The notes under the pieces: generated by a model
Database searches by the model: none
Told to the model about the DNA's origin: nothing
What the model saw: the letters and a program-made list of their open reading frames with translations, nothing else
DNA from: a virus
Taxonomy: Duplodnaviria; Heunggongvirae; Uroviricota; Caudoviricetes
Length of the DNA stretch: 14,009 nucleotides
IMG/VR virus record: IMGVR_UViG_2660237951_000011
Span: 1-14,009 of that record
Reading direction: 5' to 3' (one strand)
In this document: positions 1 to 14,009 of the stretch, piece by piece
Position numbering within the stretch: position 1 is the first letter of the stretch
How the letters are laid out: each line of letters opens with the position of its first letter
Translations under genes and position numbers: made by a program

Positions 1-102
1 GCGCTCAGCTGAGCGCTTCACATCACCATGTTTGCTCTGCACCAGCCTGGCAATTTCACGGCTGGACATTGTCACAACACCCTTAGCGGTTAACTGATTC
101 AT
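1..102 (-). CDS. Rha-family phage regulatory protein / antirepressor, N-terminal fragment (gene continues past window start)
   Basis: Minus-strand ATG at 102..100 preceded by GGAG (7-nt spacing). Translation MNQLTAKGVVTMSSREIARLVQSKHGDVKRSAER matches the N-terminal pattern I recall for Rha/ORF6N-type proteins (T-x-SS-x-EIA..L....H..V.R). Only 34 codons visible. Confidence 0.45.
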   Translation of the reverse strand, partial: MNQLTAKGVVTMSSREIARLVQSKHGDVKRSAER

Positions 103-116
103 GCTATTTCTCCATA

Positions 117-2054
117 TCAGGCGGCTGCACCCGCCTTTTGATTTGCACATAATTCAGGAAGATTTGCTTCTACCAGCGCACGAGCGAACGGCGGCGGTAC
201 TGCGTTACCACAGCGCGCTACCTGCTTGTCTTTGGCGTAACGATTGCCGCGATAGTCCTGATCGATAACGTAGCCGTCAGGGAAGCCCTGCGCCTTATAA
301 AGCTCATGCGGTTGCAGCATGCGCATTCCGATATCGACGATCTGGTACTTAACCCCCTCGATCGTCACCAGCCATTCATCCTCGCTATCACCGCAGTAGG
401 TTTCGAGGAATGTCCGGACCTCGCCAACGTGCTGGCCACCAGCGGTAATCGTCGGCATAGGTGTATCCATGGTCTGACCGTCGCGGCAGGTTCCGCGCAG
501 CTTCACCAGGTGCGACGCAACTACCGCGTGGTGATCAACAGTAGTGACTGAGTGGGCAGGCTCATCCATACCAACACCCGGCCCCGTGTAATTCCCACCA
601 TAGTGCTTCGCCAGGAACGCGCTCACCGTTGCAAACTTATTACCACCAGCAGTGACCGTGCCGAGCGGGTTATTCAGTTGAAGAACACGCGGTTCTTGCC
701 CTGGGCGTTCGCCGTACCCCATCTGGATCAGTGTTGGAGTTACCAGCTGCGACTTACCGCCACCACCTGCAGTAATCGTCGCACTCGGTTCGTCAGCCCT
801 GTGCCCAACACTGGCTCCAAACTGGCGGGCGATGACCGGCGCAACCACGCACGCGCGGGACTGCTTGAGGATTGTATGAGCGGGTTTATCCAGCGGGCGC
901 GGCTTTGCCTGGTACTCACTGCCGCCATTGCCAGCCAGGAACGGTGTCAGGGCGGCCTCAACTACGCCAAGCGCATGCCCATTCCCGCCCGGGCGCGCCG
1001 ACGTACCAGCGGTGACAGTTGGTACCGGCTCGGTCACTGGCTGCCCGGTGGCCCCGGTGCGGAATTTAGTAAGATGCGGTACCGCCAGTGCGTAGCCATG
1101 CTTTTTAGTGATGGTCTGCAATGGCTCTAACAACGATTGCCCGCGGAAACAGTCATAACCTCCTTTCGTCGTGGTGTGGTTACACTTCACGATGAAAGGT
1201 GATGCGCTTTCGATAACAAAGCGCTGGATGCCGCGCGCGATACGTTTGAGCGTATTTTCCGCCAGCGGCTTTTTGCGGTCGAAGATGGACCGGGCCGGGA
1301 TATTCCAGTCAATGCACTCCGCCGCGGTACGCCATGGCGCCAGCTTGCCGCTTTGTACTTCCAGTGATTTTGGATCCCCATGAGTCGCTTCAGGCCAATG
1401 AATCTTGCGGCCGTCACAGCGCGTGACCATGAAGAAACGCTTTCTGATCGTCGGCGCGCCGTAGTCACATGCGCGCAGCTCCCGATAATCAACCTCATAA
1501 CCAAGCCCGGCGATCAGCTGTTGCGCCTGCTGGCCGTGCGGCTCAATGGCAAGGAATTCACAAACCTCAGCCAGCGCAGGGTGATTCGCCGCGATCCCCG
1601 TCGACAGCATGCCGACAAATGCCTCGAATGTTTCGCCAGCACGCTCAGGATCTGGGCGTAATTCTTCATCCAGCAGCGGGCCCCATGTCTTAAACTCTTC
1701 GACGTTCTCCAGCATCATGACGCGGGGACGTACTGCCAGCGCCCAGCGCAGGACAATCCACGCCAGCCCGCGAATCTCTTTCTTAACCGGCTTAGCGCCC
1801 TTCGCCTTGGAAAAGTGGCGGCAGTCAGGGCTAAACCAGGCCAGACCGACAGGTTTACCGCTGGTGGCTGCGCTTGGGTCAACGTCAAACACCGACTCGC
1901 AATAATGCAGCGTGTCAGGGTGATTCGTCTTATGCATCGCAATAGCGTTTTCGTCGTGGTTGATAGCGATATCCACGCTACGCCCGATCGCCAGTTCAAT
2001 GCCGGTACTCGCGCCGCCGCCACCAGCAAAGTTATCAACGATAATTTCACGCAT
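117..2054 (-). CDS. DNA (cytosine-5)-methyltransferase, 645 aa, with greatly expanded variable (target-recognition) region
   Basis: Start moved to internal ATG at 2054 (MREIIVDNF), which overlaps the upstream gene's stop. C5-MTase motifs read in order: I FAGGGGASTG; IV SPDCRHFSKAKG (P-C catalytic Cys); VI MMLENVEEF; VIII ACDYGAPTIRKRFFMV; IX MLQPHELYKAQGFPDGY; X GNAVPPPFARAL. About 370 aa lie between motifs VIII and IX. Confidence 0.85.
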   Translation of the reverse strand: MREIIVDNFAGGGGASTGIELAIGRSVDIAINHDENAIAMHKTNHPDTLHYCESVFDVDPSAATSGKPVGLAWFSPDCRHFSKAKGAKPVKKEIRGLAWIVLRWALAVRPRVMMLENVEEFKTWGPLLDEELRPDPERAGETFEAFVGMLSTGIAANHPALAEVCEFLAIEPHGQQAQQLIAGLGYEVDYRELRACDYGAPTIRKRFFMVTRCDGRKIHWPEATHGDPKSLEVQSGKLAPWRTAAECIDWNIPARSIFDRKKPLAENTLKRIARGIQRFVIESASPFIVKCNHTTTKGGYDCFRGQSLLEPLQTITKKHGYALAVPHLTKFRTGATGQPVTEPVPTVTAGTSARPGGNGHALGVVEAALTPFLAGNGGSEYQAKPRPLDKPAHTILKQSRACVVAPVIARQFGASVGHRADEPSATITAGGGGKSQLVTPTLIQMGYGERPGQEPRVLQLNNPLGTVTAGGNKFATVSAFLAKHYGGNYTGPGVGMDEPAHSVTTVDHHAVVASHLVKLRGTCRDGQTMDTPMPTITAGGQHVGEVRTFLETYCGDSEDEWLVTIEGVKYQIVDIGMRMLQPHELYKAQGFPDGYVIDQDYRGNRYAKDKQVARCGNAVPPPFARALVEANLPELCANQKAGAAA

Positions 2055-3381
2055 TGACGGCCCCCTGCATGCTGTTGAAGAGACCACCAGCGGTCGTGAT
2101 AATTTCACTCGTCGGCATACGTTCGAGCCACAGCTGGTTGATATTGGCTTTCAGCTTGTTCTGCTGCGAAACAGGTAGAGCGTCAGCCCCTTCAATCTGG
2201 TTAAACACCAGTCCAACCTCAAGAGGCCAAACGCGCGATTCGTTTAACGCCTTGTCCTTTGATTCCTGCGTCTCACGGACATGGGCGCGGATCCCCCGAA
2301 TATTTGACCATTTGGCTTTATCCAGGCTTTCCATGGTCGCGATGAATTCACTGTGGTTAATGCCGTATTCTTTCGCAGACTCAACGGCAACCGTGCGTAA
2401 CCGCTCTGACATGTCTTGTTTCACGTCATCGCTATCAAAGGGCAATGTTTCCAGCCATGCATTAACACCCACCAGGATGCTCTCGCTGATCAGCTTTTTC
2501 GCTCTGTCGATCGTCAGCGGTGAAACATTGGTAAATTCAGGGTTTTCCAGAGAGTCGGCAGCCCAGGTATGACCAAACTTTGACTCGCTGAAGGTGTACT
2601 CGTCTTTCTTGCCGAACGCCGCGACAACACAGGCCCAAGCCTCTACACCGCTGGTTTCCAGAATGGCTTTTTGGGTTAATGGCAGTTCTGCCTCTGATTT
2701 CTCCGGCACTACCTCAGCGTCCAGCTCCGGCGCCGCATCAGTTTGCGTTCTTCCCACGGCAAATTGGGCCAGCGACATCGCAGCACGGCCTTTGGCCTCC
2801 AGGTCGGTGCGGTTGATGTAACTGAAACGCTCACCCCGCCATGTTTTGTCGAAGACCACGATAGCGCCAGCAAAAAATGCGCTGGTGGGCTGCTGCTTTT
2901 CGTCTTTCGGCACGAACCATGTAGGAAGATCGAAACCAATTCGGCCACGGATGAATGTGACGTGATCTGCCTCTACCGGCCACCACGTTTCACTCGTCGC
3001 AGACTTAATGAGAAAAACGTACCGACCACCCTTTTCTCGCATGGCCATAGCGTGGTTAATGATGTGGGTCATTCCGGTAACGGCCTGCTTGTCGTGGTAC
3101 TGAGAGCGGCTGTAAGGCGGGTTGCCAAACCCGGCACCACCGAGTTCTGCCAGCCGCTCTGACCAATCCTGCATCAGGGCATTATCTTCAGCCGTGTACC
3201 ATGCTGGGCACTTCGCGTTGCTGTCGTCGGCAAAAAGGTCCAACACCAGAGGGCCGAACATCGCATTGATCCCCCAAAACAACAGATCCGGAGTGCGCCA
3301 TTGATCACCGACCTCTTTCAACTCGTGTGCTGGTTTTGAACGGAGTTCAGCTAGTGCACGGCAGTATTTATTTTCCATCAT
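2047..3381 (-). CDS. Phage Dam-family N6-adenine DNA methyltransferase with ~250-aa C-terminal extension of unknown function
   Basis: N-terminal region DQWRTPDLLFW...LDLFADDSNAKCPAWYT...GFGNPPYSRS carries the NPPY amino-methyltransferase motif in a phage-Dam-like context. Start ATG overlaps the upstream stop (ATGA at 3378-3381). Residues ~200-444 show no motif I recognise. Confidence 0.8.
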   Translation of the reverse strand: MMENKYCRALAELRSKPAHELKEVGDQWRTPDLLFWGINAMFGPLVLDLFADDSNAKCPAWYTAEDNALMQDWSERLAELGGAGFGNPPYSRSQYHDKQAVTGMTHIINHAMAMREKGGRYVFLIKSATSETWWPVEADHVTFIRGRIGFDLPTWFVPKDEKQQPTSAFFAGAIVVFDKTWRGERFSYINRTDLEAKGRAAMSLAQFAVGRTQTDAAPELDAEVVPEKSEAELPLTQKAILETSGVEAWACVVAAFGKKDEYTFSESKFGHTWAADSLENPEFTNVSPLTIDRAKKLISESILVGVNAWLETLPFDSDDVKQDMSERLRTVAVESAKEYGINHSEFIATMESLDKAKWSNIRGIRAHVRETQESKDKALNESRVWPLEVGLVFNQIEGADALPVSQQNKLKANINQLWLERMPTSEIITTAGGLFNSMQGAVNA

Positions 3382-4232
3382 CCTCTGAACCCCTCTGGAA
3401 TCTTGCTATCAACCGGACCGAACTTCATCGGGTCATGTTTCTTTTCACCCCAGCTGTCACGCGGTGGCCGCCCCTTCTTGTCCCAGCGGATCCCGCTTTG
3501 CAGATAACCTTCAAATTTTTTCGGACCGAAGAGCGTTTCAGGACGCATGTACTGGTACTGCACGTCATTGCCGTTCCAGTGCTCATGCTTAAGGTCGATC
3601 ACCAGCTGTAAGTCGCTAACGGTGTAACCTTCACGCAGACGAGCACGGATGTTTTCCAGAGAAGTTTTTGATTTTTGGTATCGTGAGCCACTAACCAGGT
3701 TCAGATGATTCAGAACCAGGATGGCGTTATCGGTGATCATCACTTCAGGGTCTGGTTGCGGCGCAACCGGACAAGAAGGTTTTTTAACTGATGGATCAGT
3801 AGTTGTATTTACTGACGGATCCCCCCCAGATTCTGACGGGTGAAAACCGCCTTTTTCATCGTTTTTTGATGCCTCAGATTTTGACGCGTCGGTTTTTGAG
3901 GCATCAGATTTTGATGCGTCAGAATCTGACAGGTGAGAAAAGGCAGCAGCCTGCAATTTAGCAACATTGAGCTGGTAAACGTTCGATGCATTTCGGTTGC
4001 CTTTACGGCGCTGCTGGCGGGTTAACCAACCATCTTTTTCCAGCTGAGATATGGCTGTACGAACCGTGCTCTCACCAGCACCAATCTGGCGCGCGATGGT
4101 AGCGATGGAAGGCCAGCTAACCCCTTCATCACTGCTGAAGTCTGCCAGACGCGCCATGATGGCAACGCTGGATAGCTTCATGCCAGAAGCGGCACAAGCA
4201 TCCCAAACGTAACCCGTTAATTTAGTGCTCAT
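3378..4232 (-). CDS. Phage replication initiator (lambda O-like): N-terminal winged-HTH, low-complexity SDASK-repeat linker, conserved phage replication C-terminal domain
   Basis: 284-aa ORF with RBS AAGGA 5 nt upstream of the ATG at 4232. N-terminus (SVAIMARLADFSSDEGVSWPSIATIARQIGAGESTVRTAISQLEKDGWL) is HTH-like. Central linker DSDASKSDASKTDASKSEASKND is encoded by tandem 15-bp DNA repeats. C-terminal region resembles phage replication-protein C-terminal domains. The family assignment is from memory, not a search. Confidence 0.65.
   Translation of the reverse strand: MSTKLTGYVWDACAASGMKLSSVAIMARLADFSSDEGVSWPSIATIARQIGAGESTVRTAISQLEKDGWLTRQQRRKGNRNASNVYQLNVAKLQAAAFSHLSDSDASKSDASKTDASKSEASKNDEKGGFHPSESGGDPSVNTTTDPSVKKPSCPVAPQPDPEVMITDNAILVLNHLNLVSGSRYQKSKTSLENIRARLREGYTVSDLQLVIDLKHEHWNGNDVQYQYMRPETLFGPKKFEGYLQSGIRWDKKGRPPRDSWGEKKHDPMKFGPVDSKIPEGFRG
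3864..3938. repeat. Four to five tandem 15-bp repeats (consensus TTTTGAnGCnTCAGA) inside the O-like gene; candidate origin iterons
   Basis: Direct reading gives ttttgatgcctcaga / ttttgacgcgtcggt / ttttgaggcatcaga / ttttgatgcgtcaga / atctgacaggtgaga. Each has a near-palindromic 10-bp core TGAnGCnTCA. Position mirrors lambda ori, which sits in the O linker. Confidence 0.5.
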
Positions 4233-4401
4233 GGTCGTCCTTTAACTCTGTAAACTTGCGCTTGAATTGTTCGAGCGGGCTGAAACATTCGTGGTCATAT
4301 CCATCCCGCAGGTAGATAACTCGTTGAGTCTCTGGCTCCCACCTGATAACCCGAACGGGGATCCCTCTGTGGTCTTTGAACCTTCGGTTAACTTCGCGCA
4401 T
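4222..4401 (-). CDS. Hypothetical small protein (59 aa), below the ORF-track length cutoff
   Basis: Minus-strand ATG at 4401 with AGGAAGG about 10 nt upstream; stop overlaps the O-like start by 11 nt. Translation MREVNRRFKDHRGIPVRVIRWEPETQRVIYLRDGYDHECFSPLEQFKRKFTELKDDHEH is protein-like in composition. Several rare Arg codons and competition with an overlapping 126-aa frame lower confidence. Confidence 0.3.
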   Translation of the reverse strand: MREVNRRFKDHRGIPVRVIRWEPETQRVIYLRDGYDHECFSPLEQFKRKFTELKDDHEH

Positions 4402-4573
4402 AAGCGTTTCGCCTTCCTGTAGTAAACCCCCACAATTGCGACCGCCCGACTGTGGTTACATGGCACCCAGCGGTTTGCTATTCTGCGTTCATACCGAAAC
4501 AACGGAGCGCCCGGTACCGGGATCATCCTGAGTTGCGGCAAACGGTTAAAAGCCGTTAAACTGGTCATGCGGA

Positions 4574-5122
4574 TTACTTCTCCATACAAGATTTGTCTGC
4601 CACGACGCCCGGAGCTGCACACTCGCGGGCGTCACCTTTTTCCGGCGCACAAAACACACGGAAAAGCAGCGTCAAATGTTCCTGCCACTTAGCCATCACC
4701 TGATAGCTGTTCTCTTCAATCTGGGCGCGTTCCTGAGCATCAATAACGCCGTCAGCGGTAGCTTTGCGAACGTATTGCGAATGCCTGCCGATCCACTCCA
4801 CTGACTCCATAAGACGCTGGTTGATGTCACCGTTCTCTATTTCTTCAACGTCAGCCAATGGCACGAAAACACCGTTCGAGTGACGTGCAATAGCGTTCGC
4901 TATGTGGTTTGAACCACCAGCACGTTGAAGCACCATCGCCCAACCGAGCGGGAAGATCTGATCGCCATCGGTACGCAGCCGGTTAAACAGCGCGTTCTCG
5001 GTCACACCCAACCACTCAGCAGCTTCTGAATATCCGCCAGGCAGCTCGGTGATCGTTTTTTTGATTGCGGCCACCAGCCAGGCTGGCTGCTTATCTACTT
5101 TCCATTCAGGTTCTATACCCAC
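4574..5122 (-). CDS. Putative CII-like early regulatory protein, 182 aa, GTG start
   Basis: ORF-track start (GTG at 5206) would overlap cro by 62 nt. An in-frame GTG at 5122 sits 8 nt after a strong AAGGGAGG placed right after the cro stop, so I take 5122 as the start. Sits at the cII position (after cro, before replication genes). Contains an HTH-like stretch (GGYSEAAEWLGVTENALFNRL). Family call is tentative. Confidence 0.5.
   Translation of the reverse strand: MGIEPEWKVDKQPAWLVAAIKKTITELPGGYSEAAEWLGVTENALFNRLRTDGDQIFPLGWAMVLQRAGGSNHIANAIARHSNGVFVPLADVEEIENGDINQRLMESVEWIGRHSQYVRKATADGVIDAQERAQIEENSYQVMAKWQEHLTLLFRVFCAPEKGDARECAAPGVVADKSCMEK
4604..4641 (+). terminator. Intrinsic terminator on + strand, antisense to the 3' end of the CII-like gene (OOP-like arrangement)
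   Basis: 8-bp stem 4604-4611 / 4626-4633 with 7 G:C pairs, 14-nt loop, then ACC and TTTTT (4637-4641). Confidence 0.5.
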
Positions 5123-5144
5123 GGCTAGGTCCTCCCTTCTGTGG

Positions 5145-5360
5145 TTATTTCTGATCGCTTGGCGATGTATTCTTGCCATAACGTTCTGGGTTAAATTCCA
5201 GTTCACCAGCAGTTCGATACGCAGCTTCAGCAGCTCGTCCTTTTGGGATTAAGCGTCCGGGGCGGTTACGCCACTGGTAAACGGCCTCACTGGTGATGCC
5301 AAAAAATTCGGCAACTTTTTCAGTGCTGCCGAAATGTTGTTCAATCTCGTCGGTTGTCAT
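5145..5360 (-). CDS. cro: Cro-like HTH repressor (71 aa)
   Basis: Small basic HTH protein (FGSTEKVAEFFGITSEAVYQWRN) transcribed divergently from the CI repressor gene. AGGAGG lies 4 nt upstream of the ATG. A sigma70-like promoter TTGACC-17-TAATAT is on the minus strand at 5416..5388. Confidence 0.7.
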   Translation of the reverse strand: MTTDEIEQHFGSTEKVAEFFGITSEAVYQWRNRPGRLIPKGRAAEAAYRTAGELEFNPERYGKNTSPSDQK

Positions 5361-5373
5361 GAAGCCTCCTTAG

Positions 5374-5437
5374 CTAAGTTTGGTTAGATATTAATAACCA
5401 ATCTAACTTTGGTCAATAAAAACTAAGATTACTTAGT
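5374..5437. promoter_or_regulatory. OR-like operator/promoter region between cro and cI
   Basis: Three related boxes: CTAAGTTTGGTTAG (5374-5387), CTAACTTTGGTCAA (5403-5416) and perfect palindrome ACTAAGATTACTTAGT (5422-5437). The first two overlap the start site and -35 of the cro promoter. Confidence 0.6.
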
Positions 5438-5459
5438 CTTTTTTAAACTTGGTGCTTTC

Positions 5460-6086
5460 ATGGAAACGGTTGGTCAGCGCATTAAAGCCCTACGTAGGGT
5501 TACAAGAACCTCTCAAAAAGAACTGGGTAAGTTCTGCGGGGTTAGTGACGTAGCGGTGGGTTATTGGGAAAAGGATGTGAATATCCCAAACGGTGAATCG
5601 CTGGTTAAGCTGGCGAAATTCTTTAACACATCAATAGATTACATTCTTTACGGCACTGAATTTGAAGGCACCCTCATAACTAAAATGAGGCGTGTCCCGG
5701 TGATTTCATGGGTTCAAGCTGGGCAGTTCACGGAATGTAAAGCCGCTGATTTGTTCAGTGATGTCGATAAATGGGTTGAAACATCACTTCGCATTGGGGA
5801 TAACTCGTTCGCTTTAGAGGTCAAAGGGGATTCAATGACCAATCCAAATGGCCTCCCAACAATCCCTGAAGGGGCAACCGTTATTGTTGATCCAGATGCC
5901 GAACCCCTTCATGGCAAGATTGTGGTTGCGCGTCTTGATGGCACTAATGAAGCGACTGTTAAAAAACTTGTCATTGATGGCCCACAAAAATTTTTAGTGC
6001 CACTAAATCCTCGCTACCCCAACATCCCGATCAATGGTAACTGCCTCATTATTGGCGTTGTTAAAGGCGTTCAGTACGAACTCTAA
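5460..6086 (+). CDS. cI: CI-type prophage repressor, N-terminal HTH plus C-terminal S24 (LexA-like) autocleaving peptidase domain
   Basis: N-terminal HTH (TSQKELGKFCGVSDVAVGYWE). Ala-Gly cleavage site in VQAGQF. Ser nucleophile in GDSM and the Lys of the dyad in ATVKKL. Divergent from cro across an operator region. Confidence 0.9.
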   Translation: METVGQRIKALRRVTRTSQKELGKFCGVSDVAVGYWEKDVNIPNGESLVKLAKFFNTSIDYILYGTEFEGTLITKMRRVPVISWVQAGQFTECKAADLFSDVDKWVETSLRIGDNSFALEVKGDSMTNPNGLPTIPEGATVIVDPDAEPLHGKIVVARLDGTNEATVKKLVIDGPQKFLVPLNPRYPNIPINGNCLIIGVVKGVQYEL

Positions 6087-6104
6087 TCCCTTCCCACTCT
6101 TCCT

Positions 6105-6169
6105 CTAAGCATCAAGCTAAGTTTAGTTTGATGTTTTCACTTGACCAGAAAACTAAGTTAAGTTAGATT
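6105..6169 (+). promoter_or_regulatory. OL/pL-like promoter and operators downstream of cI
   Basis: TTGACC (6141-6146), 17-bp spacer, TAGATT (6164-6169). The spacer and -10 overlap the near-palindrome ACTAAGTTAAGTTAGAT. Further CTAAG boxes at 6105-6109 and 6117-6130 belong to the same half-site family as the OR boxes. Confidence 0.5.
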
Positions 6170-6528
6170 TTTTTCTGTCGGCACCAAACCACCGCGCCTG
6201 ATGTGGTTAAAAGCAGGCCAAAGCAATAAGACGTGTTCCCTGTTCTGGCTGCTCACTTTCCCCTTGAGGGTGACAGCCAGCTTTTTAAGGGCACAACAGG
6301 CGAGAGCATTGCTGATTATCGGACTGCGTGAGACGCGACGCGGTAAAGCAGGTAAACAGTGCTCTCACCGTTGTGGTAATGCGGCTCTGCGCACGTGACG
6401 AGGCCAACAAGTTTTTATTTCAACTTTTGAAATGAATACGTTTCTTGTGGTGTAGCGTCGCCGGTTCTGGCCGGTCCGGCAGGTGGAGGCACCACCGCCA
6501 CAACAACATCATTGCTGTGTGTAGTCTT

Positions 6529-6557
6529 TGCCCATCACATCGGTGGGCACCTTTTTT
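6529..6557 (+). terminator. Intrinsic terminator-like hairpin inside the leader upstream of the first accessory gene
   Basis: 8-bp stem TGCCCATC / GGTGGGCA (one G:U pair), 5-nt loop, then CC and TTTTTT (6552-6557). Confidence 0.45.
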
Positions 6558-6713
6558 ACACAAGAGACAAGGGCATCACCGGGCGACGGGCTCATTCCCC
6601 AATCCACCCGGGCAAGAGGATAGCGATTGCAGTCGCCGACAAATGCAGGTGCCCTTCTCTGTTGTGTATGGAGAAAGTTCGGCGGTGGCAGCCGCCATAA
6701 CGAGGGTAAAACC

Positions 6714-7085
6714 ATGAGTAATGACCGCATGACCGTAGTGCCCGACTTTTTGGGCGAGCTGGATGCCGGTGTGTTCATGAACAAAATCGCGGCAGCACTT
6801 AACACCACCGCGCTTGGCGTTCTGAACAACGGCAACAAAGGCAAAGTAGTCCTCACCTTTGATTTTGAGCGTATGGGTAATTCCGTTGAAGAGAAGCGCG
6901 TCAAGATCAAGCACAAGCTGAACTACAGCACCCCAACTCCGCGCGGTAAAGCCTCCGAAGAGGACACAACCGAAACCCCTATGTGGGTTAACAAAGGCGG
7001 GAAGCTAACCATCCTCCAGGAGGATCAGGGGCAACTGTTCGGGATCACCGGCGCGGTGGACGGAAAGCTTAAAGCGGCTCAGTGA
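6714..7085 (+). CDS. Hypothetical protein (123 aa), first gene of the accessory operon; YfdP-like by position
   Basis: ATG at 6714 with GAGGG 7 nt upstream. The ORF-track start at 6627 has no RBS. Typical codon usage. YfdP assignment is by gene order only, not sequence recall. Confidence 0.6.
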   Translation: MSNDRMTVVPDFLGELDAGVFMNKIAAALNTTALGVLNNGNKGKVVLTFDFERMGNSVEEKRVKIKHKLNYSTPTPRGKASEEDTTETPMWVNKGGKLTILQEDQGQLFGITGAVDGKLKAAQ

Positions 7086-7141
7086 TCCGCAACAACAAAC
7101 TCACTGATACCACTTTGATCATCAGTTAATAAGGAATTTTT

Positions 7142-7969
7142 ATGTCTCAGTTAGACAGCGGCACCTTCAAGCAGGTCAAAGACCTGGTCCTTTCCGGTTA
7201 TCACCTGAATGATATTCATGGCCTGGCTTGCCCGACCGCATTACTGCCAGAGGGTACTGGCGTTGAAAGCCTTGAGCGCTTTTCTCTGGAACGTTTCCGC
7301 TTTCGTGGCGCAATGACCACAACCAGTATTGACGACTTCGCACGTTATTCTAAAGGTTATGCCAGCGCCAGCGAGCCAGCTCGTTGCTTCATTGACGCTG
7401 ACAACATGACCGCCCGTTCAGTGTTCAACATCGGCACCCTGGATAACCCCGGTCACGCCGATAACGTTGCTTCAATCACTCTGAAGAAAACCGCCCCGTT
7501 TCGCGCGCTACTACAGATCGATGGTCAGCGTCTGAAACAAAAGCAAATCGCTGAATGGCTGGAAGACTGGAGTGATTACCTGCTGGCGTTTGACGCTGAT
7601 GGTAAGACGATGGAGATTTCTCAGGCGGCTCAGGCCGTGCGTCGTATCACTATCCAACAAGCAACCCAGCAGGATCATGAAACTGGTGATTTCGCTGGTA
7701 AAAAATCACTCATGCAAAGCGTCGAAGCAAGCAGCAAAGACGTAATGCCGGTAGCGTTCGAATTCAAATGTGTGCCGTATGAAGGTCTGGGCGAACGCCG
7801 CTTTAGCTTGCGTAACAGCCTGCTGACCAGCGATGAACCCTGCTTTGTTCTGCGCATCGTCCAACTTGAAGCCCAGGAAGAAGCAATCGCCAACGAATTC
7901 CGCGATTTACTGATCAGCAAGTTCGACGGTGAATCAGTGGAAACTTTCATCGGTAACTTTAAAGCCTAA
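7142..7969 (+). CDS. Hypothetical protein (275 aa); YfdQ/DUF2303-like by position
   Basis: AGGA 7 nt upstream of ATG. No recognisable catalytic motif. Lies immediately upstream of the YfdR-like gene, as in the yfdP-yfdQ-yfdR order I recall for the CPS-53/KplE1 prophage of E. coli K-12. Confidence 0.6.
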   Translation: MSQLDSGTFKQVKDLVLSGYHLNDIHGLACPTALLPEGTGVESLERFSLERFRFRGAMTTTSIDDFARYSKGYASASEPARCFIDADNMTARSVFNIGTLDNPGHADNVASITLKKTAPFRALLQIDGQRLKQKQIAEWLEDWSDYLLAFDADGKTMEISQAAQAVRRITIQQATQQDHETGDFAGKKSLMQSVEASSKDVMPVAFEFKCVPYEGLGERRFSLRNSLLTSDEPCFVLRIVQLEAQEEAIANEFRDLLISKFDGESVETFIGNFKA

Positions 7970-7981
7970 TTGCTCTGCATT

Positions 7982-8008
7982 AAATCCCCGGCGCCGCGGG
8001 GATTTATT
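7982..8008 (+). terminator. Hairpin / possible terminator or attenuator after the YfdQ-like gene
   Basis: Inverted repeat AAATCCCCG-gcgccg-CGGGGATTT (9-bp stem), followed by ATT. Located 13 nt after the stop codon. Confidence 0.4.
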
Positions 8009-8097
8009 GAAGCGTAATTCCATTAATTATCGCCATCCGGCGAGGGATTCGTGCAACCAAAATCTGCGCGGTGCAGCGCGCCAATATGGAGAAAACC

Positions 8098-8637
8098 ATG
8101 AGCTACATTCAGACATTATCCGGCAAACACTTTAATTACCTCGATATCCAACAGGACGATATCGTCATCGAGGATATTGCTACTGCGCTGTCTCATATCT
8201 GCCGTTTTGCTGGGCATCTTCCTGAGTTTTACAGCGTCGGCCAGCATAGCGTTTTAACCAGCCATCTCGTTCCGCAGGAGTTTGCCTTAGAAGCACTGCT
8301 TCATGATGCCGCCGAAGCCTACCTGCAAGATATTCCCTCACCGCTTAAGCGCCTGTTACCGGATTACCAGGTGATCGAAGCTCGCGTAGACGCTGCTATT
8401 CGCCAGAAATTTGGCCTACCGACGGAGCAACACCCAACAGTGAAATATGCCGATCTGGTGATGCTCGCCAGCGAACGCCGCGATTTTGAGATTGACGAAG
8501 GTTCCGTGTGGCCATGCCTCGATGGCGTTGTCCCGACGGACCTATTCATCATCAATCCAGTTCGTCCAGGCCAGTCATACGGCATGTTCATAAATCGCTT
8601 TAATGAGTTGATGGAGCAGCGTCAATGCGCCGCATGA
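8098..8637 (+). CDS. yfdR: HD-domain phosphohydrolase, YfdR-like 5'-deoxynucleotidase
   Basis: HD motif visible: H-x(n)-HD in LSHICRFAGH...YSVGQHSVLTS...EALLHDAAEAYLQDIP. Strong end-to-end resemblance to my recollection of E. coli YfdR. Start at 8098 (GGAG 6 nt upstream), not the track start at 8071. Confidence 0.7.
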   Translation: MSYIQTLSGKHFNYLDIQQDDIVIEDIATALSHICRFAGHLPEFYSVGQHSVLTSHLVPQEFALEALLHDAAEAYLQDIPSPLKRLLPDYQVIEARVDAAIRQKFGLPTEQHPTVKYADLVMLASERRDFEIDEGSVWPCLDGVVPTDLFIINPVRPGQSYGMFINRFNELMEQRQCAA

Positions 8638-8801
8638 AGGTAAAAGAACTCGTGGCGGAGGCGTTTGCCTCCGTGGCTGAATTGCCACCAAAGCATGCAT
8701 CGCTTATGCGCGAAGTCGCTACCAGGCTTGAAGCTACGTTCGCAGCATTAACCGAATCATTGGCGCAACTGGAACAGGAACGTAAAGGTAAAACGCAATG
8801 A
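8634..8801 (+). CDS. Hypothetical small protein (55 aa), below ORF-track cutoff
   Basis: ATG overlaps the yfdR-like stop (ATGA at 8634-8637) and its own stop overlaps the next start (ATGA at 8798-8801). Translation MKVKELVAEAFASVAELPPKHASLMREVATRLEATFAALTESLAQLEQERKGKTQ is helical-looking. Confidence 0.45.
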   Translation: MKVKELVAEAFASVAELPPKHASLMREVATRLEATFAALTESLAQLEQERKGKTQ

Positions 8802-9052
8802 CCGTATTTGAATATCTCCAGGGCCACCCGAACGCCACCAGCGGTGAAATCGCAAGGGCGATGGGTAAAAAGACGCCAGCCGTAGCCAGCGCACTATCTC
8901 AGCTTTATGCAACAGGGAGAATTGTTAAGTCTGGCGCACGCGGTGGGATACCGACATACCGCGTCAATGATCTGCCGTTTGGATGCAGCAATAACTTAAC
9001 GCTGATATTTAACCAGCTTCTGCGAAACGTCCGCAAAGGAGCAGCCCAATGA
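8798..9052 (+). CDS. Hypothetical small protein, possible winged-helix DNA-binding fold (84 aa)
   Basis: Translationally coupled on both sides. The stretch SGEIARAMGKKTPAVASALSQLYATGRIV looks HTH-like. Confidence 0.55.
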   Translation: MTVFEYLQGHPNATSGEIARAMGKKTPAVASALSQLYATGRIVKSGARGGIPTYRVNDLPFGCSNNLTLIFNQLLRNVRKGAAQ

Positions 9053-9366
9053 GCAAATTTACGGCATTACCAGTAGAACGCGACCAATACGGCTACTGGA
9101 CTCACCCCGTCTATGAGCAATTTTGCGATGGTCGTGAATTTATCTCACCTGATGAGTTCAACGCCTGGCTGGATAAAAACGGCCTCGAATGGACGGTAGT
9201 TTACCGGGATGAAGAAGACATCGATCCTGAAGTTGATGGTTACGATATTTCAGCCTGGCAGCCAGAATCGCCAGCCGGTGAAGGTTGGTTTGTCGGTTCA
9301 ATTCACAACACCGAAGATGGCGCGGTATGCATCTGGTTACGTAACGTTGAAGGCGGTGCAGCATGA
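9049..9366 (+). CDS. Hypothetical protein (105 aa)
   Basis: ATGA overlaps at both ends. Acidic, Trp-rich. No family recognised. Confidence 0.6.
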   Translation: MSKFTALPVERDQYGYWTHPVYEQFCDGREFISPDEFNAWLDKNGLEWTVVYRDEEDIDPEVDGYDISAWQPESPAGEGWFVGSIHNTEDGAVCIWLRNVEGGAA

Positions 9367-10121
9367 CAGTCCATACACTGAAGCAATGCCGCCCGGACCA
9401 AGAAGAAACCGAGTATTTCTGGAAGTTGTTTCATGCGGCACAACGGAATGACGCTCGCTGGCACGGTAGTGAAATCAGCATTATCGCCGATGAACTATCC
9501 CGGACGGATTTAGATCGTAATCAAAAACTGTTTCTTCTCCGTGCCTGGCAAGTGCTGGTAGACGACAAAGGTGGATTCGGGCGCTTGATGGGTGCCTTTG
9601 ATACTTACGTCTACAACATGCAGGACCCTGATGATGACTGCGTAGCCTGGAAGCCTGAACTGGCTAAGCTGCTACAGGATGGCAATCTGTTTGATGTTGT
9701 GCTGACGGCATATCAGGAGGCCTGCCATGAGGGGATCGTTAATTGGGAGGCAGCGGTATCTCTTTCTGAGGAAAACGTAGAACTGAAGCGCAAACTCTAC
9801 GCAGCAGAGAATCAAATAGCAGAACTGGAGGCGCGGACGTTCAATCCTGCAATTCTAGATGTGATAGCAGAGCGCCAGCGGCAGAAAGCCGTTGAGGGCT
9901 GGACGTCTGAGCATGACGACAAATACGGAAAATCGCAGTTGTTGTGGGCATCCTCATGCTACGTCCTGAACACCATCCAGCCGTTTAACCGCATTCCGAT
10001 GGACTGGCCGTGGGCACCCGAATGGTGGAAGCCGACAGGCCCGCGCCGTGACCTGGTGAAAGCTGGCGCGCTTATTCTGGCTGAAATTGAACGCATAGAC
10101 CGCCAGGAGGCAGCACAATGA
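9363..10121 (+). CDS. Hypothetical protein with central coiled-coil (252 aa); possibly Ea22-related
   Basis: ATGA coupling at both ends. Coiled-coil segment EENVELKRKLYAAENQIAELEAR. Trp-rich C-terminus. Confidence 0.6.
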   Translation: MTVHTLKQCRPDQEETEYFWKLFHAAQRNDARWHGSEISIIADELSRTDLDRNQKLFLLRAWQVLVDDKGGFGRLMGAFDTYVYNMQDPDDDCVAWKPELAKLLQDGNLFDVVLTAYQEACHEGIVNWEAAVSLSEENVELKRKLYAAENQIAELEARTFNPAILDVIAERQRQKAVEGWTSEHDDKYGKSQLLWASSCYVLNTIQPFNRIPMDWPWAPEWWKPTGPRRDLVKAGALILAEIERIDRQEAAQ

Positions 10122-10771
10122 GCAACATCAACAAACAGGCGCTGCGTGAAACGGCGGATGCAGCAAACAAAGCCTCGTGGGGCCGTTGGGAATCATATCA
10201 TCCACACAAAGGCGCGCGGGGCCACGAGGTCAAGGTAGGGGTAAAAGCAATCGCCCAGCACTGCCTCAAGGTTGATGCAGAATTCATCGCCGCATCCAAC
10301 CCCGCCACTGTGCTGGCGCTGCTGGATGAGCTGGAAACTAAAGACAAGCGTAATGCGGAGCTGGAAGACCTTCTTGAAGCTGAAATTAAGTCATGGATGC
10401 AACGGTACGATAGTGCAAATAACCGAAGAGAAGCCGCAGAGAAGCGCAACGCAAAATTACAAAGCGAGAATGCATACATCCGCAACCGGTTCAAAGAACT
10501 GGACCTATTAATCGGGAAAAACATTCTGGTCATGCAGGCTGCGATTATCGAATGGCAGGCAACTGGCGACGCTAAGAGCGGACTGGCATGGATTTATAAC
10601 ACACTGTTTGGCCCAGGCGAATTGCCGGACGAATCTGAGAAAGATGCTCAGGCCTACTTTGACCGCAAATATGCACCGATTGACGAAGAGCTTATGGCGC
10701 TTCACAAGTGGTTTTGGGAACAAAGTGAAGCCGAACGTGCCGCCGCTGGCATTGGCGTGAAGGGGGAGTGA
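10118..10771 (+). CDS. Ead/Ea22-like protein (217 aa)
   Basis: N-terminus MSNINKQALRE... and the ATVLALLDELE segment match my recollection of lambda Ea22 (MSEINSQALRE..., ...VLELLDERE). Central coiled-coil. AGGAGG RBS. Assignment from memory, not a search. Confidence 0.6.
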   Translation: MSNINKQALRETADAANKASWGRWESYHPHKGARGHEVKVGVKAIAQHCLKVDAEFIAASNPATVLALLDELETKDKRNAELEDLLEAEIKSWMQRYDSANNRREAAEKRNAKLQSENAYIRNRFKELDLLIGKNILVMQAAIIEWQATGDAKSGLAWIYNTLFGPGELPDESEKDAQAYFDRKYAPIDEELMALHKWFWEQSEAERAAAGIGVKGE

Positions 10772-10772
10772 G

Positions 10773-11045
10773 ATGAAAAAATACCTCAGTAATTTAGCGA
10801 GCATGTTGCAGGGTATTGCAGGTGTAATTTCAGACGGCGAACGAGTGCAAACTGAGTGTCCTCCGCATTTAAAATCTGCGCTACTTGAGGCGTCTCATGC
10901 GCTGGATGGTCAATCAGTCAGGGTTAATTACCCACCAAATGGGAAACCGGAAATCGTAAATGCTCGCGGCAAGCATCGGCAGTTAACTTTCCGGGAACGG
11001 ATTGCTATTCGCCTTCTCGGCGGCAGAACGGAGATTAGGCCATGA
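10773..11045 (+). CDS. Hypothetical protein (90 aa)
   Basis: GGGGGAG RBS 4 nt upstream. Stop overlaps the next start (ATGA at 11042-11045). Confidence 0.55.
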   Translation: MKKYLSNLASMLQGIAGVISDGERVQTECPPHLKSALLEASHALDGQSVRVNYPPNGKPEIVNARGKHRQLTFRERIAIRLLGGRTEIRP

Positions 11046-11578
11046 CAACTAACCACCCGGCGCACGGTCCTGTATCAATAGATCGCCTGCACCAGATACG
11101 CGAAGTACTCAGCAAAGCAGCAGCACAAAGCGACGGCGGTAATCTCGGCTACGCAATGGCTGATGCTGTCAAGGTGATTGATAAGGCTATTGCTGCGTTT
11201 AATGCGGAGCTTTATGTTCCTACCGTTCAGTGCTGGTCATGCAGAGAGGTTATTGAAGTTTCCGCAGTAGGTGACTGTGATGGTTATTGCCCGAAATGCG
11301 ACTCGCCAATTGATCTCGATGAAGAGCCATACGATGCCGCCATACTTCAGGCTGGCAACTCTCCGGTGATTCCGGATGGTTGGAAACTGGTACCGATTGT
11401 GCCGACGGAGAAGATGGTTATCGAAGGCTTCGAGTCGGAGCCAGACGAATTCTTCAGTAAATCTGAAGTGTGGGAGGCGTATCAGAAAATGAGTGGCTGC
11501 GAACAAGCGGCGCATCGGGCCAAGTTATGCTGGGCAGCGATGATCTCAGCAGCACCACAACAGGAGGTGAAGCTGTGA
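11042..11578 (+). CDS. Hypothetical zinc-ribbon protein (178 aa)
   Basis: Two CxxC pairs, CWSCREV...CPKCDSP, spaced like a zinc ribbon. Translationally coupled on both sides. Confidence 0.6.
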   Translation: MTTNHPAHGPVSIDRLHQIREVLSKAAAQSDGGNLGYAMADAVKVIDKAIAAFNAELYVPTVQCWSCREVIEVSAVGDCDGYCPKCDSPIDLDEEPYDAAILQAGNSPVIPDGWKLVPIVPTEKMVIEGFESEPDEFFSKSEVWEAYQKMSGCEQAAHRAKLCWAAMISAAPQQEVKL

Positions 11579-11814
11579 CTAAATCAGAATTCCTCCAGAA
11601 GGTAGCGGTGCTGGCCGGTGAATGCCATAAGTTGGCCTGTGAGCTGGACATAGGCGATGAACGAATAGAGATGTTCGAGATTTATGAAGTGCTTCGCCGA
11701 ATCCAGCGGAGTGGTGCAGCCGGTGAAATGCTGGCTGCAACAAACCCTTTACTATCCCCTGGAATACCTGAGGACACTGAATGGGTAAATTTCCATAAAG
11801 AGGATCATGCCTGA
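11575..11814 (+). CDS. Hypothetical protein (79 aa), GTG start
   Basis: GTG at 11575 overlaps the upstream stop (GTGA) and is preceded by AGGAGG at 7-nt spacing. The ORF-track start at 11470 lies inside the upstream gene and has no RBS. Confidence 0.5.
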   Translation: MTKSEFLQKVAVLAGECHKLACELDIGDERIEMFEIYEVLRRIQRSGAAGEMLAATNPLLSPGIPEDTEWVNFHKEDHA

Positions 11815-11990
11815 TGCCTAAGACAATCATCATAACCTTAGAAATTGATGTTCCGGAACACGCTACCGATAGCGACATATCAGATTGGGTAGACGTCGAG
11901 TACGGGCAGTGTGGTGGACAAAAATTAGATAACCCCTGCCGTGGCGATGCCACCGAAGTAATAAACCATTCATGGAAATTTGAGAGCTAA
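11814..11990 (+). CDS. Hypothetical small protein (58 aa), below ORF-track cutoff
   Basis: ATG overlaps the upstream stop (TGATG). Translation MPKTIIITLEIDVPEHATDSDISDWVDVEYGQCGGQKLDNPCRGDATEVINHSWKFES. Fills an otherwise unexplained 180-bp gap in a tightly packed operon. Confidence 0.45.
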   Translation: MPKTIIITLEIDVPEHATDSDISDWVDVEYGQCGGQKLDNPCRGDATEVINHSWKFES

Positions 11991-11992
11991 AG

Positions 11993-12565
11993 ATGAACGA
12001 CTTAATGATTGACCTCGAATCAATGGGGAAAAAGCCAAACGCGCCGATCGTCTCAGTTGGTGCTGTCTTTTTTAACCCTCAAACAGGTGAACTTGGCCAA
12101 GAATTCTATACAGCCGTCTCGCTTGAAAGCTCAATGGATCAAGGCGCGGTACCGGATGGAGATACGATTCTTTGGTGGCTAAAACAAAGCCCTGAAGCGC
12201 GCTCAGCTATCTGCGTTGATGATGCGATGCCTATCACTGATGCACTGTCGGAACTTAGCCATTTCATTCACCGGCATGCATATAATCTCAAATACATGAA
12301 GGTCTGGGGTAACGGGGCCACCTTTGACAATGTGATTTTGCGCGGAGCTTACGAACGCGCCGGACGCATTTGCCCGTGGGAATTTTGGAACGATCATGAT
12401 GTACGAACGATTGTTACCCTCGGTCGCAGTGTTGGTTTCGATCCGAAGCGTGACATGCCTTTCATTGGCGATGTTCACAACGCCCTGGCTGATGCGCGCC
12501 ATCAGGCAAAATATGTGTCAGCAATTTGGCAGAAAATTATCCCTGCCACCAGCACCAACGAGTAA
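11993..12565 (+). CDS. DnaQ-like (DEDDh) 3'-5' exonuclease
   Basis: N-terminal MIDLESMG (Asp-x-Glu) and C-terminal HNALADARH (His/Asp) match the acidic-residue pattern of DEDDh exonucleases. Lies directly before xis-int. Confidence 0.7.
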   Translation: MNDLMIDLESMGKKPNAPIVSVGAVFFNPQTGELGQEFYTAVSLESSMDQGAVPDGDTILWWLKQSPEARSAICVDDAMPITDALSELSHFIHRHAYNLKYMKVWGNGATFDNVILRGAYERAGRICPWEFWNDHDVRTIVTLGRSVGFDPKRDMPFIGDVHNALADARHQAKYVSAIWQKIIPATSTNE

Positions 12566-12609
12566 ACCACACAGCCCGGGTGCAGCCGGGCTTTATGGAG
12601 AAGGAAACC

Positions 12610-12819
12610 ATGGCAAAGCTAATGAAAGCGAGTCTCTGGAGTAAACGCGAATTTACCAAAGACTCCATTCCTGACAACCGTACAATAAAACGTTGGGTCG
12701 AAAACGGATTACTCATGGGAAGGATTGTAGATGGTTCAGTTTTTGTCTATGAAACCGAAAAGTGGGGAGTTGACTCAATTGTTAATCAGGCGGTACGTCA
12801 GTTAATAATTGAGGGTTGA
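12610..12819 (+). CDS. xis: Excisionase-like recombination directionality factor (69 aa)
   Basis: Start moved to ATG at 12610 (GGAGAAGGAAA RBS). Pattern W-x(n)-P-x(n)-RWVENGLL...G...V.E parallels lambda Xis. Stop lies 2 nt before the integrase ATG. Confidence 0.6.
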   Translation: MAKLMKASLWSKREFTKDSIPDNRTIKRWVENGLLMGRIVDGSVFVYETEKWGVDSIVNQAVRQLIIEG

Positions 12820-12821
12820 CC

Positions 12822-14009
12822 ATGGCAGCAAGGCCACGAAAAAAAGAATACCGCCACCTTCCTGATTATCTTTTTTTTGATAAAGATCGTGGCGTGTATA
12901 AGTTCACGCTTATAACTGGGAAAAAGAAAACTCTAGGTTCGGATCGAGTAATGGCTATCGCCATCGCCCGAGAATATAACCTGAGGATGCGCCCTGAAAA
13001 TACACCATCGATAGATTCATTAATTCGGGAATCGGGAGGGCTGAATGGTGAAGCCCACCCGTTTTCTGAACATGTTGATCGCATTATGGAGAGAGCTATC
13101 AAAGATGAGCAACCGTCTAAAAGCACACTTGACGATTGGAATAATGATGCCATCAGGGTTAAAGAATTTTTTAATAACATACCCGCATGCGACATTGAGC
13201 TTGAGCACGTAAATGCCTACATACGAAATTACCATTCTGAATCGTCGGCCAATGTTCAGAACCGAAAAGTTAGCTTCCTGAAAAAGCTATTCTCTTATGC
13301 TGTTGATGAATCGCTAATGATGGATAACCCTGCAACACGGAAAAAAATGCGGCGTGTCGATAAAAAGGTCCGCCGGCGACTTACTTTGGAGCAGTTCCTG
13401 GCCATACATGCAGCTGCTGAACCCTGGCTGAAGACAGCAATGGACCTTGCATTACAAACTACTCAAGCACGCCTGGAAGTATCCCGGATCCGGTACTCGA
13501 TCAAGGAACCTCAAGAAGGAGTTTGCGGCTGTGTATGGTTCGATCAGGAAGAGGCTGGCATATTCGGAACGCTTTACATTCATCGGCAAAAAGTGCAACA
13601 CAAAGAGGCCTCTCACGTTGCAATTCCGATCGGCAGGGCCCTGAAAGAGATCATCGACAATAGCAGAGACAATGTGGCCAGTCCTTATGTTGTTCACCGG
13701 CTTTTGGAAAAGAGAAGCAATCCGATAAGCAAGGAAGTTAACCACCCAACACAGGTGGCCCCTGATTATTTGAGCAGAGCATTTTCAGAGCTGCGGGACC
13801 GGATAGGTATAGCGGCAGAATTACCTATCAAAGAAAGGCCAACTTTCCACGAGATTAGAGCGCTGGCGGCTCATATTTTCGAAAGACAAGGTATCGATCC
13901 GCAGGCAAGGATGGCCCATAGTGATGCAAAATCGACAAAAATTTATACCCAGAACCATGTTGAATGGGTAGAAGTTCCTCATGCTGAAATTGTCTTTAAA
14001 GCCGGGTGA
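12822..14009 (+). CDS. int: Lambda-family tyrosine integrase
   Basis: Alignable by eye to lambda Int: N-terminal arm-binding region (RKKEYRHLPDYLFFDKDRGVYKF vs lambda RRDLPPNLYIRNNGYYCY), and catalytic-region R...H-x-x-R...Y (HEIRALAAH, KIYTQNH). ATG at 12822 with GAGGG RBS; the track uses TTG at 12816. Stop is the last codon of the window. Confidence 0.9.
   Translation: MAARPRKKEYRHLPDYLFFDKDRGVYKFTLITGKKKTLGSDRVMAIAIAREYNLRMRPENTPSIDSLIRESGGLNGEAHPFSEHVDRIMERAIKDEQPSKSTLDDWNNDAIRVKEFFNNIPACDIELEHVNAYIRNYHSESSANVQNRKVSFLKKLFSYAVDESLMMDNPATRKKMRRVDKKVRRRLTLEQFLAIHAAAEPWLKTAMDLALQTTQARLEVSRIRYSIKEPQEGVCGCVWFDQEEAGIFGTLYIHRQKVQHKEASHVAIPIGRALKEIIDNSRDNVASPYVVHRLLEKRSNPISKEVNHPTQVAPDYLSRAFSELRDRIGIAAELPIKERPTFHEIRALAAHIFERQGIDPQARMAHSDAKSTKIYTQNHVEWVEVPHAEIVFKAG

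Follow-up and report, generated by a model that had tools for sequence, protein, structure and literature searches.

Does a cytosine methyltransferase with a long repetitive insert in its variable region recognise a single DNA sequence, or does each repeat read a target of its own? The question is raised by a gene in the 14,009-nt stretch of viral DNA analysed here (the window). To our knowledge, only a few Bacillus phages have provided cytosine methylases with several recognition domains in tandem, a curiosity of the textbooks, and no single enzyme has been shown by experiment to possess seven or more autonomous specificities. The reading we favour, at a probability of roughly 55%, is that of an orphan phage-borne C5 methyltransferase whose recognition region consists of seven alternative mini recognition domains and which is thereby multispecific.

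The methyltransferase gene and its catalytic core

The gene runs on the minus strand from an ATG at 2054 to a stop codon at 117-119 (Table 1), a span identical to that of the RefSeq CDS WP_001515601.1, "DNA cytosine methyltransferase". Positions 405-1142, singled out by the sequence-only reading of this DNA, encode residues ~305-550 of the protein. The gene lies in an E. coli prophage early region, between replication and antitermination genes, and its ATG overlaps by 8 nt with the stop of an upstream Dam-type methylase gene, whose product carries a C-terminal extension of ~240 aa. The same gene pair is present in phiNP and Flotzy, and the two genes probably constitute one early-operon methylation cassette. 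The C5 methyltransferase recurs with 100% identity in three, and with at least 98% identity in 12, complete E. coli genomes and three phages, and its 90%-identity cluster contains 1,680 sequences. An open reading frame on the plus strand inside the module region (552-1130) is antisense of the methylase gene and was dismissed as spurious.

The identification as a C5 methyltransferase, made earlier from the letters alone, is borne out by a PF00145 score of 74.5 bits (cutoff 22) and by Foldseek, which matched the AlphaFold model to DNMT1, MET1, 3g7u, HhaI and HaeIII with a probability of 1.00. Against TIGR00675, the match is broken up by the long insert, and the resulting 54 bits stay below the cutoff of 100.65. 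The catalytic domain contains motif I (FAGGGG), motif IV (FSPDCRHFS), motif VI (ENV, in LENVEEF) and motif VIII (TIRKRFFMV, with FFMV at residues 207-210), and QGFPD of motif IX occupies residues 589-593. Direct reading and alignment to 3g7u and MET1 place motifs I (FxGxG), VI (ENV), VIII (RxR), IX and X in canonical order.

Motif IV of C5 methyltransferases canonically has a Pro before the catalytic Cys. The Pro-Cys dipeptide is absent here, and Asp77 aligns with the 3g7u Pro that precedes the Cys. Neither P76 nor C78 varies among 106 family members, in which D77 is at least 90% conserved; SPDC is kept in thousands of family members. In eight family representatives, inteins are inserted directly in front of the motif IV Cys, and intein insertion is typical of functionally essential sites.

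Table 1. Features of the methyltransferase locus, in window coordinates.
Feature	Position	Strand	Details
C5 DNA methyltransferase gene, complete	117..2054	-	645 aa + stop; Pfam PF00145 1.3e-20
Catalytic domain, N-terminal part	1419..2054	-	residues 1-212
Codon of presumed catalytic Cys78	1821..1823	-	preceded by Asp77; motif IV = S-P-D-C
Fixed, non-repeated N-terminal part of variable region	1152..1418	-	residues 213-301, WPEATH...PFIVKCNHT; family-conserved
Module 1	1056..1151	-	residues 302-333, CFRGQSLLEPLQTITKKHGYALAVPHLTKFRT; HMM 38.4 bits
Module 2	912..1055	-	residues 334-381; 9-aa loop insertion after TVTAGT; HMM 24.6 bits
Module 3	816..911	-	residues 382-413; degenerate core PAHTIL; HMM 21.4 bits
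Module 4	696..815	-	residues 414-453; core PSATITAGGGG; HMM 42.0 bits
Module 5	588..695	-	residues 454-489; core PLGTVTAGGN; HMM 43.3 bits
Module 6	489..587	-	residues 490-522; core PAHSVTTVDHH; HMM 50.0 bits
Module 7	360..488	-	residues 523-565; core PMPTITAGGQH; HMM 36.3 bits
C-terminal part	117..359	-	residues 566-645 + stop; motif IX MRMLQPHELYKAQGFPD, motif X CGNAVPPP
Phage Dam-type N6-adenine methyltransferase gene, adjacent upstream	2047..3381	-	444 aa; Pfam PF05869 1.7e-42; TIGR01712 199.9 bits

Seven modules between motifs VIII and IX

The seven-copy repeat noticed from the sequence alone is real. The strict motif P..[TS][IV]T is present in six of the seven copies, the copy at residue 394 reading PAHTIL, whereas shuffling the region 20,000 times yielded a mean of 0.066 strict copies and never as many as six. 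An iterated HMM delimits exactly seven contiguous units (residues 302-565, 21-50 bits each), which lie between motifs VIII and IX and each carry a core of the form P-x-x-(T/S)-(I/V)-(T/L). The repeat extends beyond the 7-residue motif, as the entire unit of 32-48 aa aligns, with the consensus GSRGQSLDEPLPTVTAKGRHALVAAFLVKYYGG. Counted from the ATG, the conserved T/S of the cores falls at residues 314, 346, 394, 426, 466, 502 and 535, with spacings of 32, 48, 32, 40, 36 and 33; the positions first reported were exact for six cores, and the sixth lies at 502 rather than 503. Three cores (modules 4, 5 and 7) read T(I/V)TAGG, not four as first counted, since module 2 reads TVTAGT. Comparison with phiNP shows a fusion in module 7, whose tail (WLVTI) comes from the module that usually ends the array in this family.

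As a whole, the array has a mildly basic pI of 8.4 and a high content of Gly, Pro and Thr, Gly and Pro together making up 20.8%; the Gly-rich module boundaries suggest hinges. Repetition at the DNA level is confined to the stretch coding for TITAGG, of which three or four short and imperfect copies are present, and the duplication of the modules is therefore not recent.

For structure prediction, an AlphaFold run with 38 close homologues returned a mean pLDDT of 36.5, and a second run used 106 diverse family members. The N-terminal catalytic part is mostly predicted at pLDDT >90, with a dip to 57 around residues 81-90, the fixed part of the variable region at 75-97 except for its last residues, and the C-terminal part with motifs IX and X at 89-98. 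In the 106-member run, modules 1-5 stay at 27-59, as does module 6 in its first half. Residues 511-570 start in the last part of module 6, take in module 7 and extend slightly past it; they reach 75-87, making module 7 the only whole module modelled with confidence.

Since the confident part of the array is limited to module 7 and a strand of module 6, next to motif IX, the model also fits an enzyme in which the last module alone serves as target recognition domain (TRD). Under such a monospecific reading, the upstream modules would be structural repeats, for example strands of one beta-sheet, and would together build either one large small domain without modularity or an extension that binds DNA in general. 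Within the array, a confident structure was obtained for residues 511-579 only, the strands of modules 6 and 7 and those preceding motif IX are predicted as consecutive beta-strands, and every module contributes one conserved hydrophobic strand, all of which is consistent with a single specificity. The hinges suggested by the Gly-rich boundaries speak against it, as do some of the comparisons among homologues that follow, and on balance we regard a monospecific enzyme as unlikely, albeit the most serious alternative to a multispecific one.

Module turnover and selection in a large phage family

The module repertoire evolves by in-register recombination between modules, with one period deleted, added or chimerised each time. 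More specifically, when modules were typed against those of the present enzyme, proteins at least 78% identical displayed the architectures 1234567, 123467, 124567, 123456a7, 123456fd and 123456a7g, such that whole modules are gained or lost and the variable region is modular, as the sequence-only reading had proposed. Module 3 is missing in the '124567' homologues and module 5 in the '123467' homologues. The phiNP and Klebsiella phage proteins differ by deletions of exactly one period, in each of which module n carries on from its midpoint as module n+1. Module gain, loss and chimeras are all found in intact ORFs under selection.

Substitution patterns were compared along the protein. The modules show pN values of 0.04-0.28 against pS values of 0.5-0.9, and even the degenerate module 3 has a pN of 0.04-0.13 against saturated pS. 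In the array, dN/dS is ~0.06-0.11, compared with 0.07-0.13 in the catalytic domain, and purifying selection is as strong on the former as on the latter. Across 1,041 modules from 151 proteins, P10 is conserved in 98% and T13 in 95%. In each module, a Pro and a Thr that hardly vary (P-x-x-T-h-T) have a variable loop to either side of them, and a hydrophobic strand occupies columns 21-27; the least information is found at columns 5, 12, 17, 19, 20 and 30 (0.85-1.14 bits).

These observations bear on the monospecific reading from both sides. Natural deletions never break the phase of the repeat, which a need to preserve periodic packing would predict, and the smallest family members still keep 2-4 modules. 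Against it, the core Pro and Thr are conserved (95-98%) at all array positions and not merely the last, and selection on all modules equals that on the catalytic core. Furthermore, the family's conserved terminal module has been deleted in the present enzyme with the ORF kept, and another module can therefore take the position next to motif IX.

Clustering of the modules by average linkage (single linkage collapsed into one cluster) distinguished 272 types at >=50% core identity, 108 of which recur in at least three modules. None of the 151 proteins contains two modules more than 60% identical to each other, and same-type pairs were found in 12 proteins, compared with 46 +/- 4 expected under random assortment. 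Descent from an array whose modules had diverged beforehand can account for this avoidance.

The diversity of module types also weighs on a second alternative, a methylase of relaxed specificity. Here the whole array would raise DNA affinity or processivity, and very short or degenerate cytosine contexts would be methylated, giving broad protection without discrete targets per module, an outcome analogous to that of the non-specific adenine methylase M.EcoGII. Orphan phage and prophage methylases of degenerate specificity are an established anti-restriction strategy (PMC12707154), and both the mildly basic, Gly/Pro/Thr-rich array and the frequent clustering of the family with other methylases would suit such an enzyme. 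Hundreds of distinct, conserved module types fit sequence discrimination better, as does the distribution of information, which is uneven over the module and lowest beside the P-x-x-T core. We therefore consider relaxed specificity improbable. That the gene is inactive or decaying, with the repeats as relics and the Asp-Cys motif IV non-functional, is very improbable: the Asp in place of the canonical Pro and the low TIGR00675 score point that way, and against them stand an intact ORF, the identical or near-identical copies in E. coli genomes and phages together with the large cluster, the conserved SPDC with its inteins, and a dN/dS of ~0.1.

The enzyme belongs to a family of orphan phage and prophage methyltransferases that is apparently so far undescribed; the searchable literature returned no characterised member and no methylation data for any member. 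With E<=1e-30 and a 50% identity threshold, 2,587 clusters from Proteobacteria and Bacillota make up the family, the gene is found in 74 phage records, and relatives were confirmed at at least 544 matched sites in a one-genome-per-species collection. Members carry 1-12 modules with a period of 32-40 aa (mode 32-34 aa), and all 77 genome loci examined have 4-10. The span from motif VIII to motif IX follows ~152 + 33.5 x n residues, where n is the number of modules (r=0.86), the intercept corresponding to the fixed N-terminal part of the variable region plus short flanks beyond it. In a survey of 150 neighbours of the 77 loci, falling into 53 families, the neighbours were other methylases and phage genes, and restriction endonuclease families were absent from the 25 commonest families except for one ResIII hit (Type III res-subunit helicase domain). 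The enzyme is a phage-borne orphan methylase without a cognate restriction enzyme, a setting that an anti-restriction role would call for. We tentatively propose, with somewhat less confidence than we place in the reading of the single enzyme, a 'hyper-multispecific' phage family in which 4-12 autonomous mini recognition domains of ~33 aa on one core each have their own target and are reshuffled by in-register recombination one period at a time.

Proposed function and comparison with known methyltransferases

In the multispecific reading, the modules would take turns at the catalytic cleft, each guiding methylation to a short target sequence of its own, so that one enzyme would methylate several sequences. 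Made from the early operon in lytic growth together with the Dam-type methylase, it would pre-methylate progeny DNA, which would then be protected from several C5-sensitive restriction systems in future hosts. If the modules are working recognition domains, the strategy would be widespread in phages of Gram-positive as well as Gram-negative bacteria, a single enzyme having as many as a dozen specificities, and would be part of the explanation of how temperate phages get past restriction barriers. Induced phage DNA is then predicted to bear heavy 5mC marking, a modification that goes undetected in PacBio methylomes. Working modules would also offer a compact, naturally swappable unit of ~33 residues for engineering methylation specificity. 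Should the hyper-multispecific reading be true, these enzymes would be evolvable master keys against C5-sensitive restriction systems, and their modules the smallest known self-contained DNA-sequence readers of this enzyme class. The natural deletion and insertion variants make the multispecificity hypothesis directly testable.

Among single-target enzymes, M.HhaI, M.HaeIII and the prophage CP-933R enzyme (PDB 3g7u) have the fold and motifs I, VI, VIII, IX and X in common with the present enzyme. They possess one TRD, in which a conserved Thr-hydrophobic dipeptide is followed by a Gly-rich loop, whereas the present enzyme has seven units. The segment I-T250-L-S-A-Y-G-G-G of HhaI resembles T-I-T-A-G-G-G-G of module 4, but the GQ loop and the Thr are 13 residues apart in HhaI, compared with 8 in the module consensus. 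M.EcoGII is likewise an orphan prophage-encoded methylase. It is silent in lysogens and is believed to act once the prophage is induced, on phage DNA (PMC12707154); the present enzyme is presumed to behave in the same way. M.EcoGII differs in being an N6-adenine enzyme of another fold class, whose breadth derives from a lack of specificity and not from arrayed modules.

The closest parallel is found in the multispecific enzymes of Bacillus phages, to which the sequence-only reading had already likened the layout, and rightly so: a fixed N-terminal part is followed by linker-less units of ~40 aa with a T-(I/L/V) core. In M.SPRI, M.Rho11sI and M.H2I, T-(I/L)-T cores lie 30-48 aa apart, compared with units of 32-48 aa here. 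The lineage differs: the present enzyme matches SPR only in short local segments, the best BLASTP match being that of module 6 to SPR residues 354-376 (43% identity over 23 aa, pairwise E 0.009), and motif IV reads SPDC here and SPCQ in SPR. A 458-aa, three-module family member from a Bacillus phi105-type phage is colinear with M.SPRI (E 3e-8) with its three cores in register, an alignment that is anchored by the catalytic motifs. Comparing array with array by Smith-Waterman gave marginal z values of 2.8-3.5 in four of six comparisons (13-33 of 2,000 shuffles; p about 0.01), and the similarity was not significant in the other two, phi105-like versus rho11s and versus H2. The module HMM scored no better than shuffles against the TRDs of SPR, rho11s and H2 and against HhaI residues 230-292, and the module profile found no relevant match among PDB sequences; homology to proven TRDs is therefore not established.

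The two groups also differ in scale. The present enzyme has seven modules and its family up to 12, compared with 3-4 cores in SPR, rho11s and H2, and the family modules are shorter. The family is also very large, with members in both Proteobacteria and Bacillota. For tandem recognition domains, a 2025 restriction-modification review cites Bacillus phages alone (PMC12707154). Like M.SPRI, M.Phi3TI, M.Rho11sI and M.H2I, the present protein is an orphan phage enzyme with one catalytic core and contiguous units of ~30-50 aa. The tandem TRDs of Bacillus phages are described in reviews as protecting against several restriction systems (PMC12707154, PMC8936443), and this is the role proposed here for the seven-module enzyme.

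The methyltransferase and its prophage

The window belongs to a lambdoid E. coli prophage and constitutes its early region, in which the gene for the 645-aa C5-methyltransferase lies directly downstream of that for a Dam-type N6-adenine methylase. RefSeq protein WP_001515601.1, "DNA cytosine methyltransferase", spans exactly this gene. The protein matches Pfam PF00145 and contains motifs I, IV, VI, VIII, IX, and X in canonical order. Of 5,426 complete E. coli genomes, 12 have identical or near-identical copies and a 13th matches in part; such copies are also present in the Escherichia phages Phi06_2987, Flotzy, and Eeyore. AlphaFold gave no usable model on a shallow alignment. On an alignment of 106 diverse members, pLDDT values exceeded 90 in the catalytic core, and Foldseek matched the model solely to C5-methyltransferases, which confirms the predicted C5-methyltransferase fold.

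Features of the prophage region and modules of the C5-methyltransferase
Feature	Position	Strand	Remarks
C5-methyltransferase gene	2054 (ATG) to 117-119 (stop)	minus	645 aa
Dam-type N6-adenine methylase	2047-3381	minus	PF05869, TIGR01712
Replication gene	3378-4232		
cI-type S24 repressor	5460-6086		
CII-like gene	in window		
YfdQ/DUF2303	7142-7969	plus	leftward part of prophage
HD-domain YfbR-like protein	8071-8637	plus	leftward part of prophage
Rv2179c-like 3'-5' exoribonuclease	11993-12565	plus	leftward part of prophage
Integrase	12816-14009		
Module 1	residues 302-333		unit alignment
Module 2	residues 334-381		unit alignment
Module 3	residues 382-413		unit alignment
Module 4	residues 414-453		unit alignment
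Module 5	residues 454-489		unit alignment
Module 6	residues 490-522		unit alignment
Module 7	residues 523-565		unit alignment

The stop of the Dam-type methylase gene overlaps the C5-methyltransferase start by 8 nt, and its product has an uncharacterised C-terminal extension of ~240 aa. A homologue is labelled 'phosphoadenosine phosphosulfate reductase' in one phage record and in PHROG 33262, probably wrongly. In the copy of the same prophage in NZ_CM149564 (L001), a third gene, annotated 'DNA-methyltransferase', lies outside the window at 11012-12064, downstream of antiterminator Q, so that the prophage carries at least three methylase genes.

Motif IV of the enzyme reads F-S-P-D-C-R-H-F-S (P-D-C at residues 76-78; window 1821-1829, minus strand), with Asp instead of the canonical Pro before the catalytic Cys. 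In an alignment of 106 family members, P76 and C78 never vary, and conservation of D77 is at least 90%; the variant S-P-D-C-[KRT]-H-F-S is visible in most of the best 150 family matches. Among family members exceeding 880 aa, those explained by Pfam contain an intein with a Hint domain and, in most, a LAGLIDADG homing endonuclease (intein-bearing representatives P0131, P0189, P0198, P0209, P0215, P0221, P0255, and P0270). The intein sits precisely at the junction of SPD (SPA in one) with the catalytic Cys (...FSPD/CFPAGT...VVHN/CKHFS), and the methylase nucleophile is therefore also the intein +1 residue.

The repeat array between motifs VIII and IX

The repeated module described in the sequence-only reading proved to be real, forming seven contiguous units with a core count far above that of shuffled sequences. 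The conserved T/S falls at residues 314, 346, 394, 426, 466, 502, and 535 (ATG numbering), exactly where it had been placed in six modules and at 502 instead of 503 in the sixth, while T(I/V)TAGG is read by three modules rather than four. The strict pattern P-x-x-[TS]-[IV]-T occurs six times, the seventh copy being PAHTIL; in 20,000 shuffles of the region, the average was 0.066 copies and every shuffle stayed below six. The repeat unit exceeds the 7-residue core and can be aligned across ~32 columns, and a module HMM iterated over the family recovered exactly the same seven units, at 21-50 bits each.

At the nucleotide level, the modules resemble each other only in the TITAGG-coding stretches, and the duplication is therefore old. 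Short imperfect repeats of 18-19 nt (436-454, 643-661, 763-781, and 1005-1022; 74-89% identical) encode the T-(I/V)-T-A-G of modules 7, 5, 4, and 2, respectively, and could provide microhomology for unequal crossover.

Among the 120 best homologues (at least 78% identical, 605-695 aa), length follows module number, from 6 to 9. Typing by comparison with the seven modules of the enzyme yielded the architectures 1234567 (the enzyme itself), 123467, 124567, 123456a7, 123456d, 123456fd, and 123456a7g. Aligned with its counterparts in Citrobacter phage phiNP and Klebsiella phage 5 LV-2017, the enzyme shows in-register indels of exactly one period, which join the front half of one module to the back half of its successor (TITKTHGYAV/VTPFIAGNGG and GGGGKSQLVT/TFLAKHFGG). 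Missing from the enzyme is the front half of the module that usually ends the array in this family (…DEPLGTVTTNDRFGLVTV).

Exhaustive searching of 1.84 billion representatives yielded 8,652 proteins with E<=1e-3, of which 2,587 had E<=1e-30; the 150 best matches measure 403-1,113 aa and have 43-75% identity to the enzyme. The module HMM found 1-12 modules in each of the best family matches, mostly 6-8, that recur every 32-40 aa; for n modules, motifs VIII and IX lie roughly 152 + 33.5 x n residues apart (r=0.86). Over 1,041 modules, the core Pro (98%) and Thr (95%) are conserved, as is the strand after the core (A-L-V-x-A-x-L); columns 5, 12, 17, 19, 20, and 30 hold the least information, and module boundaries are Gly-rich.

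Possible functions of the modules

The sequence-only reading had proposed a multispecific enzyme with broad protective effect. The array is modular, as the one-period indels and the differing architectures demonstrate; multispecificity itself we only infer. The reading we consider most likely, at a probability of roughly 0.55, treats the modules as alternative mini recognition domains sharing one catalytic core; several methylation targets would then provide broad protection of the phage DNA. No two modules within one protein were more than 60% identical among the family proteins compared, and same-type pairs occur at a quarter of the frequency that random assortment would give, a shortage that would equally be expected of descent from an already diverged array.

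The main rival, which we regard as possible at about half that weight, holds that DNA is read only by the module adjoining motif IX and that the others form a repeat-built scaffold. In the AlphaFold model, residues 511-579, comprising the module 6 strand, module 7, and the strands preceding motif IX, mostly have pLDDT values of 75-97, and modules 1-5 with the first half of module 6 have values of 27-59. On this model, the array could take the form of a single composite domain as well as of beads on a string. An enzyme of relaxed specificity is unlikely, and other readings, such as an array that reads one long composite site, are more improbable still. Per-module non-synonymous divergence is 0.04-0.28 against a saturated synonymous pS of 0.5-0.9, which shows that the modules are not decaying, and dN/dS is about 0.06-0.11 in the array versus 0.07-0.13 in the catalytic domain; an inactive gene is very improbable.

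Relatives and the Bacillus multispecific enzymes

Scanning a single genome for each species located relatives at no fewer than 544 matched sites. Among the matches listed are Enterobacterales, Aeromonas, Shewanella, Cupriavidus, Sphingomonads, and Desulfovibrionaceae; Bacillota are also numerous, with Paenibacillus, Listeria, and Oscillospiraceae as examples. Each of the 77 methylases examined has 4-10 modules. Of the recognisable neighbours of family genes, phage genes and further DNA methylases are the commonest, with no restriction endonuclease families among the commonest except for a single ResIII match.

The array occurs in 74 phage records, including Pseudomonas F116, Myxococcus Mx4, Pectobacterium ZF40, and a Bacillus phi105-type phage. 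In the latter (L008, GenBank KY197768), positions 1691-3067, unannotated there, encode a 458-aa three-module family member with 50% identity to the E. coli enzyme and an exact match to its residues 2-22. This implies that phages of Gram-positive hosts and those of Gram-negative hosts have exchanged the gene.

In the literature searched, tandem recognition domains are described for Bacillus phages only (PMC12707154, PMC8936443), and no characterised member of the present family was found. We compared the array with the multispecific enzymes M.SPRI (phage SPR), M.Rho11sI, and M.H2I, using sequences from GenBank records. The module HMM scored the Bacillus units (SPR, rho11s, H2) and HhaI residues 230-292 no higher than shuffles. 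The best local BLASTP match to SPR pairs module 6 (EPAHSVTTVDHHAVVA) with the last SPR unit (EPAFTVNTIDRHGVAV) at a pairwise E of 0.009, and array-only Smith-Waterman alignments gave z of 2.8-3.5 in four of six comparisons, the other two not being significant. The phi105-type protein aligns colinearly with M.SPRI (E 3e-8) with its three cores in register, in an alignment anchored by the catalytic motifs. Since sequence similarity is thus weak, we treat the likeness as architectural and possibly anciently homologous, rather than as family membership: the variable regions of the Bacillus enzymes contain three or four units, whose T-(I/L/V)-(T/S/N) cores lie 30-48 aa apart, in the same arrangement as in the prophage enzyme.

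Follow-up and report, generated by a model that had tools for sequence, protein, structure and literature searches.

Comparison with described methyltransferases

The closest described relatives of the adenine methyltransferase (Dam) analyzed here are PF05869/TIGR01712 enzymes, among them Sb44 of phage ST64B, the "mtase" of phage phiNP and two short prophage Dam proteins, whose catalytic domains are 74–80% identical to that of the Dam encoded in the window. The window is the whole stretch of viral DNA that was analyzed, 14,009 nucleotides of the IMG/VR record IMGVR_UViG_2660237951_000011. Sb44, the phiNP enzyme and enterobacterial Dam proteins of 295–299 aa end in the same 64-aa tail as the window Dam, and their genes occupy the same place after an O-like replication gene. 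The window Dam differs from the short phage Dam proteins in that its catalytic domain and tail are separated by an additional module of about 150 aa, and this long form is rare.

Another related arrangement is that of gp21 of Pectobacterium phage ZF40 and its relatives, which are C5 cytosine methyltransferases that carry about 70 additional residues at the N-terminus. These residues are distantly homologous to the window tail, with an hhalign probability of 94% (E 1.3e-7) and about 20% identity over 51 columns. They are positioned with respect to C5 motif I as the window tail is, and an amino-methyltransferase gene is located upstream. However, in ZF40 the module is covalently joined to the C5 enzyme and not to the upstream methylase, whereas in the window it is part of Dam.

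M.AquI and M.EcoHK31I, each consisting of an alpha and a beta polypeptide, are two-polypeptide C5 methyltransferases in which the split separates the catalytic motifs. The tail is like these systems in that a piece found within a single chain in some relatives is encoded on its own in others, as an adjacent or overlapping polypeptide that must associate non-covalently. A split C5 enzyme of the M.AquI/M.EcoHK31I type was rejected for the window, as PF00145 matches the N-terminal part of the C5 ORF, its translation, by reading, has the customary motifs QGFPD (...QGFPDGY...) and GNAV (...GNAVPPP...) at its C-terminal end, and the tail gave no match to methyltransferase profiles in Pfam or NCBIfam. 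Judged by its sequence, the tail is an accessory domain and not a catalytic fragment. In literature searches on phage Dam C-terminal domains, M.EcoGII/M.EcoGIX, the methyltransferases of ZF40 and prophage C5 enzymes of multiple specificity, no description was found of the tail or of the extra module, which is referred to below as the insert.

The dam gene and its catalytic domain

The following features of the window are considered below.

2047..3381, minus strand: ORF of a phage N6-adenine methyltransferase (Dam), 444 aa, which bears both add-on modules (ORF list, translation)
2785..3327, minus strand: catalytic Dam domain, residues 19–199, with NPPY at 87–90 (PF05869, TIGR01712, invariant residues)
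2686..2784, minus strand: linker 1, residues 200–232, variable and Pro/Glu/Ala-rich (gapped alignment, low AF2 pLDDT)
2245..2685, minus strand: insert module, about residues 233–379, predicted all-alpha with eight helices, conserved core ESK[FY]xHTWAADS
2050..2241, minus strand: tail module, residues 381–444, predicted three-helix bundle, motif WPxEV...Q..L...INxxWLE...II (phrog_16025, AF2)
2083..2100, minus strand: ITTAGG, residues 428–433, the motif singled out in a preliminary description of the window (sequence), inside predicted helix 3 (model residues 51–70)
2047..2054, minus strand: ATGCGTGA, in which the Dam stop codon (TGA) overlaps the C5 start codon (ATG) (sequence)
117..2054, minus strand: C5 cytosine methyltransferase, 645 aa, whose 5' edge is tracked by the tail (PF00145, E 1.3e-20)

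PF05869 covers residues 19–199 of Dam (E 1.7e-42; 145.4 bits against a cutoff of 28.1) and the equivalog model TIGR01712 (phage_N6A_met) covers residues 16–197 (199.9 bits against a cutoff of 97.05). The residues N87-P88-P89-Y90, together with D48, L49, F50 and D52, were invariant in an alignment of 12 homologues, and we interpret D48–D52 as a putative AdoMet-binding motif. These results agree with the preliminary description, which was made without database searches and had placed the catalytic domain in roughly the first 190 residues with NPPY at about 87–90. The 444-aa ORF is assigned, on the basis of these matches, as an orphan phage N6-adenine methyltransferase.

Full-length copies of Dam were found in 13 of 5426 complete E. 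coli genomes at 96.6–99.8% nucleotide identity, annotated there as "phage N-6-adenine-methyltransferase". The intact 444-aa ORF was also present in three phage records and the insert-bearing form in 40 IMG/VR loci, and phages Flotzy and Eeyore were 97–98% identical to the region around Dam. Truncated, chimeric or read-through variants also exist in the databases (P0002, P0006, P0009, P0014 and P0017). The dam gene is located directly 3' of the replication module with its O-like gene, and no lambda-P-type loader gene lies between the two. Replacement of a lambda-P-type helicase loader by the Dam extension was considered and rejected, as no similarity supported it and the short-form phages also have no loader gene.

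The two predicted modules of the Dam extension

The part of Dam that follows the catalytic domain (residues 200–444, window positions 2047–2784) had been described as having no recognizable motif, and the searches bore this out. The insert and the tail had no Pfam match even at E ≤ 10, residues 200–444 had no NCBIfam match, and PDB sequence searches with the same residues, as a single sequence and as a profile, gave nothing meaningful (none better than E of about 1). The sole PADLOC match was to a model of the short-form Dam, which already takes in the tail. Sequence and structure prediction describe the extension of about 245 aa as two alpha-helical modules that are autonomous and connected by flexible linkers, in keeping with the earlier suggestion of a fused separate function in so far as the modules are fused and separable. 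In linker 1, the AF2 pLDDT was below 50 at protein residues 220–230 (model residues 1–11). Another earlier suggestion, that the extension is a shared DNA-binding module, found no support, as no DNA-binding domain was detected in it by Pfam, NCBIfam or fold searches and the tail of the window is slightly acidic by a residue count made by eye.

The two modules occur independently of each other. The common Dam homologues of 295–299 aa have kept the tail and have no insert, and P0016 has the insert and no tail. The insert was present in 40 of 80 IMG/VR loci and absent from the other 40, independently of the presence of a C5 gene (34 loci with and six without C5 among those with the insert; 33 with and seven without C5 among those without it). 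The tails of the window Dam and of the short-form P0018 are 98% identical, compared with about 80% over the whole alignment of the two proteins, which we read as exchange at the linker.

The tail matched phrog_16025 (E 4.5e-15), and its AF2 model has three helices with a pLDDT of 84.6. A family search with the tail returned 964 matches, many of which are stand-alone prophage proteins of 85–94 aa, and the family is a large one found in Enterobacterales prophages. The stand-alone proteins (e.g. P0190 of Klebsiella and P0179 of E. coli) are homologous to the window tail, with 43–54% identity, and share with it the invariant W, P, E, V, Q, I, N, W, L, E and I, which in a 46-sequence alignment are columns W12, P13, E15, V16, Q34, I41, N42, W45, L46, E47 and I54. 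In Dam numbering, these invariant residues include W384, P385, E387, Q406, N414, W417 and E419. The stand-alone proteins differ in that they are free and have a further helical region, about 20 aa long, at the N-terminus, whereas the window tail is the C-terminus of Dam. The tail thus occurs in a free form, on the C-terminus of three unrelated types of amino-methyltransferase or, as a distant relative, on the N-terminus of the ZF40 C5 enzyme. The three types are the PF05869 Dam, an MT-A70 enzyme (locus L141; Pfam E 6.5e-23) and a small "DPPH" methylase with the sequence DMCCGS...FDPPH (loci L109, L116, L122, L127 and L128).

The dN/dS of the tail was about 0.06, which indicates purifying selection, and was the same where no C5 gene follows as where one does (0.056 against 0.057). 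The string NQLWLER in the tail was considered as a beta-clamp-binding motif and was rejected by inspection, as the hydrophobic residue at the end is missing, the string falls within predicted helix 2 and relatives have RMWLEK or QMFLNR instead.

The AF2 model of the insert is confident and has eight helices. The insert is rare (17 clusters among 1.84 billion representatives) and was seen exclusively as the C-terminal part of Dam or ParB-like proteins from prophages. The ParB-like prophage proteins, which include gp48 of Pantoea phage AH07, P0123, P0126 and P0127, share the C-terminal eight-helix module with 37–42% identity, and the Dam-borne and ParB-borne inserts occupy the same genomic slot, which follows the replication and PerC-like genes. 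Unlike the window Dam, the ParB-like carriers have an N-terminal ParB-like region with HTH_ParB instead of a methyltransferase, and have no tail. The genes located 3' of them vary (RusA, DUF968/HNH, unknown), with no conserved partner gene among them. ParB and the insert also occur as split ORFs. No fold relatives of the insert were found, the best BFVD Foldseek match with the insert model being at E 0.63, and the known ParB C-terminal dimerization domain showed no sequence or fold similarity to the insert. Helical replication-initiation domains of the DnaD and DnaB(Bsu) types were considered as candidate structural relatives of the insert.

The insert is a separate, rare module, predicted to be all-alpha, that would have been recombined in at the linker. 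In the ParB-like proteins it sits where canonical ParB has its C-terminal dimerization domain, and this position hints at a possible role in oligomerization or partner binding.

The adjacent C5 methyltransferase and its gene neighborhood

The C5 enzyme encoded next to Dam contains six TRD-like P..T[IV][TL] units and is probably a multi-target enzyme. The preliminary description had called the two genes translationally coupled at 2047–2054, and a stop/start overlap is read there from the sequence. Phage phiNP has the same overlap of 8 nt, and the stand-alone tail genes, as called, overlap the C5 gene by 4 nt in ten of 11 places. The overlapping stop and start codons probably couple the synthesis of the tail-bearing Dam to that of the C5 enzyme.

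A C5 homologue followed the tail in 67 of the 80 IMG/VR loci. Among 59 loci from different species, 46 had an intact C5 gene directly downstream, five had C5 remnants and eight had none. Stand-alone tail genes abutted a C5 gene encoding 471–660 aa in all 11 places, the free tail gene of Klebsiella phage 5 LV-2017 likewise adjoins a C5 gene, and no methyltransferase ORF was found immediately upstream of the stand-alone tail in the Klebsiella loci L091 and L092. The tail was also present in all seven phage records with a C5 identity of 68% or more.

Tails without a downstream C5 gene were found in ST64B, where RusA is located instead, in 13 of the 80 IMG/VR loci and in eight of the 59 species loci, and the stand-alone tail of Klebsiella phage ST13-OXA48phi12.4 has no C5 neighbor. 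The retention of the tail under equal dN/dS in places without an adjacent C5 gene suggests a role that is independent of the C5 neighbor. No tail module was found with C5 homologues outside the Enterobacterales (Aeromonas, Burkholderia and Pseudomonas phages), and this C5 family therefore does not generally require the tail. In a mirror-tree analysis, rho was 0.62 for tail and Dam, 0.43 for tail and the C5 N-domain and 0.77 for Dam and the C5 N-domain; all three are physically linked, and the analysis gave no preference for C5 over Dam as the co-evolving partner of the tail.

Possible explanations for the extension

The preliminary description had reported the same ITTAGG peptide in both enzymes, from which it would follow that the ITTAGG of the tail represents one DNA-binding or recognition element together with the T[IV]TAGG repeats of the C5 enzyme. 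The peptides are not the same: EIITTAGG forms residues 426–433 of Dam, the C5 enzyme has TITAGG at residues 426 and 535, TVTAGG at 466 and TVTAGT at 346, and the sole string in common between ITTAGG and T[IV]TAGG is the 4-mer TAGG. TAGG is present in only about 1% of shuffled Dam sequences, a post-hoc test that speaks for a shared element, but Dam and C5 have five 4-mers in common and 96% of shuffled Dam sequences have at least one. In local alignment with C5, the tail scored at best 23, whereas the shuffles averaged 28.6 (485 of the 500 scored as high or higher), and the whole extension scored 33 against a shuffle mean of 34. The motif, which lies in the middle of a predicted helix, is not conserved, as tail homologues read TTAGG, TVAGG, SVAGG, TAASE, ALAAG or AAAGS at this place and the residues vary freely. 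The units in the C5 enzyme presumably represent the conserved Thr-[Leu/Ile/Val] motif of C5 target-recognition domains. We therefore give a shared element almost no credence and attribute the likeness between the two sequences to chance, a caveat that the preliminary description had itself raised. Its broader idea of partner interaction is supported in part, as the tail lies directly 5' of C5 in most loci and its ZF40 relative lies within a C5 enzyme.

It is also very improbable that the extension is an inert relic or artifact, i.e. downstream genes that were joined to Dam by a frameshift or an assembly error and have no function when fused. The truncated, chimeric and read-through database variants and the split ParB and insert ORFs speak for this reading, but 13 complete E. 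coli genomes, three phage records and 40 IMG/VR loci carry the 444-aa ORF intact, the dN/dS of the tail is about 0.06, and both the insert and the tail give confident folds. A general helper function of the tail deserves more weight, although we consider it unlikely. The tail would then serve any methyltransferase that carries it, for instance through self-association or by directing the enzyme to some component of the host or the phage, such as the replication machinery, and its adjacency to C5 would reflect conserved gene order. The fusion of the tail to three unrelated amino-methyltransferase families, its equally strong purifying selection without a following C5 gene, its retention in the large ST64B lineage with RusA next to it and the location of the genes directly after the replication module are all in line with such a helper. 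However, free-standing tails can act only by binding another protein, the free tail lies directly before C5 in 11 of 11 sampled places, the two Klebsiella loci with listed upstream ORFs have no methyltransferase immediately upstream, and the ZF40-type phages carry the module within the C5 polypeptide.

In Enterobacterales prophages, the tail coding sequence is nearly always located immediately 5' of the part of a large C5 methyltransferase gene that encodes the catalytic domain, while the attached ORF changes. For this reason we interpret the tail as a putative docking or accessory module associated with C5, and a shift of the gene boundary would have led to its capture by the dam ORF. We give an even chance to the proposal that the extension consists of two modules and that one of them, the tail, was acquired by Dam in this way and serves C5 in docking or as an accessory. 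The domain boundaries, distribution, gene neighborhood, purifying selection and predicted folds on which it draws are direct results of the analysis; from them we infer that the tail interacts physically with C5 and affects methylation. In the window, the tail would be made as part of Dam, with synthesis probably coupled to that of C5, and by binding C5 it could tether the adenine and cytosine methyltransferases to each other. Alternatively, the tail might supply in trans what ZF40 has as an N-terminal domain.

A more specific version of the docking proposal, which we put forward tentatively and regard as somewhat doubtful, is that the tail builds a two-enzyme complex for m6A and m5C or acts as a trans N-terminal subunit for C5 activity or target choice. 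The drift of the tail between a free form, the C-terminal end of an upstream methylase and the C5 N-terminus would then be a Rosetta-stone record of the association, and the insert would be a layer of oligomerization or recruitment shared with ParB-like proteins.

Significance

Orphan methyltransferases of prophages shape host methylomes and aid restriction evasion, and their non-catalytic parts are almost unstudied. Our analysis defined two uncharacterized domain families, neither of which has a Pfam or NCBIfam model, and removed ITTAGG as a misleading clue. It also accounts for the labels "DNA methyltransferase" and "PAPS reductase" that annotation pipelines wrongly give to pieces of this region. 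Modular accessory domains are to be expected on phage methyltransferases, and the finding is useful though unsurprising in kind. The pattern of fusion and fission of the tail predicts a specific partner, the adjacent C5 methyltransferase.

Genomic setting of the Dam gene

The window comprises the early region of a temperate phage of enterobacteria, in which a minus-strand operon has the order cII-like gene, 126-aa ORF, O-like gene, 444-aa methyltransferase (Dam) and C5 methyltransferase:

12816-14009, plus: integrase
5460-6086, plus: cI-like repressor
plus strand of the window: Ead/Ea22-like and exoribonuclease genes
early-left region (entries 7142-7969, 8071-8637, 11993-12565): DUF2303 protein (E 1.9e-65)
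same early-left region: YfbR-like 5'-deoxynucleotidase, a weak match that falls under the Pfam cutoff
same early-left region: Rv2179c-like 3'-5' exoribonuclease (E 6.9e-72)
4574-5206, minus: cII-like gene
between the cII-like and O-like genes, minus: 126-aa ORF
3378-4232, minus: O-like replication gene with HTH and Phg_2220_C domains
2047-3381, minus: 444-aa methyltransferase (Dam)
117-2054, minus: 645-aa C5 cytosine methyltransferase

Escherichia phages Flotzy and Eeyore were 97-98% identical to the left 5.1 kb of the window, and a full-length copy of the Dam gene, there annotated 'phage N-6-adenine-methyltransferase', was carried by 13 of 5426 complete E. coli genomes. The protein is labelled 'phosphoadenosine phosphosulfate reductase' in PP925827, PP925821 and ST64B (NC_004313, sb44). 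This label is a propagating annotation error, probably originating from phrog_33262, a fusion profile of which the Dam part (profile positions 283-490) alone matches the Dam protein.

Tandem repeats (a 15-nt unit four times, or a 30-nt unit twice; consensus TTTTGATGCGTCAGA) were found at 3859-3923, inside the O-like gene (3378-4232); origin iterons of lambda-like phages sit within the replication-initiator gene. A P-like or DnaC-like loader gene was absent between the O-like gene and Dam.

Catalytic domain and the extension

The preliminary description had placed a Dam-family catalytic domain at the N-terminus of the protein, followed by a long extension without recognizable motifs, and database searches bore this out. 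PF05869 matched residues 19-199 (E 1.7e-42) and the equivalog TIGR01712 matched residues 16-197 (199.9 bits against a cutoff of 97), NPPY is located at residues 87-90 and is invariant in the alignment, and residues 200-444 gave no Pfam match at E ≤ 10, no NCBIfam match and no sequence relatives in the PDB. At 2047-2054, the stop codon of Dam overlaps the start codon of C5 (ATGCGTGA).

The peptide EIITTAGG is indeed present near the C-terminus (residues 426-433), but the idea that it repeats an element of the C5 enzyme proved wrong. Dam has ITTAGG and C5 has T[IV]TAGG (residues 426, 466 and 535), TAGG alone is common, shared 4-mers were also seen in 96% of shuffles, and the best local alignment of the tail with C5 scored 23, under the shuffle mean of 28.6. 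The corresponding positions in tail homologues read TVAGG, SVAGG, TAASE, ALAAG or AAAGS, and in the AF2 model the peptide lies within helix 3 of the tail. The observation was real except for the motif identity, and the suggestion of a fused separate function or a partner-interaction module was broadly right for the tail, though not for the reason given.

Alignment of Dam with its relatives revealed a composite extension. The enzyme is widespread in a form of 295-299 aa, represented by ST64B Sb44, by phiNP 'mtase' and by hundreds of enterobacterial prophage clusters. In this form, a linker of ~25 residues rich in Pro, Ala and Glu joins the catalytic domain to the 64-aa tail seen here, whereas the window protein has an extra block of ~150 aa (the insert, about residues 233-379) between linker and tail. 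The relative P0016 has the insert and lacks the tail. Among 80 IMG/VR loci with a Dam-fused tail, the insert was present in 40 and missing from 40, independently of a downstream C5 gene.

Neither insert nor tail was described in the literature searched, coverage of which was partial; the system was rated a pair of orphan phage methyltransferases with two uncharacterized accessory domains.

The insert

Among 1.84 billion cluster representatives, scanned exhaustively with HMMER, only 17 clusters contained the insert. Full-length carriers were either PF05869 Dam proteins or ParB-like proteins with an HTH_ParB domain, such as Pantoea phage AH07 gp48, and both kinds occupy one genomic slot, behind O-like and PerC-like genes. 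Two seemingly stand-alone inserts (P0137, P0138), located just behind a 223-aa HTH_ParB ORF or at a contig edge, we read as split versions of the fused gene. The genes downstream of ParB-plus-insert proteins were varied (RusA, DUF968/HNH and ORFs without assignment); therefore, the insert travels with its N-terminal partner and genomic slot, and not with the downstream gene. A C-terminal dimerization domain is a feature of canonical ParB, and since the insert takes this position in the ParB-like carriers, a role in oligomerization or partner binding is weakly favoured by analogy.

In AH07 (L003, 3182-5256), the gene after gp48 specifies 251 aa and bears the annotation archaeosine tRNA-guanine transglycosylase; it may encode a DpdA-like DNA 7-deazaguanine-modification enzyme, in which case gp48 would be a DpdB-like partner.

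The tail and its gene neighborhood

Free-standing tail genes were located directly 5' of a C5 methylase gene in all 11 sampled places, with a 4-nt overlap, as called, in 10 of them; these C5 genes encode 471-660 aa and are homologous to that of the window. The adjacency was seen across lambda O/P, DnaC-like and DnaB-type replication modules, and likewise in Klebsiella phage 5 LV-2017. In the E. coli type, the tail gene has an MT-A70 methylase gene on one side and the C5 gene on the other; the Klebsiella loci with ORFs listed (L091, L092) have no methyltransferase ORF directly 5' of the tail gene. At about 3170-3400 in these two loci, the reverse-frame translation 5' of the tail gene reads '...LVEHWTLNPLVAGSNPS...', a pattern that we take to be associated with tRNA genes, and a tRNA gene may be embedded in this early region.

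The tail was surveyed at 59 loci, one per different species' genome. At 39 loci it was free or fused to a non-Dam protein, with an intact C5 gene downstream at 35, a remnant at one and none at three; at the 20 loci with a Dam fusion, C5 was intact at 11, partial at four and missing at five. The non-Dam fusions involved two further, unrelated amino-methyltransferases: MT-A70 in Klebsiella grimontii (Pfam E 6.5e-23), and a small 'DMCCGS...FDPPH' methylase in Pluralibacter, Atlantibacter and Superficieibacter. All seven phage records with a C5 enzyme at least 68% identical to that of the window had the tail, which was absent beside more remote C5 homologues from phages of Aeromonas, Burkholderia and Pseudomonas. 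The dN/dS of the tail core was about 0.06.

In Pectobacterium phage ZF40 the small 'DMCCGS...FDPPH' methylase is a separate gene (gp20), and the C5 enzyme (gp21) carries an extension of ~70 aa at its N-terminus (MSIWPTEVQQ...HGMFLRR), also present in ~30 IMG/VR relatives, most of which read ...INQMFLNR. The tail HMM matched this extension (E 1e-5 in a single-target test), profile-profile comparison gave 94% probability (E 1.3e-7, 51 columns), and the reciprocal HMM recovered the Klebsiella free protein (E 6e-5). A distant relative of the tail forms the N-terminus of C5 in ZF40; in the window, the tail is the C-terminus of Dam.

In the C5 enzyme itself (117-2054, minus), a very long variable region (residues about 300-560) contains six units of the TRD-like form 'P..T[IV][TL]', located at residues 314, 346, 394, 426, 466 and 535, and the size range of C5 homologues (471 to about 720 aa) was attributed to differing numbers of such units. 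This arrangement resembles the tandem target-recognition domains known from multispecific C5 methylases of Bacillus phages. The enzyme may methylate several motifs.

Proposed role of the tail

The tail coding sequence is fixed directly upstream of C5 motif I, and the ORF that carries it varies: the tail can begin the C5 enzyme, stand alone as a free protein, or end the product of the upstream methylase gene, whichever that is. A shift of stop and start positions at a linker seems to be how the Dam ORF acquired it. In the database read-through variant P0014, the tail runs into C5 as '...SMQG-PS-MREIIVDNF...'. Judged from the sequence, this matches the loss of one G from the minus-strand G5 run at 2061-2065, 7 nt 5' of the C5 ATG, and may reflect a sequencing error or else a mutational step by which fused and unfused states readily interconvert. 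Another database protein, P0009 (405 aa), is an in-frame chimera relative to 117-3381, with Dam and the first part of its insert (ending ...LPFDSED) joined to ~85 C-terminal C5 residues; it arose either by deletion between the two genes or as an assembly artefact.

The tail's alternation between fusion and fission points towards a domain acting together with C5. The main rival explanation is that the tail is a more general helper, for example in self-association or recruitment to another factor, because it is kept under equal selection in lineages in which another gene has taken the place of C5 (in ST64B, RusA comes next), and because the C5 family works without it outside Enterobacterales; a mirror-tree comparison did not discriminate between partners of the tail.

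Since the tail tracks the C5 edge through both fusion and fission, we propose that the C-terminus of Dam docks onto the C5 methyltransferase in this phage, with C5 synthesis probably coupled to Dam via the 8-nt overlap. Such docking would either tether the m6A and m5C enzymes as a pair or provide in trans a domain that is N-terminal in the ZF40 C5 enzyme.

Follow-up and report, generated by a model that had tools for sequence, protein, structure and literature searches.

Replication origins placed inside the gene of their own initiator are a textbook arrangement, as in phage lambda. Gram-positive 'replisome organizer' genes (SPP1 gene 38/oriL and the lactococcal P335 type) contain in-gene direct repeats that are bound by their own product. 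Plasmid iteron origins (R6K, pSC101, F and P1) place initiator-binding repeats beside an AT-rich unwinding region and use winged-helix initiators; their iterons are usually direct repeats of ~17-22 bp, near two helical turns, situated outside the rep ORF and accompanied by DnaA boxes. Among Stx phages, 933W and 'P27' have been documented to carry six lambda-type iterons (Kozlowska et al. 2020, PMC7466680). That study demonstrated that iteron number varies between related Stx phages, that the initiator linker lengthens accordingly, and that iteron mutations leaving the O protein sequence intact abolished plasmid establishment (PMC7466680). In 933W and 'P27', 2-3 residues and a 13-residue insert set the O proteins apart from lambda O, and the iterons are those of lambda (PMC7466680). 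In Francisella phage KIRK, a Phg_2220_C replication protein contains an internal KDNNK repeat (x3), and a putative origin of four iterons was placed in the same region, as a proposal from sequence only (PMC7924643).

We analysed a window of 14,009 nucleotides (the whole stretch of DNA under study) from an E. coli lambdoid prophage, in which an earlier note had proposed a replication origin within an O-like gene. The gene order is cI, cro, cII-like, DUF4222, initiator and Dam methyltransferase, and the initiator and its candidate promoter were delimited as follows:

3378-4232, minus strand: replication initiator gene, 284 aa, from its ORF and translation, in the lambda-O position of the early-right operon
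3927-4232, minus strand: N-terminal winged-helix DNA-binding domain, aa 1-102, AlphaFold2 pLDDT >90
3474-3749, minus strand: C-terminal helical domain Phg_2220_C, aa 162-253, from Pfam, pLDDT 82-96
5388-5416, minus strand: pR-like promoter candidate in the cI-cro gap, TTGACC-17-TAATAT, 9/12, by consensus match only

A scan restricted to consensus matches detected nothing resembling a minus-strand terminator between the pR-like candidate and the initiator gene. No helicase loader or P-type gene follows the initiator; Dam-type and C5 methyltransferases lie downstream. P, DnaB and DnaC genes are also absent from the early-right region of the live phage LLS, from the repressor to the lysis genes.

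Pfam assigned the initiator to HTH_36 (aa 23-70, E 1.9e-9) and Phg_2220_C (aa 173-245, E 4.7e-23). Its PHROG matches were described as 'replication initiation protein / O-like / primosomal protein', and further matches were obtained to 'DnaD-like helicase loader' families (E 5e-7 and 2e-6). In the AlphaFold2 model, the N-domain has a helix/helix/helix/helix/two-strand wing topology and is followed by a disordered linker (pLDDT <57). Foldseek gave the dimeric wHTH regulators MarR/ArsR/TFE as top PDB matches of the N-domain, all weak (E ~0.01, none <0.001). The N-terminal winged-helix domain is presumed to be the reader of the dyad sites described below, and the Phg_2220_C domain is presumed to recruit host replication proteins.

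The term 'O-like' used in the earlier note held for position and architecture, but not for protein family. Phage_rep_O (PF04492) gave no match to the window initiator at E up to 0.01, with HTH_36 found instead, whereas the lambda O control matched PF04492 at 5.7e-36. BLASTP detected no similarity between the initiator and lambda O (E 0.62), hhalign with a shallow 8-sequence profile of the initiator returned a probability of 0.2%, and lambda O was absent from the top 50 Foldseek viral models, which included many HTH + Phg_2220_C proteins. According to Pfam, the initiator also lacks the lambda-O-type (P-interacting) C-domain and has Phg_2220_C instead. HHpred has been used in the literature to assign HTH_36 and Phg_2220_C to lambda O itself (PMC5509034), but this link of lambda O to HTH_36 was not reproduced here.

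Tandem Repeats Finder identified an array at 3864-3923 with period 15, 4.0 copies and 77% matches in the 14-kb window, together with an overlapping call at 3859-3920 with period 30, 2.1 copies and 87% matches. The remaining tandem arrays in the window scored <=39, leaving the 15/30-bp arrays far ahead. These results agree with the four clean and one degenerate 15-bp repeats that had been proposed, the degenerate copy lying at 3859-3869, and translation of the minus-strand ORF 3378-4232 confirmed that the repeats encode the linker of SDASK repeats (SDSDASKSDASKTDASKSEASKNDE). The four near-palindromic 10-bp cores picked out before (3867-3876, 3882-3891, 3897-3906 and 3912-3921) were correctly positioned, but the centre of TGAYGCNTCA proved to be where the 15-bp unit is least conserved, and the conserved core is TCARAWTCTGA. 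Both cores use identical TGA/TCA half-sites, the 10-bp core enclosing a variable 4-nt spacer and the 11-bp core a conserved 5-nt spacer; TGATGCGTCA is the earlier register of a single site, and GTCAGAATCTGAC is the register of site 1 favoured here. In the window, TGAYGCNTCA with <=1 mismatch had 16 matches against 7.5 expected (16 was reached in 4/200 shuffles), and TCARAWTCTGA with <=2 mismatches had 26 against 12.4 (26 was reached in 0/200 shuffles). All TCARAWTCTGA matches with 0-1 mismatches in the window scan were confined to 3826-3929. The candidate sites occupy codons 101-136 and adjoin the winged-helix domain (aa 1-102) on its C-terminal side:

3919-3929, both strands: site 1, perfect 11-bp palindrome TCAGAATCTGA within GTCAGAATCTGAC, 0 mismatches to TCARAWTCTGA
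3904-3914, minus strand: site 2, TCAAAATCTGA, 0 mismatches, 15 bp from site 1
3889-3899, minus strand: site 3, a weaker copy, TCAAAAACCGA, 2 mismatches, in the 15-bp register
3874-3884, minus strand: site 4, TCAAAATCTGA, 0 mismatches, in the 15-bp register
3859-3869, minus strand: site 5, degenerate, TCAAAAAACGA, 3 mismatches, in the 15-bp register, corresponding to the region of the degenerate unit noted before
3826-3836, minus strand: distal site, TCAGAATCTGG, 1 mismatch, 48 bp from site 4

At site 1, codons 99-104 showed no synonymous variation among relatives, and the central base was A or T only, despite the resulting residue change D/E/V. The distal site was found at the same 48-bp offset in 81/83 relatives, and synonymous variation was absent from its codons 133-135; phiP27 and the relative L090 also have this distal copy. 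A 40-45-bp dyad centred on 3886/3887, in which copies 2 and 4 are exact reverse complements of each other, was allele-specific and absent from relatives, and was therefore not treated as functional. Single-strand folding of the origin zone was strong (z = -4.97), but because this follows from the dyad sites it was not counted as independent evidence. Homogenisation of tandem repeats by slippage could inflate apparent conservation inside the array, not in its non-repeated flanks.

The repeats lie inside an element that is larger than the array itself, with an extent of ~3750-3941. The element and its further parts are:

3750-3941 (~190 bp), unstranded: proposed origin with suppressed synonymous variation, disordered linker, codons 98-161
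3780-3822, unstranded: AT-rich tract, presumed unwinding region, GC 0.325 for 3780-3819
3750-3772, unstranded: 23-bp palindrome GTCTGGTTGCG-G-CGCAACCGGAC, 11-nt arms, 91% complementary, 1 nt apart

The AT-rich stretch that had been described downstream of the repeats is present: GC around it is ~0.45-0.6, and 3780-3819 forms the gene-region minimum. It is only moderate, at 67.5% AT over 40 bp. The tract contains two direct 13-mers, GATCCRTCAGTWA on the minus strand (3809-3821 and 3785-3797), each headed by a Dam site (GATC at 3794 and 3818). GATC is not enriched above expectation, and only the two in the AT-rich tract are noteworthy. Codons 137-151, corresponding to the tract, showed essentially zero synonymous variation, and GATCCGTCAGTAAAT of the tract is retained in the relative L091 despite different iterons. 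The 23-bp palindrome is located at the junction with the C-domain module; it is also present in L004, which has a different N-module, and is degraded in some relatives, e.g. L003. No DnaA box lies beside the repeats, the nearest TTWTNCACA match (<=1 mismatch) being at 3652-3660, ~90 bp outside 3750-3941, and the number of such matches across the window equals expectation.

We then compared synonymous variation along 83 distinct genes. Mean synonymous codon diversity was 0.38 in the N-domain, 0.10 in codons 98-151 and 0.42 in the C-domain, a drop with Mann-Whitney p = 5e-13 and 3e-14 when codons are taken as independent, the sequences being related. Within the unit NCN-TCA-AAA-TCT-GAY, the four-fold site of TCA was A in 234/239 units, the four-fold site of the A/P/T codon in the same 15-nt unit was free, and the second codon position of this variable A/P/T residue was always C. 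Sites with 0-1 mismatches in the 83 genes fell without exception at nt 285-520 (412/412), with 0 elsewhere in the gene. These results indicate that the zone 3750-3941 is under selection as DNA, apparently beyond coding needs.

A slippage-prone, low-complexity protein linker without DNA function, the origin lying elsewhere, would account for some of these features. Slippage readily yields tandem codon repeats, the region is predicted to be disordered, and the array has 3-7 units among close relatives, a variability that the earlier note had suggested looking for. However, a neutral linker is expected to show at least the synonymous variation of the folded domains, and ~4x less was seen. Moreover, low variation extends to the non-repeated flanks (codons 98-105 and 130-161), and constrained and free synonymous sites alternate within one unit. 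Residue changes are tolerated where the DNA motif is kept, the motif is kept where the peptide differs (phiP27 and L090), and no comparable repeat occurs elsewhere in the window, making a mere linker very unlikely. Synonymous constraint might also reflect an overlapping gene in another frame, and the array is indeed covered by ORFs on the plus strand (3803-3961, 52 aa, TTG start) and on the minus strand (3809-3991, 60 aa). However, repeats without stop codons are open by construction, the variable nucleotides fall at second codon positions of the open frames, and no alternative frame is open across the zone in the 83 relatives, except for one antisense frame in one sequence. This explanation was rejected as having a negligible probability.

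The same gene is present in phages LLS and Flotzy (96.6-97.4% nt identity), suggesting that the origin/initiator module works in live phages. Matching IMG/VR stretches numbered >599, and a relative was also found in E. coli Nissle 1917. Relatives of the N-domain in 120 phage records included Shigella SfII/SfIV, phiP27, Klebsiella and Citrobacter phages, among others, and Stx phages of phi24B type were more distant relatives. The distant relatives were obtained from an exhaustive search of representatives with the N-domain; a word-indexed protein search with the same domain yielded almost exclusively truncated fragments (<=174 aa) and no distant full-length relatives.

The phiP27 protein L17, with 64% N-domain identity, has the peptide DPSDSEPSKSEPSESE and five TCAGAWTCTG sites, and L090, with 68% N-domain identity, has the peptide SERPD and GTTCAGATTCTGAAC x4.5 at 15 bp. 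From these comparisons, the DNA motif appears to persist in relatives at 64-68% N-domain identity while the peptide changes. Other dyad repeats accompany N-domains that are more distant: L091 contains a 30-bp unit in 5.6 copies with sites every 15 bp and two dyad sites, one of them GGTCCGRAATCCGGACC, and phi24B has a 24-bp repeat unit. In nearly all remote homologues inspected, the N-domain was immediately followed by peptide repeats peculiar to the homologue. L17 of phiP27 is followed by DnaC-like and DnaB-like genes, and the L090 initiator by a Phage_lambda_P gene; because of these downstream genes and the lambda-O C-domain of some relatives, the gene was named an initiator by context.

We also considered whether the dyad sites are operators of another protein (cII-like/YmfL, DUF4222 or a host factor), for example attenuating downstream transcription. 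Typical operators are dyad-symmetric sites of 11-13 bp, and DUF4222 and YmfL-like genes always lie beside the initiator in E. coli relatives. However, the sites change with the N-domain: L004 has different repeats yet keeps the DUF4222 and YmfL-like genes, while phiP27 (Ant/regulator upstream) and L090 (YdaS/YdaT upstream) keep the sites. In addition, the promoter regions of the window contain 0 copies with 0-1 mismatches. An operator function is therefore judged highly improbable.

Among the relatives, the array accompanied the N-domain with three different C-domains. The window N-module is joined to a lambda-O C-domain in L003, L005 and L066-L085 (L003 BLASTP 9e-25), and L090 combines window-type sites with a near-copy of lambda's 28-bp palindrome. 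In L004 the C-domain is the same, with 89% nt identity that extends to window 3782, but the N-domain is unrelated, and 22-bp x4 repeats take the place of the 15-bp array. A sequence at such a module boundary might be kept mainly for recombination between lambdoid replication modules, not as an origin. Homology breakpoints do lie at the zone edges, with L004 matching only up to 3782 and L003 from 3750 upward, the exchange of C-domains occurs immediately behind the QPD codons, and the 23-bp palindrome is common to modules with different N-domains. However, a recombination linker needs no dyad-site array, AT-rich tract or co-variation with the N-domain. In lambda, breakpoints are placed likewise and yet the origin there is proven, indicating that recombination and origin roles are compatible and not exclusive. 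Recombination as the main reason for keeping this sequence is thus considered unlikely.

Every computational test run (constraint, co-inheritance, motif persistence and lambda-like order) supported the prophage origin that the earlier note had put forward. We conclude that 3750-3941 is probably the replication origin of this lambdoid prophage, located in the disordered-linker part of the initiator gene, and that the 15-bp repeats are most likely the binding sites of this lambda-style origin. We propose that N-terminal winged-helix dimers would bind TCARAWTCTGA at the five sites in 15-bp register (3859-3929) and at the distal site (3826-3836), and that the resulting nucleoprotein complex would destabilise the adjacent AT-rich tract (3780-3822). 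The Phg_2220_C domain would then bring the host helicase machinery, and transcription from the pR-like promoter would traverse the origin element, as in lambda. Since a helicase loader gene is absent, the steps downstream are conjecture. A 15-bp spacing leaves hardly any gap between neighbouring 11-13-bp sites and turns them to nearly opposite sides of the helix; lambda iterons are spaced differently, by roughly 20-24 bp, so occupancy of all sites cannot be taken for granted. Our searches of the available literature found no experimental binding, origin activity or mapping for this initiator family. The 'P27' O protein of Kozlowska et al. was considered as a possible equivalent of phiP27 L17, but it is a lambda-type O, two residues from lambda O, and therefore provides no direct experimental support for the window initiator.

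A more elaborate form of this origin is doubtful. It would be a 'solo-initiator' origin with unusual geometry, combining 15-bp packing, two registers, host helicase recruitment and methylation timing. Dimers on palindromic 11-15-bp sites, ~1.4 turns apart, might form a zig-zag/helical filament in place of a wrapped O-some like that of lambda, or they might occupy only every second site (30 bp, ~3 turns) at a time. Half-sites could pair in two registers, TCA-5-TGA or TGA-4-TCA. Phg_2220_C might recruit host DnaB/DnaC or the primosome directly, without a phage loader, and the GATC-headed 13-mers and the adjoining phage Dam methyltransferase gene might add methylation-dependent timing.

The initiator family is common in enterobacterial prophages, and reading 3750-3941 as a lambda-style origin offers a testable origin map for it, comprising site consensus, extent, AT-rich tract and palindrome. 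The lambda design, with the origin in the initiator's linker, would extend to a protein family that Pfam files apart from lambda O, and the N-domain and its sites would constitute an exchangeable cassette. The dip in synonymous variation offers a simple signature by which in-gene origins can generally be found. Such a map could be used in predicting replication compatibility of co-resident prophages, in designing replication-defective prophages for probiotic or production strains, and in making sense of defence systems that detect phage origins. Lamassu, for example, is enriched at lambda O-gene iterons during infection (PMC12663957).

Compared with the described systems, the O proteins of 933W and 'P27' (PMC7466680) are unrelated in sequence to the window initiator. 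KIRK resembles the window in that a peptide repeat lies within its Phg_2220_C replication protein, but host, repeat and N-terminal region differ. The SPP1 and P335-type organizers belong to other protein families and hosts, although the DnaD-like PHROG matches hint at a related architecture. Unlike plasmid-type origins, the locus has 15-bp spacing, palindromic in-gene sites and no DnaA box nearby.

The likeness to ori-lambda extends to several features. In both, the initiator's own ORF contains several dyad-symmetric sites that begin where the N-terminal DNA-binding domain stops: for lambda, aa 115 is the end of the Pfam domain and codon 117 the start of the iterons, and here the corresponding positions are aa 102 and codon 101. 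The sites are followed by an AT-rich tract and then a palindrome on the promoter-distal side, the element codes for a flexible linker, and the gene occupies the same position in the cro-cII-O operon. As in lambda, N-domain and sites stay together in mosaics, and natural chimeras combine a window-type N-module with a C-domain of lambda-O type, the palindrome of lambda and a P gene. The differences concern dimensions and partners. Sites here are 11-13 bp at strict 15-bp spacing, whereas those of lambda are 18-19 bp at 20-24 bp, confirming that the phasing is unlike lambda's, as the first reading of the sequence had pointed out. The AT-rich tract is weaker (GC 0.325 vs 0.225 in lambda), and the palindrome is 23 bp, compared with 28 bp of different sequence at the same relative place in lambda. 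Lambda has a P gene after O, whereas a Dam-type methyltransferase gene, without a P gene, follows here. The in-gene arrangement itself is known, and it probably occurs here in an initiator of HTH_36 + Phg_2220_C type.

Tandem Repeats Finder detected an array of period 15 at 3864-3923 (4.0 copies, 77% matches), also recognized at period 30 (3859-3920, 2.1 copies, 87% matches), and the remaining tandem repeats of the 14-kb window all scored 39 or lower. The 15-bp repeats described in the earlier note are real: besides the array, all four quoted 10-mer cores were located, at 3867-3876, 3882-3891, 3897-3906 and 3912-3921. The array lies within a minus-strand ORF and encodes ...FSHLSDSDASKSDASKTDASKSEASKNDEKGG.... 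The moderately AT-rich stretch reported downstream of the repeats was also found, with a GC content of 0.325 over 3780-3819, the minimum of the gene region. Within 3864-3909 of this allele, repeats 2 (TGATGCCTCA) and 4 (TGAGGCATCA) are exact reverse complements of each other and flank the palindrome GACGCGTC, forming a dyad of about 45 bp that was not found in relatives. Single-stranded DNA of 3750-3945 folded much more strongly than shuffled sequences (z = -4.97).

The surrounding genes identify the region as a lambdoid E. coli prophage's early-right operon, and a sequence matching a pR-like promoter lies between cI and cro. With the divergent cI placed first, the genes in order of transcription from cro are:

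5460-6086, plus strand: LexA-type cI repressor, divergent from the cro side
5145-5360, minus strand: cro-like gene
4574-5206, minus strand: cII/YmfL-like gene
4222-4401, minus strand: DUF4222 gene, 59 aa (Pfam DUF4222, E 2.7e-18)
3378-4232, minus strand: initiator, 284 aa, containing the array
2047-3381, minus strand: Dam-type methyltransferase, 444 aa, with the Pfam Dam domain covering aa 19-199 only
117-2108, minus strand: C5 cytosine methyltransferase, 663 aa, with three separate matched stretches

Downstream of the initiator, neither the window nor the inspected early-right region of phage LLS contained a P-, DnaB- or DnaC-like gene. Both methyltransferases carry large extra regions beyond their matched domains and occupy the position of lambda's gene P, directly downstream of the initiator. 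The DUF4222 gene shares 11 nt with the start of the initiator and accompanied the initiator in 5/5 E. coli relatives (L001-L005), including L004 with its different N-domain; its product may be a translationally coupled partner of a loader-less replication module. It also overlaps, in another frame, a 126-aa minus-strand ORF (4242-4622) matching phrog_1170 (E 1.6e-16). The DUF4222 ORF is the one annotated in RefSeq relatives, and the longer one is annotated in phage LLS. Either one of the two families may rest on miscalled ORFs, or both reading frames could be in use. The leftward operon on the plus strand (6627-7969 and 8071-8637) carries yfdP/yfdQ-like genes (phrog_204, phrog_210), a deoxyribonucleoside 5'-monophosphate phosphatase (phrog_318) and a DnaQ-like exonuclease (11993-12565), a CPS-53/e14-like set found in phage LLS too.

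In Pfam, the N-terminal part of the initiator matched the HTH_36 winged helix (aa 23-70, E 1.9e-9) and its C-terminal part matched Phg_2220_C (aa 173-245, E 4.7e-23); its PHROG matches were 'replication initiation protein', 'replication initiation O-like' and 'primosomal protein'. The AlphaFold2 model showed a confident winged-helix domain at aa 1-102 (pLDDT >90), a disordered region at aa 103-161 (pLDDT 44-57), in agreement with the earlier statement that the repeats encode a linker, and a confident helical domain at aa 162-253. In the PDB, the folds that best matched the N-domain were those of dimeric winged-helix regulators of MarR/ArsR/TFE type, at E values of only ~0.01 and none below 0.001. 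The gene was 98.7% identical to prophage genes of several E. coli genomes and 96.6-97.4% identical to those of the isolated phages Flotzy, LLS and Eeyore. Many E. coli genomes also encode 138-aa proteins (P0053-P0068) in which the first ~80 N-domain residues are fused to a RusA resolvase domain (PF05866), apparently deletion scars of defective prophages that lost the origin through to rusA.

We then compared relatives with N-domains 87-100% identical to that of the window (80 IMG/VR and 5 E. coli loci). All carried the array directly after the N-domain, and repeat number, which the earlier note had proposed to check, varied from 3 to 7 units. The consensus of 239 units was NCN-TCA-AAA-TCT-GAY. 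The four-fold-degenerate third base of Ser-TCA was A in 234/239 units, and the third base of Lys-AAA was A in 228/239, changing mostly to T (Asn) rather than to synonymous G. Variation was free at the third base of GAY and the four-fold site of the first codon, which encodes A, P or T and keeps C at its second position. Because of this pattern of constrained and free positions, the conserved block of the unit is TCAAAATCTGA, an imperfect palindrome (TCA-5-TGA). The core TGAYGCNTCA proposed earlier has its centre where conservation within the unit is lowest. A perfect palindrome is formed by the first unit, (G)TCAGAWTCTGA(C), whose central base was A or T in all relatives despite an Asp to Glu swap; synonymous GAC was never seen there.

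Synonymous codon diversity along the whole gene (83 distinct sequences) averaged 0.38 in the N-domain, 0.10 in codons 98-151 and 0.42 in the C-domain (Mann-Whitney p = 5e-13 and 3e-14 against the two folded domains). The low-diversity zone ran from codon 98 to ~161 (window 3941-3750), coinciding with the disordered linker, where the weakest protein constraint would be expected. The dip was deepest at codons 98-105 and 130-156, which are non-repeated flanks, so slippage cannot account for it there. A purely peptide linker produced by slippage is highly improbable given this DNA-level constraint in 83 genes, and comparison of the sequences indicates that the constraint on the repeats acts on the DNA rather than on the peptide. 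An overlapping gene could also impose synonymous constraint, but no alternative frame was open across the zone in relatives, bar one antisense frame in one sequence, making this explanation extremely improbable. At 0-1 mismatches, 412/412 matches to the re-registered site TCARAWTCTGA in the 83 genes fell in nt 285-520, with none elsewhere in the gene, and all matches in the window fell inside 3826-3929. At up to 2 mismatches, the window held 26 matches versus 12.4 expected, a count reached by 0/200 shuffles.

The array was found to follow the N-domain in combination with three kinds of C-domain (Phg_2220_C, lambda-O-type and another type). Conversely, L004, an E. coli relative, shares the window's C-domain (89% nucleotide identity, ending at window 3782) behind an unrelated N-terminal region, and carries four 22-bp repeats of different sequence at the position of the array. 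With moderate N-domain divergence the DNA motif is retained while the peptide is altered: in the phiP27 gene L17 (64% identity), DPSDSEPSKSEPSESE is encoded by five TCAGAWTCTG sites, and L090 (68%) has GTTCAGATTCTGAAC x4.5 at a 15-bp period encoding SERSHSEHSDSERPDSERPE. With greater divergence the site itself changes. L091 (58%) has 5.6 copies of a 30-bp unit in which two dyad sites, GGTCCGRAATCCGGACC and one of TCAG type, alternate at a distance of 15 bp, and the phi24B 'O' (41%) has a 24-bp unit with the dyad GGCAG-3-CTGCC. Nearly all of 46 remote homologues (26-72%) have their own peptide repeats immediately past the N-domain, with periods of about 5, 8, 11, 15 or 22 residues, and high-GC members have an Asn/Lys-rich stretch, that is AT-rich DNA, after the repeats. 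The repeats thus go with the N-terminal domain. Binding by another regulator is scarcely credible, as a different N-domain comes with different sites even though the DUF4222 and YmfL genes beside it are retained.

The dyad array is therefore under DNA-level selection, specific to the winged-helix N-domain and located in the initiator gene of viable phages, and it is followed, all inside that gene, by an AT-rich tract and a palindrome. We propose that initiator dimers would bind TCARAWTCTGA and assemble a multimeric complex, that this complex would open the AT-rich tract, that, as the phage encodes no loader, host helicase machinery would be brought in by the Phg_2220_C domain, and that pR transcription would traverse the origin; this mechanism as a whole is likely. 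Neighbouring 15-bp-spaced sites are almost contiguous and rotated by ~150 degrees, so either dimers are placed in alternation around the helix, or simultaneous filling is limited to sites 30 bp apart. Of the two periods, 30 bp gives the better tandem match in the window, and distal sites lie 32-33 bp apart in phiP27, with a similar distal copy in L090. The AT-rich tract contains direct 13-mers, GATCCRTCAGTWA, each starting with a Dam site:

3809-3821: first 13-mer
3785-3797: second 13-mer

They flank the AT-rich core and are kept even in L091 despite its different iterons; at this position remote homologues retain a (D/E)P(S/P)(L/I/V) x2-3 peptide. The 13-mers may act as an unwinding element that responds to methylation, or they may encode a short protein motif. 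Directly downstream of the initiator, the phage has a Dam-type methyltransferase gene of its own (2047-3381).

Comparison with lambda (L086) revealed the same order of elements, the window being given in gene direction:

Sites: lambda 535-619, four iterons just past the Pfam N-domain (aa 22-115); window 3929 to 3826
AT-rich tract: lambda 620-659, GC 0.225; window 3822 to 3780, GC 0.325
Palindrome: lambda 663-690, 28 bp; window 3772 to 3750, 23 bp

The spacing of the lambda sites was measured as 20-24 bp versus 15 bp in the window, a real difference that bears out the contrast in phasing drawn earlier. L090 (positions 1940-1995), a relative from NCBI assembly GCA_035796135.1, combines window-type sites and the same GATCC-headed 13-mers with GTCGGAGAATTCTGGCGAATCCCCCGAC, a near-copy of lambda's 28-bp palindrome GTCAGAGAATTCTGGCGAATCCTCTGAC, followed by a lambda-O-like C-domain and a Phage_lambda_P gene; its recombination joint lies between AT-rich tract and palindrome. 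In L003, the window's N-module is joined to a C-domain homologous to that of lambda O (BLASTP 9e-25), and DnaC-like and DnaB-like genes lie downstream of phiP27 L17. These three contexts assign to the N-domain-plus-repeats cassette the exact role of the lambda O N-domain and iterons. The conserved zone might instead be a recombination 'boundary sequence', which would account for the homology breakpoints at 3782 and 3750 but leaves the array of sites and its co-variation unexplained; this reading is very unlikely, and a boundary role would in any case be compatible with an origin, as in lambda.

The proposal that the repeats are the prophage origin is thus supported by DNA-level constraint, N-domain linkage and the ori-lambda layout, with corrections to core register, family membership and element extent (3750-3941). 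The label 'O-like' fits the gene's position and architecture, and the element appears to work like ori-lambda, but lambda O belongs to Pfam Phage_rep_O and has the gene P partner, whereas the window initiator is not a member and its module has no P partner. Remote homology to lambda O is plausible, because a published HHpred analysis assigned HTH_36 and Phg_2220_C domains to lambda O (PMC5509034); the link was not reproduced here with a shallow profile. No paper mapping or testing an origin for the HTH_36 initiator family was found in a search that covered subscription literature, such as replication-module reviews, thinly. For a prophage replication module that is widespread, the element provides a useful origin map. 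In a Francisella phage, a replication protein of Phg_2220_C type contains a peptide repeat internally and adjoins proposed iterons (PMC7924643), and in lambda-type Stx phages, iteron mutations sparing the O protein sequence abolished plasmid establishment (PMC7466680). Judged by its sequence, the element is most likely an in-gene iteron origin of lambdoid type, a known design whose presence here would not surprise a specialist.

Follow-up and report, generated by a model that had tools for sequence, protein, structure and literature searches.

A predicted ECS003-like antisense RNA at the ymfL–ymfM junction of a lambdoid phage early operon

Does this lambdoid phage's CII-like gene overlap, at its 3' end, a short antisense RNA gene, and is such an RNA a relative of the OOP RNA of lambda? 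The original prediction placed on the + strand a sigma70-like promoter and, within the CII-like gene's 3' end, an 8-bp GC-rich hairpin followed by ACC and TTTTT. A transcript of ~70–75 nt was expected, and the antisense control known from lambda was supposed to be conserved here. We examined the element in the window (the whole analysed stretch of DNA, 14,009 nucleotides) and in its relatives.

Genes and element at the ymfL–ymfM junction

The window comes from a lambdoid temperate phage and covers its immunity and early region; positions 4200–5460 are 98% identical to Escherichia phage LLS in a BLAST search against phage genomes. All genes between 117 and 5360 lie on the − strand. The genes around the junction and the parts of the element are as follows.

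5460–6086, + strand: cI-like repressor gene of the LexA family
5360–5145, − strand: P22-Cro-like gene
4574–5122, − strand: YmfL-family (186 CII/CP76-type) regulator gene; Pfam PF06892 'phage regulatory protein CII (CP76)', E = 1.8e-9; NCBIfam NF041471, E = 6e-56
4242–4568, − strand: YmfM-like ORF; 40% identity to YmfM of e14, E = 4e-15
4222–4401, − strand: DUF4222 gene; Pfam PF13973, E = 2.7e-18; overlaps the 3' half of the YmfM-like ORF in a different frame
4232–3378, − strand: replication-initiator-like gene
4533–4538, + strand: −35 hexamer TTGCGG (TTGCGA in many relatives)
4557–4562, + strand: −10 hexamer TAAACT after an 18-nt spacer; TAAA(C/T)T in all relatives
4566–4641, + strand: predicted cis-antisense sRNA of ~72–77 nt; 5' end at 4566–4569, 3' end at ~4640–4642
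4578–4583, + strand: anti-Shine-Dalgarno segment UUCUCC within the RNA's 5' part, the complement of the GGAGAA that precedes the downstream ORF; TTCTCC or TCTCC in nearly all copies
4604–4633, + strand: putative terminator hairpin; outer stem 4604–4611/4626–4633, inner stem 4612–4614/4622–4624, bulged G4625
4615–4621, + strand: loop CTGCACA, with the CTGCA core invariant in all but one copy
4637–4641, + strand: T run (U tract) TTTTT, 3 nt after the stem

The hairpin and the T run lie where they had been predicted, 30–67 nt inside the 3' end of the YmfL-family CDS, whose stop codon occupies 4574–4576 on the − strand. In the outer stem, GACGCCCG (4604–4611) pairs with CGGGCGTC (4626–4633), and ACC and TTTTT follow. 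The stem is longer than the 8 bp originally noticed, since GAG (4612–4614) also pairs with CTC (4622–4624); it comprises 11 bp in total, and the hairpin alone folds at about −20 kcal/mol. The NF041471 model stops at residue 157 of the 182 residues of the protein, and the codons spanning the hairpin belong to the C-terminal tail outside the family model.

The promoter was correctly located but needs a small adjustment. Both TTGCGG and the TTAAAC first taken as the −10 hexamer are present, and the hexamers are conserved. Some relatives, however, carry TAAATT, and one has GTAAAT, which keeps TAAATT but breaks TTAAAT. The −10 hexamer is therefore better read as TAAAYT at 4557–4562 (TAAACT in the window), one base to the right and with an 18-nt spacer. 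The predicted length of 72–77 nt follows from a 5' end at 4566–4569 and termination 7–9 nt past the stem. Such an RNA would match the operon mRNA by full complementarity along the final 67 nt of ymfL and over the Shine-Dalgarno sequence and AUG of the YmfM-like ORF. The start codon of this ORF (4568–4566) and its Shine-Dalgarno sequence GGAGAA (4583–4578), which are separated by 9–11 nt on the − strand, both lie under the 5' end of the RNA, and codons 2–12 of the ORF carry the sRNA promoter. The 5' GCGN may form a weak 4-bp helix with the bases that immediately precede the terminator; it shows slight covariation, and we regard it as tentative.

The window alone gives weak evidence. Its fold is modest (z = −2.9 for 86 nt, with 2 of 200 shuffles equally good), and a consensus scan of the window listed neither the promoter, which matches the consensus at 7 of 12 positions, nor the terminator, which has a 14-nt loop without the inner stem. 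Terminator-like sites were not enriched in the window (24 found versus 16.4 ± 4.1 expected), and the window ORF list contains no + strand gene upstream that the terminator could serve. The U tract, five U after a 3-nt spacer, is short and the site is absent from the simple scan list; the stem is strong and covarying. No match was found in Rfam 15 at the gathering threshold, and a permissive search of 4380–4760 returned chance-level hits only (E > 5). No LexA box was recognizable by eye at the promoter (CTGG-N8-ATTA). It is the comparative data that indicate an element far beyond chance.

Some other features of the region were noted. Two tandem DNA methyltransferase genes occupy 117–3381 (−) of the early operon, with ORFs overlapping at 2047–2108; one encodes a protein of 444 aa that has a Dam domain at its N-terminus followed by a long C-terminal stretch not assigned to any family, and the other a C-5 cytosine methylase of 663 aa. 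Downstream of the cI-like gene region are two strong terminator-like sites, one at 6529–6549 (+), consisting of TGCCCATCACATCGGTGGGCA followed by CCTTTTTT, and the other at 6812–6788 (−), with an 11-bp stem.

Kinship with ECS003 and comparison with OOP and sar

ECS003 is a cis-antisense sRNA of the cryptic prophage e14 of E. coli K-12, antisense to ymfL and ymfM (Shinhara et al. 2011, BMC Genomics 12:428, PMC3175480). Deep sequencing revealed a 116-nt read region with a 78-nt main block, and Northern analysis gave a ~70-nt band together with a faint ~120-nt band (PMC3175480). Its read count was the highest among the nine cis-antisense candidates with predicted sigma-70 promoters (Table 2 of PMC3175480), its level was unchanged in every tested condition, hfq knockout included, and the authors proposed that it masks the ribosome-binding site (PMC3175480). 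In addition, genomic SELEX in vitro located a constitutive binding site of the RpoD holoenzyme between ymfL and ymfM of e14 (Shimada et al. 2014, PMC3946193). No RNA is annotated at the ECS003 locus in the K-12 RefSeq record, ECS003 has no Rfam family, and it is not mentioned in a 2025 review of phage sRNAs.

The published ECS003 sequence starts with CAUGCGUUAGUUUCUCC and contains GACGCCCGGAGCUGCACACUCGCGGGCGUC (supplement of PMC3175480). When it is aligned to the window, its start (CAUGCG) falls on C4566 and the hairpin is identical at 30 of 30 positions; the main block of 78 nt extends 7 nt beyond the stem. A covariance model constructed from 15 family members of other subtypes, from which the subtype of the window was left out, hit 4566–4645 (+) of the window over the full model length (66.9 bits, E = 5e-13). 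The two elements agree in position (antisense to the 3' end of ymfL and to the ribosome-binding site and start of the next ORF), in promoter hexamers and their spacing, and in length class, whereas the 5' body and the tail differ and the overall identity is ~74%. These similarities indicate that the window element is a homologue of ECS003 and a member of its family. The RNA is thus of a known kind, ECS003 having been detected previously in e14, and the window adds a member.

Since ECS003 is made from the corresponding e14 sequence, there is almost certainly a short + strand RNA whose size and position are those predicted. The ~70–75 nt originally expected agree with the main block and the Northern band of the e14 homologue, which has the identical hairpin. 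The two promoters differ in that the window has TTGCGG in place of TTGCGA and is devoid of the TG extension of e14. Since only 7 of 12 consensus positions are matched and the TG extension is missing, the expression may be lower than in e14. The T run of the window (TTTTT) is, in contrast, better than that of e14 (TTACTTTCT), and the weaker e14 tail still yields the 78-nt main species.

Two other candidate products of the locus were rejected. A longer RNA of ~150 nt starting from GTTACA-18-TGcTATTCT (4455–4484) had been suggested by a block at 4450–4640 common with Stx phages; the 5' end of ECS003 maps to 4566, and the block, which shows no drop in diversity (pi ~0.25), is accounted for by an N-terminal domain conserved in the ORF downstream. 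A small protein of 41 aa on the + strand (ORF 4567–4692) was discarded as well: the ORF crosses the terminator, and e14-type copies read ATG CGT TAG, so that no + strand ORF is conserved.

Lambda OOP is an RNA of ~77 nt made independently of the early operon, and it lowers cII expression via RNase III, a control shown for OOP only. In lambda, the start codon of O and the −10 hexamer of pO overlap, OOP extends from 38675 to ~38599, and tO lies 55 nt inside cII. The window has the same geometry: the promoter lies in the first codons of the next gene, the terminator lies inside the cII-type gene's 3' end, and transcription is directed towards cro and cI. The overlap with the cII-type gene is 55 nt for OOP and 67 nt for the window RNA. 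The 5' end of OOP stops just short of the Shine-Dalgarno sequence of O, whereas the window RNA extends over both start signals of the next ORF, its Shine-Dalgarno sequence and its AUG.

The likeness does not extend to the sequences. Local alignment with OOP gave a score of 17, compared to a mean of 15 and a maximum of 22 for shuffles, and the covariance model found no match in lambda 37900–39000 (the cro–cII–O region). The designation CII-like is valid in the sense of PF06892 and the NCBIfam YmfL family but not in the sense of lambda CII, against which BLASTP gave E = 14; the target gene belongs to the 186-CII/CP76/YmfL family (PF06892/NF041471) in the window and to the lambda CII family in the case of OOP. 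Because the RNAs lack sequence similarity and the CII proteins are unrelated, we consider, on the basis of these comparisons, that the window RNA is a positional analogue of OOP and not a homologue or a member of the OOP family. The proposal that one and the same antisense control has been conserved from lambda must accordingly be dropped.

A second phage antisense RNA offers another parallel. P22 sar, 68–69 nt in length, pairs with a downstream regulatory gene at its ribosome-binding region, and many relatives of the present element (in Stx2a_1447, SfV, and mEp460) similarly cover the start of an Ash/Rha antirepressor ORF. On the other hand, sar resides in the immI locus rather than at the cII/replication junction, there is no homology, and the ORF covered in the window is YmfM-like and not an antirepressor. 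In Stx2a_1447 (L001, 468–1619), SfV, and mEp460 (L001, L006, and L007), the same first ~13 codons (MNSLTANNRLSQQ) head the antirepressor ORF of ~380 aa, which has Ash and Rha domains. Judging from these sequences, the leader that bears the promoter seems to move together with the RNA module from one downstream gene to another.

Conservation of the hairpin and promoter

A BLAST search against phage genomes showed that a block from ~4555 to 4634–4654 is common to phages in which the sequence beside it is different on one side or on both, among them SfII, SfIV, SfV, mEp460, cdtI, Stx2a and Stx2c phages, ST64B, phiNP, and phages of Klebsiella and Pantoea. STnc1310 of ST64B, named in one paper without coordinates, is a possible Salmonella homologue. 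Three sets of relatives were gathered: 80 loci found via the YmfL protein (set 1), 119 stretches of viral contigs found via the promoter pattern (set 2), and 68 matches to the promoter pattern from one genome per species (set 3).

All 61 distinct hairpin segments from sets 1 and 2 fold, with 11–12 bp and −17.7 to −24.6 kcal/mol. Covarying stem positions in related prophages had been named in advance as a check on the hairpin, and they were found: among 22 distinct hairpins, 97.9% of the stem cells are paired, and compensatory changes on both sides occur in 7 of the 11 pairs. The few cells scored as unpaired come from the placement by MAFFT of the L177 and L200 hairpins one column off register; both fold perfectly on their own. 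The covariation score was 0.545 versus 0.23 in shuffles and was reached by none of 500 shuffles, and control structures slid by 1–3 columns were paired at only 39–49%. As for wobble pairs, 21 G·U pairs occur on the + strand and no A·C. Variant hairpins reach stabilities as weak as −12.8 kcal/mol when read on the − strand, whereas all stay at or below −17.7 kcal/mol on the + strand. The strand specificity of the wobble pairs and the stability of the variants lead us to conclude that the selected structure is the + strand RNA and not an mRNA or a DNA cruciform.

Coding constraint offers no substitute explanation. A 1-nt indel in the loop (CTGCACA versus CTGCAA) shifts the reading frame of the YmfL tail and leaves the hairpin in place. 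Since this indel shifts the frame and the NF041471 model ends before the hairpin codons, the YmfL protein does not explain the conservation of the hairpin. Among 95 unique full-length homologues (67–99% identical), the third-codon diversity is 0.002 within 4604–4633 versus 0.477 in the rest of ymfL.

The promoter is conserved as well. In 73 homologues collected without the promoter pattern, GTTGCG, TTAAA, TG, and TCATGCG show little or no variation; the spacer is 18 nt long in every case, whatever its sequence, and TTGCG-19 nt-TAAAYT is invariant in the homologues not chosen by the pattern. Part of this conservation could come from the conserved N-terminal peptide of the downstream ORF (M-x-S-L-T ... 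P-Q-L-R); in this ORF, more than 100 loci share conserved residues over the N-terminal ~55 positions. In set 3, the hairpin ends 63–74 nt after the CATGCG start in all 59 copies with enough sequence, while the hairpin is missing from five matches in other phyla that are evidently due to chance. Most of the 59 copies are from Enterobacterales, namely Escherichia, Shigella, Citrobacter, Klebsiella, Enterobacter, Kosakonia, Kluyvera, Buttiauxella, Rahnella, Serratia, Ewingella, Pantoea, Erwinia, Mixta, and others. The T-run region of the relatives reads TCTTTTCT, TTACTTTCT, or TTCTTTTT, and over its 5' two thirds the RNA is freely variable, both in length and in sequence. These comparisons establish selection on the + strand hairpin and promoter, in addition to the anatomy of the element and its homology to a detected RNA.

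The loop deserves separate mention. Of ~120 distinct copies, all but one (L167, with TTGCA) have the same CTGCA core even though 7 of the 11 stem pairs covary, an invariance that is not accounted for by termination, cis-antisense pairing, or a coding sequence whose frame shifts.

Four relatives from Kluyvera and Pseudocitrobacter (L221, L268, L270, and L274) keep the promoter and an identical hairpin followed by ACCTTCCCCAAA or AACTTCCCCAAA, which contain no T run. As these relatives have the hairpin without the T run, termination may not be its sole role.

The complete enterobacterial element was also encountered in assemblies labelled Chryseobacterium, Nocardia, Geobacteraceae MAG, and Vagococcus (L230, L247, L253, and L262). 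One such contig is 415 bp long with 0.86x coverage, and the element in these four assemblies is probably assembly contamination.

Proposed role and alternative explanations

We propose, with a probability of roughly 0.65, that 4533–4641 (+) is a self-contained sRNA gene homologous to ECS003 and acts as an antisense on the early operon. By analogy with e14 and OOP, we infer both its expression in this phage and its regulatory effect. A sigma-70 promoter (TTGCGG, 18 nt, TAAACT) buried in codons 2–12 of the YmfM-like ORF would initiate transcription at ~4566–4569, opposing the early rightward (pR-type, − strand) operon. Transcription would stop ~72–76 nt further on, at the putative intrinsic terminator in the C-terminal tail of the CII-like gene (the 11-bp hairpin at 4604–4633 and the U tract to 4641). 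If e14 is a guide, the RNA is probably made constitutively, lysogens included. By pairing with the stop codon of ymfL and with the Shine-Dalgarno sequence and AUG of the downstream ORF, the RNA would block translation initiation of that ORF, and the ~70-bp duplex would be open to RNase III, so that the CII-like message might be destabilized as lambda cII is by OOP. The terminator would, in addition, confine this constitutive transcription, which could otherwise traverse the cII-like and cro genes in antisense orientation and enter cI.

A more far-reaching version of this proposal is that the element is a portable lysis–lysogeny cassette, independent of lambda OOP in origin and overprinted on two genes. 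The cassette would dictate both the C-terminal tail of a YmfL-type CII and the first 12 codons of the following gene, whether this is YmfM-like, a stand-alone 59-aa protein, or an Ash/Rha antirepressor. It might then combine the job of OOP, RNase III-mediated decay of a cII-type message, with that of sar, a translation block of a downstream antirepressor or division inhibitor, and the invariant CUGCA loop could be a recognition element for a protein or a kissing partner. We put this forward tentatively, as an idea more likely wrong than right.

Among the explanations that compete with the antisense proposal, the likeliest one holds that the promoter and the terminator matter while the RNA product does not. 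Transcription from the promoter might interfere with the pR-type operon; alternatively, the hairpin might be an insulator that stops an unavoidable constitutive promoter, embedded in a conserved CDS, from sending antisense transcription through the cII-like and cro genes and into cI. The geometry suits this explanation, being convergent with the early operon, such that read-through would enter cro in the antisense and cI in the sense direction; a faint ~120-nt read-through species is seen in e14 (PMC3175480), and the free variation of the 5' two thirds of the RNA is also in keeping with it. However, a dispensable product fits less well with the top read count of the e14 RNA among the nine tabulated candidates (PMC3175480), with the four copies that have the hairpin but no T run, and with the invariant loop and the conserved anti-Shine-Dalgarno segment, which suggest constraint on the RNA itself. 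We judge this explanation unlikely.

Somewhat less probable still is an RNA that acts mainly in trans on mRNAs of the host or of other phages, in the manner of DicF or the anti-sRNAs of EHEC, with a seed in the UUUCUCCA segment (a conserved single-stranded segment of the RNA) or in the CUGCA loop. A trans role could account for the constitutive abundance of the RNA in the uninduced, defective e14 prophage, where the cis target is repressed, and for a loop that does not vary while the stem covaries. Against it, the RNA level is independent of Hfq, the variable 5' body argues against a fixed seed, and the position of the RNA at the junction between ymfL and the downstream gene is strictly conserved across the mosaic phages.

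The idea that the + strand has no function, the conserved stretch being an element of the − strand mRNA, a C-terminal motif of YmfL, or a recombination 'linker' of mosaic phages, agrees with 4555–4634 being the sole similarity to some phages, as is expected of a mosaic junction, and with a consensus hairpin slightly more stable on the − strand (−22.6 versus −20.0 kcal/mol), but it is largely refuted by compensatory changes and G·U pairs on the + strand only, by variant hairpins that fall to −12.8 kcal/mol on the − strand while remaining at or below −17.7 on the + strand, by a loop indel that alters the peptide by frameshift with the hairpin intact, by the lack of a T run after the hairpin on the − strand, and by the direct detection of the + strand RNA in e14 (PMC3175480).

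The analysis ties an orphan sRNA of E. coli K-12, detected in 2011, to a large family under strong structural constraint, which is found in temperate phages of at least two dozen Enterobacterales genera and holds the position of OOP beside a non-lambda CII. The family has neither an Rfam model nor a genome annotation, and the present covariation data would support an Rfam model. If the antisense function is true, antisense control at the cII/replication junction would have evolved at least twice, and the lysogeny decisions of e14, SfV, ST64B, and Stx phages would share an unannotated RNA regulator.

The family also bears on ymfM of e14, which is an SOS-inducible cell-division inhibitor gene, as its translation start lies under an RNA of the ECS003 family. 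In K-12 e14 (L013), ymfM spans 4823–5161, and a DUF4222 ORF with a TTG start (5002–5181) lies unannotated inside it. A comparison of the window with e14 gives 80% identity (E = 2e-36) for the DUF4222 frame but only 40% for the YmfM frame; the conserved part of 'YmfM' is confined to the N-terminal ~55 residues, which in some genomes form a stand-alone ORF of 59–65 aa. Since the DUF4222 frame is better conserved and YmfM is conserved only at its N-terminus, the 3' half of the annotated cell-division inhibitor gene may be an out-of-frame read of the DUF4222 gene.

Follow-up and report, generated by a model that had tools for sequence, protein, structure and literature searches.

A putative small-RNA precursor and transcription attenuator with an RprA-like seed in the early-left leader of a lambdoid prophage

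The DNA analysed here, referred to as the window, is a stretch of 14,009 nt from a Caudoviricetes genome (IMG/VR record IMGVR_UViG_2660237951_000011), where family searches confirmed a cI-like repressor (S24 + HTH), a P22-type Cro and a DUF2303/yfdQ protein as neighbours of the region considered in this work. The order at the locus runs from the cI-like repressor through an operator-bearing promoter into a leader of ~540 nt, which ends at the first gene with a ribosome binding site (RBS), a yfdP-like gene starting at 6714. Both this distance and the pL-like promoter at 6141-6169 had been described in an earlier note on the sequence, and both are borne out. The promoter was recovered in our scan with an operator-like palindrome inside it (AACTAAGNNNNCTTAGTT, up to 3 mismatches, 6151-6168), although promoter-like matches as such occur in the region at chance frequency (2 found, 1.9 expected). 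Two more copies of the palindrome lie at 5372 and 5421, in the cro/cI divergent region, and the number of operator-like sites (3, against 0.3 expected) was reached in none of 200 shuffles. From the position of the promoter, we infer a transcription start near 6176.

The stretch 6171-6713 is non-coding. Three candidate open reading frames (ORFs) of 62-90 codons do exist in it (6201-6398, 6445-6717 and 6512-6700), and the homologous leader of e14 in K-12 is annotated in RefSeq as a coding sequence, ymfH, so that the translation of one small ORF could be argued on both grounds. However, the first of these frames carries an in-frame stop in 8/8 close homologues and the other two a frameshift in 7/8, while the substitutions among these eight sequences fall evenly over codon positions and their indels measure 1, 2, 4 and 7 nt. 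None of the candidate frames has a Shine-Dalgarno sequence, and none found a family match in Pfam or NCBIfam. The claim that no convincing ORF lies between the promoter and yfdP is sustained by these stops and frameshifts and by the lack of codon-position bias; a translated protein, the finding that would have spoken against the note, was looked for by sequence, which gave neither a conserved ORF nor a family match. A protein-coding region is barely credible here, and this reading is already largely refuted.

Considered as RNA, the whole leader folds with z = -4.48 relative to shuffled sequences, none of which (0/100) folded better. The covariation check suggested earlier was positive: RNA structures of the leader covary among its relatives, as measured above all in the element D2, and a structured leader of a pL-type operon is supported. 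Its modules follow each other as a first small-RNA unit (unit 1) ending at terminator T1, a helix D1, a cloverleaf M, a 53-nt trailer up to terminator T2, and a helix D2:

6141-6169, + strand: pL-like sigma-70 promoter, TTGACC-17-TAGATT (promoter scan), with the operator-like palindrome over it at 6151-6168
6187-6208, + strand: 5′ hairpin of unit 1, AACCAC...GUGGUU (predicted fold)
6209-6244, + strand: A-rich single-stranded linker of unit 1, AAAAGCAGGCCAAAGCAAUAAGACGUGUUCCCUGUU (predicted fold; relatives compared)
6245-6286, + strand: terminator T1, a 15-bp bulged hairpin (6245-6280) followed by CUUUUU (predicted folds)
6292-6375, + strand: long helix D1, CACAACAGGCGAGAGC... paired with ...GCUCUCACCGUUGUG (fold of -43.6 kcal/mol, z = -2.37)
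6370-6504, + strand: tRNA-like cloverleaf M (RNAalifold consensus of 13 relatives)
6505-6557, + strand: predicted 53-nt trailer small RNA (small RNA 2, short form; RprA match and terminator)
6550-6677, + strand: D2 (block D), conserved multi-branch RNA (covariation and fold, z = -3.74)
6681-6696, + strand: small hairpin GGCGGUGGCAGCCGCC between D2 and the yfdP RBS (predicted fold)
6702-7085, + strand: RBS GAGGG (6702-6706) and yfdP-like gene (ATG at 6714), the first protein-coding gene of the operon

The 5′ hairpin of unit 1 keeps its sequence (ACCACCGNGCCTGA..GTGGT) in LLS, Eeyore, SfV and e14, and the A-rich linker after it (6209-6244) is, we infer, a candidate seed or Hfq-binding region of a first small RNA. 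T1 is a second terminator-like hairpin, absent from the earlier note; in four relatives (L079, L083, L091 and L094) another stem sequence occupies its place and is followed by an identical T-run. The 3′ strand of D1, for its part, overlaps the 5′ acceptor strand of M. A helix analogous to D1 also stands upstream of M at the dicF locus of the Qin prophage, and by this analogy D1 is a predicted RNase III site that would give the 5′ end of a species of ~190 nt.

The cloverleaf M shows an 8-bp acceptor-like stem (GUUGUGGU/GCCACAAC), a D-like arm (UGCG/CGCA), an arm GACG/CGUC with an insert of ~57 nt, an arm GCCGG/CCGGC, and a T-like arm (GGUGG-AGGCA-CCACC) at 6482-6496. The last of these is one of the two GC-rich hairpins pointed out earlier, which both exist (the other one is at 6681-6696); it shows no change across the 13 relatives of the alignment, whose consensus fold has it paired. 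Only 2 pairs covary in M among these 13 sequences, and the acceptor-like stem is nearly invariant, so that it mostly offers no covariation evidence. The relatives show several M types, of which type c is the one upstream of DicF, and in Phytobacter a genuine tRNA-Ile occupies the position of M, with a compensating acceptor as read from the locus (GTTGCGG/CCGCAAC). M itself was discarded as a tRNA: ARAGORN calls none in the window, and the likeness is one of cloverleaf topology only.

The terminator-like hairpin reported at 6529-6557 was confirmed as T2, which consists of a hairpin at 6529-6549 and a run of six U (T6 in the DNA) at 6552-6557; its efficiency is uncertain because a 2-nt CC spacer separates stem and U-run. 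Just ahead of it, and missed in the earlier note, positions 6511-6536 are identical in 26/26 nt to nt 60-85 of RprA, a core-genome, Hfq-dependent small RNA of enterobacteria (Rfam RF00034), whose reference sequence we verified by its 100% identity in 5,422 E. coli genomes. The Rfam model of RprA matches end to end (model positions 1-108, E = 0.0004-0.0016), with a score of 41.5 bits that lies below the gathering threshold of 70 bits, and the RNA is accordingly not a member of the family by that test. What the window shares with RprA is the 3′ single-stranded stretch (UUGCUGUGUGUAGUCUUU) and the intrinsic terminator, whereas the central seed region (~nt 31-60) is replaced in the Rfam alignment by an insert of 42 nt with low posterior probability, which belongs to M. 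The regions of RprA that pair with rpoS and csgD also lie upstream of nt 60. Pairing of RprA with hdeD uses a seed in the stem-loop starting at nt 31 (PMC5861431), which is a different region from the part shared here (nt 60-85). As in RprA, the 26 common nucleotides lead into an 8-bp terminator, which resembles that of RprA, and into a U-run, and an AU-rich hairpin upstream (with UCAAC at the start of its loop) recalls stem-loop 1 of RprA. Unlike RprA, this RNA would be made from a phage operon, inside a pL leader and without the ydiK-ydiL synteny, and the promoter scan of 6170-6510 found no promoter-like site, in contrast to the stand-alone, Rcs-dependent RprA gene.

The seed of the window is AACAUCAUUGCUGUGUGUAGUCUUU. 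Its RprA-like form, GCTGTGTGTAGTC, occurs in 53 of the 110 unique family members, on two different terminator types, and a degenerate form in 5 more; no other seed is as common in the sample. A search of the rest of the window for an antisense match to the seed gave none. The 53-nt product would be expected to bind Hfq, since it carries the single-stranded stretch and the terminator of RprA. Among the three options offered earlier for the leader (a cis-acting antiterminator RNA, a riboregulator, or a stable small RNA ending at 6557), the last one is the best supported by comparison, given the RprA look-alike 3′ part, the Hfq-type terminator and the DicF-type cassette.

Downstream of the trailer, the P1 helix of D2 (~25 bp) pairs the U-tract of T2 (6552-6578) with GGUGCCCUUCUCUGUUGUGUAUGGAGAAA (6650-6676); P2 (CCGGG..CCCGG, which contains a GGG/CCC hairpin) and the variable P3 lie within it. 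The alignment of D2 has 97.7% of its cells in pairs, a share that drops to 43-55% once the partners are slid; 9 pairs show compensatory changes, with a covariation score reached by 0/500 shuffles, and a comparison across genera finds such changes in 15 of 27 pairs. The element scores 106 bits on the + strand and 34 on the - strand, and many of its G-U pairs exist on the + strand only; it is therefore an RNA read in the direction of pL. D2 ends 37 nt before yfdP, and a covariance model places it ~40 nt upstream of this gene in ~35 of 65 species loci; it precedes different genes elsewhere, such as rdgC-like genes or, in e14, xisE. The same model (R1) found no second D2-like element in the window and nothing at the Qin dicF locus (L191), so D2 is not homologous in sequence to the structure downstream of dicF. 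For this reason, the prediction of D2 as an RNase III substrate and 5′-UTR element rests on analogy, namely on a long helix that begins at a U-tract. The small hairpin between D2 and the yfdP RBS has equivalents in the relatives with another stem sequence that still form a hairpin (for example, GACCUUGCAGGGUC of the SfV type).

The closest counterpart of this arrangement is the dicF locus of Qin, which likewise sits in a repressor-controlled early-left operon of a lambdoid prophage. Both loci share the order of an upstream helix (3′ strand GGUUGUGG), the M cloverleaf, a 53-nt seed with its intrinsic terminator, a long closed helix and the next gene, and in Qin the long closed helix also begins just after the U-tract. 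The predicted products measure 53 and 188 nt in the window, compared with 53 and 190 nt for DicF, and a DicF-type terminator (GGCGGUAYCAG...CCGCC) is found in 84 of the 110 family members. The known targets of DicF are ftsZ and manX; with an RprA-like seed, the targets of the RNA in the window should differ from these. For DicF, experiments have established the dependence on Hfq and the making of the 190-, 72- and 53-nt species by RNase III, RNase E and termination (10.1101/2023.04.14.536235; PMC9438474), the 5′ end of the longest one by RNase III (10.1101/2023.04.14.536235). There are further differences from DicF: the terminator hairpin of the window is of the RprA type, the cassette follows pL directly with no ydfABC genes ahead of it, it comes after an additional first small-RNA unit that has a terminator of its own, and D2 belongs to another sequence family than the downstream helix of dicF. 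The DicF seed (UUUCUGGUGACGUUU) is absent from the window, and the Rfam DicF family (RF00039, gathering threshold 48 bits) has no match there at E <= 10; the e14 relative reaches 28.5 bits, below the threshold.

Other small RNAs of prophages can be compared in the same way. Over ~200 nt, the SfV relative matches STnc100 (RF02076, threshold 47 bits) with 39.5 bits and the e14 relative with 29.2 bits, and no STnc100 match was reported for the window. In these SfV- and e14-type relatives, the match covers a closing helix, a CCGGGAGGCACCCGG arm, a single-stranded seed and a terminator, and the STnc100 consensus has the same cloverleaf-plus-trailer design as the window. Unlike this leader, STnc100 and PasD are reported to lie near late-region genes (Q, LpxR, Fels-1 genes) (10.64898/2026.05.13.724894). 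AgvB and AsxR (RF02702/RF02703) are short RNAs of prophages in which a conserved terminator scaffold bears variable seeds (PMC4104026), and StxS is formed when transcription of a phage operon terminates early (PMC7547250). A CACAACA-type motif at 6499-6508 resembles the GcvB-target mimic of AgvB, but these three RNAs occur at the PR′ moron site or the tR′ site and have another scaffold; membership in AgvB was rejected on its Rfam score of 14.9 bits against a threshold of 56 and on its different location (PMC4104026). At gathering thresholds Rfam reports nothing in the window, all scores being lower. Across the relatives, the single-stranded stretch before the terminator varies like a swappable seed on a conserved scaffold, and one of these seeds is that of DicF.

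How the early-left operon is read beyond its own terminators is a question that the earlier note answered with N-independent transcription and, possibly, a cis-acting antiterminator similar to the put elements of HK022. N-independent early transcription is plausible from the sequence, as it fits with a stretch from pL to yfdP that holds no N-like ORF. The accompanying argument that the pR arm has no room for nutR or tR1 is weakened by a conserved, structured intergenic region of 170 nt (4402-4573, minus strand), which that note did not list. The put RNAs, located just after pL or downstream of pR, are ~70 nt long and have two stems, without a terminator or seed design; the read-through that they bring about depends on the zinc-binding domain of the RNA polymerase β′ subunit. 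A nascent leader that binds RNA polymerase and allows N-free read-through of T1, T2 and later terminators would agree with the need for a read-through mechanism in an operon with internal terminators, with a highly structured RNA that begins at the transcription start just after pL in a phage lacking N, as in HK022, and with the view of the authors of LLS, who found no N homologue and speculated on put (PMC12315714). However, there is no sequence or structural match to HK022 putL and putR: when both were read from HK022 and aligned with the candidate elements, only GGAUGA was shared, the single common 8-mer (CAGGATGA) lies on the pR arm, is about at chance level and is not conserved in relatives, and no Rfam family fits at threshold. 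Moreover, the best-conserved structures, M and D2, come only after the terminators whose suppression would be required of them, and D2, which looks like a site of RNA processing, stands before various first genes. The conserved "A element" found directly after pL in SfV, e14, ST64B and Eeyore (among many relatives with the same leader) would suit this role better, and it is missing in the window; by blastn, this element did not retrieve HK639 or HK022. The put-like idea is not supported by these comparisons, and we see it as decidedly unlikely.

A simpler role as a 5′-UTR riboregulator, where D2 and the 6681-6696 hairpin would control only the stability or translation of the first-gene mRNA and the terminated RNAs would be by-products without any function in trans, gains some weight from the location of both elements directly upstream of the RBS and from the fixed distance between D2 and yfdP in many genera. 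We nevertheless hold it to be unlikely: D2 stands before different genes, the seeds behave as if swappable on a conserved scaffold and one of them is that of DicF, a proven trans-acting small RNA, and the 26-nt identity with RprA would be hard to account for. Finally, variable cassettes flanked by near-invariant sequence, together with an acceptor-like stem that hardly varies, could suggest that the conserved blocks and their GTTGTGG/CCACAAC inverted repeats are just recombination junctions of lambdoid mosaicism, acting as DNA and with no RNA function. This is very improbable in view of the many compensatory changes and strand-specific G-U pairs in D2 and in the terminators, the compensated acceptor of the Phytobacter tRNA-Ile, and the mapped RNAs produced by the homologous Qin locus.

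We therefore return to the small-RNA reading. The structures of the leader are conserved and covary, and their layout is that of the dicF locus. By analogy with this locus, we consider it fairly probable, though far from certain, that 6171-6713 forms the RNA leader, non-coding and built of several modules, of an early-left operon under repressor control in a lambdoid prophage of the SfV/ST64B/e14/LLS type, and that this leader serves as a small-RNA precursor and transcription attenuator of the dicF type with an RprA-like seed. Transcription from pL would first yield an RNA of ~110 nt that stops at T1, whereas read-through would enter D1, M and then the 53-nt trailer, to stop at T2. A cut by RNase III in D1 would release a ~190-nt species of M plus trailer, as for DicF, and a cut by RNase E just 3′ of M would free the 53-nt form. 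If T2 is read through as well, RNase III cleavage of D2 would provide the small RNA with an alternative 3′ end and the yfdP mRNA with a defined 5′ end. The 53-nt product might pair with the RNAs recognised by this part of RprA, or compete with RprA itself, while T1 and T2 together would limit the expression of the downstream early genes.

A wider and clearly more tentative proposal, which we regard as possible but rather doubtful, is that the early-left leaders of lambdoid prophages in Enterobacterales carry a modular small-RNA platform, in which an RNase III helix and a tRNA-like scaffold are combined with an exchangeable, terminator-bearing seed. DicF would be one output of this platform, and an RprA mimic another that takes over or blocks part of the RprA regulon or displaces RprA from Hfq, and these cassettes might have a common origin with the 3′ half of RprA. 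Our literature search found no description of this leader, of a phage RprA-like RNA or of ymfH as an RNA. About half of the complete E. coli genomes (2,785 of 5,426) carry the SfV-type leader. If our reading holds, ymfH of K-12 would become an RNA locus instead of a gene, and DicF, the STnc100-like RNAs and this leader would all be members of a single family of prophage small-RNA cassettes, modular and widespread. The combination of termination, RNase III and RNase E would also offer a concrete processing model for early-left expression in lambdoid phages without N. A phage RprA mimic, made upon induction or through leaky expression of a prophage such as e14 of K-12, could affect the RprA regulon, that is, envelope stress, biofilm and the control of conjugation, and such a phage-made look-alike of a core stress regulator would be a testable route by which prophages may rewire the post-transcriptional control of their hosts.

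The window contains a lambdoid immunity region, whose features are listed here together with those of the leader (6171-6713, + strand), which lies between the pL-like promoter and the yfdP-like gene.

YmfL-family cII-like gene, - strand
5145-5360, - strand, P22-type Cro
5460-6086, + strand, cI-like repressor (Peptidase_S24 and HTH)
6141-6169, sigma-70-type promoter TTGACC-17-TAGATT, from a promoter scan
6187-6208, + strand, 5′ hairpin of unit 1, followed by an A-rich linker
6245-6286, + strand, intrinsic terminator T1, from folding
6292-6375, + strand, D1, a helix of ~20 bp, from folding
6370-6504, + strand, M, bounded by GUUGUGGU and GCCACAAC, from RNAalifold with 13 relatives
6505-6557, + strand, trailer of 53 nt: AACAUCAUUGCUGUGUGUAGUCUUU, then terminator T2
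6550-6677, + strand, D2, a conserved RNA structure
6681-6696, + strand, small hairpin just 5′ of the RBS
6714-7085, + strand, yfdP-like gene
7142-7969, + strand, DUF2303/yfdQ gene

By itself, the promoter scan is at chance level (2 found vs 1.9 expected). An operator-like palindrome, AACTAAGNNNNCTTAGTT (≤3 mismatches), lies inside the promoter at 6151-6168, and the divergent region of cro/cI holds two further copies, at 5372 and 5421; three sites of this type occur where 0.3 are expected, a number reached in 0 of 200 shuffles. Because the palindrome sits in the promoter and recurs near cro/cI, a repressor-controlled pL-type promoter at 6141-6169, where the earlier note had placed a pL-like promoter, is well supported.

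The leader is a real, conserved, non-coding feature. Its three candidate ORFs are indeed present in the window, but their coding capacity, already doubted in the earlier note, is not borne out in eight close full-leader homologues (phages LLS and Eeyore, three IMG/VR contigs, two Enterobacter genomes and one Buttiauxella genome; 86-94% identity). All eight interrupt ORF 6201-6398 with a TGA, in frame, at codon 12, and seven of them carry frameshifts in ORFs 6445-6717 and 6512-6700. Variable sites are spread evenly across the codon positions of the three ORFs (13/10/12, 11/15/16 and 14/14/9), indels among the homologues measure 1, 2, 4 and 7 nt, and searches of NCBIfam and Pfam with the leader ORFs gave no matches. 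In the e14 element of E. coli K-12 (locus L124), the CDS ymfH (L124 3079-3390) is annotated across a leader homologue that includes the M cloverleaf, the RprA-like seed UGCUGUGUGUAGUCUU, the terminator and D2, and ymfH is probably an RNA locus mis-annotated as a CDS.

The RNA spanning 6176-6720 folds better than its own shuffles (z = -4.48). Of the two intrinsic terminators, the hairpin of T2, listed in the earlier note, was recovered by the scan (6529-6549, with T6 at 6552-6557), and T1 is an addition to the earlier list. In some relatives, unit 1 is joined directly to block D. The consensus of M is a cloverleaf with an 8-bp acceptor-like stem, a D-like arm, a long-insert arm, an extra arm and a T-like arm, the last being the hairpin formerly described at 6482-6496; covariation within this small set of 13 relatives amounts to 2 pairs only. 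ARAGORN detected no tRNA over the window. Other M types are carried by relatives, and in Phytobacter prophages the position is held by a genuine tRNA-Ile(AAU) gene, ~20 nt 5′ of the seed (L174 1186-1264, L176 2722-2800), whose acceptor, read from the locus sequence, shows a compensating change (GUUGCGG/CCGCAAC). A Yersinia prophage (L155 2667-2800) has a near-tRNA there, with a D-arm-like GCUC...GAGC, a T-arm-like GUGGGUUCGAAUCCCAC and a long insert. The hairpin reading of 6681-6696 holds, with a stem sequence that differs among relatives.

D1, M and D2 have repeated CACAAC/GUUGUG motifs at their ends (6292-6297, 6370-6376, 6498-6504, 6558-6563 and 6662-6667), so that GUUGUGG at 6370 can pair either upstream, in D1, or downstream, to close M. 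Upstream and M-closing pairing compete in this way at Qin dicF as well, and the competition may constitute a folding or processing switch. Many terminators of the family, though not that of the window, bear an insert nested within the hairpin loop, with the motifs ...CUUCAACC...AGGRG...GAAGAUAAUGUUCU... (L125 ~2760-2836, and also L160, L182, L140, L128, L131, L157 and L178), inside which an AUG is not conserved.

D2 is a genuine conserved RNA structure. Its consensus, built from 53 distinct sequences, comprises 36 pairs: P1 is a 22-pair helix whose 5′ strand starts in the terminator U-tract and whose 3′ strand has the conserved GGAGAAA at its end, P2 (CCGGG/CCCGG) encloses an inner hairpin, and P3 is a variable stem. 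In the alignment, 97.7% of cells are paired, vs 43-55% after sliding the partners by 1-3 columns. Nine pairs show compensatory changes, and in the covariation analysis of relatives that the earlier note had suggested, 0 of 500 shuffles reach the observed score. The covariance model scores 106 bits on the + strand of the window vs 34 on the - strand, and in ~35 of 65 species loci it places D2 ~40 nt upstream of yfdP. Across genera, 15 of 27 aligned pairs are compensatory, and P1 is retained even in Proteus, Yersinia and Serratia. The gene 3′ of D2 differs (yfdP, rdgC-like genes or, in e14, xisE), so D2 is no gene-specific translational device.

At E-value thresholds, Rfam gave one notable match, RprA (window 6421-6558, model 1-108), with 41.5 bits, below the gathering threshold of 70 (E = 0.0016 over 901 nt, 0.0004 over 231 nt). 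Over 26 nt, window 6511-6536 and RprA nt 60-85 match exactly, the RprA sequence used being 100% identical to the rprA annotated in 5,422 E. coli genomes. Trailer and RprA have in common a single-stranded stretch beside the terminator and the terminator stem's 5′ half. The central hdeD-pairing seed of RprA is not conserved in the window leader, and the RprA pairing regions for rpoS and csgD also lie upstream of the shared nt 60-85. The 3′ region of RprA is said, from the 2015 work of Papenfort et al., to be a second seed, used for ricI. The seed pairing with hdeD is central, in the stem-loop from nt 31 (PMC5861431). Among 110 unique family members, 53 carry the RprA-like seed GCTGTGTGTAGTC and 5 more a degenerate form of it, 40 carry the seed CCACTGCTTT, and the remainder have other sequences; a GGCGG...CCGCC terminator is present in 84/110 and an RprA-type one in 10/110, the RprA-like seed being kept on two different terminator backgrounds. 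Other genera add further seeds on the same scaffold. Because seeds differ in this way across members and genera, the stretch 5′ of the terminator behaves as a seed that can be exchanged while its scaffold is conserved.

When relatives were searched with Rfam, STnc100 (RF02076) matched the leaders of SfV (39.5 bits) and e14 (29.2 bits; threshold 47), and DicF (RF00039) the e14 seed and terminator (28.5 bits; threshold 48). The dicF locus of a Qin-type prophage reads, in order, as a helix CCAUAAC..AAGCGCACGG pairing with CCGUGCGCUU..GGUUGUGG; an M cloverleaf, GGUUGUGGCAAUCCGCG...CCCCGCUGCAAC, of a type common to many family members; the 53-nt DicF with its terminator GGCGGUAUCAG...CUGCCGCC-UUUUU; and a long closed structure whose 15-bp closing helix lies a few bases 3′ of the U-run, followed by dicB. 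The window leader matches this layout: D1 lies 5′ of M like the Qin helix, D2 starts inside the U-tract and the Qin downstream helix nearly so, and the trailer (53 nt) and M plus trailer (188 nt) compare with DicF forms of 53 and 190 nt. In experiments on DicF, RNase E generates the 5′ end of the 53-nt form and termination its 3′ end, RNase III generates the 5′ end of the 190-nt form, and the 72-nt form, from read-through transcripts, has a 3′ end made by RNase III (10.1101/2023.04.14.536235; PMC9438474). We infer that DicF-like processing steps would operate in the window phage. A Storz-lab preprint on Pas small RNAs relates STnc100 to PasD and does not mention RprA, DicF or yfdP (10.64898/2026.05.13.724894); literature searches by sequences, “RprA-like” and ymfH found nothing relevant.

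The same leader occurs in phages LLS, Eeyore and Flotzy, and a diverged version lies in SfV between the cI region and orf32 (yfdP). The SfV type is present in 2,785 of 5,426 complete E. coli genomes, including e14 of K-12, where the leader (annotated ymfH) is followed by xisE-intE. Scanning viral contigs with a 22-nt conserved block gave >119 loci, and a protein-anchored scan of species genomes 65 yfdP loci, in Citrobacter, Klebsiella, Enterobacter, Kosakonia, Mixta, Erwinia, Yersinia, Proteus and others. Citrobacter sp. Cu233 encodes a YfdP 100% identical to that of the window (L125, NZ_JAOWIF010000031.1), and this locus shows cassette exchange beside a conserved gene. The Cu233 upstream cassette differs from the window's, with an RprA-like seed on a DicF-type terminator bearing the nested insert. 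Near its genome end (L190 482-845 and 920-1010), Klebsiella phage SopranoGao (Lastavirus, 61 kb, non-lambdoid) has two M-type modules, one with 79% identity to window 6357-6504, as well as another tRNA-like sequence; none of the three is annotated.

The earlier note had also considered a put-like antiterminator leader, and the LLS paper, which reports no N homologue and does not describe the leader, speculated on put (PMC12315714). No convincing similarity links the leader to HK022 putL and putR as given in the phage record, and the simplest reading of polymerase passage through T1 and T2 is partial terminator leakiness. A better antiterminator candidate is a separate conserved element that comes immediately after pL in many relatives, ACAGGCAGGACGCCCACGAAGUAGCCGCC, a covarying hairpin and then GGAUGAUUCG, found in SfV (L003 1650-1715), e14 (L124 2280-2345) and Eeyore (L002 ~2420-2490), and, unannotated, in ST64B, mEp237, ZF40 and Yersinia and Pantoea phages. 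Its hairpin varies in a compensatory manner (CCUGG/CCAGG, CCGGU/ACCGG, CCCCA/UGGGG, CCGAU/AUCGG), and only GGAUGA is shared with HK022 put. The element is a candidate antiterminator or leader RNA; it is absent from the window and, judged by reading the aligned sequences, from LLS. The claim that the pR arm has no room for a nutR/tR1-like element is contradicted by a 170-nt intergenic region (4402-4573, - strand) between the cII-like/YmfL and DUF4222 genes. This region is conserved family-wide, down to ~70% identity, with invariant blocks and hairpins that vary by paired substitutions (e.g., CCACAG...UUGUGG), and may act as a regulatory RNA in the rightward operon, perhaps as a terminator, a nut-like or a put-like element.

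The leader fits best among the prophage small-RNA cassettes of DicF type, as a variant set apart by its RprA-like seed and terminator, its additional first unit and the different helix downstream. Transcription from pL would take place only with the repressor off or leaky, and termination and processing would then convert the leader into Hfq-type small RNAs, T1 and T2 also attenuating transcription into yfdP and later early genes. From the presence of the RprA terminator module, Hfq binding is predicted for the 53-nt product, which could act on host RNAs through its RprA-like stretch or compete with RprA. A CACAACA-type motif at 6499-6508 resembles AgvB's mimic of a GcvB target; in Rfam, AgvB scores only 14.9 bits on the window. 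Both the function in trans and the processing of the leader RNAs are our deductions, and the model is directly testable, also in the e14 element of E. coli K-12.

Follow-up and report, generated by a model that had tools for sequence, protein, structure and literature searches.

A hairpin with a variable GC stem and an invariant GUGCAG loop, coupled to a conserved SD box, precedes selected early genes on both prophage arms (ant, the yfdR-like gene, xis and, in a long form, ymfM) in a 14,009-nt stretch of DNA from a Caudoviricetes virus (positions 1 to 14,009 of IMG/VR record IMGVR_UViG_2660237951_000011), hereafter the window. The stems covary around the fixed loop, showing that the RNA structure is under selection, and the motif is a well-supported structured RNA element absent from Rfam, even if the action in trans considered below fails. 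In addition, the modules may be the trans targets of an antisense RNA of the ECS003 family, acting in the manner of sar or c4 RNAs, and at the same time mosaic junctions, the reading that we favour and regard as plausible but just short of probable.

Structure and distribution of the module

The canonical module consists of a GC stem of 4-7 bp closed by the loop GUGCAG, followed by 0-5 nt, the box UAUGGAGAA, which provides the SD, and the start codon (Table 1). An initial annotation of the window had grouped three hairpins, at 6681, 8066 and 12573, all of which are present at these positions. The copies at 8066 and 12573 belong to the canonical family, whereas the copy at 6681 is a look-alike with a variable loop, and two minus-strand copies, the canonical one before ant and the long form before ymfM, had been overlooked. 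The AAACC sequence (AAACCATG), which had been counted into the motif, is not conserved among homologues, and it is the box TATGGAGAA that is conserved together with the hairpin. The suggestion that the bare hexamer is unremarkable and that its repeated context stands out agrees with the counts. KKGCAG occurs 39 times in the window, against 38.1 expected, which is the chance level, whereas four hairpins have a KKGCAG loop on a perfect stem of 5 bp or more; 1000 dinucleotide shuffles of the window gave 0.04 on average and never more than 2. In the same shuffles, 0.006 hairpins with a GTGCAG loop were expected and three are found.

Table 1. Positions and parts of the modules, the predicted antisense RNA gene and the yfdP-type leader in the window
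Feature	Positions	Strand	Parts	Covariance-model match
ant (antirepressor) module	108..136	-	hairpin AGGCGG/GTGCAG/CCGCCT 136-119; box TATGGAGAA 116-108; ATG 102-100	138..108, 41.9 bits
Predicted antisense sRNA gene, orthologue of e14 ECS003	4533..4643	+	predicted promoter (-35 TTGCGG 4533-4538, -10 TAAACT 4557-4562), 5' end near 4566; anti-SD UUCUCCAUA 4578-4586; terminator hairpin 4604-4633, apical loop CUGCACA; U-tract 4634-4643	
Long-form module, ymfL/ymfM junction	4566..4633	-	hairpin 4633-4604; box TATGGAGAA 4586-4578; ATG of ymfM homologue 4568-4566	
yfdP-type leader (look-alike, not canonical)	6623..6716	+	weak hairpin GCGA/TTGCAG/TCGC 6623-6636; box TATGGAGAA 6667-6675; hairpin GGCGG/TGGCAG/CCGCC 6681-6696; SD GAGGG 6702-6706; 17 nt from hairpin to ATG 6714	only 14.9 bits, E 0.2
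yfdR-like (5'-deoxynucleotidase) module	8066..8100	+	hairpin GCGCG/GTGCAG/CGCGC 8066-8081; box TATGGAGAA 8085-8093; 16 nt from hairpin to ATG 8098	42.6 bits
xis module	12573..12612	+	hairpin AGCCCGG/GTGCAG/CCGGGCT 12573-12592; box TATGGAGAA 12594-12602; 17 nt from hairpin to ATG 12610	41.8 bits

Most other operon genes start through 4-nt overlaps, as had been noted, and the modules of the pL operon sit at non-overlapping junctions of 44 and 128 nt. The hairpin before ant, a gene whose annotation was taken from the related locus L001, overlaps the last codons of a C5-methyltransferase ORF (TGA at 119-117). At the yfdR-like gene, the minimum-free-energy fold of the context favours a different pairing over the hexaloop hairpin. 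A-rich tracts are seen 5' of the hairpins.

Across Enterobacterales, 25 stem sequences were found, with at least 12 gene families downstream. Among 35 variants, the stems are paired in 79% of cells, compared with 46% in shuffles (none of 500 shuffles reached the observed value), the covariation score is 0.70 against 0.16, and each of the four inner stem pairs shows 8-17 double changes. The loop itself does not change: GTGCAG is kept in all 160 loci anchored on proteins and not on the motif, in 80 of 80 protein-anchored yfdR-like homologues and in 80 of 80 xis-anchored loci, the last with five different stems. Similarly, 55 of the 137 matches to GTGCAG...TATGGAGAA in viral contigs have a stem of at least 4 bp, compared with 0 of 120 for the control loop ATGCAG. 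Complete phages carry five copies each, all sense-oriented and restricted to early operons. An Rfam search gave no match at any module, and no family gathering threshold was reached.

The yfdP-type leader differs from this pattern in several respects. Its box lies 5' of the 6681 hairpin and is predicted to pair with the upstream UUCUCUGU. Among homologues the stem is invariant and it is the loop that varies (TGGCAG, TTGCAG, TTGCGA, TCGCTA and others). By inspection, the box has 11 nt in common with the ymfM TIR.

A predicted antisense RNA opposite the ymfM ribosome-binding site

The long-form hairpin, GACGCCCG-c-GAG-uGUGCAG-CUC-CGGGCGUC, lies within the 3' end of a ymfL-like ORF, and the gene that follows it is homologous to YmfM (40% identity, E 4e-15). 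Of 132 instances, 131 have an identical 30-nt hairpin, even at synonymous sites, whereas the flanks vary. On the opposite strand, a promoter, an anti-SD and a terminator hairpin with a U-tract define a predicted antisense sRNA gene. An sRNA of ~75 nt would start there opposite the ymfM start codon and end in the reverse complement of the long-form hairpin.

ECS003 was reported as a cis-antisense sRNA candidate of e14, a cryptic prophage of E. coli K-12 (Shinhara et al. 2011, PMC3175480), abundant and of ~70 nt on northern blots (PMC3175480). We find that it maps antisense to the e14 ymfM RBS, with 71 nt separating the complement of the start codon, at its 5' end, from the far side of the hairpin. 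ECS003 and the element at 4533-4643 share hairpin and anti-SD and face the ymfM RBS from the same position. The existence of the sRNA was established by others, in K-12 only (PMC3175480); the motif, its covariation and orientation, the breakpoints and the complementarity come from the present analysis. Repetition as target-like modules at other genes, conservation and a role in trans are not described for ECS003 in that report. The promoter geometry (-35 TTGCGR, an 18-nt spacer and -10 TAAAYT), the hairpin and the U-tract are conserved in six phages (the window, e14, ST64B, Eeyore, phiNP and Kp4866-6) despite diverged YmfM N-termini, and the anti-SD UUCUCCAUA is likewise conserved. The ymfM-type copy fits an RBS-masking cis-antisense sRNA of the sar/OOP type, with the sRNA detected in K-12 and predicted in the window. 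The ymfM-type element and canonical modules occur together in 86 loci and in five of five complete phages.

P22 sar RNA was reportedly described by Liao, Wu and Susskind in 1987 as a small antisense RNA directed against the ant ribosome-binding site. Like the ymfM-type sRNA, it is a short antisense RNA that initiates within the 5' region of a dangerous early gene, spans the SD and the start codon, and stops at an intercistronic hairpin. The likeness extends to constitutive synthesis and to an antirepressor gene among those regulated, with no similarity in sequence. P22 sar, however, is not known to act beyond its own locus, whereas here one loop and SD box recur in front of several unrelated genes, a pattern suggestive of targets in trans.

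Complementarity and a proposed action in trans

In silico, the sRNA loop CUGCAC is complementary to the target GUGCAG, and the anti-SD UUCUCCAUA to UAUGGAGAA at ant, yfdR and xis. Both parts, loop and anti-box, complement all canonical modules in the correct antiparallel order. The candidate targets are thereby repeated and bipartite, with one part over the RBS, as for RNAs of the c4/CI type. The c4 RNA of P1/P7 and the CI RNA of P4, trans-acting immunity RNAs of the Rfam C4 clan, are likewise small phage RNAs with repeated, short, two-part targets, one part of which covers the RBS and thereby controls an antirepressor, and loops are used in recognition. However, c4 is processed from a sense transcript, whereas the sRNA considered here is an antisense transcript with its own promoter and terminator (predicted in the window), and its putative targets are hairpin loops at no fewer than four gene starts on both prophage arms. 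The Rfam C4 family itself gave no match at E up to 10, the only related match being a 16.9-bit 'c4-a1b1' at 3114-3149, away from the modules. Kissing-loop antisense control is known from ColE1 RNA I/RNA II and R1 CopA/CopT, in which GC-rich stems similarly present fully complementary 6-7-nt loops for rapid loop-loop recognition, but there a single cis-encoded target serves the control of plasmid replication.

Two observations link the sRNA element with its putative targets. The sole loop variant of the sRNA element, UAUGCAG, occurs in a Buttiauxella locus (L429) and a metagenome contig (L588), both of which also carry a yfdR-type module with the loop AUGCAG, a matched G-to-A change. This variant is absent from 160 unbiased loci and 120 control matches, and the double change is probably a single evolutionary event. 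In addition, the ymfM and canonical TIRs are identical at 9.33 nt within a genome, compared with 8.36 +/- 0.16 between genomes; none of 5000 permutations reached the within-genome value, in a test that takes no account of phage relatedness. The stretches complementary in trans are short (6 and 9-11 nt). By RNAduplex energy, xis, ant and the yfdP leader stand no further out from the background of the window than about its first percentile, and the yfdR-like gene is weaker (-20.5 kcal/mol). In L001 and L091, the sRNA-side box GUGGAGAA and the targets AUGGAGAA form a terminal mismatch. The trans model does not simply cover the yfdP- and xisE-type leaders, in which box and hairpin follow each other in the opposite order to that of the sRNA.

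From these data we infer action in trans and translational repression. A single ECS003-family sRNA could control a trans TIR regulon, by a kissing loop and an anti-SD, through portable hairpin and SD cassettes that would also be exchange joints of Enterobacterales temperate phages, a scheme that is possible rather than probable. The sRNA would block ribosome binding at ymfM in cis and, in trans, at every canonical module by a 6-bp loop-loop kiss and 9-11 bp of anti-SD/SD pairing. The lysogen would thereby keep the antirepressor, the excisionase and the cell-division inhibitor unexpressed, up to the point where strong early transcription titrates out the sRNA. We propose that the need for one RNA to match several targets freezes the loop and box and leaves the stems free to drift through compensatory changes, and that mosaic segments are joined at the module because it is shared. 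The proposed regulon comprises the antirepressor, the excisionase, the cell-division inhibitor, a dNMP phosphatase and further early genes.

If true, this would constitute an RNA-level safety catch in a large, poorly studied family of enterobacterial prophages, which includes ST64B of Salmonella and e14 and CPS-53 of E. coli K-12, with relatives in Citrobacter, Klebsiella, Enterobacter, Kluyvera, Buttiauxella and Mixta. Under its control would be ant, xis and ymfM, precisely those genes for which leaky expression would upset lysogeny or damage the host. This catch would also provide a function for ECS003, an abundant but uncharacterised sRNA of K-12, account for the constancy of a 6-nt loop and a 9-nt SD box in front of many different genes, and connect the placement of mosaic junctions with a regulatory constraint.

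Alternative explanations and mosaic junctions

The module could instead be a purely cis-acting translation-initiation element, its likeness to the ymfM antisense RNA reflecting shared ancestry only, which we consider rather unlikely. Such an element would give context-independent or coordinated initiation at junctions without ATGA coupling, by insulating the SD and AUG from upstream RNA, by protecting the 5' end after RNase E processing, or as the operator of an RNA-binding protein, of which Mu Com and T4 RegA are known examples. The module does travel with the downstream gene, keeps a tight spacing of hairpin to SD and occupies the non-overlapping pL junctions; a fixed loop on variable stems is the pattern expected of a factor that reads the loop sequence, and the A-rich tracts would also suit this explanation. 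However, the motif has no candidate protein that co-varies with it, a 56-nt gap at the yfdP-to-yfdQ junction lacks a module, and box conservation beyond the need for an SD, the matched G-to-A change in sRNA element and target, and the within-genome similarity of the boxes are left unexplained. It is improbable to a far greater degree that each canonical module produces its own short cis-antisense RNA in the style of P22 sar, from a backward-firing promoter in the first codons of the downstream gene and with the hairpin as terminator. This arrangement holds for the ymfM-type copy, the window ant and yfdR copies have a partial T-tract on the antisense strand, and a promoter-like site lies inside xis (12677-12650). 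Nevertheless, no conserved antisense promoter was found in the genes downstream of the canonical copies (ant, yfdR, xis), where the antisense T-tract is inconsistent: candidate -10/-35 elements in xis (29 alleles) and the yfdR-like gene (36 alleles) vary like ordinary synonymous sites, and 5 or more T among the 8 antisense-strand nt that follow the hairpin are seen in just 24 of 146 distinct modules. Another standard signal (sense-strand intrinsic terminator, nut site, RNase III site) or a chance resemblance is the most remote of the explanations considered, in spite of the GC-rich stems and of conserved loops that recall boxB, since five sites per phage lie directly at gene starts, chance is excluded and Rfam gives no match. 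On the sense strand, the hairpins are followed by UAUGGAG and similar tails, at least 5 T in 8 nt occur in only 3 of 146 distinct modules, and none of the window copies is called as a terminator. Lambda-type nut sites were rejected on the lack of a boxA (CGCTCTTTA-like) near any copy, a hexaloop in place of a GNRA-like pentaloop, and five copies per phage. RNase III, which needs ~20 bp or more of (interrupted) dsRNA, is unlikely because the stems have only 4-7 bp. The initial annotation had also suggested RNA processing or protein-binding sites that control internal re-initiation, whereas the complementarity of loop and SD box to the conserved antisense sRNA points in a direction that it had not considered.

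The idea that the modules mark module boundaries, raised in the initial annotation, is supported by a comparison of ~360 related loci with the window by blastn, which places homology breakpoints exactly on module edges. In 23 loci the homologous segment opens precisely with the first base of the hairpin (8065/8066), and in 21 loci it opens at 12571-12576, the xis hairpin. Its end falls at 12602, where the box finishes, in 10 loci, and at 135, in the minus-strand ant copy, in six. The modules in this respect behave as mosaic junctions, as do PeSL-type cassettes and conserved boundary sequences. The T4-type PeSL cassettes (PMC2839356, PMC4122927) are short, conserved intergenic stem-loop motifs that border shuffled early-region modules, and the lambdoid 'short conserved boundary sequences' (Clark 2001, as presented in PMC3029335) are likewise short conserved motifs at module borders. 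A PeSL, however, consists of a terminator-like stem-loop and an early promoter and is conserved over its whole sequence, whereas here only the loop and SD are fixed, the stems covary, and no promoter-like site was found on the sense strand at any copy. These precedents, together with breakpoints exactly where the hairpin starts and the box stops, would also suit a module that is primarily a recombination linker (homologous, or relaxed of the Red/Rad52 type), with a loop devoid of regulatory role. We hold this to be improbable: only 6 + 9 nt are common to the gene families and the stems differ, hence there is too little homology for recombination; compensatory stem changes and a strict sense orientation beside the SD indicate selection on RNA structure, and junctions at the edges are expected of any conserved functional cassette. 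The same hairpin and gene are also found joined to unrelated upstream flanks.

Hairpin modules upstream of early genes

The window belongs to a lambdoid prophage of the ST64B / e14 / CPS-53 / Eeyore type and represents its early region; across most of the right half it shows 99.5% identity to a prophage of E. coli MSB1_9D. The three hairpins described by the initial annotation, starting at 6681, 8066 and 12573, are real, as is the coupling of most other operon genes by 4-nt overlaps, but the set was wrongly delimited. The KKGCAG hexamer by itself occurs at chance-level frequency in the window. Perfect stems of at least 5 bp occur four times around KKGCAG and three times around GTGCAG, while 1000 dinucleotide shuffles gave means of 0.04 and 0.006, respectively. 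A fourth hairpin, overlooked earlier, lies upstream of the antirepressor gene ant and is followed by TGA (the methyltransferase stop), TATGGAGAA and the antirepressor ATG. Alignment of the copies identified the common partner of the hairpin as this box, TATGGAGAA, which contains the Shine-Dalgarno (SD) sequence GGAG and is located 1-3 nt past the stem. The sequence AAACCATG, previously included in the motif, is enriched in the window (3 against 0.81 expected), but homologues do not keep it. Searching for the box yielded a fifth, long-form copy on the minus strand, in which a longer hairpin occupies the final codons of a ymfL-like ORF and is followed, 17 nt past the hairpin, by TATGGAGAA and the ATG of a YmfM homologue.

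The grouping of the 6681 copy with the other two is not supported, since box order, loop and covariance-model score all disagree. GTGCAG is present in 0 of 78 yfdP-anchored loci. In yfdP leaders the stem is constant (GGCGG/CCGCC or TGGCGGT/ACCGCCA) and the loop variable (TGGCAG, TTGCAG, TGCG, CGCT, AACG or AGCG); the box is found 5′ of the hairpin, without a start codon, and the gene has its own SD, GAGGG. The 6681 copy, which obtains no score with the covariance model, is a related-looking leader and not a member of the canonical family. With the same model, the canonical copies in the window number exactly three (ant, yfdR-like and xis), and Eeyore and ST64B have three each.

In a scan of viral contigs for GTGCAG followed after 5-10 nt by TATGGAGAA, 55 of the 137 matches placed the loop on a perfect stem of 4 bp or more, and a start codon followed in all 55. 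With the control loop ATGCAG, such a stem was found in 0 of 120 matches. To guard against circularity, loci were also anchored on proteins rather than on the motif: GTGCAG was present at most 60 nt upstream of the start in 80/80 yfdR-like loci and 80/80 xis loci. The stems differ within each set, being GCGCG, AGCGCT, GCGCT, CGCG and TGGCGCG for yfdR-like genes and AGCCCGG, GCCCGG, AACCGG, ACCGG and CCCGG for xis. When all loci are pooled, the module is found before genes of at least 12 unrelated families and has 25 stem sequences. Among 35 distinct variants, selected for at least 3 bp adjoining the loop (which bears on the pairing statistics), pairing of the helix amounts to 79% of cells; shuffled variants give 46%, and the observed value is reached in 0 of 500 shuffles. 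These variants have a covariation score of 0.70, against 0.16, and sliding the 3′ partners gives no more than 0.15; double substitutions number 8-17 at each of the four inner stem pairs. In complete phages, the copies are confined to early operons, in the sense orientation every time. The true matches among those listed (one genome per species) include Citrobacter, Enterobacter, Kluyvera, Buttiauxella, Mangrovibacter, Phytobacter, Silvania, Scandinavium, Superficieibacter, Pseudocitrobacter, Entomohabitans and Mixta. No Rfam family matches the modules, and the literature search turned up no account of the motif. Whichever mechanism holds, the module is well supported as a structured RNA motif absent from Rfam.

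The earlier suggestion that these hairpins mark module boundaries gained support from blastn comparison of about 360 related loci with the window. In 23 loci, homology begins with the first stem base at 8065/8066; in 21 it begins at 12571-12576. It ends with the final base of the box (12602) in 10 loci, and at 135 (ant copy) and 4645 (ymfM copy) in six loci each. In addition, the same hairpin and gene are found behind unrelated upstream sequences. Such boundaries fit both the PeSL cassettes known from T4-type phages (PMC2839356, PMC4122927) and the "short conserved boundary sequences" of lambdoid phages, as proposed by Clark 2001 and cited in PMC3029335. Since different gene families have only 6 + 9 nt in common and the stems covary, recombination homology cannot be the selected property.

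The antisense strand of the ymfL/ymfM junction

The long-form copy is also present in E. coli K-12, at ymfL/ymfM of prophage e14. Of the cis-antisense sRNA candidates with a sigma-70 promoter that Shinhara et al. 2011 (PMC3175480) reported, the most abundant, ECS003, maps to this locus. When the published ECS003 sequence was mapped, its 5′ end coincided with the complement of the ymfM start codon and the complement of the box, the anti-box UUUCUCCAC, was found within it. Next come the exact reverse complement of the hairpin and a U-rich tail; 71 nt separate the 5′ end from the far side of the hairpin. The corresponding elements of the window are listed in the table. The geometry of a -35 element, an 18-nt spacer and a -10 element is conserved in e14, ST64B, Eeyore, LLS, phiNP and Kp4866-6, while the spacer sequence and the YmfM N-termini diverge. 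The whole 30-nt hairpin is invariant, including five synonymous third positions, between variable flanks, and a search pattern leaving the loop free recovered UGUGCAG in 131 of 132 long-form instances. On the strength of this orthology, promoter geometry and hairpin conservation, the long-form copy of the window is very probably an antisense sRNA gene as well, as judged from sequence comparison.

Several unrelated genes preceded by a module open with M-x-(Q/S/N)-L and have CAGTT(T)AA there at the DNA level. In ymfM this sequence is complementary to the antisense -10 element; elsewhere it may have remained from that element or be a weak antisense promoter.

Features of the window (sRNA parts as predicted)
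Feature	Position	Strand	Detail
Minus-strand genes	left of ~5400	-	cro-like, ymfL-like, ymfM-like, DUF4222, replication gene, two methyltransferases, ant
Plus-strand genes	right of ~5400	+	LexA-type repressor, 630-nt leader, yfdP-like, yfdQ, yfdR-like, eleven small ORFs, exonuclease, xis, int
ant module hairpin	136-119	-	AGGCGG/GTGCAG/CCGCCT
Antirepressor start codon	102-100	-	ATG
CAGTT(T)AA, two examples	100-88; 4566-4553	-
sRNA -35	4533-4538	+	TTGCGG
sRNA -10	4557-4562	+	TAAACT
sRNA anti-box	4578-4586	+	UUCUCCAUA
sRNA hairpin	4604-4633	+	apical loop CUGCACA
sRNA tail	after hairpin	+	ACCUUUUUCC
Long-form hairpin	4633-4604	-	loop uGUGCAG
ymfM-homologous ORF	4568-4245	-
DUF4222 ORF	4401-4222	-
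Operator-like palindrome (region 5380-5437)	5422-5437		ACTAAG ATTA CTTAGT
Promoter-like site	5416-5388	-
Operator-like palindrome (region 6100-6170)	near 6110-6133		CATCAA...TTGATG
Promoter-like site	6141-6169	+
RprA-like element	6421-6558	+	pL leader
RprA-like terminator hairpin	6529-6549	+
yfdP-leader box and upstream partner	6655-6678	+	UAUGGAGAA and UUCUCUGU
Terminator-like stem after yfdQ stop	7981-8006	+	perfect 10-bp stem
Hairpin in yfdQ-to-yfdR spacer	8030-8043	+	TCGCC/ATCC/GGCGA
Module 5′ arm and loop	9352-9365	+	GGCGGTGCAGC

Canonical modules as candidate targets

Kissing-loop antisense recognition classically relies on loops of 6-7 nts that are fully complementary and carried by GC-rich stems. 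The canonical loop GUGCAG and the sRNA apical loop CUGCAC(A) are exactly complementary, and the 5′ single-stranded part of the sRNA contains a complement to the box of 9 nts (ant, yfdR), 10 nts (xis) or 11 nts (yfdP-leader box). The order of the elements suits antiparallel pairing, with loop then box in the target and anti-box then loop in the sRNA. The sRNA loop would thus kiss the target loop and the anti-box would pair with the box, a single sRNA serving several modules. Such pairing would explain the fixed loop and box beside drifting stems. From such sequence comparisons, the best mechanistic explanation, though slightly less likely than not, is that the canonical modules serve the conserved ymfM-antisense sRNA as target cassettes. 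The proposed system would be a multi-target variant of the antisense control exerted by P22 sar and P1 c4.

Several observations are counted as fitting action in trans. The sRNA element and canonical modules occur together in 86 loci and in 5/5 complete phages examined. The sole loop variant of the sRNA element, UAUGCAG, is found in Buttiauxella gaviniae and in a diverged metagenome contig, and each time the prophage also has a yfdR-type module with the loop AUGCAG, a variant that occurs in 0/160 unbiased loci and 0/120 control matches. These paired variants probably represent one evolutionary event; a third module of the Buttiauxella prophage retains GUGCAG, for which G·U wobble would still allow pairing with the altered sRNA. 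Around GGAGAA, the contiguous identity between the translation-initiation region of ymfM and those of canonical modules is 9.33 nts within genomes against 8.36 ± 0.16 between genomes, a value reached in 0 of 5000 permutations by a test that ignores phylogeny. Finally, the xisE leader of e14 (5079-5108, minus strand, in the K-12 locus) carries GTGGAGAAACTAAC directly 5′ of the hairpin CGACC/GTGCAG/GGTCG, and has 16 contiguous nts identical to the ymfM translation-initiation region, hence perfect complementarity to the 5′ part of ECS003.

The main rival, considered rather unlikely, is an initiation element that acts purely in cis or is read by a protein. Several points weaken the case for action in trans: the pairing between sRNA and modules covers few nts with modest duplex energies, some genomes have GUGG in the sRNA-side box against AUGG in the targets, and the predicted minimum-free-energy fold of the yfdR copy in its context differs from the hexaloop hairpin. 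The xis and yfdR-like copies probably make no antisense RNA of their own, because conserved antisense promoters are absent inside either gene.

Other functions were rejected. T-tracts accompany 3 of 146 distinct modules on the sense strand and 24 of 146 on the antisense strand, which does not suit an intrinsic terminator as a general function of either strand. A nut/boxB site is contradicted by the absence of boxA, by the hexaloop, which is the wrong loop type, and by the presence of five sites per phage at gene starts. Stems of 4-7 bp are too short for an RNase III site, and resemblance to an RfaH-like ops hairpin of the non-template strand is limited to GGCGG stems. The orientation of the modules follows transcription and not obviously the replication gene, with the ymfM copy on the wrong side for a lagging-strand (primase-type) single-stranded DNA signal. 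Coding constraint does not account for loop conservation, which is equal where the loop is intergenic (xis, yfdR) and within an ORF (ant, ymfM). By inspection, a small ORF from the AUG within UAUGGAGAA has an inconsistent frame and stop among variants, and no complement for a pseudoknot between loop and downstream sequence was found. A hairpin between SD and start codon (AUGG...CCAU) requires C at position -1 and hence is not conserved, and G·U versus A·C mismatches at stem ends are uninformative as a pointer to the transcribed strand.

Additional features of the early region

The sequence GGCGGTGCAGC lies immediately 5′ of the ATGA-coupled start at 9363, a layout also found upstream of sb34 in ST64B. 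It corresponds to the 5′ arm and loop of the module without the 3′ arm or box, possibly a half-module or the scar of a recombination event. The yfdP-leader box UAUGGAGAA, which has 11 nts in common with the ymfM translation-initiation region, is predicted to pair with the anti-box-like UUCUCUGU into a small hairpin immediately 5′ of the GGCGG hairpin.

The ymfM-homologous and DUF4222 ORFs overlap by about 157 nts in different frames, and the RefSeq annotation of the closest genome has DUF4222 alone there. The operator-like palindromes and adjoining promoter-like sites look like the divergent early promoters/operators of the immunity region. The spacer between yfdQ and yfdR contains two more hairpins; in the second, homologues preserve the stem by compensatory change (TCACC/GGTGA) with a variable loop. 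The pL leader contains an RprA-like sRNA scoring 41.5 bits with the Rfam RprA model, below its gathering score of 70. Its 3′ half (AUUGCUGUGUGUAGUCUUUGCCC, terminator hairpin and U-run) is almost identical to the RprA consensus and its 5′ half is not; the prophage may here encode a mimic of the host sRNA RprA.

Follow-up and report, generated by a model that had tools for sequence, protein, structure and literature searches.

The YfdP–YfdQ cassette is real and widely conserved, and what it presents is an already-known puzzle, not a novel type of system. The two genes, yfdP and yfdQ, form an obligate pair, and this pair makes up an accessory cassette which, among related prophages, is found exchanged for rdgC or for nothing. 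In this work we looked at the cassette in a 14,009-nucleotide stretch of viral DNA (Caudoviricetes; IMG/VR record IMGVR_UViG_2660237951_000011, positions 1 to 14,009), which is called here the window. The two genes of the cassette are:

6714-7085, + strand: yfdP-like gene (123 aa; PF27127 'YfdP', phrog_204)
7142-7969, + strand: yfdQ-like gene (275 aa; DUF2303/PF10065, phrog_210; homologue of PDB 9O7M 'YfdQ Protein')

The gene pair and its families

Both genes lie on the same strand with a gap of 56 nt between them, and each has a ribosome-binding site (GAGGG, 8 nt upstream of the yfdP-like ORF, and AAGGAA for the yfdQ-like ORF). The YfdP/YfdQ-like identity that the first-pass annotation gave to them is borne out by Pfam, by PHROGs and by the identity to the E. 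coli K-12 proteins. The YfdQ-like protein, which is acidic (pI 5.0), belongs to PF10065, matching it over residues 31-273 of 275 with 221.2 bits (E=1.9e-65) where the curated cut-off is 26.6 bits; it also matches phrog_210 (E=1e-103) and is 57% identical to K-12 YfdQ. The YfdP-like protein matches phrog_204 (E=1e-41), is 59% identical to K-12 YfdP (E=2e-49) and belongs to PF27127, which Pfam names 'YfdP', by the precomputed assignment on database proteins that are 100% identical to it over 123 residues. Three minus-strand ORFs (6509-6916, 6576-6914 and 7675-7950) were rejected as genes because the plus-strand frames that they overlap are deeply conserved protein families.

It was found that yfdP lies directly upstream of yfdQ in 78/78 close IMG/VR loci, a count that takes in only the loci whose upstream DNA was present, and the same order is seen in five distant phages (32-61% identity) and in 14 further loci including K-12, with gaps of -1 to 81 nt and with overlapping yfdP stop and yfdQ start codons in some loci. 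No exception to this order was met in ~100 loci, from E. coli to Vibrio, Pseudomonas and Xanthomonas phages, and we therefore regard the two genes as an obligate pair; the two-gene unit that had been proposed for them thus holds in every examined locus with upstream DNA present. YfdP and YfdQ each match 180 phage records, with host distributions that are near-identical.

Prediction of the YfdP structure shows a long helix (residues 9-39) followed by a three-stranded antiparallel sheet (44-92) and a flexible tail. The possibility that YfdP is a duplicated YfdQ domain was rejected (hhalign probability 0.13%). The sole PDB match for YfdQ by sequence is 9O7M, 'YfdQ Protein' (E=1.5e-39), an entry of 36 chains with a single sequence that is ~95% identical to the YfdQ of phage Tenjo, and our best guess, held with low confidence, is that YfdQ is likewise a large oligomer. 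For YfdP no PDB match was found by sequence, even with a 104-sequence profile, and its matches to AcrB (E about 0.01) were judged spurious. Comparison of the YfdQ model, which is of moderate quality (pLDDT 78, shallow alignment), and of the YfdP model with PDB fold libraries (entries to 8 April 2026, 9O7M not among them) gave nothing informative, and a literature search on 9O7M and the YfdP/YfdQ families found no paper describing structure or function.

The slot upstream of yfdR and its hairpins

The features that surround the pair on its two sides are:

6681-6696, + strand: start-associated hairpin ggcgg-UGGCAG-ccgcc, 17 nt before the yfdP ATG; left cassette junction (motif scans and covariation test)
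7981-8006, + strand: conserved 10-bp hairpin just past the yfdQ stop; terminator-like or 3'-stabilising candidate
8030-8043, + strand: second conserved small hairpin TCGCC-AUCC-GGCGA, whose loop varies in relatives
8066-8081, + strand: start-associated hairpin gcgcg-GUGCAG-cgcgc, 17 nt before the yfdR-like ATG; right cassette junction
8098-8637, + strand: yfdR-like gene for an HD-domain deoxynucleoside 5'-monophosphate phosphatase (phrog_318, E=3e-96)

The YfdR-like protein of the window is 63% identical to K-12 YfdR, and yfdR is the constant enterobacterial neighbour of the pair, adjoining it in 80/80 IMG/VR relatives. In VvAW1, Tenjo and D93 there is no yfdR beside the pair and, since phages of Vibrio and Xanthomonas lack it at this place, YfdR cannot be a partner on which the pair depends; the core pair does not include the yfdR-like gene. 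In the 79 loci that have a close yfdR, the slot upstream of it holds yfdP and yfdQ in 55, RdgC in 19 and nothing in 4, and both in none. For example, in the isogenic CX21 prophage rdgC (PF04381, E=2e-115) sits in exactly the yfdPQ slot, where homology with the window stops at 6676 and resumes exactly at 8066 at 99.9% identity. The breakpoints of the slot fall at a recurring, covarying hairpin with a NUGCAG loop, just before each ribosome-binding site. That otherwise near-identical prophages hold yfdPQ, rdgC or nothing between such hairpins supports the view, already put forward in the first-pass annotation, that yfdPQ is a cassette.

The same annotation had the cassette bounded by a leader hairpin and a downstream terminator. 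The downstream hairpin is present, with a 10-bp GC-rich stem (7981-7990 with 7997-8006, loop GCGCCG) inside an outer stem that extends to 7968-8019, and it folds at -23.9 kcal/mol (z=-2.9; 1/200 shuffles folds as well), but it was not picked up by the consensus terminator scan, and its U-tract (UUUAUU), part of which is base-paired, is weak. Nearly all relatives carry a hairpin at this position, with at least six different stem sequences, and distant phages have independent hairpins after yfdQ, that of VvAW1 being a classic GC stem with UUUUGUU. The leader hairpin at 6681-6696 is thermodynamically ordinary when taken alone (z=-0.57), yet motif scans and the covariation test show it to be one copy of a recurrent covarying motif.

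Hairpins of the NUGCAG-loop family precede several early genes. They call to mind the SAS/ESAS of Cluster K mycobacteriophages (PMC3203893), which are likewise short conserved elements, several per genome, that stand immediately upstream of some translation starts. These differ in sequence and in host phylum, whereas the NUGCAG element is a covarying hairpin with a fixed hexaloop, and the resemblance may be taken as an analogy only. A small ORF at 6201-6398 was considered as an N-like or zinc-finger regulator of the hairpins and rejected, as its translation looks non-genic and the window has no counterpart of the ClpX-type zinc-finger gene that relatives carry.

The closest known loci show the same arrangement. 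The K-12 cryptic prophage CPS-53 has yfdP-yfdQ-yfdR(-yfdS-yfdT) in the same gene order and orientation, with 59/57/63% identity for the P, Q and R proteins, and the order of elements in its spacer after yfdQ is likewise hairpin, small hairpin and, ahead of yfdR, a GUGCAG element whose stem is partly decayed in K-12. The window prophage differs in being apparently intact, keeping its repressor, leader and integrase, and in having no yfdS or yfdT homologue (tblastn on the window), so that from the K-12 YfdQRST set only the yfdQ- and yfdR-like genes are present. Also close are ST64B sb37-sb36-sb35, LLS gp39-gp38-gp37 and the phiNP early-left genes ('LLS functional type', PMC12315714), with 81-83% DNA identity over the whole interval including the leader. 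In these phages, too, the pair comes first among the genes downstream of the repressor, there is no Rec module and Chi sites are many. The differences are allelic only, with an immunity region unlike that of some relatives; for example, their ClpX-type zinc-finger gene is absent from the window.

Promoter, leader and expression

Upstream of the cassette two further features were found:

6141-6169, + strand: pL-like sigma-70 promoter candidate TTGACC-17-TAGATT (consensus scan, 9/12)
about 6421-6559, + strand: leader element with an RprA-like 3' half, ending in a strong intrinsic terminator

A cI-like repressor gene (5460-6086; HTH_3 and Peptidase_S24) lies just upstream of the promoter candidate, operator-like inverted repeats surround it at 6107-6168, and we infer that it is pL. 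The leader element matches Rfam RF00034 over the full model length with 41.5 bits (E=7e-4 to 4e-3), below the gathering score of 70, and its RprA-like 3' part, AUUGCUGUGUGUAGUCUUUGCCC, is near-identical to the RF00034 consensus; at the gathering score no RNA family was found in the whole window. The intrinsic terminator (6529-6559; stem 6529-6549 and a T-run) has z=-4.7 with 0/200 shuffles, and is much stronger than the hairpin after yfdQ. It had been suggested that the two genes come directly after the pL leader; this pL is a consensus match only, next to operator-like repeats, and the strong terminator intervenes between the promoter candidate and yfdP. On the + strand no sigma-70-like promoter was found within 6560-6713 by a consensus scan, which weak or non-sigma-70 sites could escape. 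Since the cassette has a strong terminator ahead of it and nothing promoter-like in between, it is likely to be silent in the lysogen.

Possible roles of the pair

The question that is raised from these findings is what the pair does. The explanation that we tentatively prefer, as a possible one, is that yfdPQ is an accessory early-left cassette that modulates host DNA replication or recombination in an RdgC-like way and is not an annealing protein. The cassette belongs to the early-left operon of an LLS/ST64B-type lambdoid prophage, Chi-rich and with no Rec module, and is delimited by a NUGCAG-loop hairpin with a ribosome-binding site at its start and the conserved hairpin at its end. Presumably without a promoter of its own, it would be covered early in the lytic cycle by transcripts that start at the pL-like promoter and read through the 6529-6559 terminator. 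YfdQ would form a high-order homo-oligomer and have YfdP for a partner. Jointly with the DnaA-binding YfdR-like protein encoded next to it, the module would modulate host replication or recombination, with DnaA and RecA at the centre; such an activity would make YfdPQ a functional analogue of RdgC.

Across loci the neighbours of the pair include RecT/YqaJ, Erf/YqaJ/SSB, a DEDD exonuclease, VRR-NUC and YfdR, which speaks for a setting in DNA metabolism. [quoted passage not shown] The same work cites yfdQ deletion mutants as MMS- and H2O2-sensitive, and YfdQ production was reported to trigger plaque formation by another prophage (bioRxiv 10.1101/413146). It was also found that K-12 yfdP is dispensable for the multicopy phenotype and that in pull-downs YfdQ did not bind tightly to YfdR or DnaA; the authors themselves allow that overexpression may have produced an artefact (PMC4776307). 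Both of the genes that the window lacks, yfdS and yfdT, are needed as alternatives in the oriC assay.

The comparison with RdgC (PF04381) and the lambda RexA-like proteins is based on the slot, which RdgC fills between the same hairpins and in mutual exclusion with yfdPQ. RdgC is a single gene, whereas yfdPQ comprises two, and neither YfdP nor YfdQ has a Pfam PF04381 match; hhalign gives YfdQ against RdgC a probability of 0.15%, and homology is therefore not detectable. That the same slot means the same function is only a heuristic, and the equivalence of YfdPQ and RdgC would be one of function, drawn by analogy.

One alternative is that the pair is a superinfection-exclusion, abortive-infection or anti-defence module, which senses or blocks events during infection as lambda RexAB does, or neutralises a host defence. 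We consider this rather unlikely. A swappable accessory cassette near the immunity region would fit it, as would the RexA-like structure of the slot alternative RdgC (PMC12315714), the sizes of ~275 and ~120 aa, which resemble those of RexA and RexB, and the spread of the pair over unrelated temperate and apparently lytic phages. Yet YfdP has no membrane-spanning segment (maximum 19-residue hydropathy 1.2), unlike RexB, the PADLOC defence models gave no match, the neighbours are consistently replication and recombination genes, and the upstream terminator and the missing promoter count against expression in the lysogen.

The pair had also been called moron-like, with its own signals. The moron concept in lambdoid phages reportedly goes back to Juhala, Hendrix and colleagues. 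As a classical moron the pair would be expressed autonomously from the prophage and give the lysogen a fitness trait, for example tolerance of oxidative or alkylation stress, and part of the comparison stands: as in morons, extra DNA is present or absent between otherwise adjacent sequences (slot states of 55/19/4, with breakpoints at 6676 and 8066), a conserved hairpin lies at the 3' end, and a higher sensitivity to H2O2 and MMS was reported for deletion of yfdQ in CPS-53. The part that fails is the promoter, as the consensus scan between the 6529-6559 terminator and yfdP found none. Moreover, these stress phenotypes stem from a cryptic prophage without a repressor. The pair is also carried by phages that are large or seem not to be temperate, for example Vibrio phage D93 (79 kb) and the Tenjo group of Xanthomonas phages, and it is an ancient and widespread phage module, not a sporadic host-benefit gene. 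Altogether we hold a classical moron to be quite unlikely.

The weakest alternative takes YfdQ, together with YfdP, to be a cryptic recombinase or single-strand annealing protein standing in for bet/erf/recT. The first-pass annotation was right that the early-left operon of the window carries no bet/erf/recT homologue, and the early-left position, the many subunits of 9O7M, the nuclease, SSB and other recombination genes often beside the pair and the weak MMS sensitivity reported for K-12 yfdQ mutants are all reminiscent of the phage annealing proteins (Redβ/RecT, Erf, Sak, Sak4, gp2.5); but YfdQ has no profile match to annealing-protein families in Pfam, PHROGs or NCBIfam and no fold similarity to the Rad52/Redβ/RecT/Erf, Sak4 or gp2.5 classes, with a probability of 0.04% in hhalign against the RecT of Ss-VASD. 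The pair accompanies such proteins and does not replace them: in Shigella phage Ss-VASD it adjoins a genuine RecT (PF03837) and a YqaJ nuclease, in Xanthomonas phage Tenjo an ERF protein (PF04404), YqaJ and SSB, and in ArgO145 it co-occurs with a full Rec module (PMC12315714), and phages of the same type may have RdgC, or no gene at all, in the slot. A missing Rec module need not imply a cryptic recombinase, because phages of the LLS type use host RecBCD and Chi (PMC12315714), and 10 Chi sites occur in the window where 0.6 would be expected, as would fit a RecBCD/RecA-using phage. In line with an earlier judgement that yfdP and yfdQ are unlikely recombinases (PMC12315714), we find it very unlikely that the pair is the missing recombinase.

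Returning to the RdgC-like role, a bolder joint reading can be suggested, which is speculative and probably not right in full. YfdP and YfdQ would be a new class of obligate two-protein machine, in which a large YfdQ oligomer, with a fold unlike structures released before April 2026, is loaded or capped by YfdP and does an RdgC/RexA-like job, in RecA- or DnaA-dependent transactions or in the lysis-lysogeny decision. In the NUGCAG hairpins one would then have an RNA element not described before, which some factor reads and which both regulates early-gene cassettes and marks exchange junctions.

The families phrog_204 and phrog_210 rank among the largest phage protein families without a known function, and YfdP and YfdQ are found in Shiga-toxin phages, in Salmonella ST64B, on the E. 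coli K-12 chromosome and in Vibrio, Pseudomonas and Xanthomonas phages. The strict pairing, the alternation with RdgC in one slot and the finding that the pair is very unlikely to be the missing recombinase narrow the search for its role. How early phage operons are regulated and shuffled may in part depend on the hairpin family and on the RprA-like leader element.

The yfdP and yfdQ genes and their pairing

A lambdoid prophage includes the window, and its E. coli insertion site adjoins yejO. The closest complete matches to the window are E. coli chromosomes (98–99% identity), and the interval 6400–8200 is 81–83% identical in DNA to phages LLS, Eeyore, Flotzy, phiNP and ST64B. The genes are arranged as follows:

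Minus strand: early-right genes (cro-like, cII/YmfL-like, replication protein, two DNA methyltransferases)
5460–6086, plus strand: cI-like repressor (HTH_3 plus Peptidase_S24)
Downstream of the repressor, plus strand: early-left operon, ending with the last three genes listed here
6714 (ATG) to 7085 (stop), plus strand: yfdP-like gene, 123 aa (phrog_204, E=1e-41)
7142 (ATG) to 7969 (stop), plus strand: yfdQ-like gene, 275 aa (full-length DUF2303, PF10065, E=1.9e-65; phrog_210, E=1e-103)
11993–12565, plus strand: DnaQ-like 3'-5' exonuclease
Between this exonuclease and the integrase, plus strand: small xis-like ORF
12816 onwards, plus strand: integrase

The two methyltransferase genes of the early-right operon are large and lie back to back at 117–2108 (minus) and 2047–3381 (minus); one enzyme is cytosine-specific and the other N6-adenine-specific. 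Directly after the pL-like promoter, an ORF of 65 codons (6201–6398, plus) would encode a hydrophobic, basic peptide of low complexity; it is unlikely to be a gene. The homologous 630-nt gap in phage LLS is unannotated, and relatives with a different immunity region carry a 122-aa ClpX-type zinc-finger gene in this place.

Both yfdP and yfdQ are known, annotated families with near-identical copies in public databases; PF27127, named 'YfdP' by Pfam, is assigned to database proteins identical to the YfdP of the window. Identity to the proteins of the E. coli K-12 cryptic prophage CPS-53 is 59% for YfdP, 57% for YfdQ and 63% for YfdR (window gene 8098–8637). YfdQ is acidic (pI 4.9–5.7), YfdP is near neutral, and no membrane segment was found in either. 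The predicted YfdQ structure (41 sequences, pLDDT 78) shows an N-terminal helix, a conserved low-confidence linker that includes RxRFRG at residues 51–56, and an alpha/beta body; PGHAD and EDW are further invariant motifs. Among solved structures YfdQ has one sequence match, 9O7M ('YfdQ Protein', 36 chains, one sequence), for which a literature search found no paper. This protein is ~95% identical to the YfdQ of Xanthomonas phage Tenjo (4839–5660 of that locus) and is not the E. coli YfdQ; the only solved YfdQ structure is thus close to a Xanthomonas/Xylella phage protein. From 9O7M we conclude no more than that YfdQ makes, or was modelled as, a large assembly of many copies.

The first-pass annotation had the two genes as a unit, and they are indeed an obligate pair. 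In Vibrio phages VvAW1 and D93, Xanthomonas phage Tenjo, Pseudomonas phage KT1 and an Stx2a phage, the gene immediately before the DUF2303 gene encodes a YfdP homologue (identities 32–61% for YfdP and 33–58% for YfdQ). Of the 80 IMG/VR loci whose YfdQ is 79–98% identical, none that includes upstream DNA is without yfdP, and the same order holds in a further 14 loci, including three contigs, reached through very divergent YfdP representatives, in which the genes abut or have overlapping stop and start codons. By profile search, 460 YfdP-family clusters were found among 1.84 billion representative proteins, nearly all of them stand-alone proteins of 110–125 aa, and tblastn against 50,697 phage records found YfdP and YfdQ in 180 records each, with almost the same host breakdown. 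YfdR is outside this core pair: it is constant in the enterobacterial relatives, and VvAW1, Tenjo and D93 lack it beside the pair.

An exchangeable slot with hairpins at its junctions

The E. coli CX21 prophage has the same flanks as the window, including an identical accession for the YfdR-like protein, and its slot upstream of that gene holds a single rdgC gene (PF04381, E=2e-115). Homology between the two stops at 6676 and restarts at 8066 with 99.9% identity (compared with CX21 locus positions 7628–8665). Among 79 IMG/VR loci, selected solely by possession of a close YfdR homologue, the slot contains YfdP plus YfdQ in 55, RdgC in 19, nothing in four and both in none. The yfdP–yfdQ unit is thus an exchangeable cassette with marked junctions. 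Both breakpoints coincide with small hairpins (6681–6696 and 8066–8081), both already seen in the first-pass annotation. The copies of the hairpin motif are:

6681–6696, plus strand: ggcgg-UGGCAG-ccgcc, ending 17 nt before the yfdP start codon
8066–8081, plus strand: gcgcg-GUGCAG-cgcgc, ending 17 nt before the yfdR-like start codon
12573–12592, plus strand: copy before the xis-like ORF
119–136, minus strand: copy before an ant-like gene that runs out of the window
Phage LLS, 31748–31763 (minus), 28739–28756 (minus) and 36021–36038 (plus): copies before yfdP, xis and ant

The motif consists of a 5–8 bp stem with the loop [G/U][G/U]GCAG, followed by 3–8 nt, (A)UGGAGAA and the start codon; chance would give ~0.5 such hairpins per strand of the window. 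Instances were chosen blind to pairing, by the loop hexamer and TGGAGA within 30 nt only. Of these, 70% have a stem of 5 bp or more, against 3.4% for the hexamer elsewhere. In 77 distinct instances all seven stem pairs are changed on both sides, with a covariation score of 0.457 against 0.172±0.018 in shuffles (0/500 reach the observed value) and 0.04–0.18 in slid controls; 22 distinct inner stems were found. These start-associated hairpins lie at the borders of exchangeable cassettes of early genes. The loop sequence GTGCAG is also a known site of the restriction enzyme BsgI. By analogy only, the hairpins recall the start-associated sequences of Cluster K mycobacteriophages (PMC3203893).

A trio of yfdP, yfdQ and yfbR has already been discussed in print (PMC12315714). 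As far as our searches could tell, the strictness and breadth of the YfdP–YfdQ pairing, the polymorphism of yfdPQ, rdgC or nothing at a defined slot, and the NUGCAG start-associated hairpins at the cassette junctions are new.

Signals upstream and downstream of the pair

The yfdQ stop is immediately followed by a 10-bp hairpin (7981–8006, plus strand, outer extension 7968–8019) that folds at -23.9 kcal/mol (z=-2.9). The ORFs, the family matches and this folding confirm the earlier description of two genes followed by a hairpin. That description had a 9-bp terminator at 7982–8008; the hairpin stands, but its U-tract is weak and in part base-paired, for which reason the consensus terminator scan did not call it, and we therefore only infer a terminator here. 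Across 63 distinct spacers of relatives the hairpin keeps its position, and its stem occurs in six or more different sequences; in distant phages the place is taken by unrelated hairpins, among them some classic terminators. Between this hairpin and the GUGCAG hairpin lies a second small one (8030–8043, plus, TCGCC-NNNN-GGCGA), whose stem is conserved and loop variable across relatives and K-12.

The sole promoter-like site upstream of yfdP is at 6141–6169, beside operator-like inverted repeats. Between it and yfdP lies a terminator at 6529–6559 (z=-4.7), far stronger than the hairpin after yfdQ. With no promoter-like site found after it, this terminator suggests that the pair is expressed only upon pL read-through.

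The leader also contains a full-length, sub-threshold match to the sRNA RprA (6421–6558, plus; Rfam RF00034, 41.5 bits against a gathering score of 70, E ~1e-3). Its 3' half and terminator hardly differ from the RprA consensus, including an identical 26-nt stretch of the conserved 3' domain (the model's AUUGCUGUGUGUAGUCUUUGCCC core); the 5' half has diverged and carries an insertion of 42 nt. The element is common to LLS and a few relatives, but of 5,426 E. coli genomes only 7 have it; it may be a phage-borne sRNA mimic. The leader stretch 6419–6504 (86 nt) is also 85% identical to the genome start (313–398) of the 61.6-kb Klebsiella phage SopranoGao, which has no other match to the 6400–8200 query.

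Possible function of the pair

Across phages the neighbourhood of the pair consistently holds DNA replication and recombination genes, and RdgC, the slot alternative, is a DNA-binding RecA modulator, described as structurally RexA-like in PMC12315714; a shared slot is a heuristic pointer to function only. In K-12, multicopy yfdQ plus yfdR plus either yfdS or yfdT blocks oriC initiation; yfdQ is needed for this and yfdP is not, and YfdR binds domain I of DnaA. [quoted passage not shown] Overproduced YfdQ also causes a co-resident prophage to form plaques (bioRxiv 10.1101/413146). This DNA-metabolism context, the RdgC alternative, the YfdQ phenotypes and the leader terminator therefore lead us to favour, tentatively and at somewhat less than even probability, an early-lytic accessory module. 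Against it count the absence of yfdS and yfdT from the window and pull-downs in which YfdQ bound neither YfdR nor DnaA tightly (PMC4776307).

An exclusion or anti-defence module is unlikely, and a moron expressed in the lysogen is very improbable. That YfdQ is a single-strand annealing protein, as first proposed, we regard as hardly credible. The premise, that the early-left operon has no bet, erf or recT, was correct, as none was found. Yet sequence and fold searches of YfdQ against the annealing-protein classes found no resemblance to any (the fold comparison covered two libraries with entries up to 8 April 2026, 9O7M not among them), and the slot is empty in some loci. Moreover, the pair occurs beside such proteins: it directly follows RecT (PF03837) plus a YqaJ nuclease in Shigella phage Ss-VASD and precedes Erf (PF04404), a YqaJ nuclease and SSB in Tenjo. 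An analysis of 325 lambdoid genomes, published in 2025, defined the LLS/ST64B/phiNP type as being without a Rec module, accumulating Chi sites and depending on host RecBCD; it also found the trio in a phage whose Rec module is complete, and considered the three genes unlikely recombinases (PMC12315714). The window resembles this class in its Chi excess, with 10 Chi octamers (GCTGGTGG), eight on the minus strand, against 0.6 expected (~17-fold; 0/200 shuffles reach 10):

436, 643, 2020, 2084, 4914, 5071, 8835 and 12546, minus strand: Chi sites
1860 and 2881, plus strand: Chi sites

For the favoured early-lytic module, yfdPQ would be expressed in early lytic growth, when pL transcription passes the terminator at 6529–6559, and YfdQ, in oligomeric form and partnered by YfdP, may act on DNA or on host proteins of replication or recombination.

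Follow-up and report, generated by a model that had tools for sequence, protein, structure and literature searches.

A YfdR-like gene for a predicted HD-domain phosphohydrolase in the early-left operon of a lambdoid prophage

Our analysis indicates that the gene at 8098-8637 of the window (here the whole stretch of 14,009 nucleotides that was analysed) encodes a YfdR-family protein with a complete and strongly conserved HD-domain active site, and that it lies in the early-left operon of a lambdoid prophage. On balance we favour the reading that its product would be a metal-dependent phosphomonoesterase acting on deoxynucleoside 5'-monophosphates (dNMPs) and made from that operon. That the protein is an active HD phosphohydrolase is, judging from its conserved residues, a prediction in which we have much higher confidence than in dNMPs as its substrate. 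The dNMP reading is favoured by the homology to YfdR, the yfdP-yfdQ-yfdR synteny, an active site that matches that of YfbR, the conservation of this site, the host range and the regulation; it is weakened by the missed YfbR thresholds, the low affinity of K-12 YfdR, a Phe at the position of YfbR Trp19 and the two hairpins that follow pL.

The gene itself is ordinary and already catalogued, and its discovery has little weight: databases and papers already contain the gene under its family name, together with its place in the operon and both candidate activities. Its significance is that a very large phage family keeps a perfect HD site while its only studied member shows poor affinity for the presumed substrates and an unexpected binding to DnaA. 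Deciding which of the two activities matters would clarify yfdP-yfdQ-yfdR, a recurrent lambdoid early-left module, and the same answer would tell whether restraint of host initiation via DnaA domain I is common among temperate phages.

Gene, operon and operators

The window covers a lambdoid prophage's immunity and early region. The features on which the argument rests are as follows.

5145-5360, minus strand: cro
5460-6086, plus strand: cI-like repressor with HTH_3 and S24 peptidase domains
6114-6173, plus strand: pL-like promoter (TTGACC-17-TAGATT, 6141-6169) with two operator-like palindromes, just past the repressor stop
6529-6558, plus strand: intrinsic terminator between pL and yfdP, stem-loop 6529-6549 with an 8-bp stem, then TTTTTT
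6627-7085, plus strand: yfdP homologue, 59% identical to K-12 YfdP
7142-7969, plus strand: yfdQ homologue (DUF2303), 57% identical to K-12 YfdQ
7970-8097, plus strand: conserved yfdQ-yfdR spacer of 128 nt, with hairpin 7982-8005 (AAATCCCCGGCGCCGCGGGGATTT) and two small conserved hairpins
8089-8092, plus strand: ribosome-binding site GGAG, 6 bases 5' of the ATG of the yfdR-like gene, also kept in K-12 and ST64B
8098-8637, plus strand: yfdR-like gene (YfdR/Atu1052 branch) for a predicted single-domain HD phosphohydrolase of 179 aa
8634-8801, plus strand: small downstream ORF of 55 aa (PHROG 12248, function unknown)

The plus-strand order is S24/HTH repressor, yfdP, yfdQ, yfdR, small ORFs, an Ead/Ea22-like gene, an Rv2179c-type exonuclease and an integrase. 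Besides cro, the minus strand carries a CII/YmfL-like gene, a replication initiator, a Dam methylase and a C5 methylase. The two DNA methyltransferase genes belong to the early-right operon (117-2108 and 2047-3381, both on the minus strand); one is of the Dam N6-adenine type with 444 aa, and the other has a C5-cytosine domain in an ORF of up to 663 aa.

The yfdR-like ORF has 179 codons and ends with TGA at 8635-8637. A longer version from a GTG at 8071 was rejected on homology and on the position of the ribosome-binding site: the alignment with K-12 YfdR begins at residue 1 (MSFIKT in K-12, MSYIQT in the window), and the RefSeq CDS for a 100% identical yfdR copy in E. coli ECONIH5 is the same 540 nt. 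The exact protein occurs on at least 1000 public contigs, where it is named 'HD family hydrolase' or 'phage protein'. The ATG of the 55-aa ORF overlaps the yfdR-like stop codon (ATGA), which suggests translational coupling of the two. Further upstream, yfdP probably starts in fact at M30 of its ORF, with the ATG near 6714.

Four operator-like palindromes of the form (A/G)CTAAG-N5/6-(C)TTAG were observed, two in the OR region and two in the OL region. The copies of the CTAAG-N-TTAG palindrome at 6114-6137 and 6150-6173 flank and overlap the pL-like promoter, and the two further copies, at 5371-5394 and 5420-5443, lie between cro and cI. A promoter accompanied by palindromes that are shared with the cro/cI region is the layout expected of OL/pL, and this arrangement of sequence elements supports the placement of the yfdR-like gene in a repressor-controlled early-left operon of a lambdoid prophage. 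Early-left operons of lambdoid phages are a typical place of host-interference genes. From such an operon yfdR would be transcribed together with yfdP and yfdQ.

Family placement and structure

The window protein is 63% identical to YfdR of E. coli K-12 over its full length (BLASTP, E 7e-90) and matches PHROG 318 with an E-value of 3e-96. The identification as a YfdR-like HD-domain protein, made in an earlier note on this DNA, is thus confirmed, also by the same yfdP-yfdQ-yfdR order in both genomes. K-12 YfdR (b2361, YFDR_ECOLI), encoded by the cryptic prophage CPS-53/KpLE1, has 178 aa compared with 179 and all catalytic residues in common with the window protein, and the structured spacer of about 128 nt is likewise kept. 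The two proteins nevertheless differ in 37% of their residues and their surroundings differ too: the window copy lies in an apparently intact immunity and early region with repressor, cro and integrase, whereas the K-12 copy lies in a decayed prophage, and downstream of the gene the window has the 55-aa ORF, an 84-aa winged-helix protein and others instead of yfdS, yfdT and torI.

Among solved structures, clear sequence similarity to the window protein was seen only for Atu1052 from Agrobacterium tumefaciens (PDB 2GZ4), which was matched with an E-value of 2.8e-13 by the single sequence and 6.6e-31 by the family profile. In the same structure comparison YfbR reached only 2.6e-4, and the similarity to YfbR is confined to about 40-50 residues. 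Both models of the YfbR family stayed below their thresholds: the Pfam model PF12917 gave 20.7 bits against a cut-off of 25.9, and the NCBIfam equivalog NF003009 gave 16.8 bits against a cut-off of 122. These missed thresholds, together with Atu1052 as the clear structural relative, place the window protein by sequence in a YfdR/Atu1052 branch (PHROG 318) that is a sister of the YfbR group and lies outside the YfbR group itself. The full-length homology to both K-12 YfdR and Atu1052 and the early-left context behind yfdP-yfdQ agree with this placement. In a wider view, the branch stands as a sister beside the small HD nucleotide phosphohydrolases of the YfbR/DatZ/OxsA group. An exhaustive search for the YfdR-type family returned 23,482 clusters at 50% identity (E <= 1e-3); it is therefore a very large family, and one without a Pfam model.

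The AlphaFold model built from 68 diverse sequences is of high confidence (pLDDT 96.7, pTM 0.92). A first model, built on a shallow alignment (66-98% identity), had a pLDDT of 57 and was unusable. The all-helical core and the H...HD...D metal motif are those of the HD-domain phosphohydrolase superfamily (Aravind & Koonin 1998).

Atu1052 itself is a structural-genomics protein of about 27% identity to the window protein, without an assigned function, and our literature search on Atu1052 found no paper that mentions it. We know of no member of the YfdR/Atu1052 branch with an established physiological substrate. In several family representatives the YfdR-type HD domain is duplicated in tandem (about 385-400 aa), and one representative is fused to DUF6378 (P0154, P0122, P0124, P0130 and P0169 between them); as hints to function both the tandem duplications and the DUF6378 fusion were uninformative.

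Active site

The metal motif reported in the earlier note as H...HD is real, far beyond chance, and complete in the window protein: H50 (in GQHS), H69-D70 (in LHDAAEAY) and the distal D119 (in VKYAD). The full catalytic set consists of R36, H50, H69, D70, E73, D78, K84, K116 and D119. A motif-for-motif alignment with YfbR gave the following equivalences.

Window R36-F37: YfbR R18-W19
Window H50: YfbR H33
Window H69-D70: YfbR H68-D69
Window E73: YfbR E72
Window D78: YfbR D77
Window K84: YfbR K83
Window E94: YfbR E97
Window K116...D119 (VKYAD): YfbR K134...D137 (VKQAD)

All the catalytic residues of YfbR that were looked for (R18, H33, H68, D69, E72, D77 and D137) thus have their counterparts in the window protein. 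Across 87 family representatives with 37-69% identity to the query, conservation reaches 97-100% at R36, H50, H69, D70, E73, D78, K84, E94, D119 and E126, and 84% at K116. Such conservation of the core residues argues that the enzyme is under selection as a catalyst. The one notable departure from YfbR concerns its Trp19, reportedly proposed as the determinant of deoxyribose specificity: its place is taken by Phe37 in the window protein, and 83% of the family likewise have Phe at this position.

The catalytic metal would be bound by His50, His69, Asp70 and Asp119, with Glu73, Lys84 and Lys116 aiding catalysis. Arg18 and Trp19 of YfbR have their counterparts in Arg36 and Phe37, and Asp77, which binds the 3'-OH, has its counterpart in Asp78. 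The protein has about 20 kDa and a single domain, and would be a metal-dependent HD phosphohydrolase. Removal of the 5'-phosphate from dNMPs would be its most likely reaction, dependent on Co2+ or Mn2+ and of low affinity by analogy with K-12 YfdR. As the product of a repressor-controlled operon, the enzyme would act while the phage develops lytically, its target being the nucleotide pool or a substrate that resembles a nucleotide.

DatZ of phage S-2L uses H34, H66, D67 and D119 as ligands of metal A, and K116 as well. The lysine and the distal aspartate have the same numbers and spacing as K116 and D119 of the window protein, which is a coincidence of numbering between residues that are unaligned.

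Leader and spacer hairpins

Between the pL-like promoter and the probable start of yfdP runs a leader of about 545 nt (6170-6713) with GC-rich structured stretches, blocks conserved in ST64B and the intrinsic terminator at 6529-6549, which is a strong one. A nut/put-like antitermination region and a tL1-type terminator are both possible readings of this leader. A 65-aa ORF within it (6201-6398) was considered and is probably not coding: it has no family match, and in the alignment with ST64B it carries indels that break the reading frame. Rfam, searched with the whole window, gave nothing above threshold, the matches being RprA at 6421-6558 (41.5 bits, threshold 70) and RsmY in the yfdQ-yfdR spacer (18 bits, threshold 57).

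The spacer between yfdQ and yfdR is kept in K-12 CPS-53, in ST64B and in about 17 enterobacterial prophages. Its main hairpin (7982-8005) stands directly 3' of the yfdQ stop and shows compensatory changes, with five of the eight pairs varying on both sides among 13 sequence variants; smaller conserved hairpins lie at about 8030-8045 and 8067-8080. The T tract of the main hairpin is weak (ATTTATTG). Partial termination or stabilisation of the mRNA is the probable function of this hairpin, and it may set the expression ratio of yfdQ to yfdR.

Two terminator-like hairpins (6529-6549 and 7982-8005) thus separate pL from the yfdR-like gene. The proposal in the earlier note that the gene is expressed early from pL keeps its basis in the early-left position and the operator-flanked promoter; with two hairpins to pass, the expression itself is plausible only. 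We infer that both are read through, by antitermination or otherwise.

Distribution and gene neighbourhood

The neighbourhoods of YfdR relatives were surveyed among 80 genome loci, and each one that was inspected is prophage-like. The recurrent neighbours are a repressor, a CII-like gene, yfdP, yfdQ, an rdgC-like gene, an exonuclease, a methylase and an integrase, or else Mu-like genes. The pair yfdP-yfdQ lies directly upstream of yfdR in 17 of the 80 loci, all of them Enterobacterales-type prophages. In E. coli ECONIH5 the identical yfdR stands behind a ClpX-zinc-finger gene and rdgC, without yfdQ; the link to yfdQ is therefore frequent, yet not obligatory. The family as a whole extends to temperate and virulent phages, jumbo phages included, of Caulobacter, Bacillus, Pseudomonas, Vibrio and others. 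Its spread over such hosts argues that the conserved function is catalytic and not a host-specific protein contact.

Clusters of the same three genes at the same operon position occur in ST64B (gp35-gp37), LLS (gp37-gp39) and SfV (orf29-31), and are allelic versions of the window module. In the literature the cluster already counts as a common feature of the early-left operons of lambdoid phages, with ST64B gp35-37 and LLS gp37-39 as examples (PMC12315714).

Candidate functions

The name 5'-deoxynucleotidase, which the earlier note took over as established for YfdR, is the RefSeq product name of the K-12 protein. It is only partly borne out: the YfbR thresholds were missed, and PMC4776307, in the part that cites Zimmerman 2008, describes K-12 YfdR as structurally homologous to YfbR, as binding nucleotides with much lower affinity than YfbR does, and as having a function that 'remains elusive'. 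The same functional picture was also incomplete since it left out binding to DnaA domain I, on which the sole functional study of YfdR centres. In that study the purified protein binds domains I-II of DnaA in a manner that depends on Phe46 (Noguchi & Katayama 2016, PMC4776307) and moderately inhibits the binding of DiaA and of DnaB to DnaA (PMC4776307). Multicopy yfdQ and yfdR, combined with yfdS or yfdT, suppress over-initiation and inhibit oriC initiation in the wild type (PMC4776307). The DnaA-YfdR result has been accepted in later replication papers.

One would argue from this that the window protein could be a host-takeover factor, which would bind domain I of DnaA at the Phe46 patch, compete with DiaA and DnaB and, together with YfdQ, damp initiation at oriC while the phage develops, its HD site being secondary or the protein moonlighting. 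By analogy with the K-12 protein this is a serious rival, though we regard it as less likely than the dNMP reading. It draws on the Phe46-dependent binding and on the block of over-initiation by the multicopy set (Noguchi & Katayama 2016), and the window protein has the 63% identity to YfdR and a yfdQ homologue directly upstream that such a role calls for; it also fits the host-interference theme of pL operons. However, the in vivo effect required yfdS or yfdT in addition to yfdQ and yfdR, and neither was found in the window (tblastn of K-12 YfdS and YfdT, best E 0.86). The effects were moreover seen on over-expression only, deletion was without phenotype, and a possible artefact is conceded by the authors (PMC4776307). 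The family with its invariant catalytic residues spans phages of hosts with very different DnaA proteins, and the ECONIH5 allele does without yfdQ, beside rdgC.

The protein could also be a phosphohydrolase with some other physiological substrate. This would be a dNTP, as in a DatZ-like triphosphohydrolase, a damaged or modified nucleotide, or an anti-phage second messenger. We consider this improbable. Two residues of a dNMPase site are retained: D78, the Asp that binds the 3'-OH, and R36, the Arg that binds the phosphate. Furthermore, no defence-system or signalling-nucleotide gene was linked to the family among the 80 loci, which leaves the suggestion that the enzyme counters nucleotide-based host defences unsupported. 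It could also be that the YfdR branch unites both ideas, as a dual-function takeover protein of temperate phages and not an enzyme of the dNMP pool: its surface would bind DnaA domain I and restrain host initiation in lytic growth, its strictly conserved HD site would hydrolyse another nucleotide (signalling, damaged or modified), and the balance of expression between yfdR and yfdQ would be set by the hairpin in the spacer. To this combination we give little credence.

For the dNMP phosphatase that we favour, one further observation is available from an engineered strain, in which deletion of yfdR did not raise the yield of CMP. Since CMP is a ribonucleotide, this is only weak evidence against a role on dNMPs.

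Comparison with other HD enzymes and minor observations

YfbR of E. coli, the 5'-deoxynucleotidase of PF12917 (PDB 2PAQ, EC 3.1.3.89), is the product of a housekeeping gene, whereas the window protein is phage-borne. The window protein also differs from YfbR by the Phe for Trp19 and by an extra N-terminal hairpin. Small phage HD enzymes are known from another branch, namely the dATP triphosphohydrolase DatZ of S-2L (6ZPA) and the dTMP phosphatase Dtm of DSS3_VP1. These serve genomes with modified bases, and nothing in the window suggests such a base modification. As a close relative, the HD-type dTMP phosphatase of DSS3_VP1 was rejected: the family HMM and tblastn gave no match, Foldseek gave an E-value of 0.45, and the protein belongs to the YfbR branch. 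Dmp of phage T5, from which the PHROG name 'deoxyribonucleoside 5' monophosphate phosphatase' might have come, proved to be unrelated (hhalign with the family profile, probability 0.08%, E 0.63).

The Rv2179c-type 3'-5' exonuclease, which lies at 11993-12565 in the window, recurs 3' of yfdR-like genes in 13-14 of the 80 loci (seen in L016, L017, L021 and L035) and sometimes adjoins the yfdR-like gene immediately. An exonuclease that produces dNMPs and a phosphatase that uses them could form a functional pair, or the two could merely be members of the same operon. Genes for C5 methylases were seen near yfdR-like genes in seven distant loci.

At 7267-8892 of the ECONIH5 locus (L001), the ClpX-type zinc-finger gene and rdgC replace the yfdP and yfdQ that occupy 6627-7969 of the window, and an rdgC-like gene fills that same slot in 6 of the 80 loci. 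This points to module swapping at a place where other lambdoid phages carry recombination genes. In Methylophaga thiooxydans DMS010 the same YfdR-like gene is found on five scaffolds (L055-L059), every copy being 46% identical to the window protein. Its neighbours there look Mu-like, among them genes for a lysozyme and an ATPase of MuB type, which suggests that this genome carries a transposable prophage in several copies.

Follow-up and report, generated by a model that had tools for sequence, protein, structure and literature searches.

The exo-xis region of lambda and Stx phages is a segment of the early pL operon that lies beside xis-int and carries small genes, non-essential and mostly of unknown function; a comparable case is that of the P22 'ea' genes. 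Genes of this region change lysogenization and induction (PMC3824215, PMC7093339), and a K/RGE terminal motif of the Ea22 family has been described (PMC7093339). In the K-12 prophage CPS-53, the genes run yfdP-yfdQ-yfdR-yfdS-yfdT-(ypdJ)-torI; replication initiation is inhibited by multicopy yfdQRS or yfdQRT, and DnaA is bound by YfdR (PMC4776307). Accessory regions of enterobacteriophages, which combine highly variable content with conserved brackets, predict counter-defense (Silas et al., bioRxiv 10.1101/2023.04.06.535777).

The window analyzed here is the whole 14,009-nt stretch of viral DNA, with positions counted from its first letter. Its genes run, all on the + strand, from cI through YfdPQR, a block of nine small genes and an exonuclease to xis and int. 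The block thus sits in the repressor-proximal leftward early operon, upstream of and co-oriented with xis-int. The features are as follows.

5460-6086, +, cI-like repressor gene
6141..6169, +, promoter-like site just 3' of the repressor gene, TTGACC-17-TAGATT, from a consensus scan only
8098..8637, +, 179-aa YfdR-like protein with an HD domain; conserved left anchor of the slot
8625..8801, +, o58a, 58 aa, basic, helical; phrog_12248 1.9e-30
8798..9052, +, o84, 84 aa, basic, winged-helix (MarR-like), predicted DNA-binding; phrog_1687 MarR 3.7e-24
9049..9366, +, o105, 105 aa, very acidic and Trp-rich (pI 4.05, net charge -16, 6 Trp)
9363..10121, +, o252, 252 aa, modular: conserved N-domain ~aa 1-125, helical linker, exchangeable C-domain ~aa 140-252
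10118..10771, +, Ead/Ea22-like protein, 217 aa: Ead_Ea22 N-domain, helical middle, distinct C-domain, tail AGIGVKGE
10773..11045, +, o90, 90 aa, basic; phrog_14964 1e-57
11042..11578, +, o178, 178 aa, three-part: N-domain, CxxC...CxxC zinc-ribbon ~aa 64-87, C-domain ~aa 103-177
11575..11814, +, o79, 79 aa, acidic, GTG start identical to that of PGAP; phrog_4220 2.8e-29
11814..11990, +, o58b, 58 aa, acidic, with a conserved ...DNPC motif; phrog_8773 8.4e-24
11993..12565, +, 190-aa 3'-5' exonuclease of the DEDD type; conserved right anchor of the slot; Pfam Rv2179c-like 6.9e-72, phrog_255 1.1e-88
12610-12819, +, excisionase gene (PGAP annotation of a 99.9% identical prophage; ORF list)
12822-14009, +, tyrosine integrase gene and operon end (same sources)

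We consider it likely that 8625-11990 forms an accessory rather than a core part of the early-left operon in a lambdoid E. coli prophage of the CPS-53/ST64B type. CPS-53 shares the backbone (YfdP 59%, YfdQ 57% and YfdR 63% identical) and likewise has a small gene overlapping the end of yfdR, followed by a cargo slot before the excisionase. The cargo differs, however: YfdS and YfdT have no significant similarity to the nine proteins, and the exonuclease has been lost from CPS-53. With the lambda exo-xis region, the block has in common its place in the early pL operon and a protein of the Ead/Ea22 family whose C-domain varies and whose tail is K/RGE. Ea22 is nevertheless the only exo-xis family present; ea8.5, orf60a, orf61 and orf63 homologs are absent, with no blastp match to these four lambda proteins better than E ~3 in a 23-protein reference set and no DUF1317 or DUF1382 Pfam match. 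The flanks also differ, being YfdPQR and a DEDD 3'-5' exonuclease here and gam-bet-exo in lambda. Since this exonuclease sits between the block and xis and has no relationship to lambda Exo, the block would correspond in position to the exo-xis region only imperfectly.

The promoter-like site is placed like lambda pL relative to cI, making it a candidate early-left promoter feeding the chain; a terminator-like hairpin (6529-6549) lies between it and the chain genes. A promoter/terminator scan found no strong + strand terminator inside the chain, and the nine proteins are probably read off one polycistronic early transcript. Rfam detected no RNA families in the window.

From the YfdR-like gene to the exonuclease, the nine ORFs abut through 4-nt or 1-nt stop/start overlaps or spacers of 1-2 nt. 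Each junction listed in an earlier, sequence-only reading of this DNA exists—ATGA at 8634, 8798, 9049, 9363, 10118 and 11042, GTGA at 11575 and TGATG at 11814—and the other two are near-abutting (TGA-g-ATG, 10771/10773; TAA-ag-ATG, 11990/11993). Shine-Dalgarno motifs of the GGAG/AGGA/AAGG type lie 5-10 nt 5' of nine of the ten starts, within the preceding gene. Counting as a junction any ORF end at which another ORF (50 aa or longer) begins within -14 to +12 nt, we found 10 in 8071-12565, against a mean of 0.47 and a maximum of 3 in 200 shuffles. Among relatives, 308 junctions from 52 slots comprise 44% -4 overlaps, 9% -1 overlaps and 26% spacers of 0-10 nt, percentages that are upper bounds, with the start codon closest to the upstream stop picked in each case. 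Coupled phage and bacterial operons, with an ATGA overlap and the Shine-Dalgarno motif in the upstream gene, have the geometry seen at eight of the ten junctions here; this is the standard arrangement, and the block does not depart from it. These observations support a chain of translationally coupled genes within the early-left operon, in which translation would pass from gene to gene by reinitiation at the stop/start overlaps and would depend on translation upstream. The Shine-Dalgarno motif of each gene would be encoded by the last codons of the preceding one; being written into the end of the upstream gene, it would fix recurring C-terminal tails such as ...KGE, ...TEIRP and ...AAQ.

All nine ORFs are under purifying selection in relatives, with intact frames, dN/dS well below 1 and many divergent homologs, and are therefore real genes. 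Individual dN/dS values are 0.09-0.29 for o58a (52 distinct homologous sequences), 0.06-0.12 for o84, 0.29-0.38 for o252, 0.39-0.55 for o178 and about 0.05 for o90 (40 distinct sequences), which is under the tightest constraint in the block; pN is 0.17-0.32 against a pS of about 0.8 for o79, and 0.07-0.26 against 0.8-0.95 for o58b. The short ORFs span only 58-90 aa and have no Pfam family, as would suit chance reading frames or over-predictions, but this selection, a specific PHROG family for each ORF and a chain that shuffles do not reproduce already contradict such an explanation, which we regard as wildly improbable for any of them. Both short ORFs singled out earlier (the 8634-8801 frame and 11814-11990) are likewise genuine by purifying selection among homologs. 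Their description as missed genes holds only under a 60-aa cutoff; RefSeq/NCBI already annotates both as hypothetical proteins (the 58-aa WP_001515611 and WP_001515616), and RefSeq covers all nine genes in the 99.9% identical prophage. A literature search found no papers mentioning the proteins' RefSeq accessions.

The slot between YfdR and the exonuclease is hypervariable. Its conservation and synteny, which had been proposed as a check, reveal a cassette flanked by conserved genes: 52 distinct slots hold 87 protein clusters, with 1-10 genes per slot and a YfdR-exonuclease spacing of 112 to 4920 nt, within a conserved backbone of YfdP-YfdQ-YfdR-o58a ... o58b-exonuclease-xis-int. The cultured phages LLS and Eeyore carry two and four slot genes, respectively; both form plaques, and of the nine block genes they share only an o58a homolog. 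The block is thus variable among related phages and presumably dispensable. Homology ends within 30 nt of a gene boundary in 59% of cases against 16% expected, and the remainder end at domain linkers. Three layers can be proposed. On the left, o58a and usually o84 would move with YfdR; on the right, o79 and o58b would move with the 3'-5' exonuclease; between them, o105, two Ea22-type modular proteins (o252 and the Ead/Ea22-like protein), o90 and the zinc-ribbon protein o178 would form a mosaic reshuffled at gene junctions and inter-domain linkers. The block adds little on its own, its genes being already annotated and the kind of region well known. Telling the shuffled cargo (o105, o252, Ea22-like, o90, o178) from the fixed partners of YfdR and the exonuclease narrows down the proteins for each role.

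At the left end, the YfdR-like protein is called 'phage protein' by PGAP and deoxyribonucleoside 5'-monophosphate phosphatase in phage records. Adjoining YfdR in 82 of 84 loci, o58a looks like a backbone-linked partner of YfdR rather than a shuffled effector. The 55-aa ORF proposed earlier at 8634 is in the correct frame, but its start is most likely ATG 8625, giving 58 aa. This start overlaps yfdR by 13 nt, has a conserved GGAG 9 nt upstream and is also the PGAP choice; relatives have GTA or GTG at the counterpart of 8634 and retain the 8625-equivalent ATG as a TAATG overlap with yfdR. o84 is present in 26 of the 52 distinct slots. Its MarR-type PHROG match bears out the earlier description of it as HTH-like; Pfam MarR_2/HTH_24 matches fall below threshold.

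At the right end, o58b immediately precedes the exonuclease gene at 17 of 20 loci, including those where exonuclease identity drops to ~70%, and looks like a backbone accessory tied to the exonuclease rather than a shuffled effector. The family is small, with 21 representative clusters among 1.8 billion proteins, none of them a natural o58b-exonuclease fusion. Two multi-repeat matches to o58b, one an Ig-like surface protein and the other chitin-binding, seem to be artefacts inflated by repeats, and the best of all PDB sequence matches, that of o79 to the Smaug SAM domain (E 0.013), was treated as chance.

The sequence-only reading had cast the block as a cassette of small effectors. Its hypervariability, and the host-manipulating or DNA-modifying cargo of relatives, agree with this view, but o58a and o58b follow the flanks. 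The accompanying expectation of Kil-, Gam-, Ral- or CIII-like takeover genes fared worse: direct comparison of the nine proteins with lambda Kil, Gam, Ral, CIII, Ea8.5, Orf60a, Orf61 and Orf63 was negative, with no significant blastp match to the first four or to Ea10/Ssb. Nor did undescribed anti-defense or host-manipulating proteins emerge, as none of the nine belongs to a family with a known function of that kind and the genes are already annotated. Among PHROGs in the 'host takeover' category, the nine proteins had no match except a weak one of o84 to a Ren-like exclusion family (2.8e-06). Pfam, NCBIfam and PADLOC searches of the nine returned only Ead_Ea22, the sub-threshold MarR/wHTH matches and one PADLOC match labeled 'DpdH'; PDB sequence searches (ten single-protein or profile queries) gave nothing significant, and two structure predictions, of o105 (weak) and o90, gave no informative fold match. 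Apart from the Ead/Ea22-like protein and o84, the block proteins thus have no Pfam family or structural match, and sequence and fold searches yielded no function for seven of the nine. Most likely, the block products are dispensable and act early after infection or induction to modulate host physiology or the choice between lysis and lysogeny, as has been seen with lambda/Stx exo-xis genes and K-12 yfdQRST.

A plausible alternative, judging from the context, is that at least one of the nine is a direct inhibitor of host immunity. In that case o105, being acidic, would serve as a DNA mimic or inhibitor, and restriction, RecBCD or abortive-infection components would be the targets of other small proteins. 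The slot fits the signature of counter-defense-enriched accessory regions, variable genes between conserved ones (bioRxiv 10.1101/2023.04.06.535777), and the position of the block implies early expression. Slots of relatives hold TraR/DksA zinc finger, dATP/dGTP pyrophosphohydrolase, DNA methyltransferase and PAPS-reductase/ParB genes, and one gene annotated in its record as queuine tRNA-ribosyltransferase, of which the methyltransferases, the PAPS-reductase/ParB pair and the last would suit anti-defense. In this block, however, no counter-defense is recognizable; the nine proteins lack similarity to Ral, Gam and annotated takeover or anti-defense PHROGs, the characterized relatives (Ea22, YfdQRST) act on lysogeny or replication rather than immunity, and the early-right operon of the phage already provides two large DNA methyltransferases. 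We therefore consider direct inhibition of host immunity unlikely, though worth keeping in view.

One candidate for such a role is o105, whose acidic, Trp-rich composition had been noted correctly and whose small size, charge and strong conservation speak for it. Its two His and two Cys residues, the only ones in o105, are all invariant in the family, which suggests a possible C2H2 metal site. This family (~105 aa, pI ~4) is widespread in the exo-xis regions of prophages from Enterobacterales. Its members lie either between RecET and xis-int or in chains that also encode DUF1317, the family of lambda orf60a; in RecET-type prophages they thus occupy genuine exo-xis positions. The o105 model, itself weak, matches none of the known DNA mimics or inhibitors in structure. 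A relationship to K-12 YfdS was rejected, the profile comparison having aligned nothing beyond a 9-residue GEGW motif (3.9% probability). It is a long shot that o105 is a metal-stabilized acidic inhibitor of a host nuclease or defense system, for instance by mimicking DNA or acting as a protein decoy, that o58b is a regulatory or inhibitory subunit of the DEDD exonuclease, or both, and that a new functional class is thereby represented. Strongly constrained, widespread and without assigned fold or function, o105 and o90 are reasonable candidates for expression screens.

The C-domain of the Ead/Ea22-like protein (aa 104-204) matches the DpdH-labeled PADLOC profile at 1.8e-36, and this, together with the Ren-like match of o84, would suit morons, prophage genes that shield the lysogen through defense or superinfection exclusion. 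The profile spans only 127 positions, however, and is the sole PADLOC match among the nine block proteins and YfdR: eight of the nine have none, and no other Dpd component is present among these proteins. The genes are, moreover, coupled and co-oriented within a repressor-controlled early operon, with no promoter of their own detected, and we judge morons very improbable here; modulation of the host or of the lysogeny decision remains our preferred reading.

Among the modular proteins of the mosaic, o252 has 2611 homologs; relatives retain its N-domain and differ in the C-domain, many ending in AGIGVKGE, with a homology breakpoint at ~9661. Its C-domain matches about nine PHROGs of unknown function. 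The Ead_Ea22 domain (PF13935) was not detected in o252, which shares only phrog_1138 and a relative named Ead/Ea22-like. By contrast, the Ead/Ea22-like protein matches PF13935 over aa 2-117 (1.6e-20; 74.5 bits vs a cutoff of 27) and is 29% identical to lambda Ea22 over 134 aa by blastp. Its gene has breakpoints at 10359-10430, and the C-domain, with its terminal VKGE, is exchangeable, its DNA being 94-95% identical to that of Stx phages. By eye, aa ~70-135 of this protein appear heptad-like.

In every KGE-ending slot ORF, the tail is encoded as AAR-GGR-GAR-TGA and the next start follows 1-5 nt on. This offers a simple explanation for the K/RGE tail of Ea22, called unexplained in the literature: it may encode the ribosome-binding (Shine-Dalgarno) site of the coupled downstream gene, often of the o90 family, a consequence that appears not to have been pointed out previously. 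o90 is the usual gene directly 3' of Ea22-type genes, lying 1-2 nt after a ...KGE-ending gene in 21 of 40 contexts; its AF2 model (pLDDT 81.5) returns generic helical matches only. The mosaic ends with o178, which matches phrog_6144 over its N-domain and phrog_12449, phrog_5913 and phrog_60 over a C-domain common to many phage early proteins, with breakpoints at 11182-11210 and 11336-11355.

The window corresponds to the early region of an Escherichia coli lambdoid prophage, and nine coupled ORFs fill its interval between a YfdR-like gene and a gene for a DEDD-type exonuclease. A prophage found beside yejO/narP in strain MSB1_9D shares 99.9% identity with this block. The surrounding backbone resembles that of the K-12 cryptic prophage CPS-53 (YfdP, YfdQ, and YfdR are 59%, 57%, and 63% identical, respectively) and those of the cultured phages LLS, Eeyore, and ST64B. 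The region is thus of a known kind, with its nine genes already annotated: RefSeq carries all of them as hypothetical proteins, and all nine fall in PHROG families of unknown function. The claim of the sequence-only reading that short ORFs had been missed therefore holds only under a 60-aa filter.

Features of the window. For the nine ORFs of the block, also on the + strand, selection measured against homologues from IMG/VR contigs follows the name.
5460–6086, +, cI-like repressor
6714–7085, +, YfdP-like gene
7142–7969, +, YfdQ
8098–8637, +, YfdR-like HD-domain protein
8625–8801, o58a, first ORF of the block: dN/dS 0.09–0.29
8798–9052, o84, winged-helix protein: dN/dS 0.06–0.12
9049–9366, o105, acidic protein: pN 0.29 versus pS 0.77
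9363–10121, o252, modular protein: dN/dS 0.29–0.38
10118–10771, Ea22-like protein: dN/dS 0.12–0.41
10773–11045, o90, constrained protein: dN/dS about 0.05
11042–11578, o178, zinc-ribbon protein: dN/dS 0.39–0.55
11575–11814, o79, eighth ORF: pN 0.17–0.32 versus pS about 0.8
11814–11990, o58b, last ORF: pN 0.07–0.26 versus pS 0.8–0.95
11993–12565, +, DEDD-type 3'-5' exonuclease, followed by excisionase and integrase

Every stop/start overlap that the earlier reading had listed is present in the window sequence, and two further junctions have spacers of 1 nt and 2 nt. At nine of the ten starts, a GGAG, AGGA, or AAGG motif occurs 5–10 nt upstream, within the preceding gene. Between 8071 and 12565, 10 ORF ends lead into the start of a next ORF of at least 50 aa, compared with a mean of 0.47 and a maximum of 3 in 200 shuffles of that interval. 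As each of the nine ORFs is also under purifying selection, we conclude that the chain is real and coding throughout, which confirms the observation of a coupled series of small ORFs. One start needs correction: rather than at 8634, o58a most likely begins at 8625, the position also used by PGAP and by the phage LLS annotation. A conserved GGAG lies 9 nt 5' of 8625, and the codon matching 8634 reads GTA or GTG in divergent relatives, which nevertheless keep the first ATG as a TAATG overlap with yfdR.

The block is most likely an accessory segment of the exo-xis type, expressed early and translated by gene-to-gene coupling. Its genes may share a single early-left transcript; a promoter-like site 3' of cI (6141–6169) and the lack of any convincing + strand terminator inside the chain fit this arrangement. 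A terminator-like, GC-rich hairpin with a T-run (6529–6549, + strand) separates the candidate promoter from the genes. The interval from the repressor gene to the first early-left gene is about 630 nt long (6087–6713), and we recognized no N-like antiterminator gene in it. The MSB1_9D prophage, otherwise 99.9% identical, differs in its immunity region, where a ClpX-type zinc-finger gene occupies the equivalent of 6087–6713.

Shine-Dalgarno sites are embedded in the last codons of the upstream genes, and the consequence is visible in the codons of K/RGE tails and the positions of adjacent starts. For the conserved tail ...AGIGVKGE of the Ea22 family, the coding sequence is GCTGGCATTGGCGTGAAGGGGGAGTGA (10748–10775), which provides a strong Shine-Dalgarno site. 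Among ORFs from YfdR-to-exonuclease intervals (hereafter slots) that end in KGE, all 18, drawn from 10 clusters, read AAR-GGR-GAR-TGA with a start codon 1–5 nt later, and the glycine codon is GGG or GGA in every case (18/18). Homologues of o90, the gene after the Ea22-like one, begin 1–2 nt after a KGE tail in 21 of 40 distinct contexts. The o90 family itself keeps an invariant TEIRP end (11025–11045) even at about 50% overall identity; its codons, ACGGAGATTAGGCCATGA, include the Shine-Dalgarno motif GGAG and the ATGA at which the following gene overlaps, and this tail is apparently fixed by junction constraints. The Ea22 K/RGE tail has been described as of unknown significance (PMC7093339). 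On these sequence patterns, its simplest reading is as the ribosome-binding site of a coupled downstream gene; the tail and the longer conserved stretch AGIGVKGE may in addition act as a junction at which modules are exchanged. In lambda, ea22 closes with AAAGGAGAGTGAGATC (around 2130–2160 of the lambda locus, minus strand), where an ATC takes the place of the ATG seen in relatives, and about 190 nt without a gene follow; this ending may be the relic of a lost coupled downstream gene.

Comparison across relatives, which the sequence-only reading had proposed as a check, covered 84 loci encoding a YfdR relative, plus loci for o58b and o90. YfdR-exonuclease spacing across the 84 loci ranges from 112 to 4920 nt, and 52 distinct slots hold 256 ORFs in 87 clusters, with 1–10 genes per slot (median 5). 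Their junctions comprise 44% -4 overlaps, 9% -1 overlaps, and 26% spacers of 0–10 nt, which are upper bounds because the start codon nearest the upstream stop was chosen.

In these comparisons, the block has three layers, a mosaic middle between left and right layers linked to the backbone. On the left, YfdR has o58a as its neighbour in 82 of 84 loci, and o84 comes next in about half of the 52 distinct slots. On the right, o58b stands immediately upstream of the exonuclease gene, by 2 nt, in 17 of the 20 loci, often preceded in turn by o79; the linkage persists with exonucleases of no more than about 70% identity, and suggests that the two form a functional pair. No natural o58b fusion protein occurs among 21 representative homologues. 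Multi-stretch matches of o58b to a bacterial Ig-like-repeat surface protein (P0300, 2532 aa, 21 stretches) and a chitin-binding repeat protein (P0319, 608 aa) probably reflect repeat-inflated chance likeness to a beta-strand/DxD pattern rather than kinship.

The middle layer consists of o105, o252, the Ea22-like protein, o90, and o178. The combination of all three layers as a whole was found in just one of 5426 complete E. coli genomes. Homology to the window breaks off no more than 30 nt from a gene boundary in 59% of cases (16% expected), and the remaining ends cluster between domains, in the linkers of o252, the Ea22-like protein, and o178 (9661, 10359–10430, 11182–11210, and 11336–11355). 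Domains as well as genes are thus units of exchange. The conserved N-domain of o252, whose modular design matches that of the Ea22-like protein, is joined in relatives to many different C-domains, often ending AGIGVKGE. The three-part protein o178 contains a zinc ribbon, and its C-domain is found again in many early proteins of phages.

The 217-aa protein is Ead/Ea22-like (Pfam, 1.6e-20), its N-terminal part being 29% identical to lambda Ea22, and o84, a basic protein, is of the winged-helix type (MarR-type PHROG, 3.7e-24; Pfam matches below threshold). The o105 family comprises well-conserved prophage proteins of about 105 aa across Enterobacterales. Very acidic (pI 4.05) and Trp-rich, o105 has exactly two histidines and two cysteines (H19, C26, H86, and C94), and these four residues, like several of the tryptophans, do not vary among 35 diverse members of the family; this suggests a C2H2 metal site. 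In Salmonella, its homologues are flanked by RecE/RecT and xis-int; in Pantoea, they occur in chains that include DUF1317, the lambda orf60a family. Both positions are genuine exo-xis regions. The most constrained gene of the block, o90, normally has an Ea22-type gene just before it. Sequence searches of solved structures gave no match for the nine proteins, and fold searches with predicted structures of o105 (pLDDT 65) and o90 (pLDDT 81.5) were uninformative.

What the nine proteins do can be argued only by context. Exo-xis genes of lambda and Stx phages shift the lysis-lysogeny balance (PMC3824215, PMC7093339), and multicopy yfdQRS or yfdQRT inhibits replication initiation, with YfdR binding DnaA (PMC4776307). 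Direct comparison found no kinship of the nine to lambda Kil, Gam, Ral, or CIII, nor any likeness to Ea8.5, Orf60a, Orf61, or Orf63. Among relatives, cargo in this slot includes a TraR/DksA zinc-finger protein (Pfam, 7.8e-12), DNA methyltransferases, dATP/dGTP pyrophosphohydrolases, and a PAPS-reductase/ParB pair. A phage Eeyore slot gene annotated as queuine tRNA-ribosyltransferase (5867–6619 of its locus) has no Pfam match at E ≤ 0.01; the DksA/TraR zinc-finger annotation of the adjoining gene was confirmed (7.8e-12).

Clearly, then, the slot takes up cargo of host-directed and DNA-modifying kinds, which makes the proposed effector or anti-defence cassette a reasonable idea, and it fits the concept of phage accessory regions (bioRxiv 10.1101/2023.04.06.535777). 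However, nothing links any of the nine proteins to inhibition of host defence, and that at least one of them has this activity seems doubtful to us; the earlier interpretation is thus partly supported. Genes of defence or exclusion serving the lysogen are unlikely, because the genes are co-oriented in a repressed early operon and the sole PADLOC match is unverifiable. That strong match (1.8e-36) joins residues 104–204 of the Ea22-like protein (10427–10729) to a 127-position profile labelled DpdH; no other Dpd component was found among the nine block proteins and YfdR. Across the same DNA, Ea22-like genes of Stx phages show 94–95% identity, and the profile may be mislabelled prophage sequence. 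For the exo-xis-type segment we favor, the useful leads are the linkages of o58b to the exonuclease and of o58a to YfdR, the conserved acidic protein o105 with its His2Cys2 set, o90 with its high constraint, and the explanation of the Ea22 K/RGE tail.

The phage's recognizable anti-restriction-type functions are located outside the nine-ORF block, in the early-right operon, where two large DNA methyltransferase genes (117–3381, minus strand) overlap end to end; one is of the cytosine-5 type (663 aa, ORF call) and the other of the N6-adenine type (444 aa).
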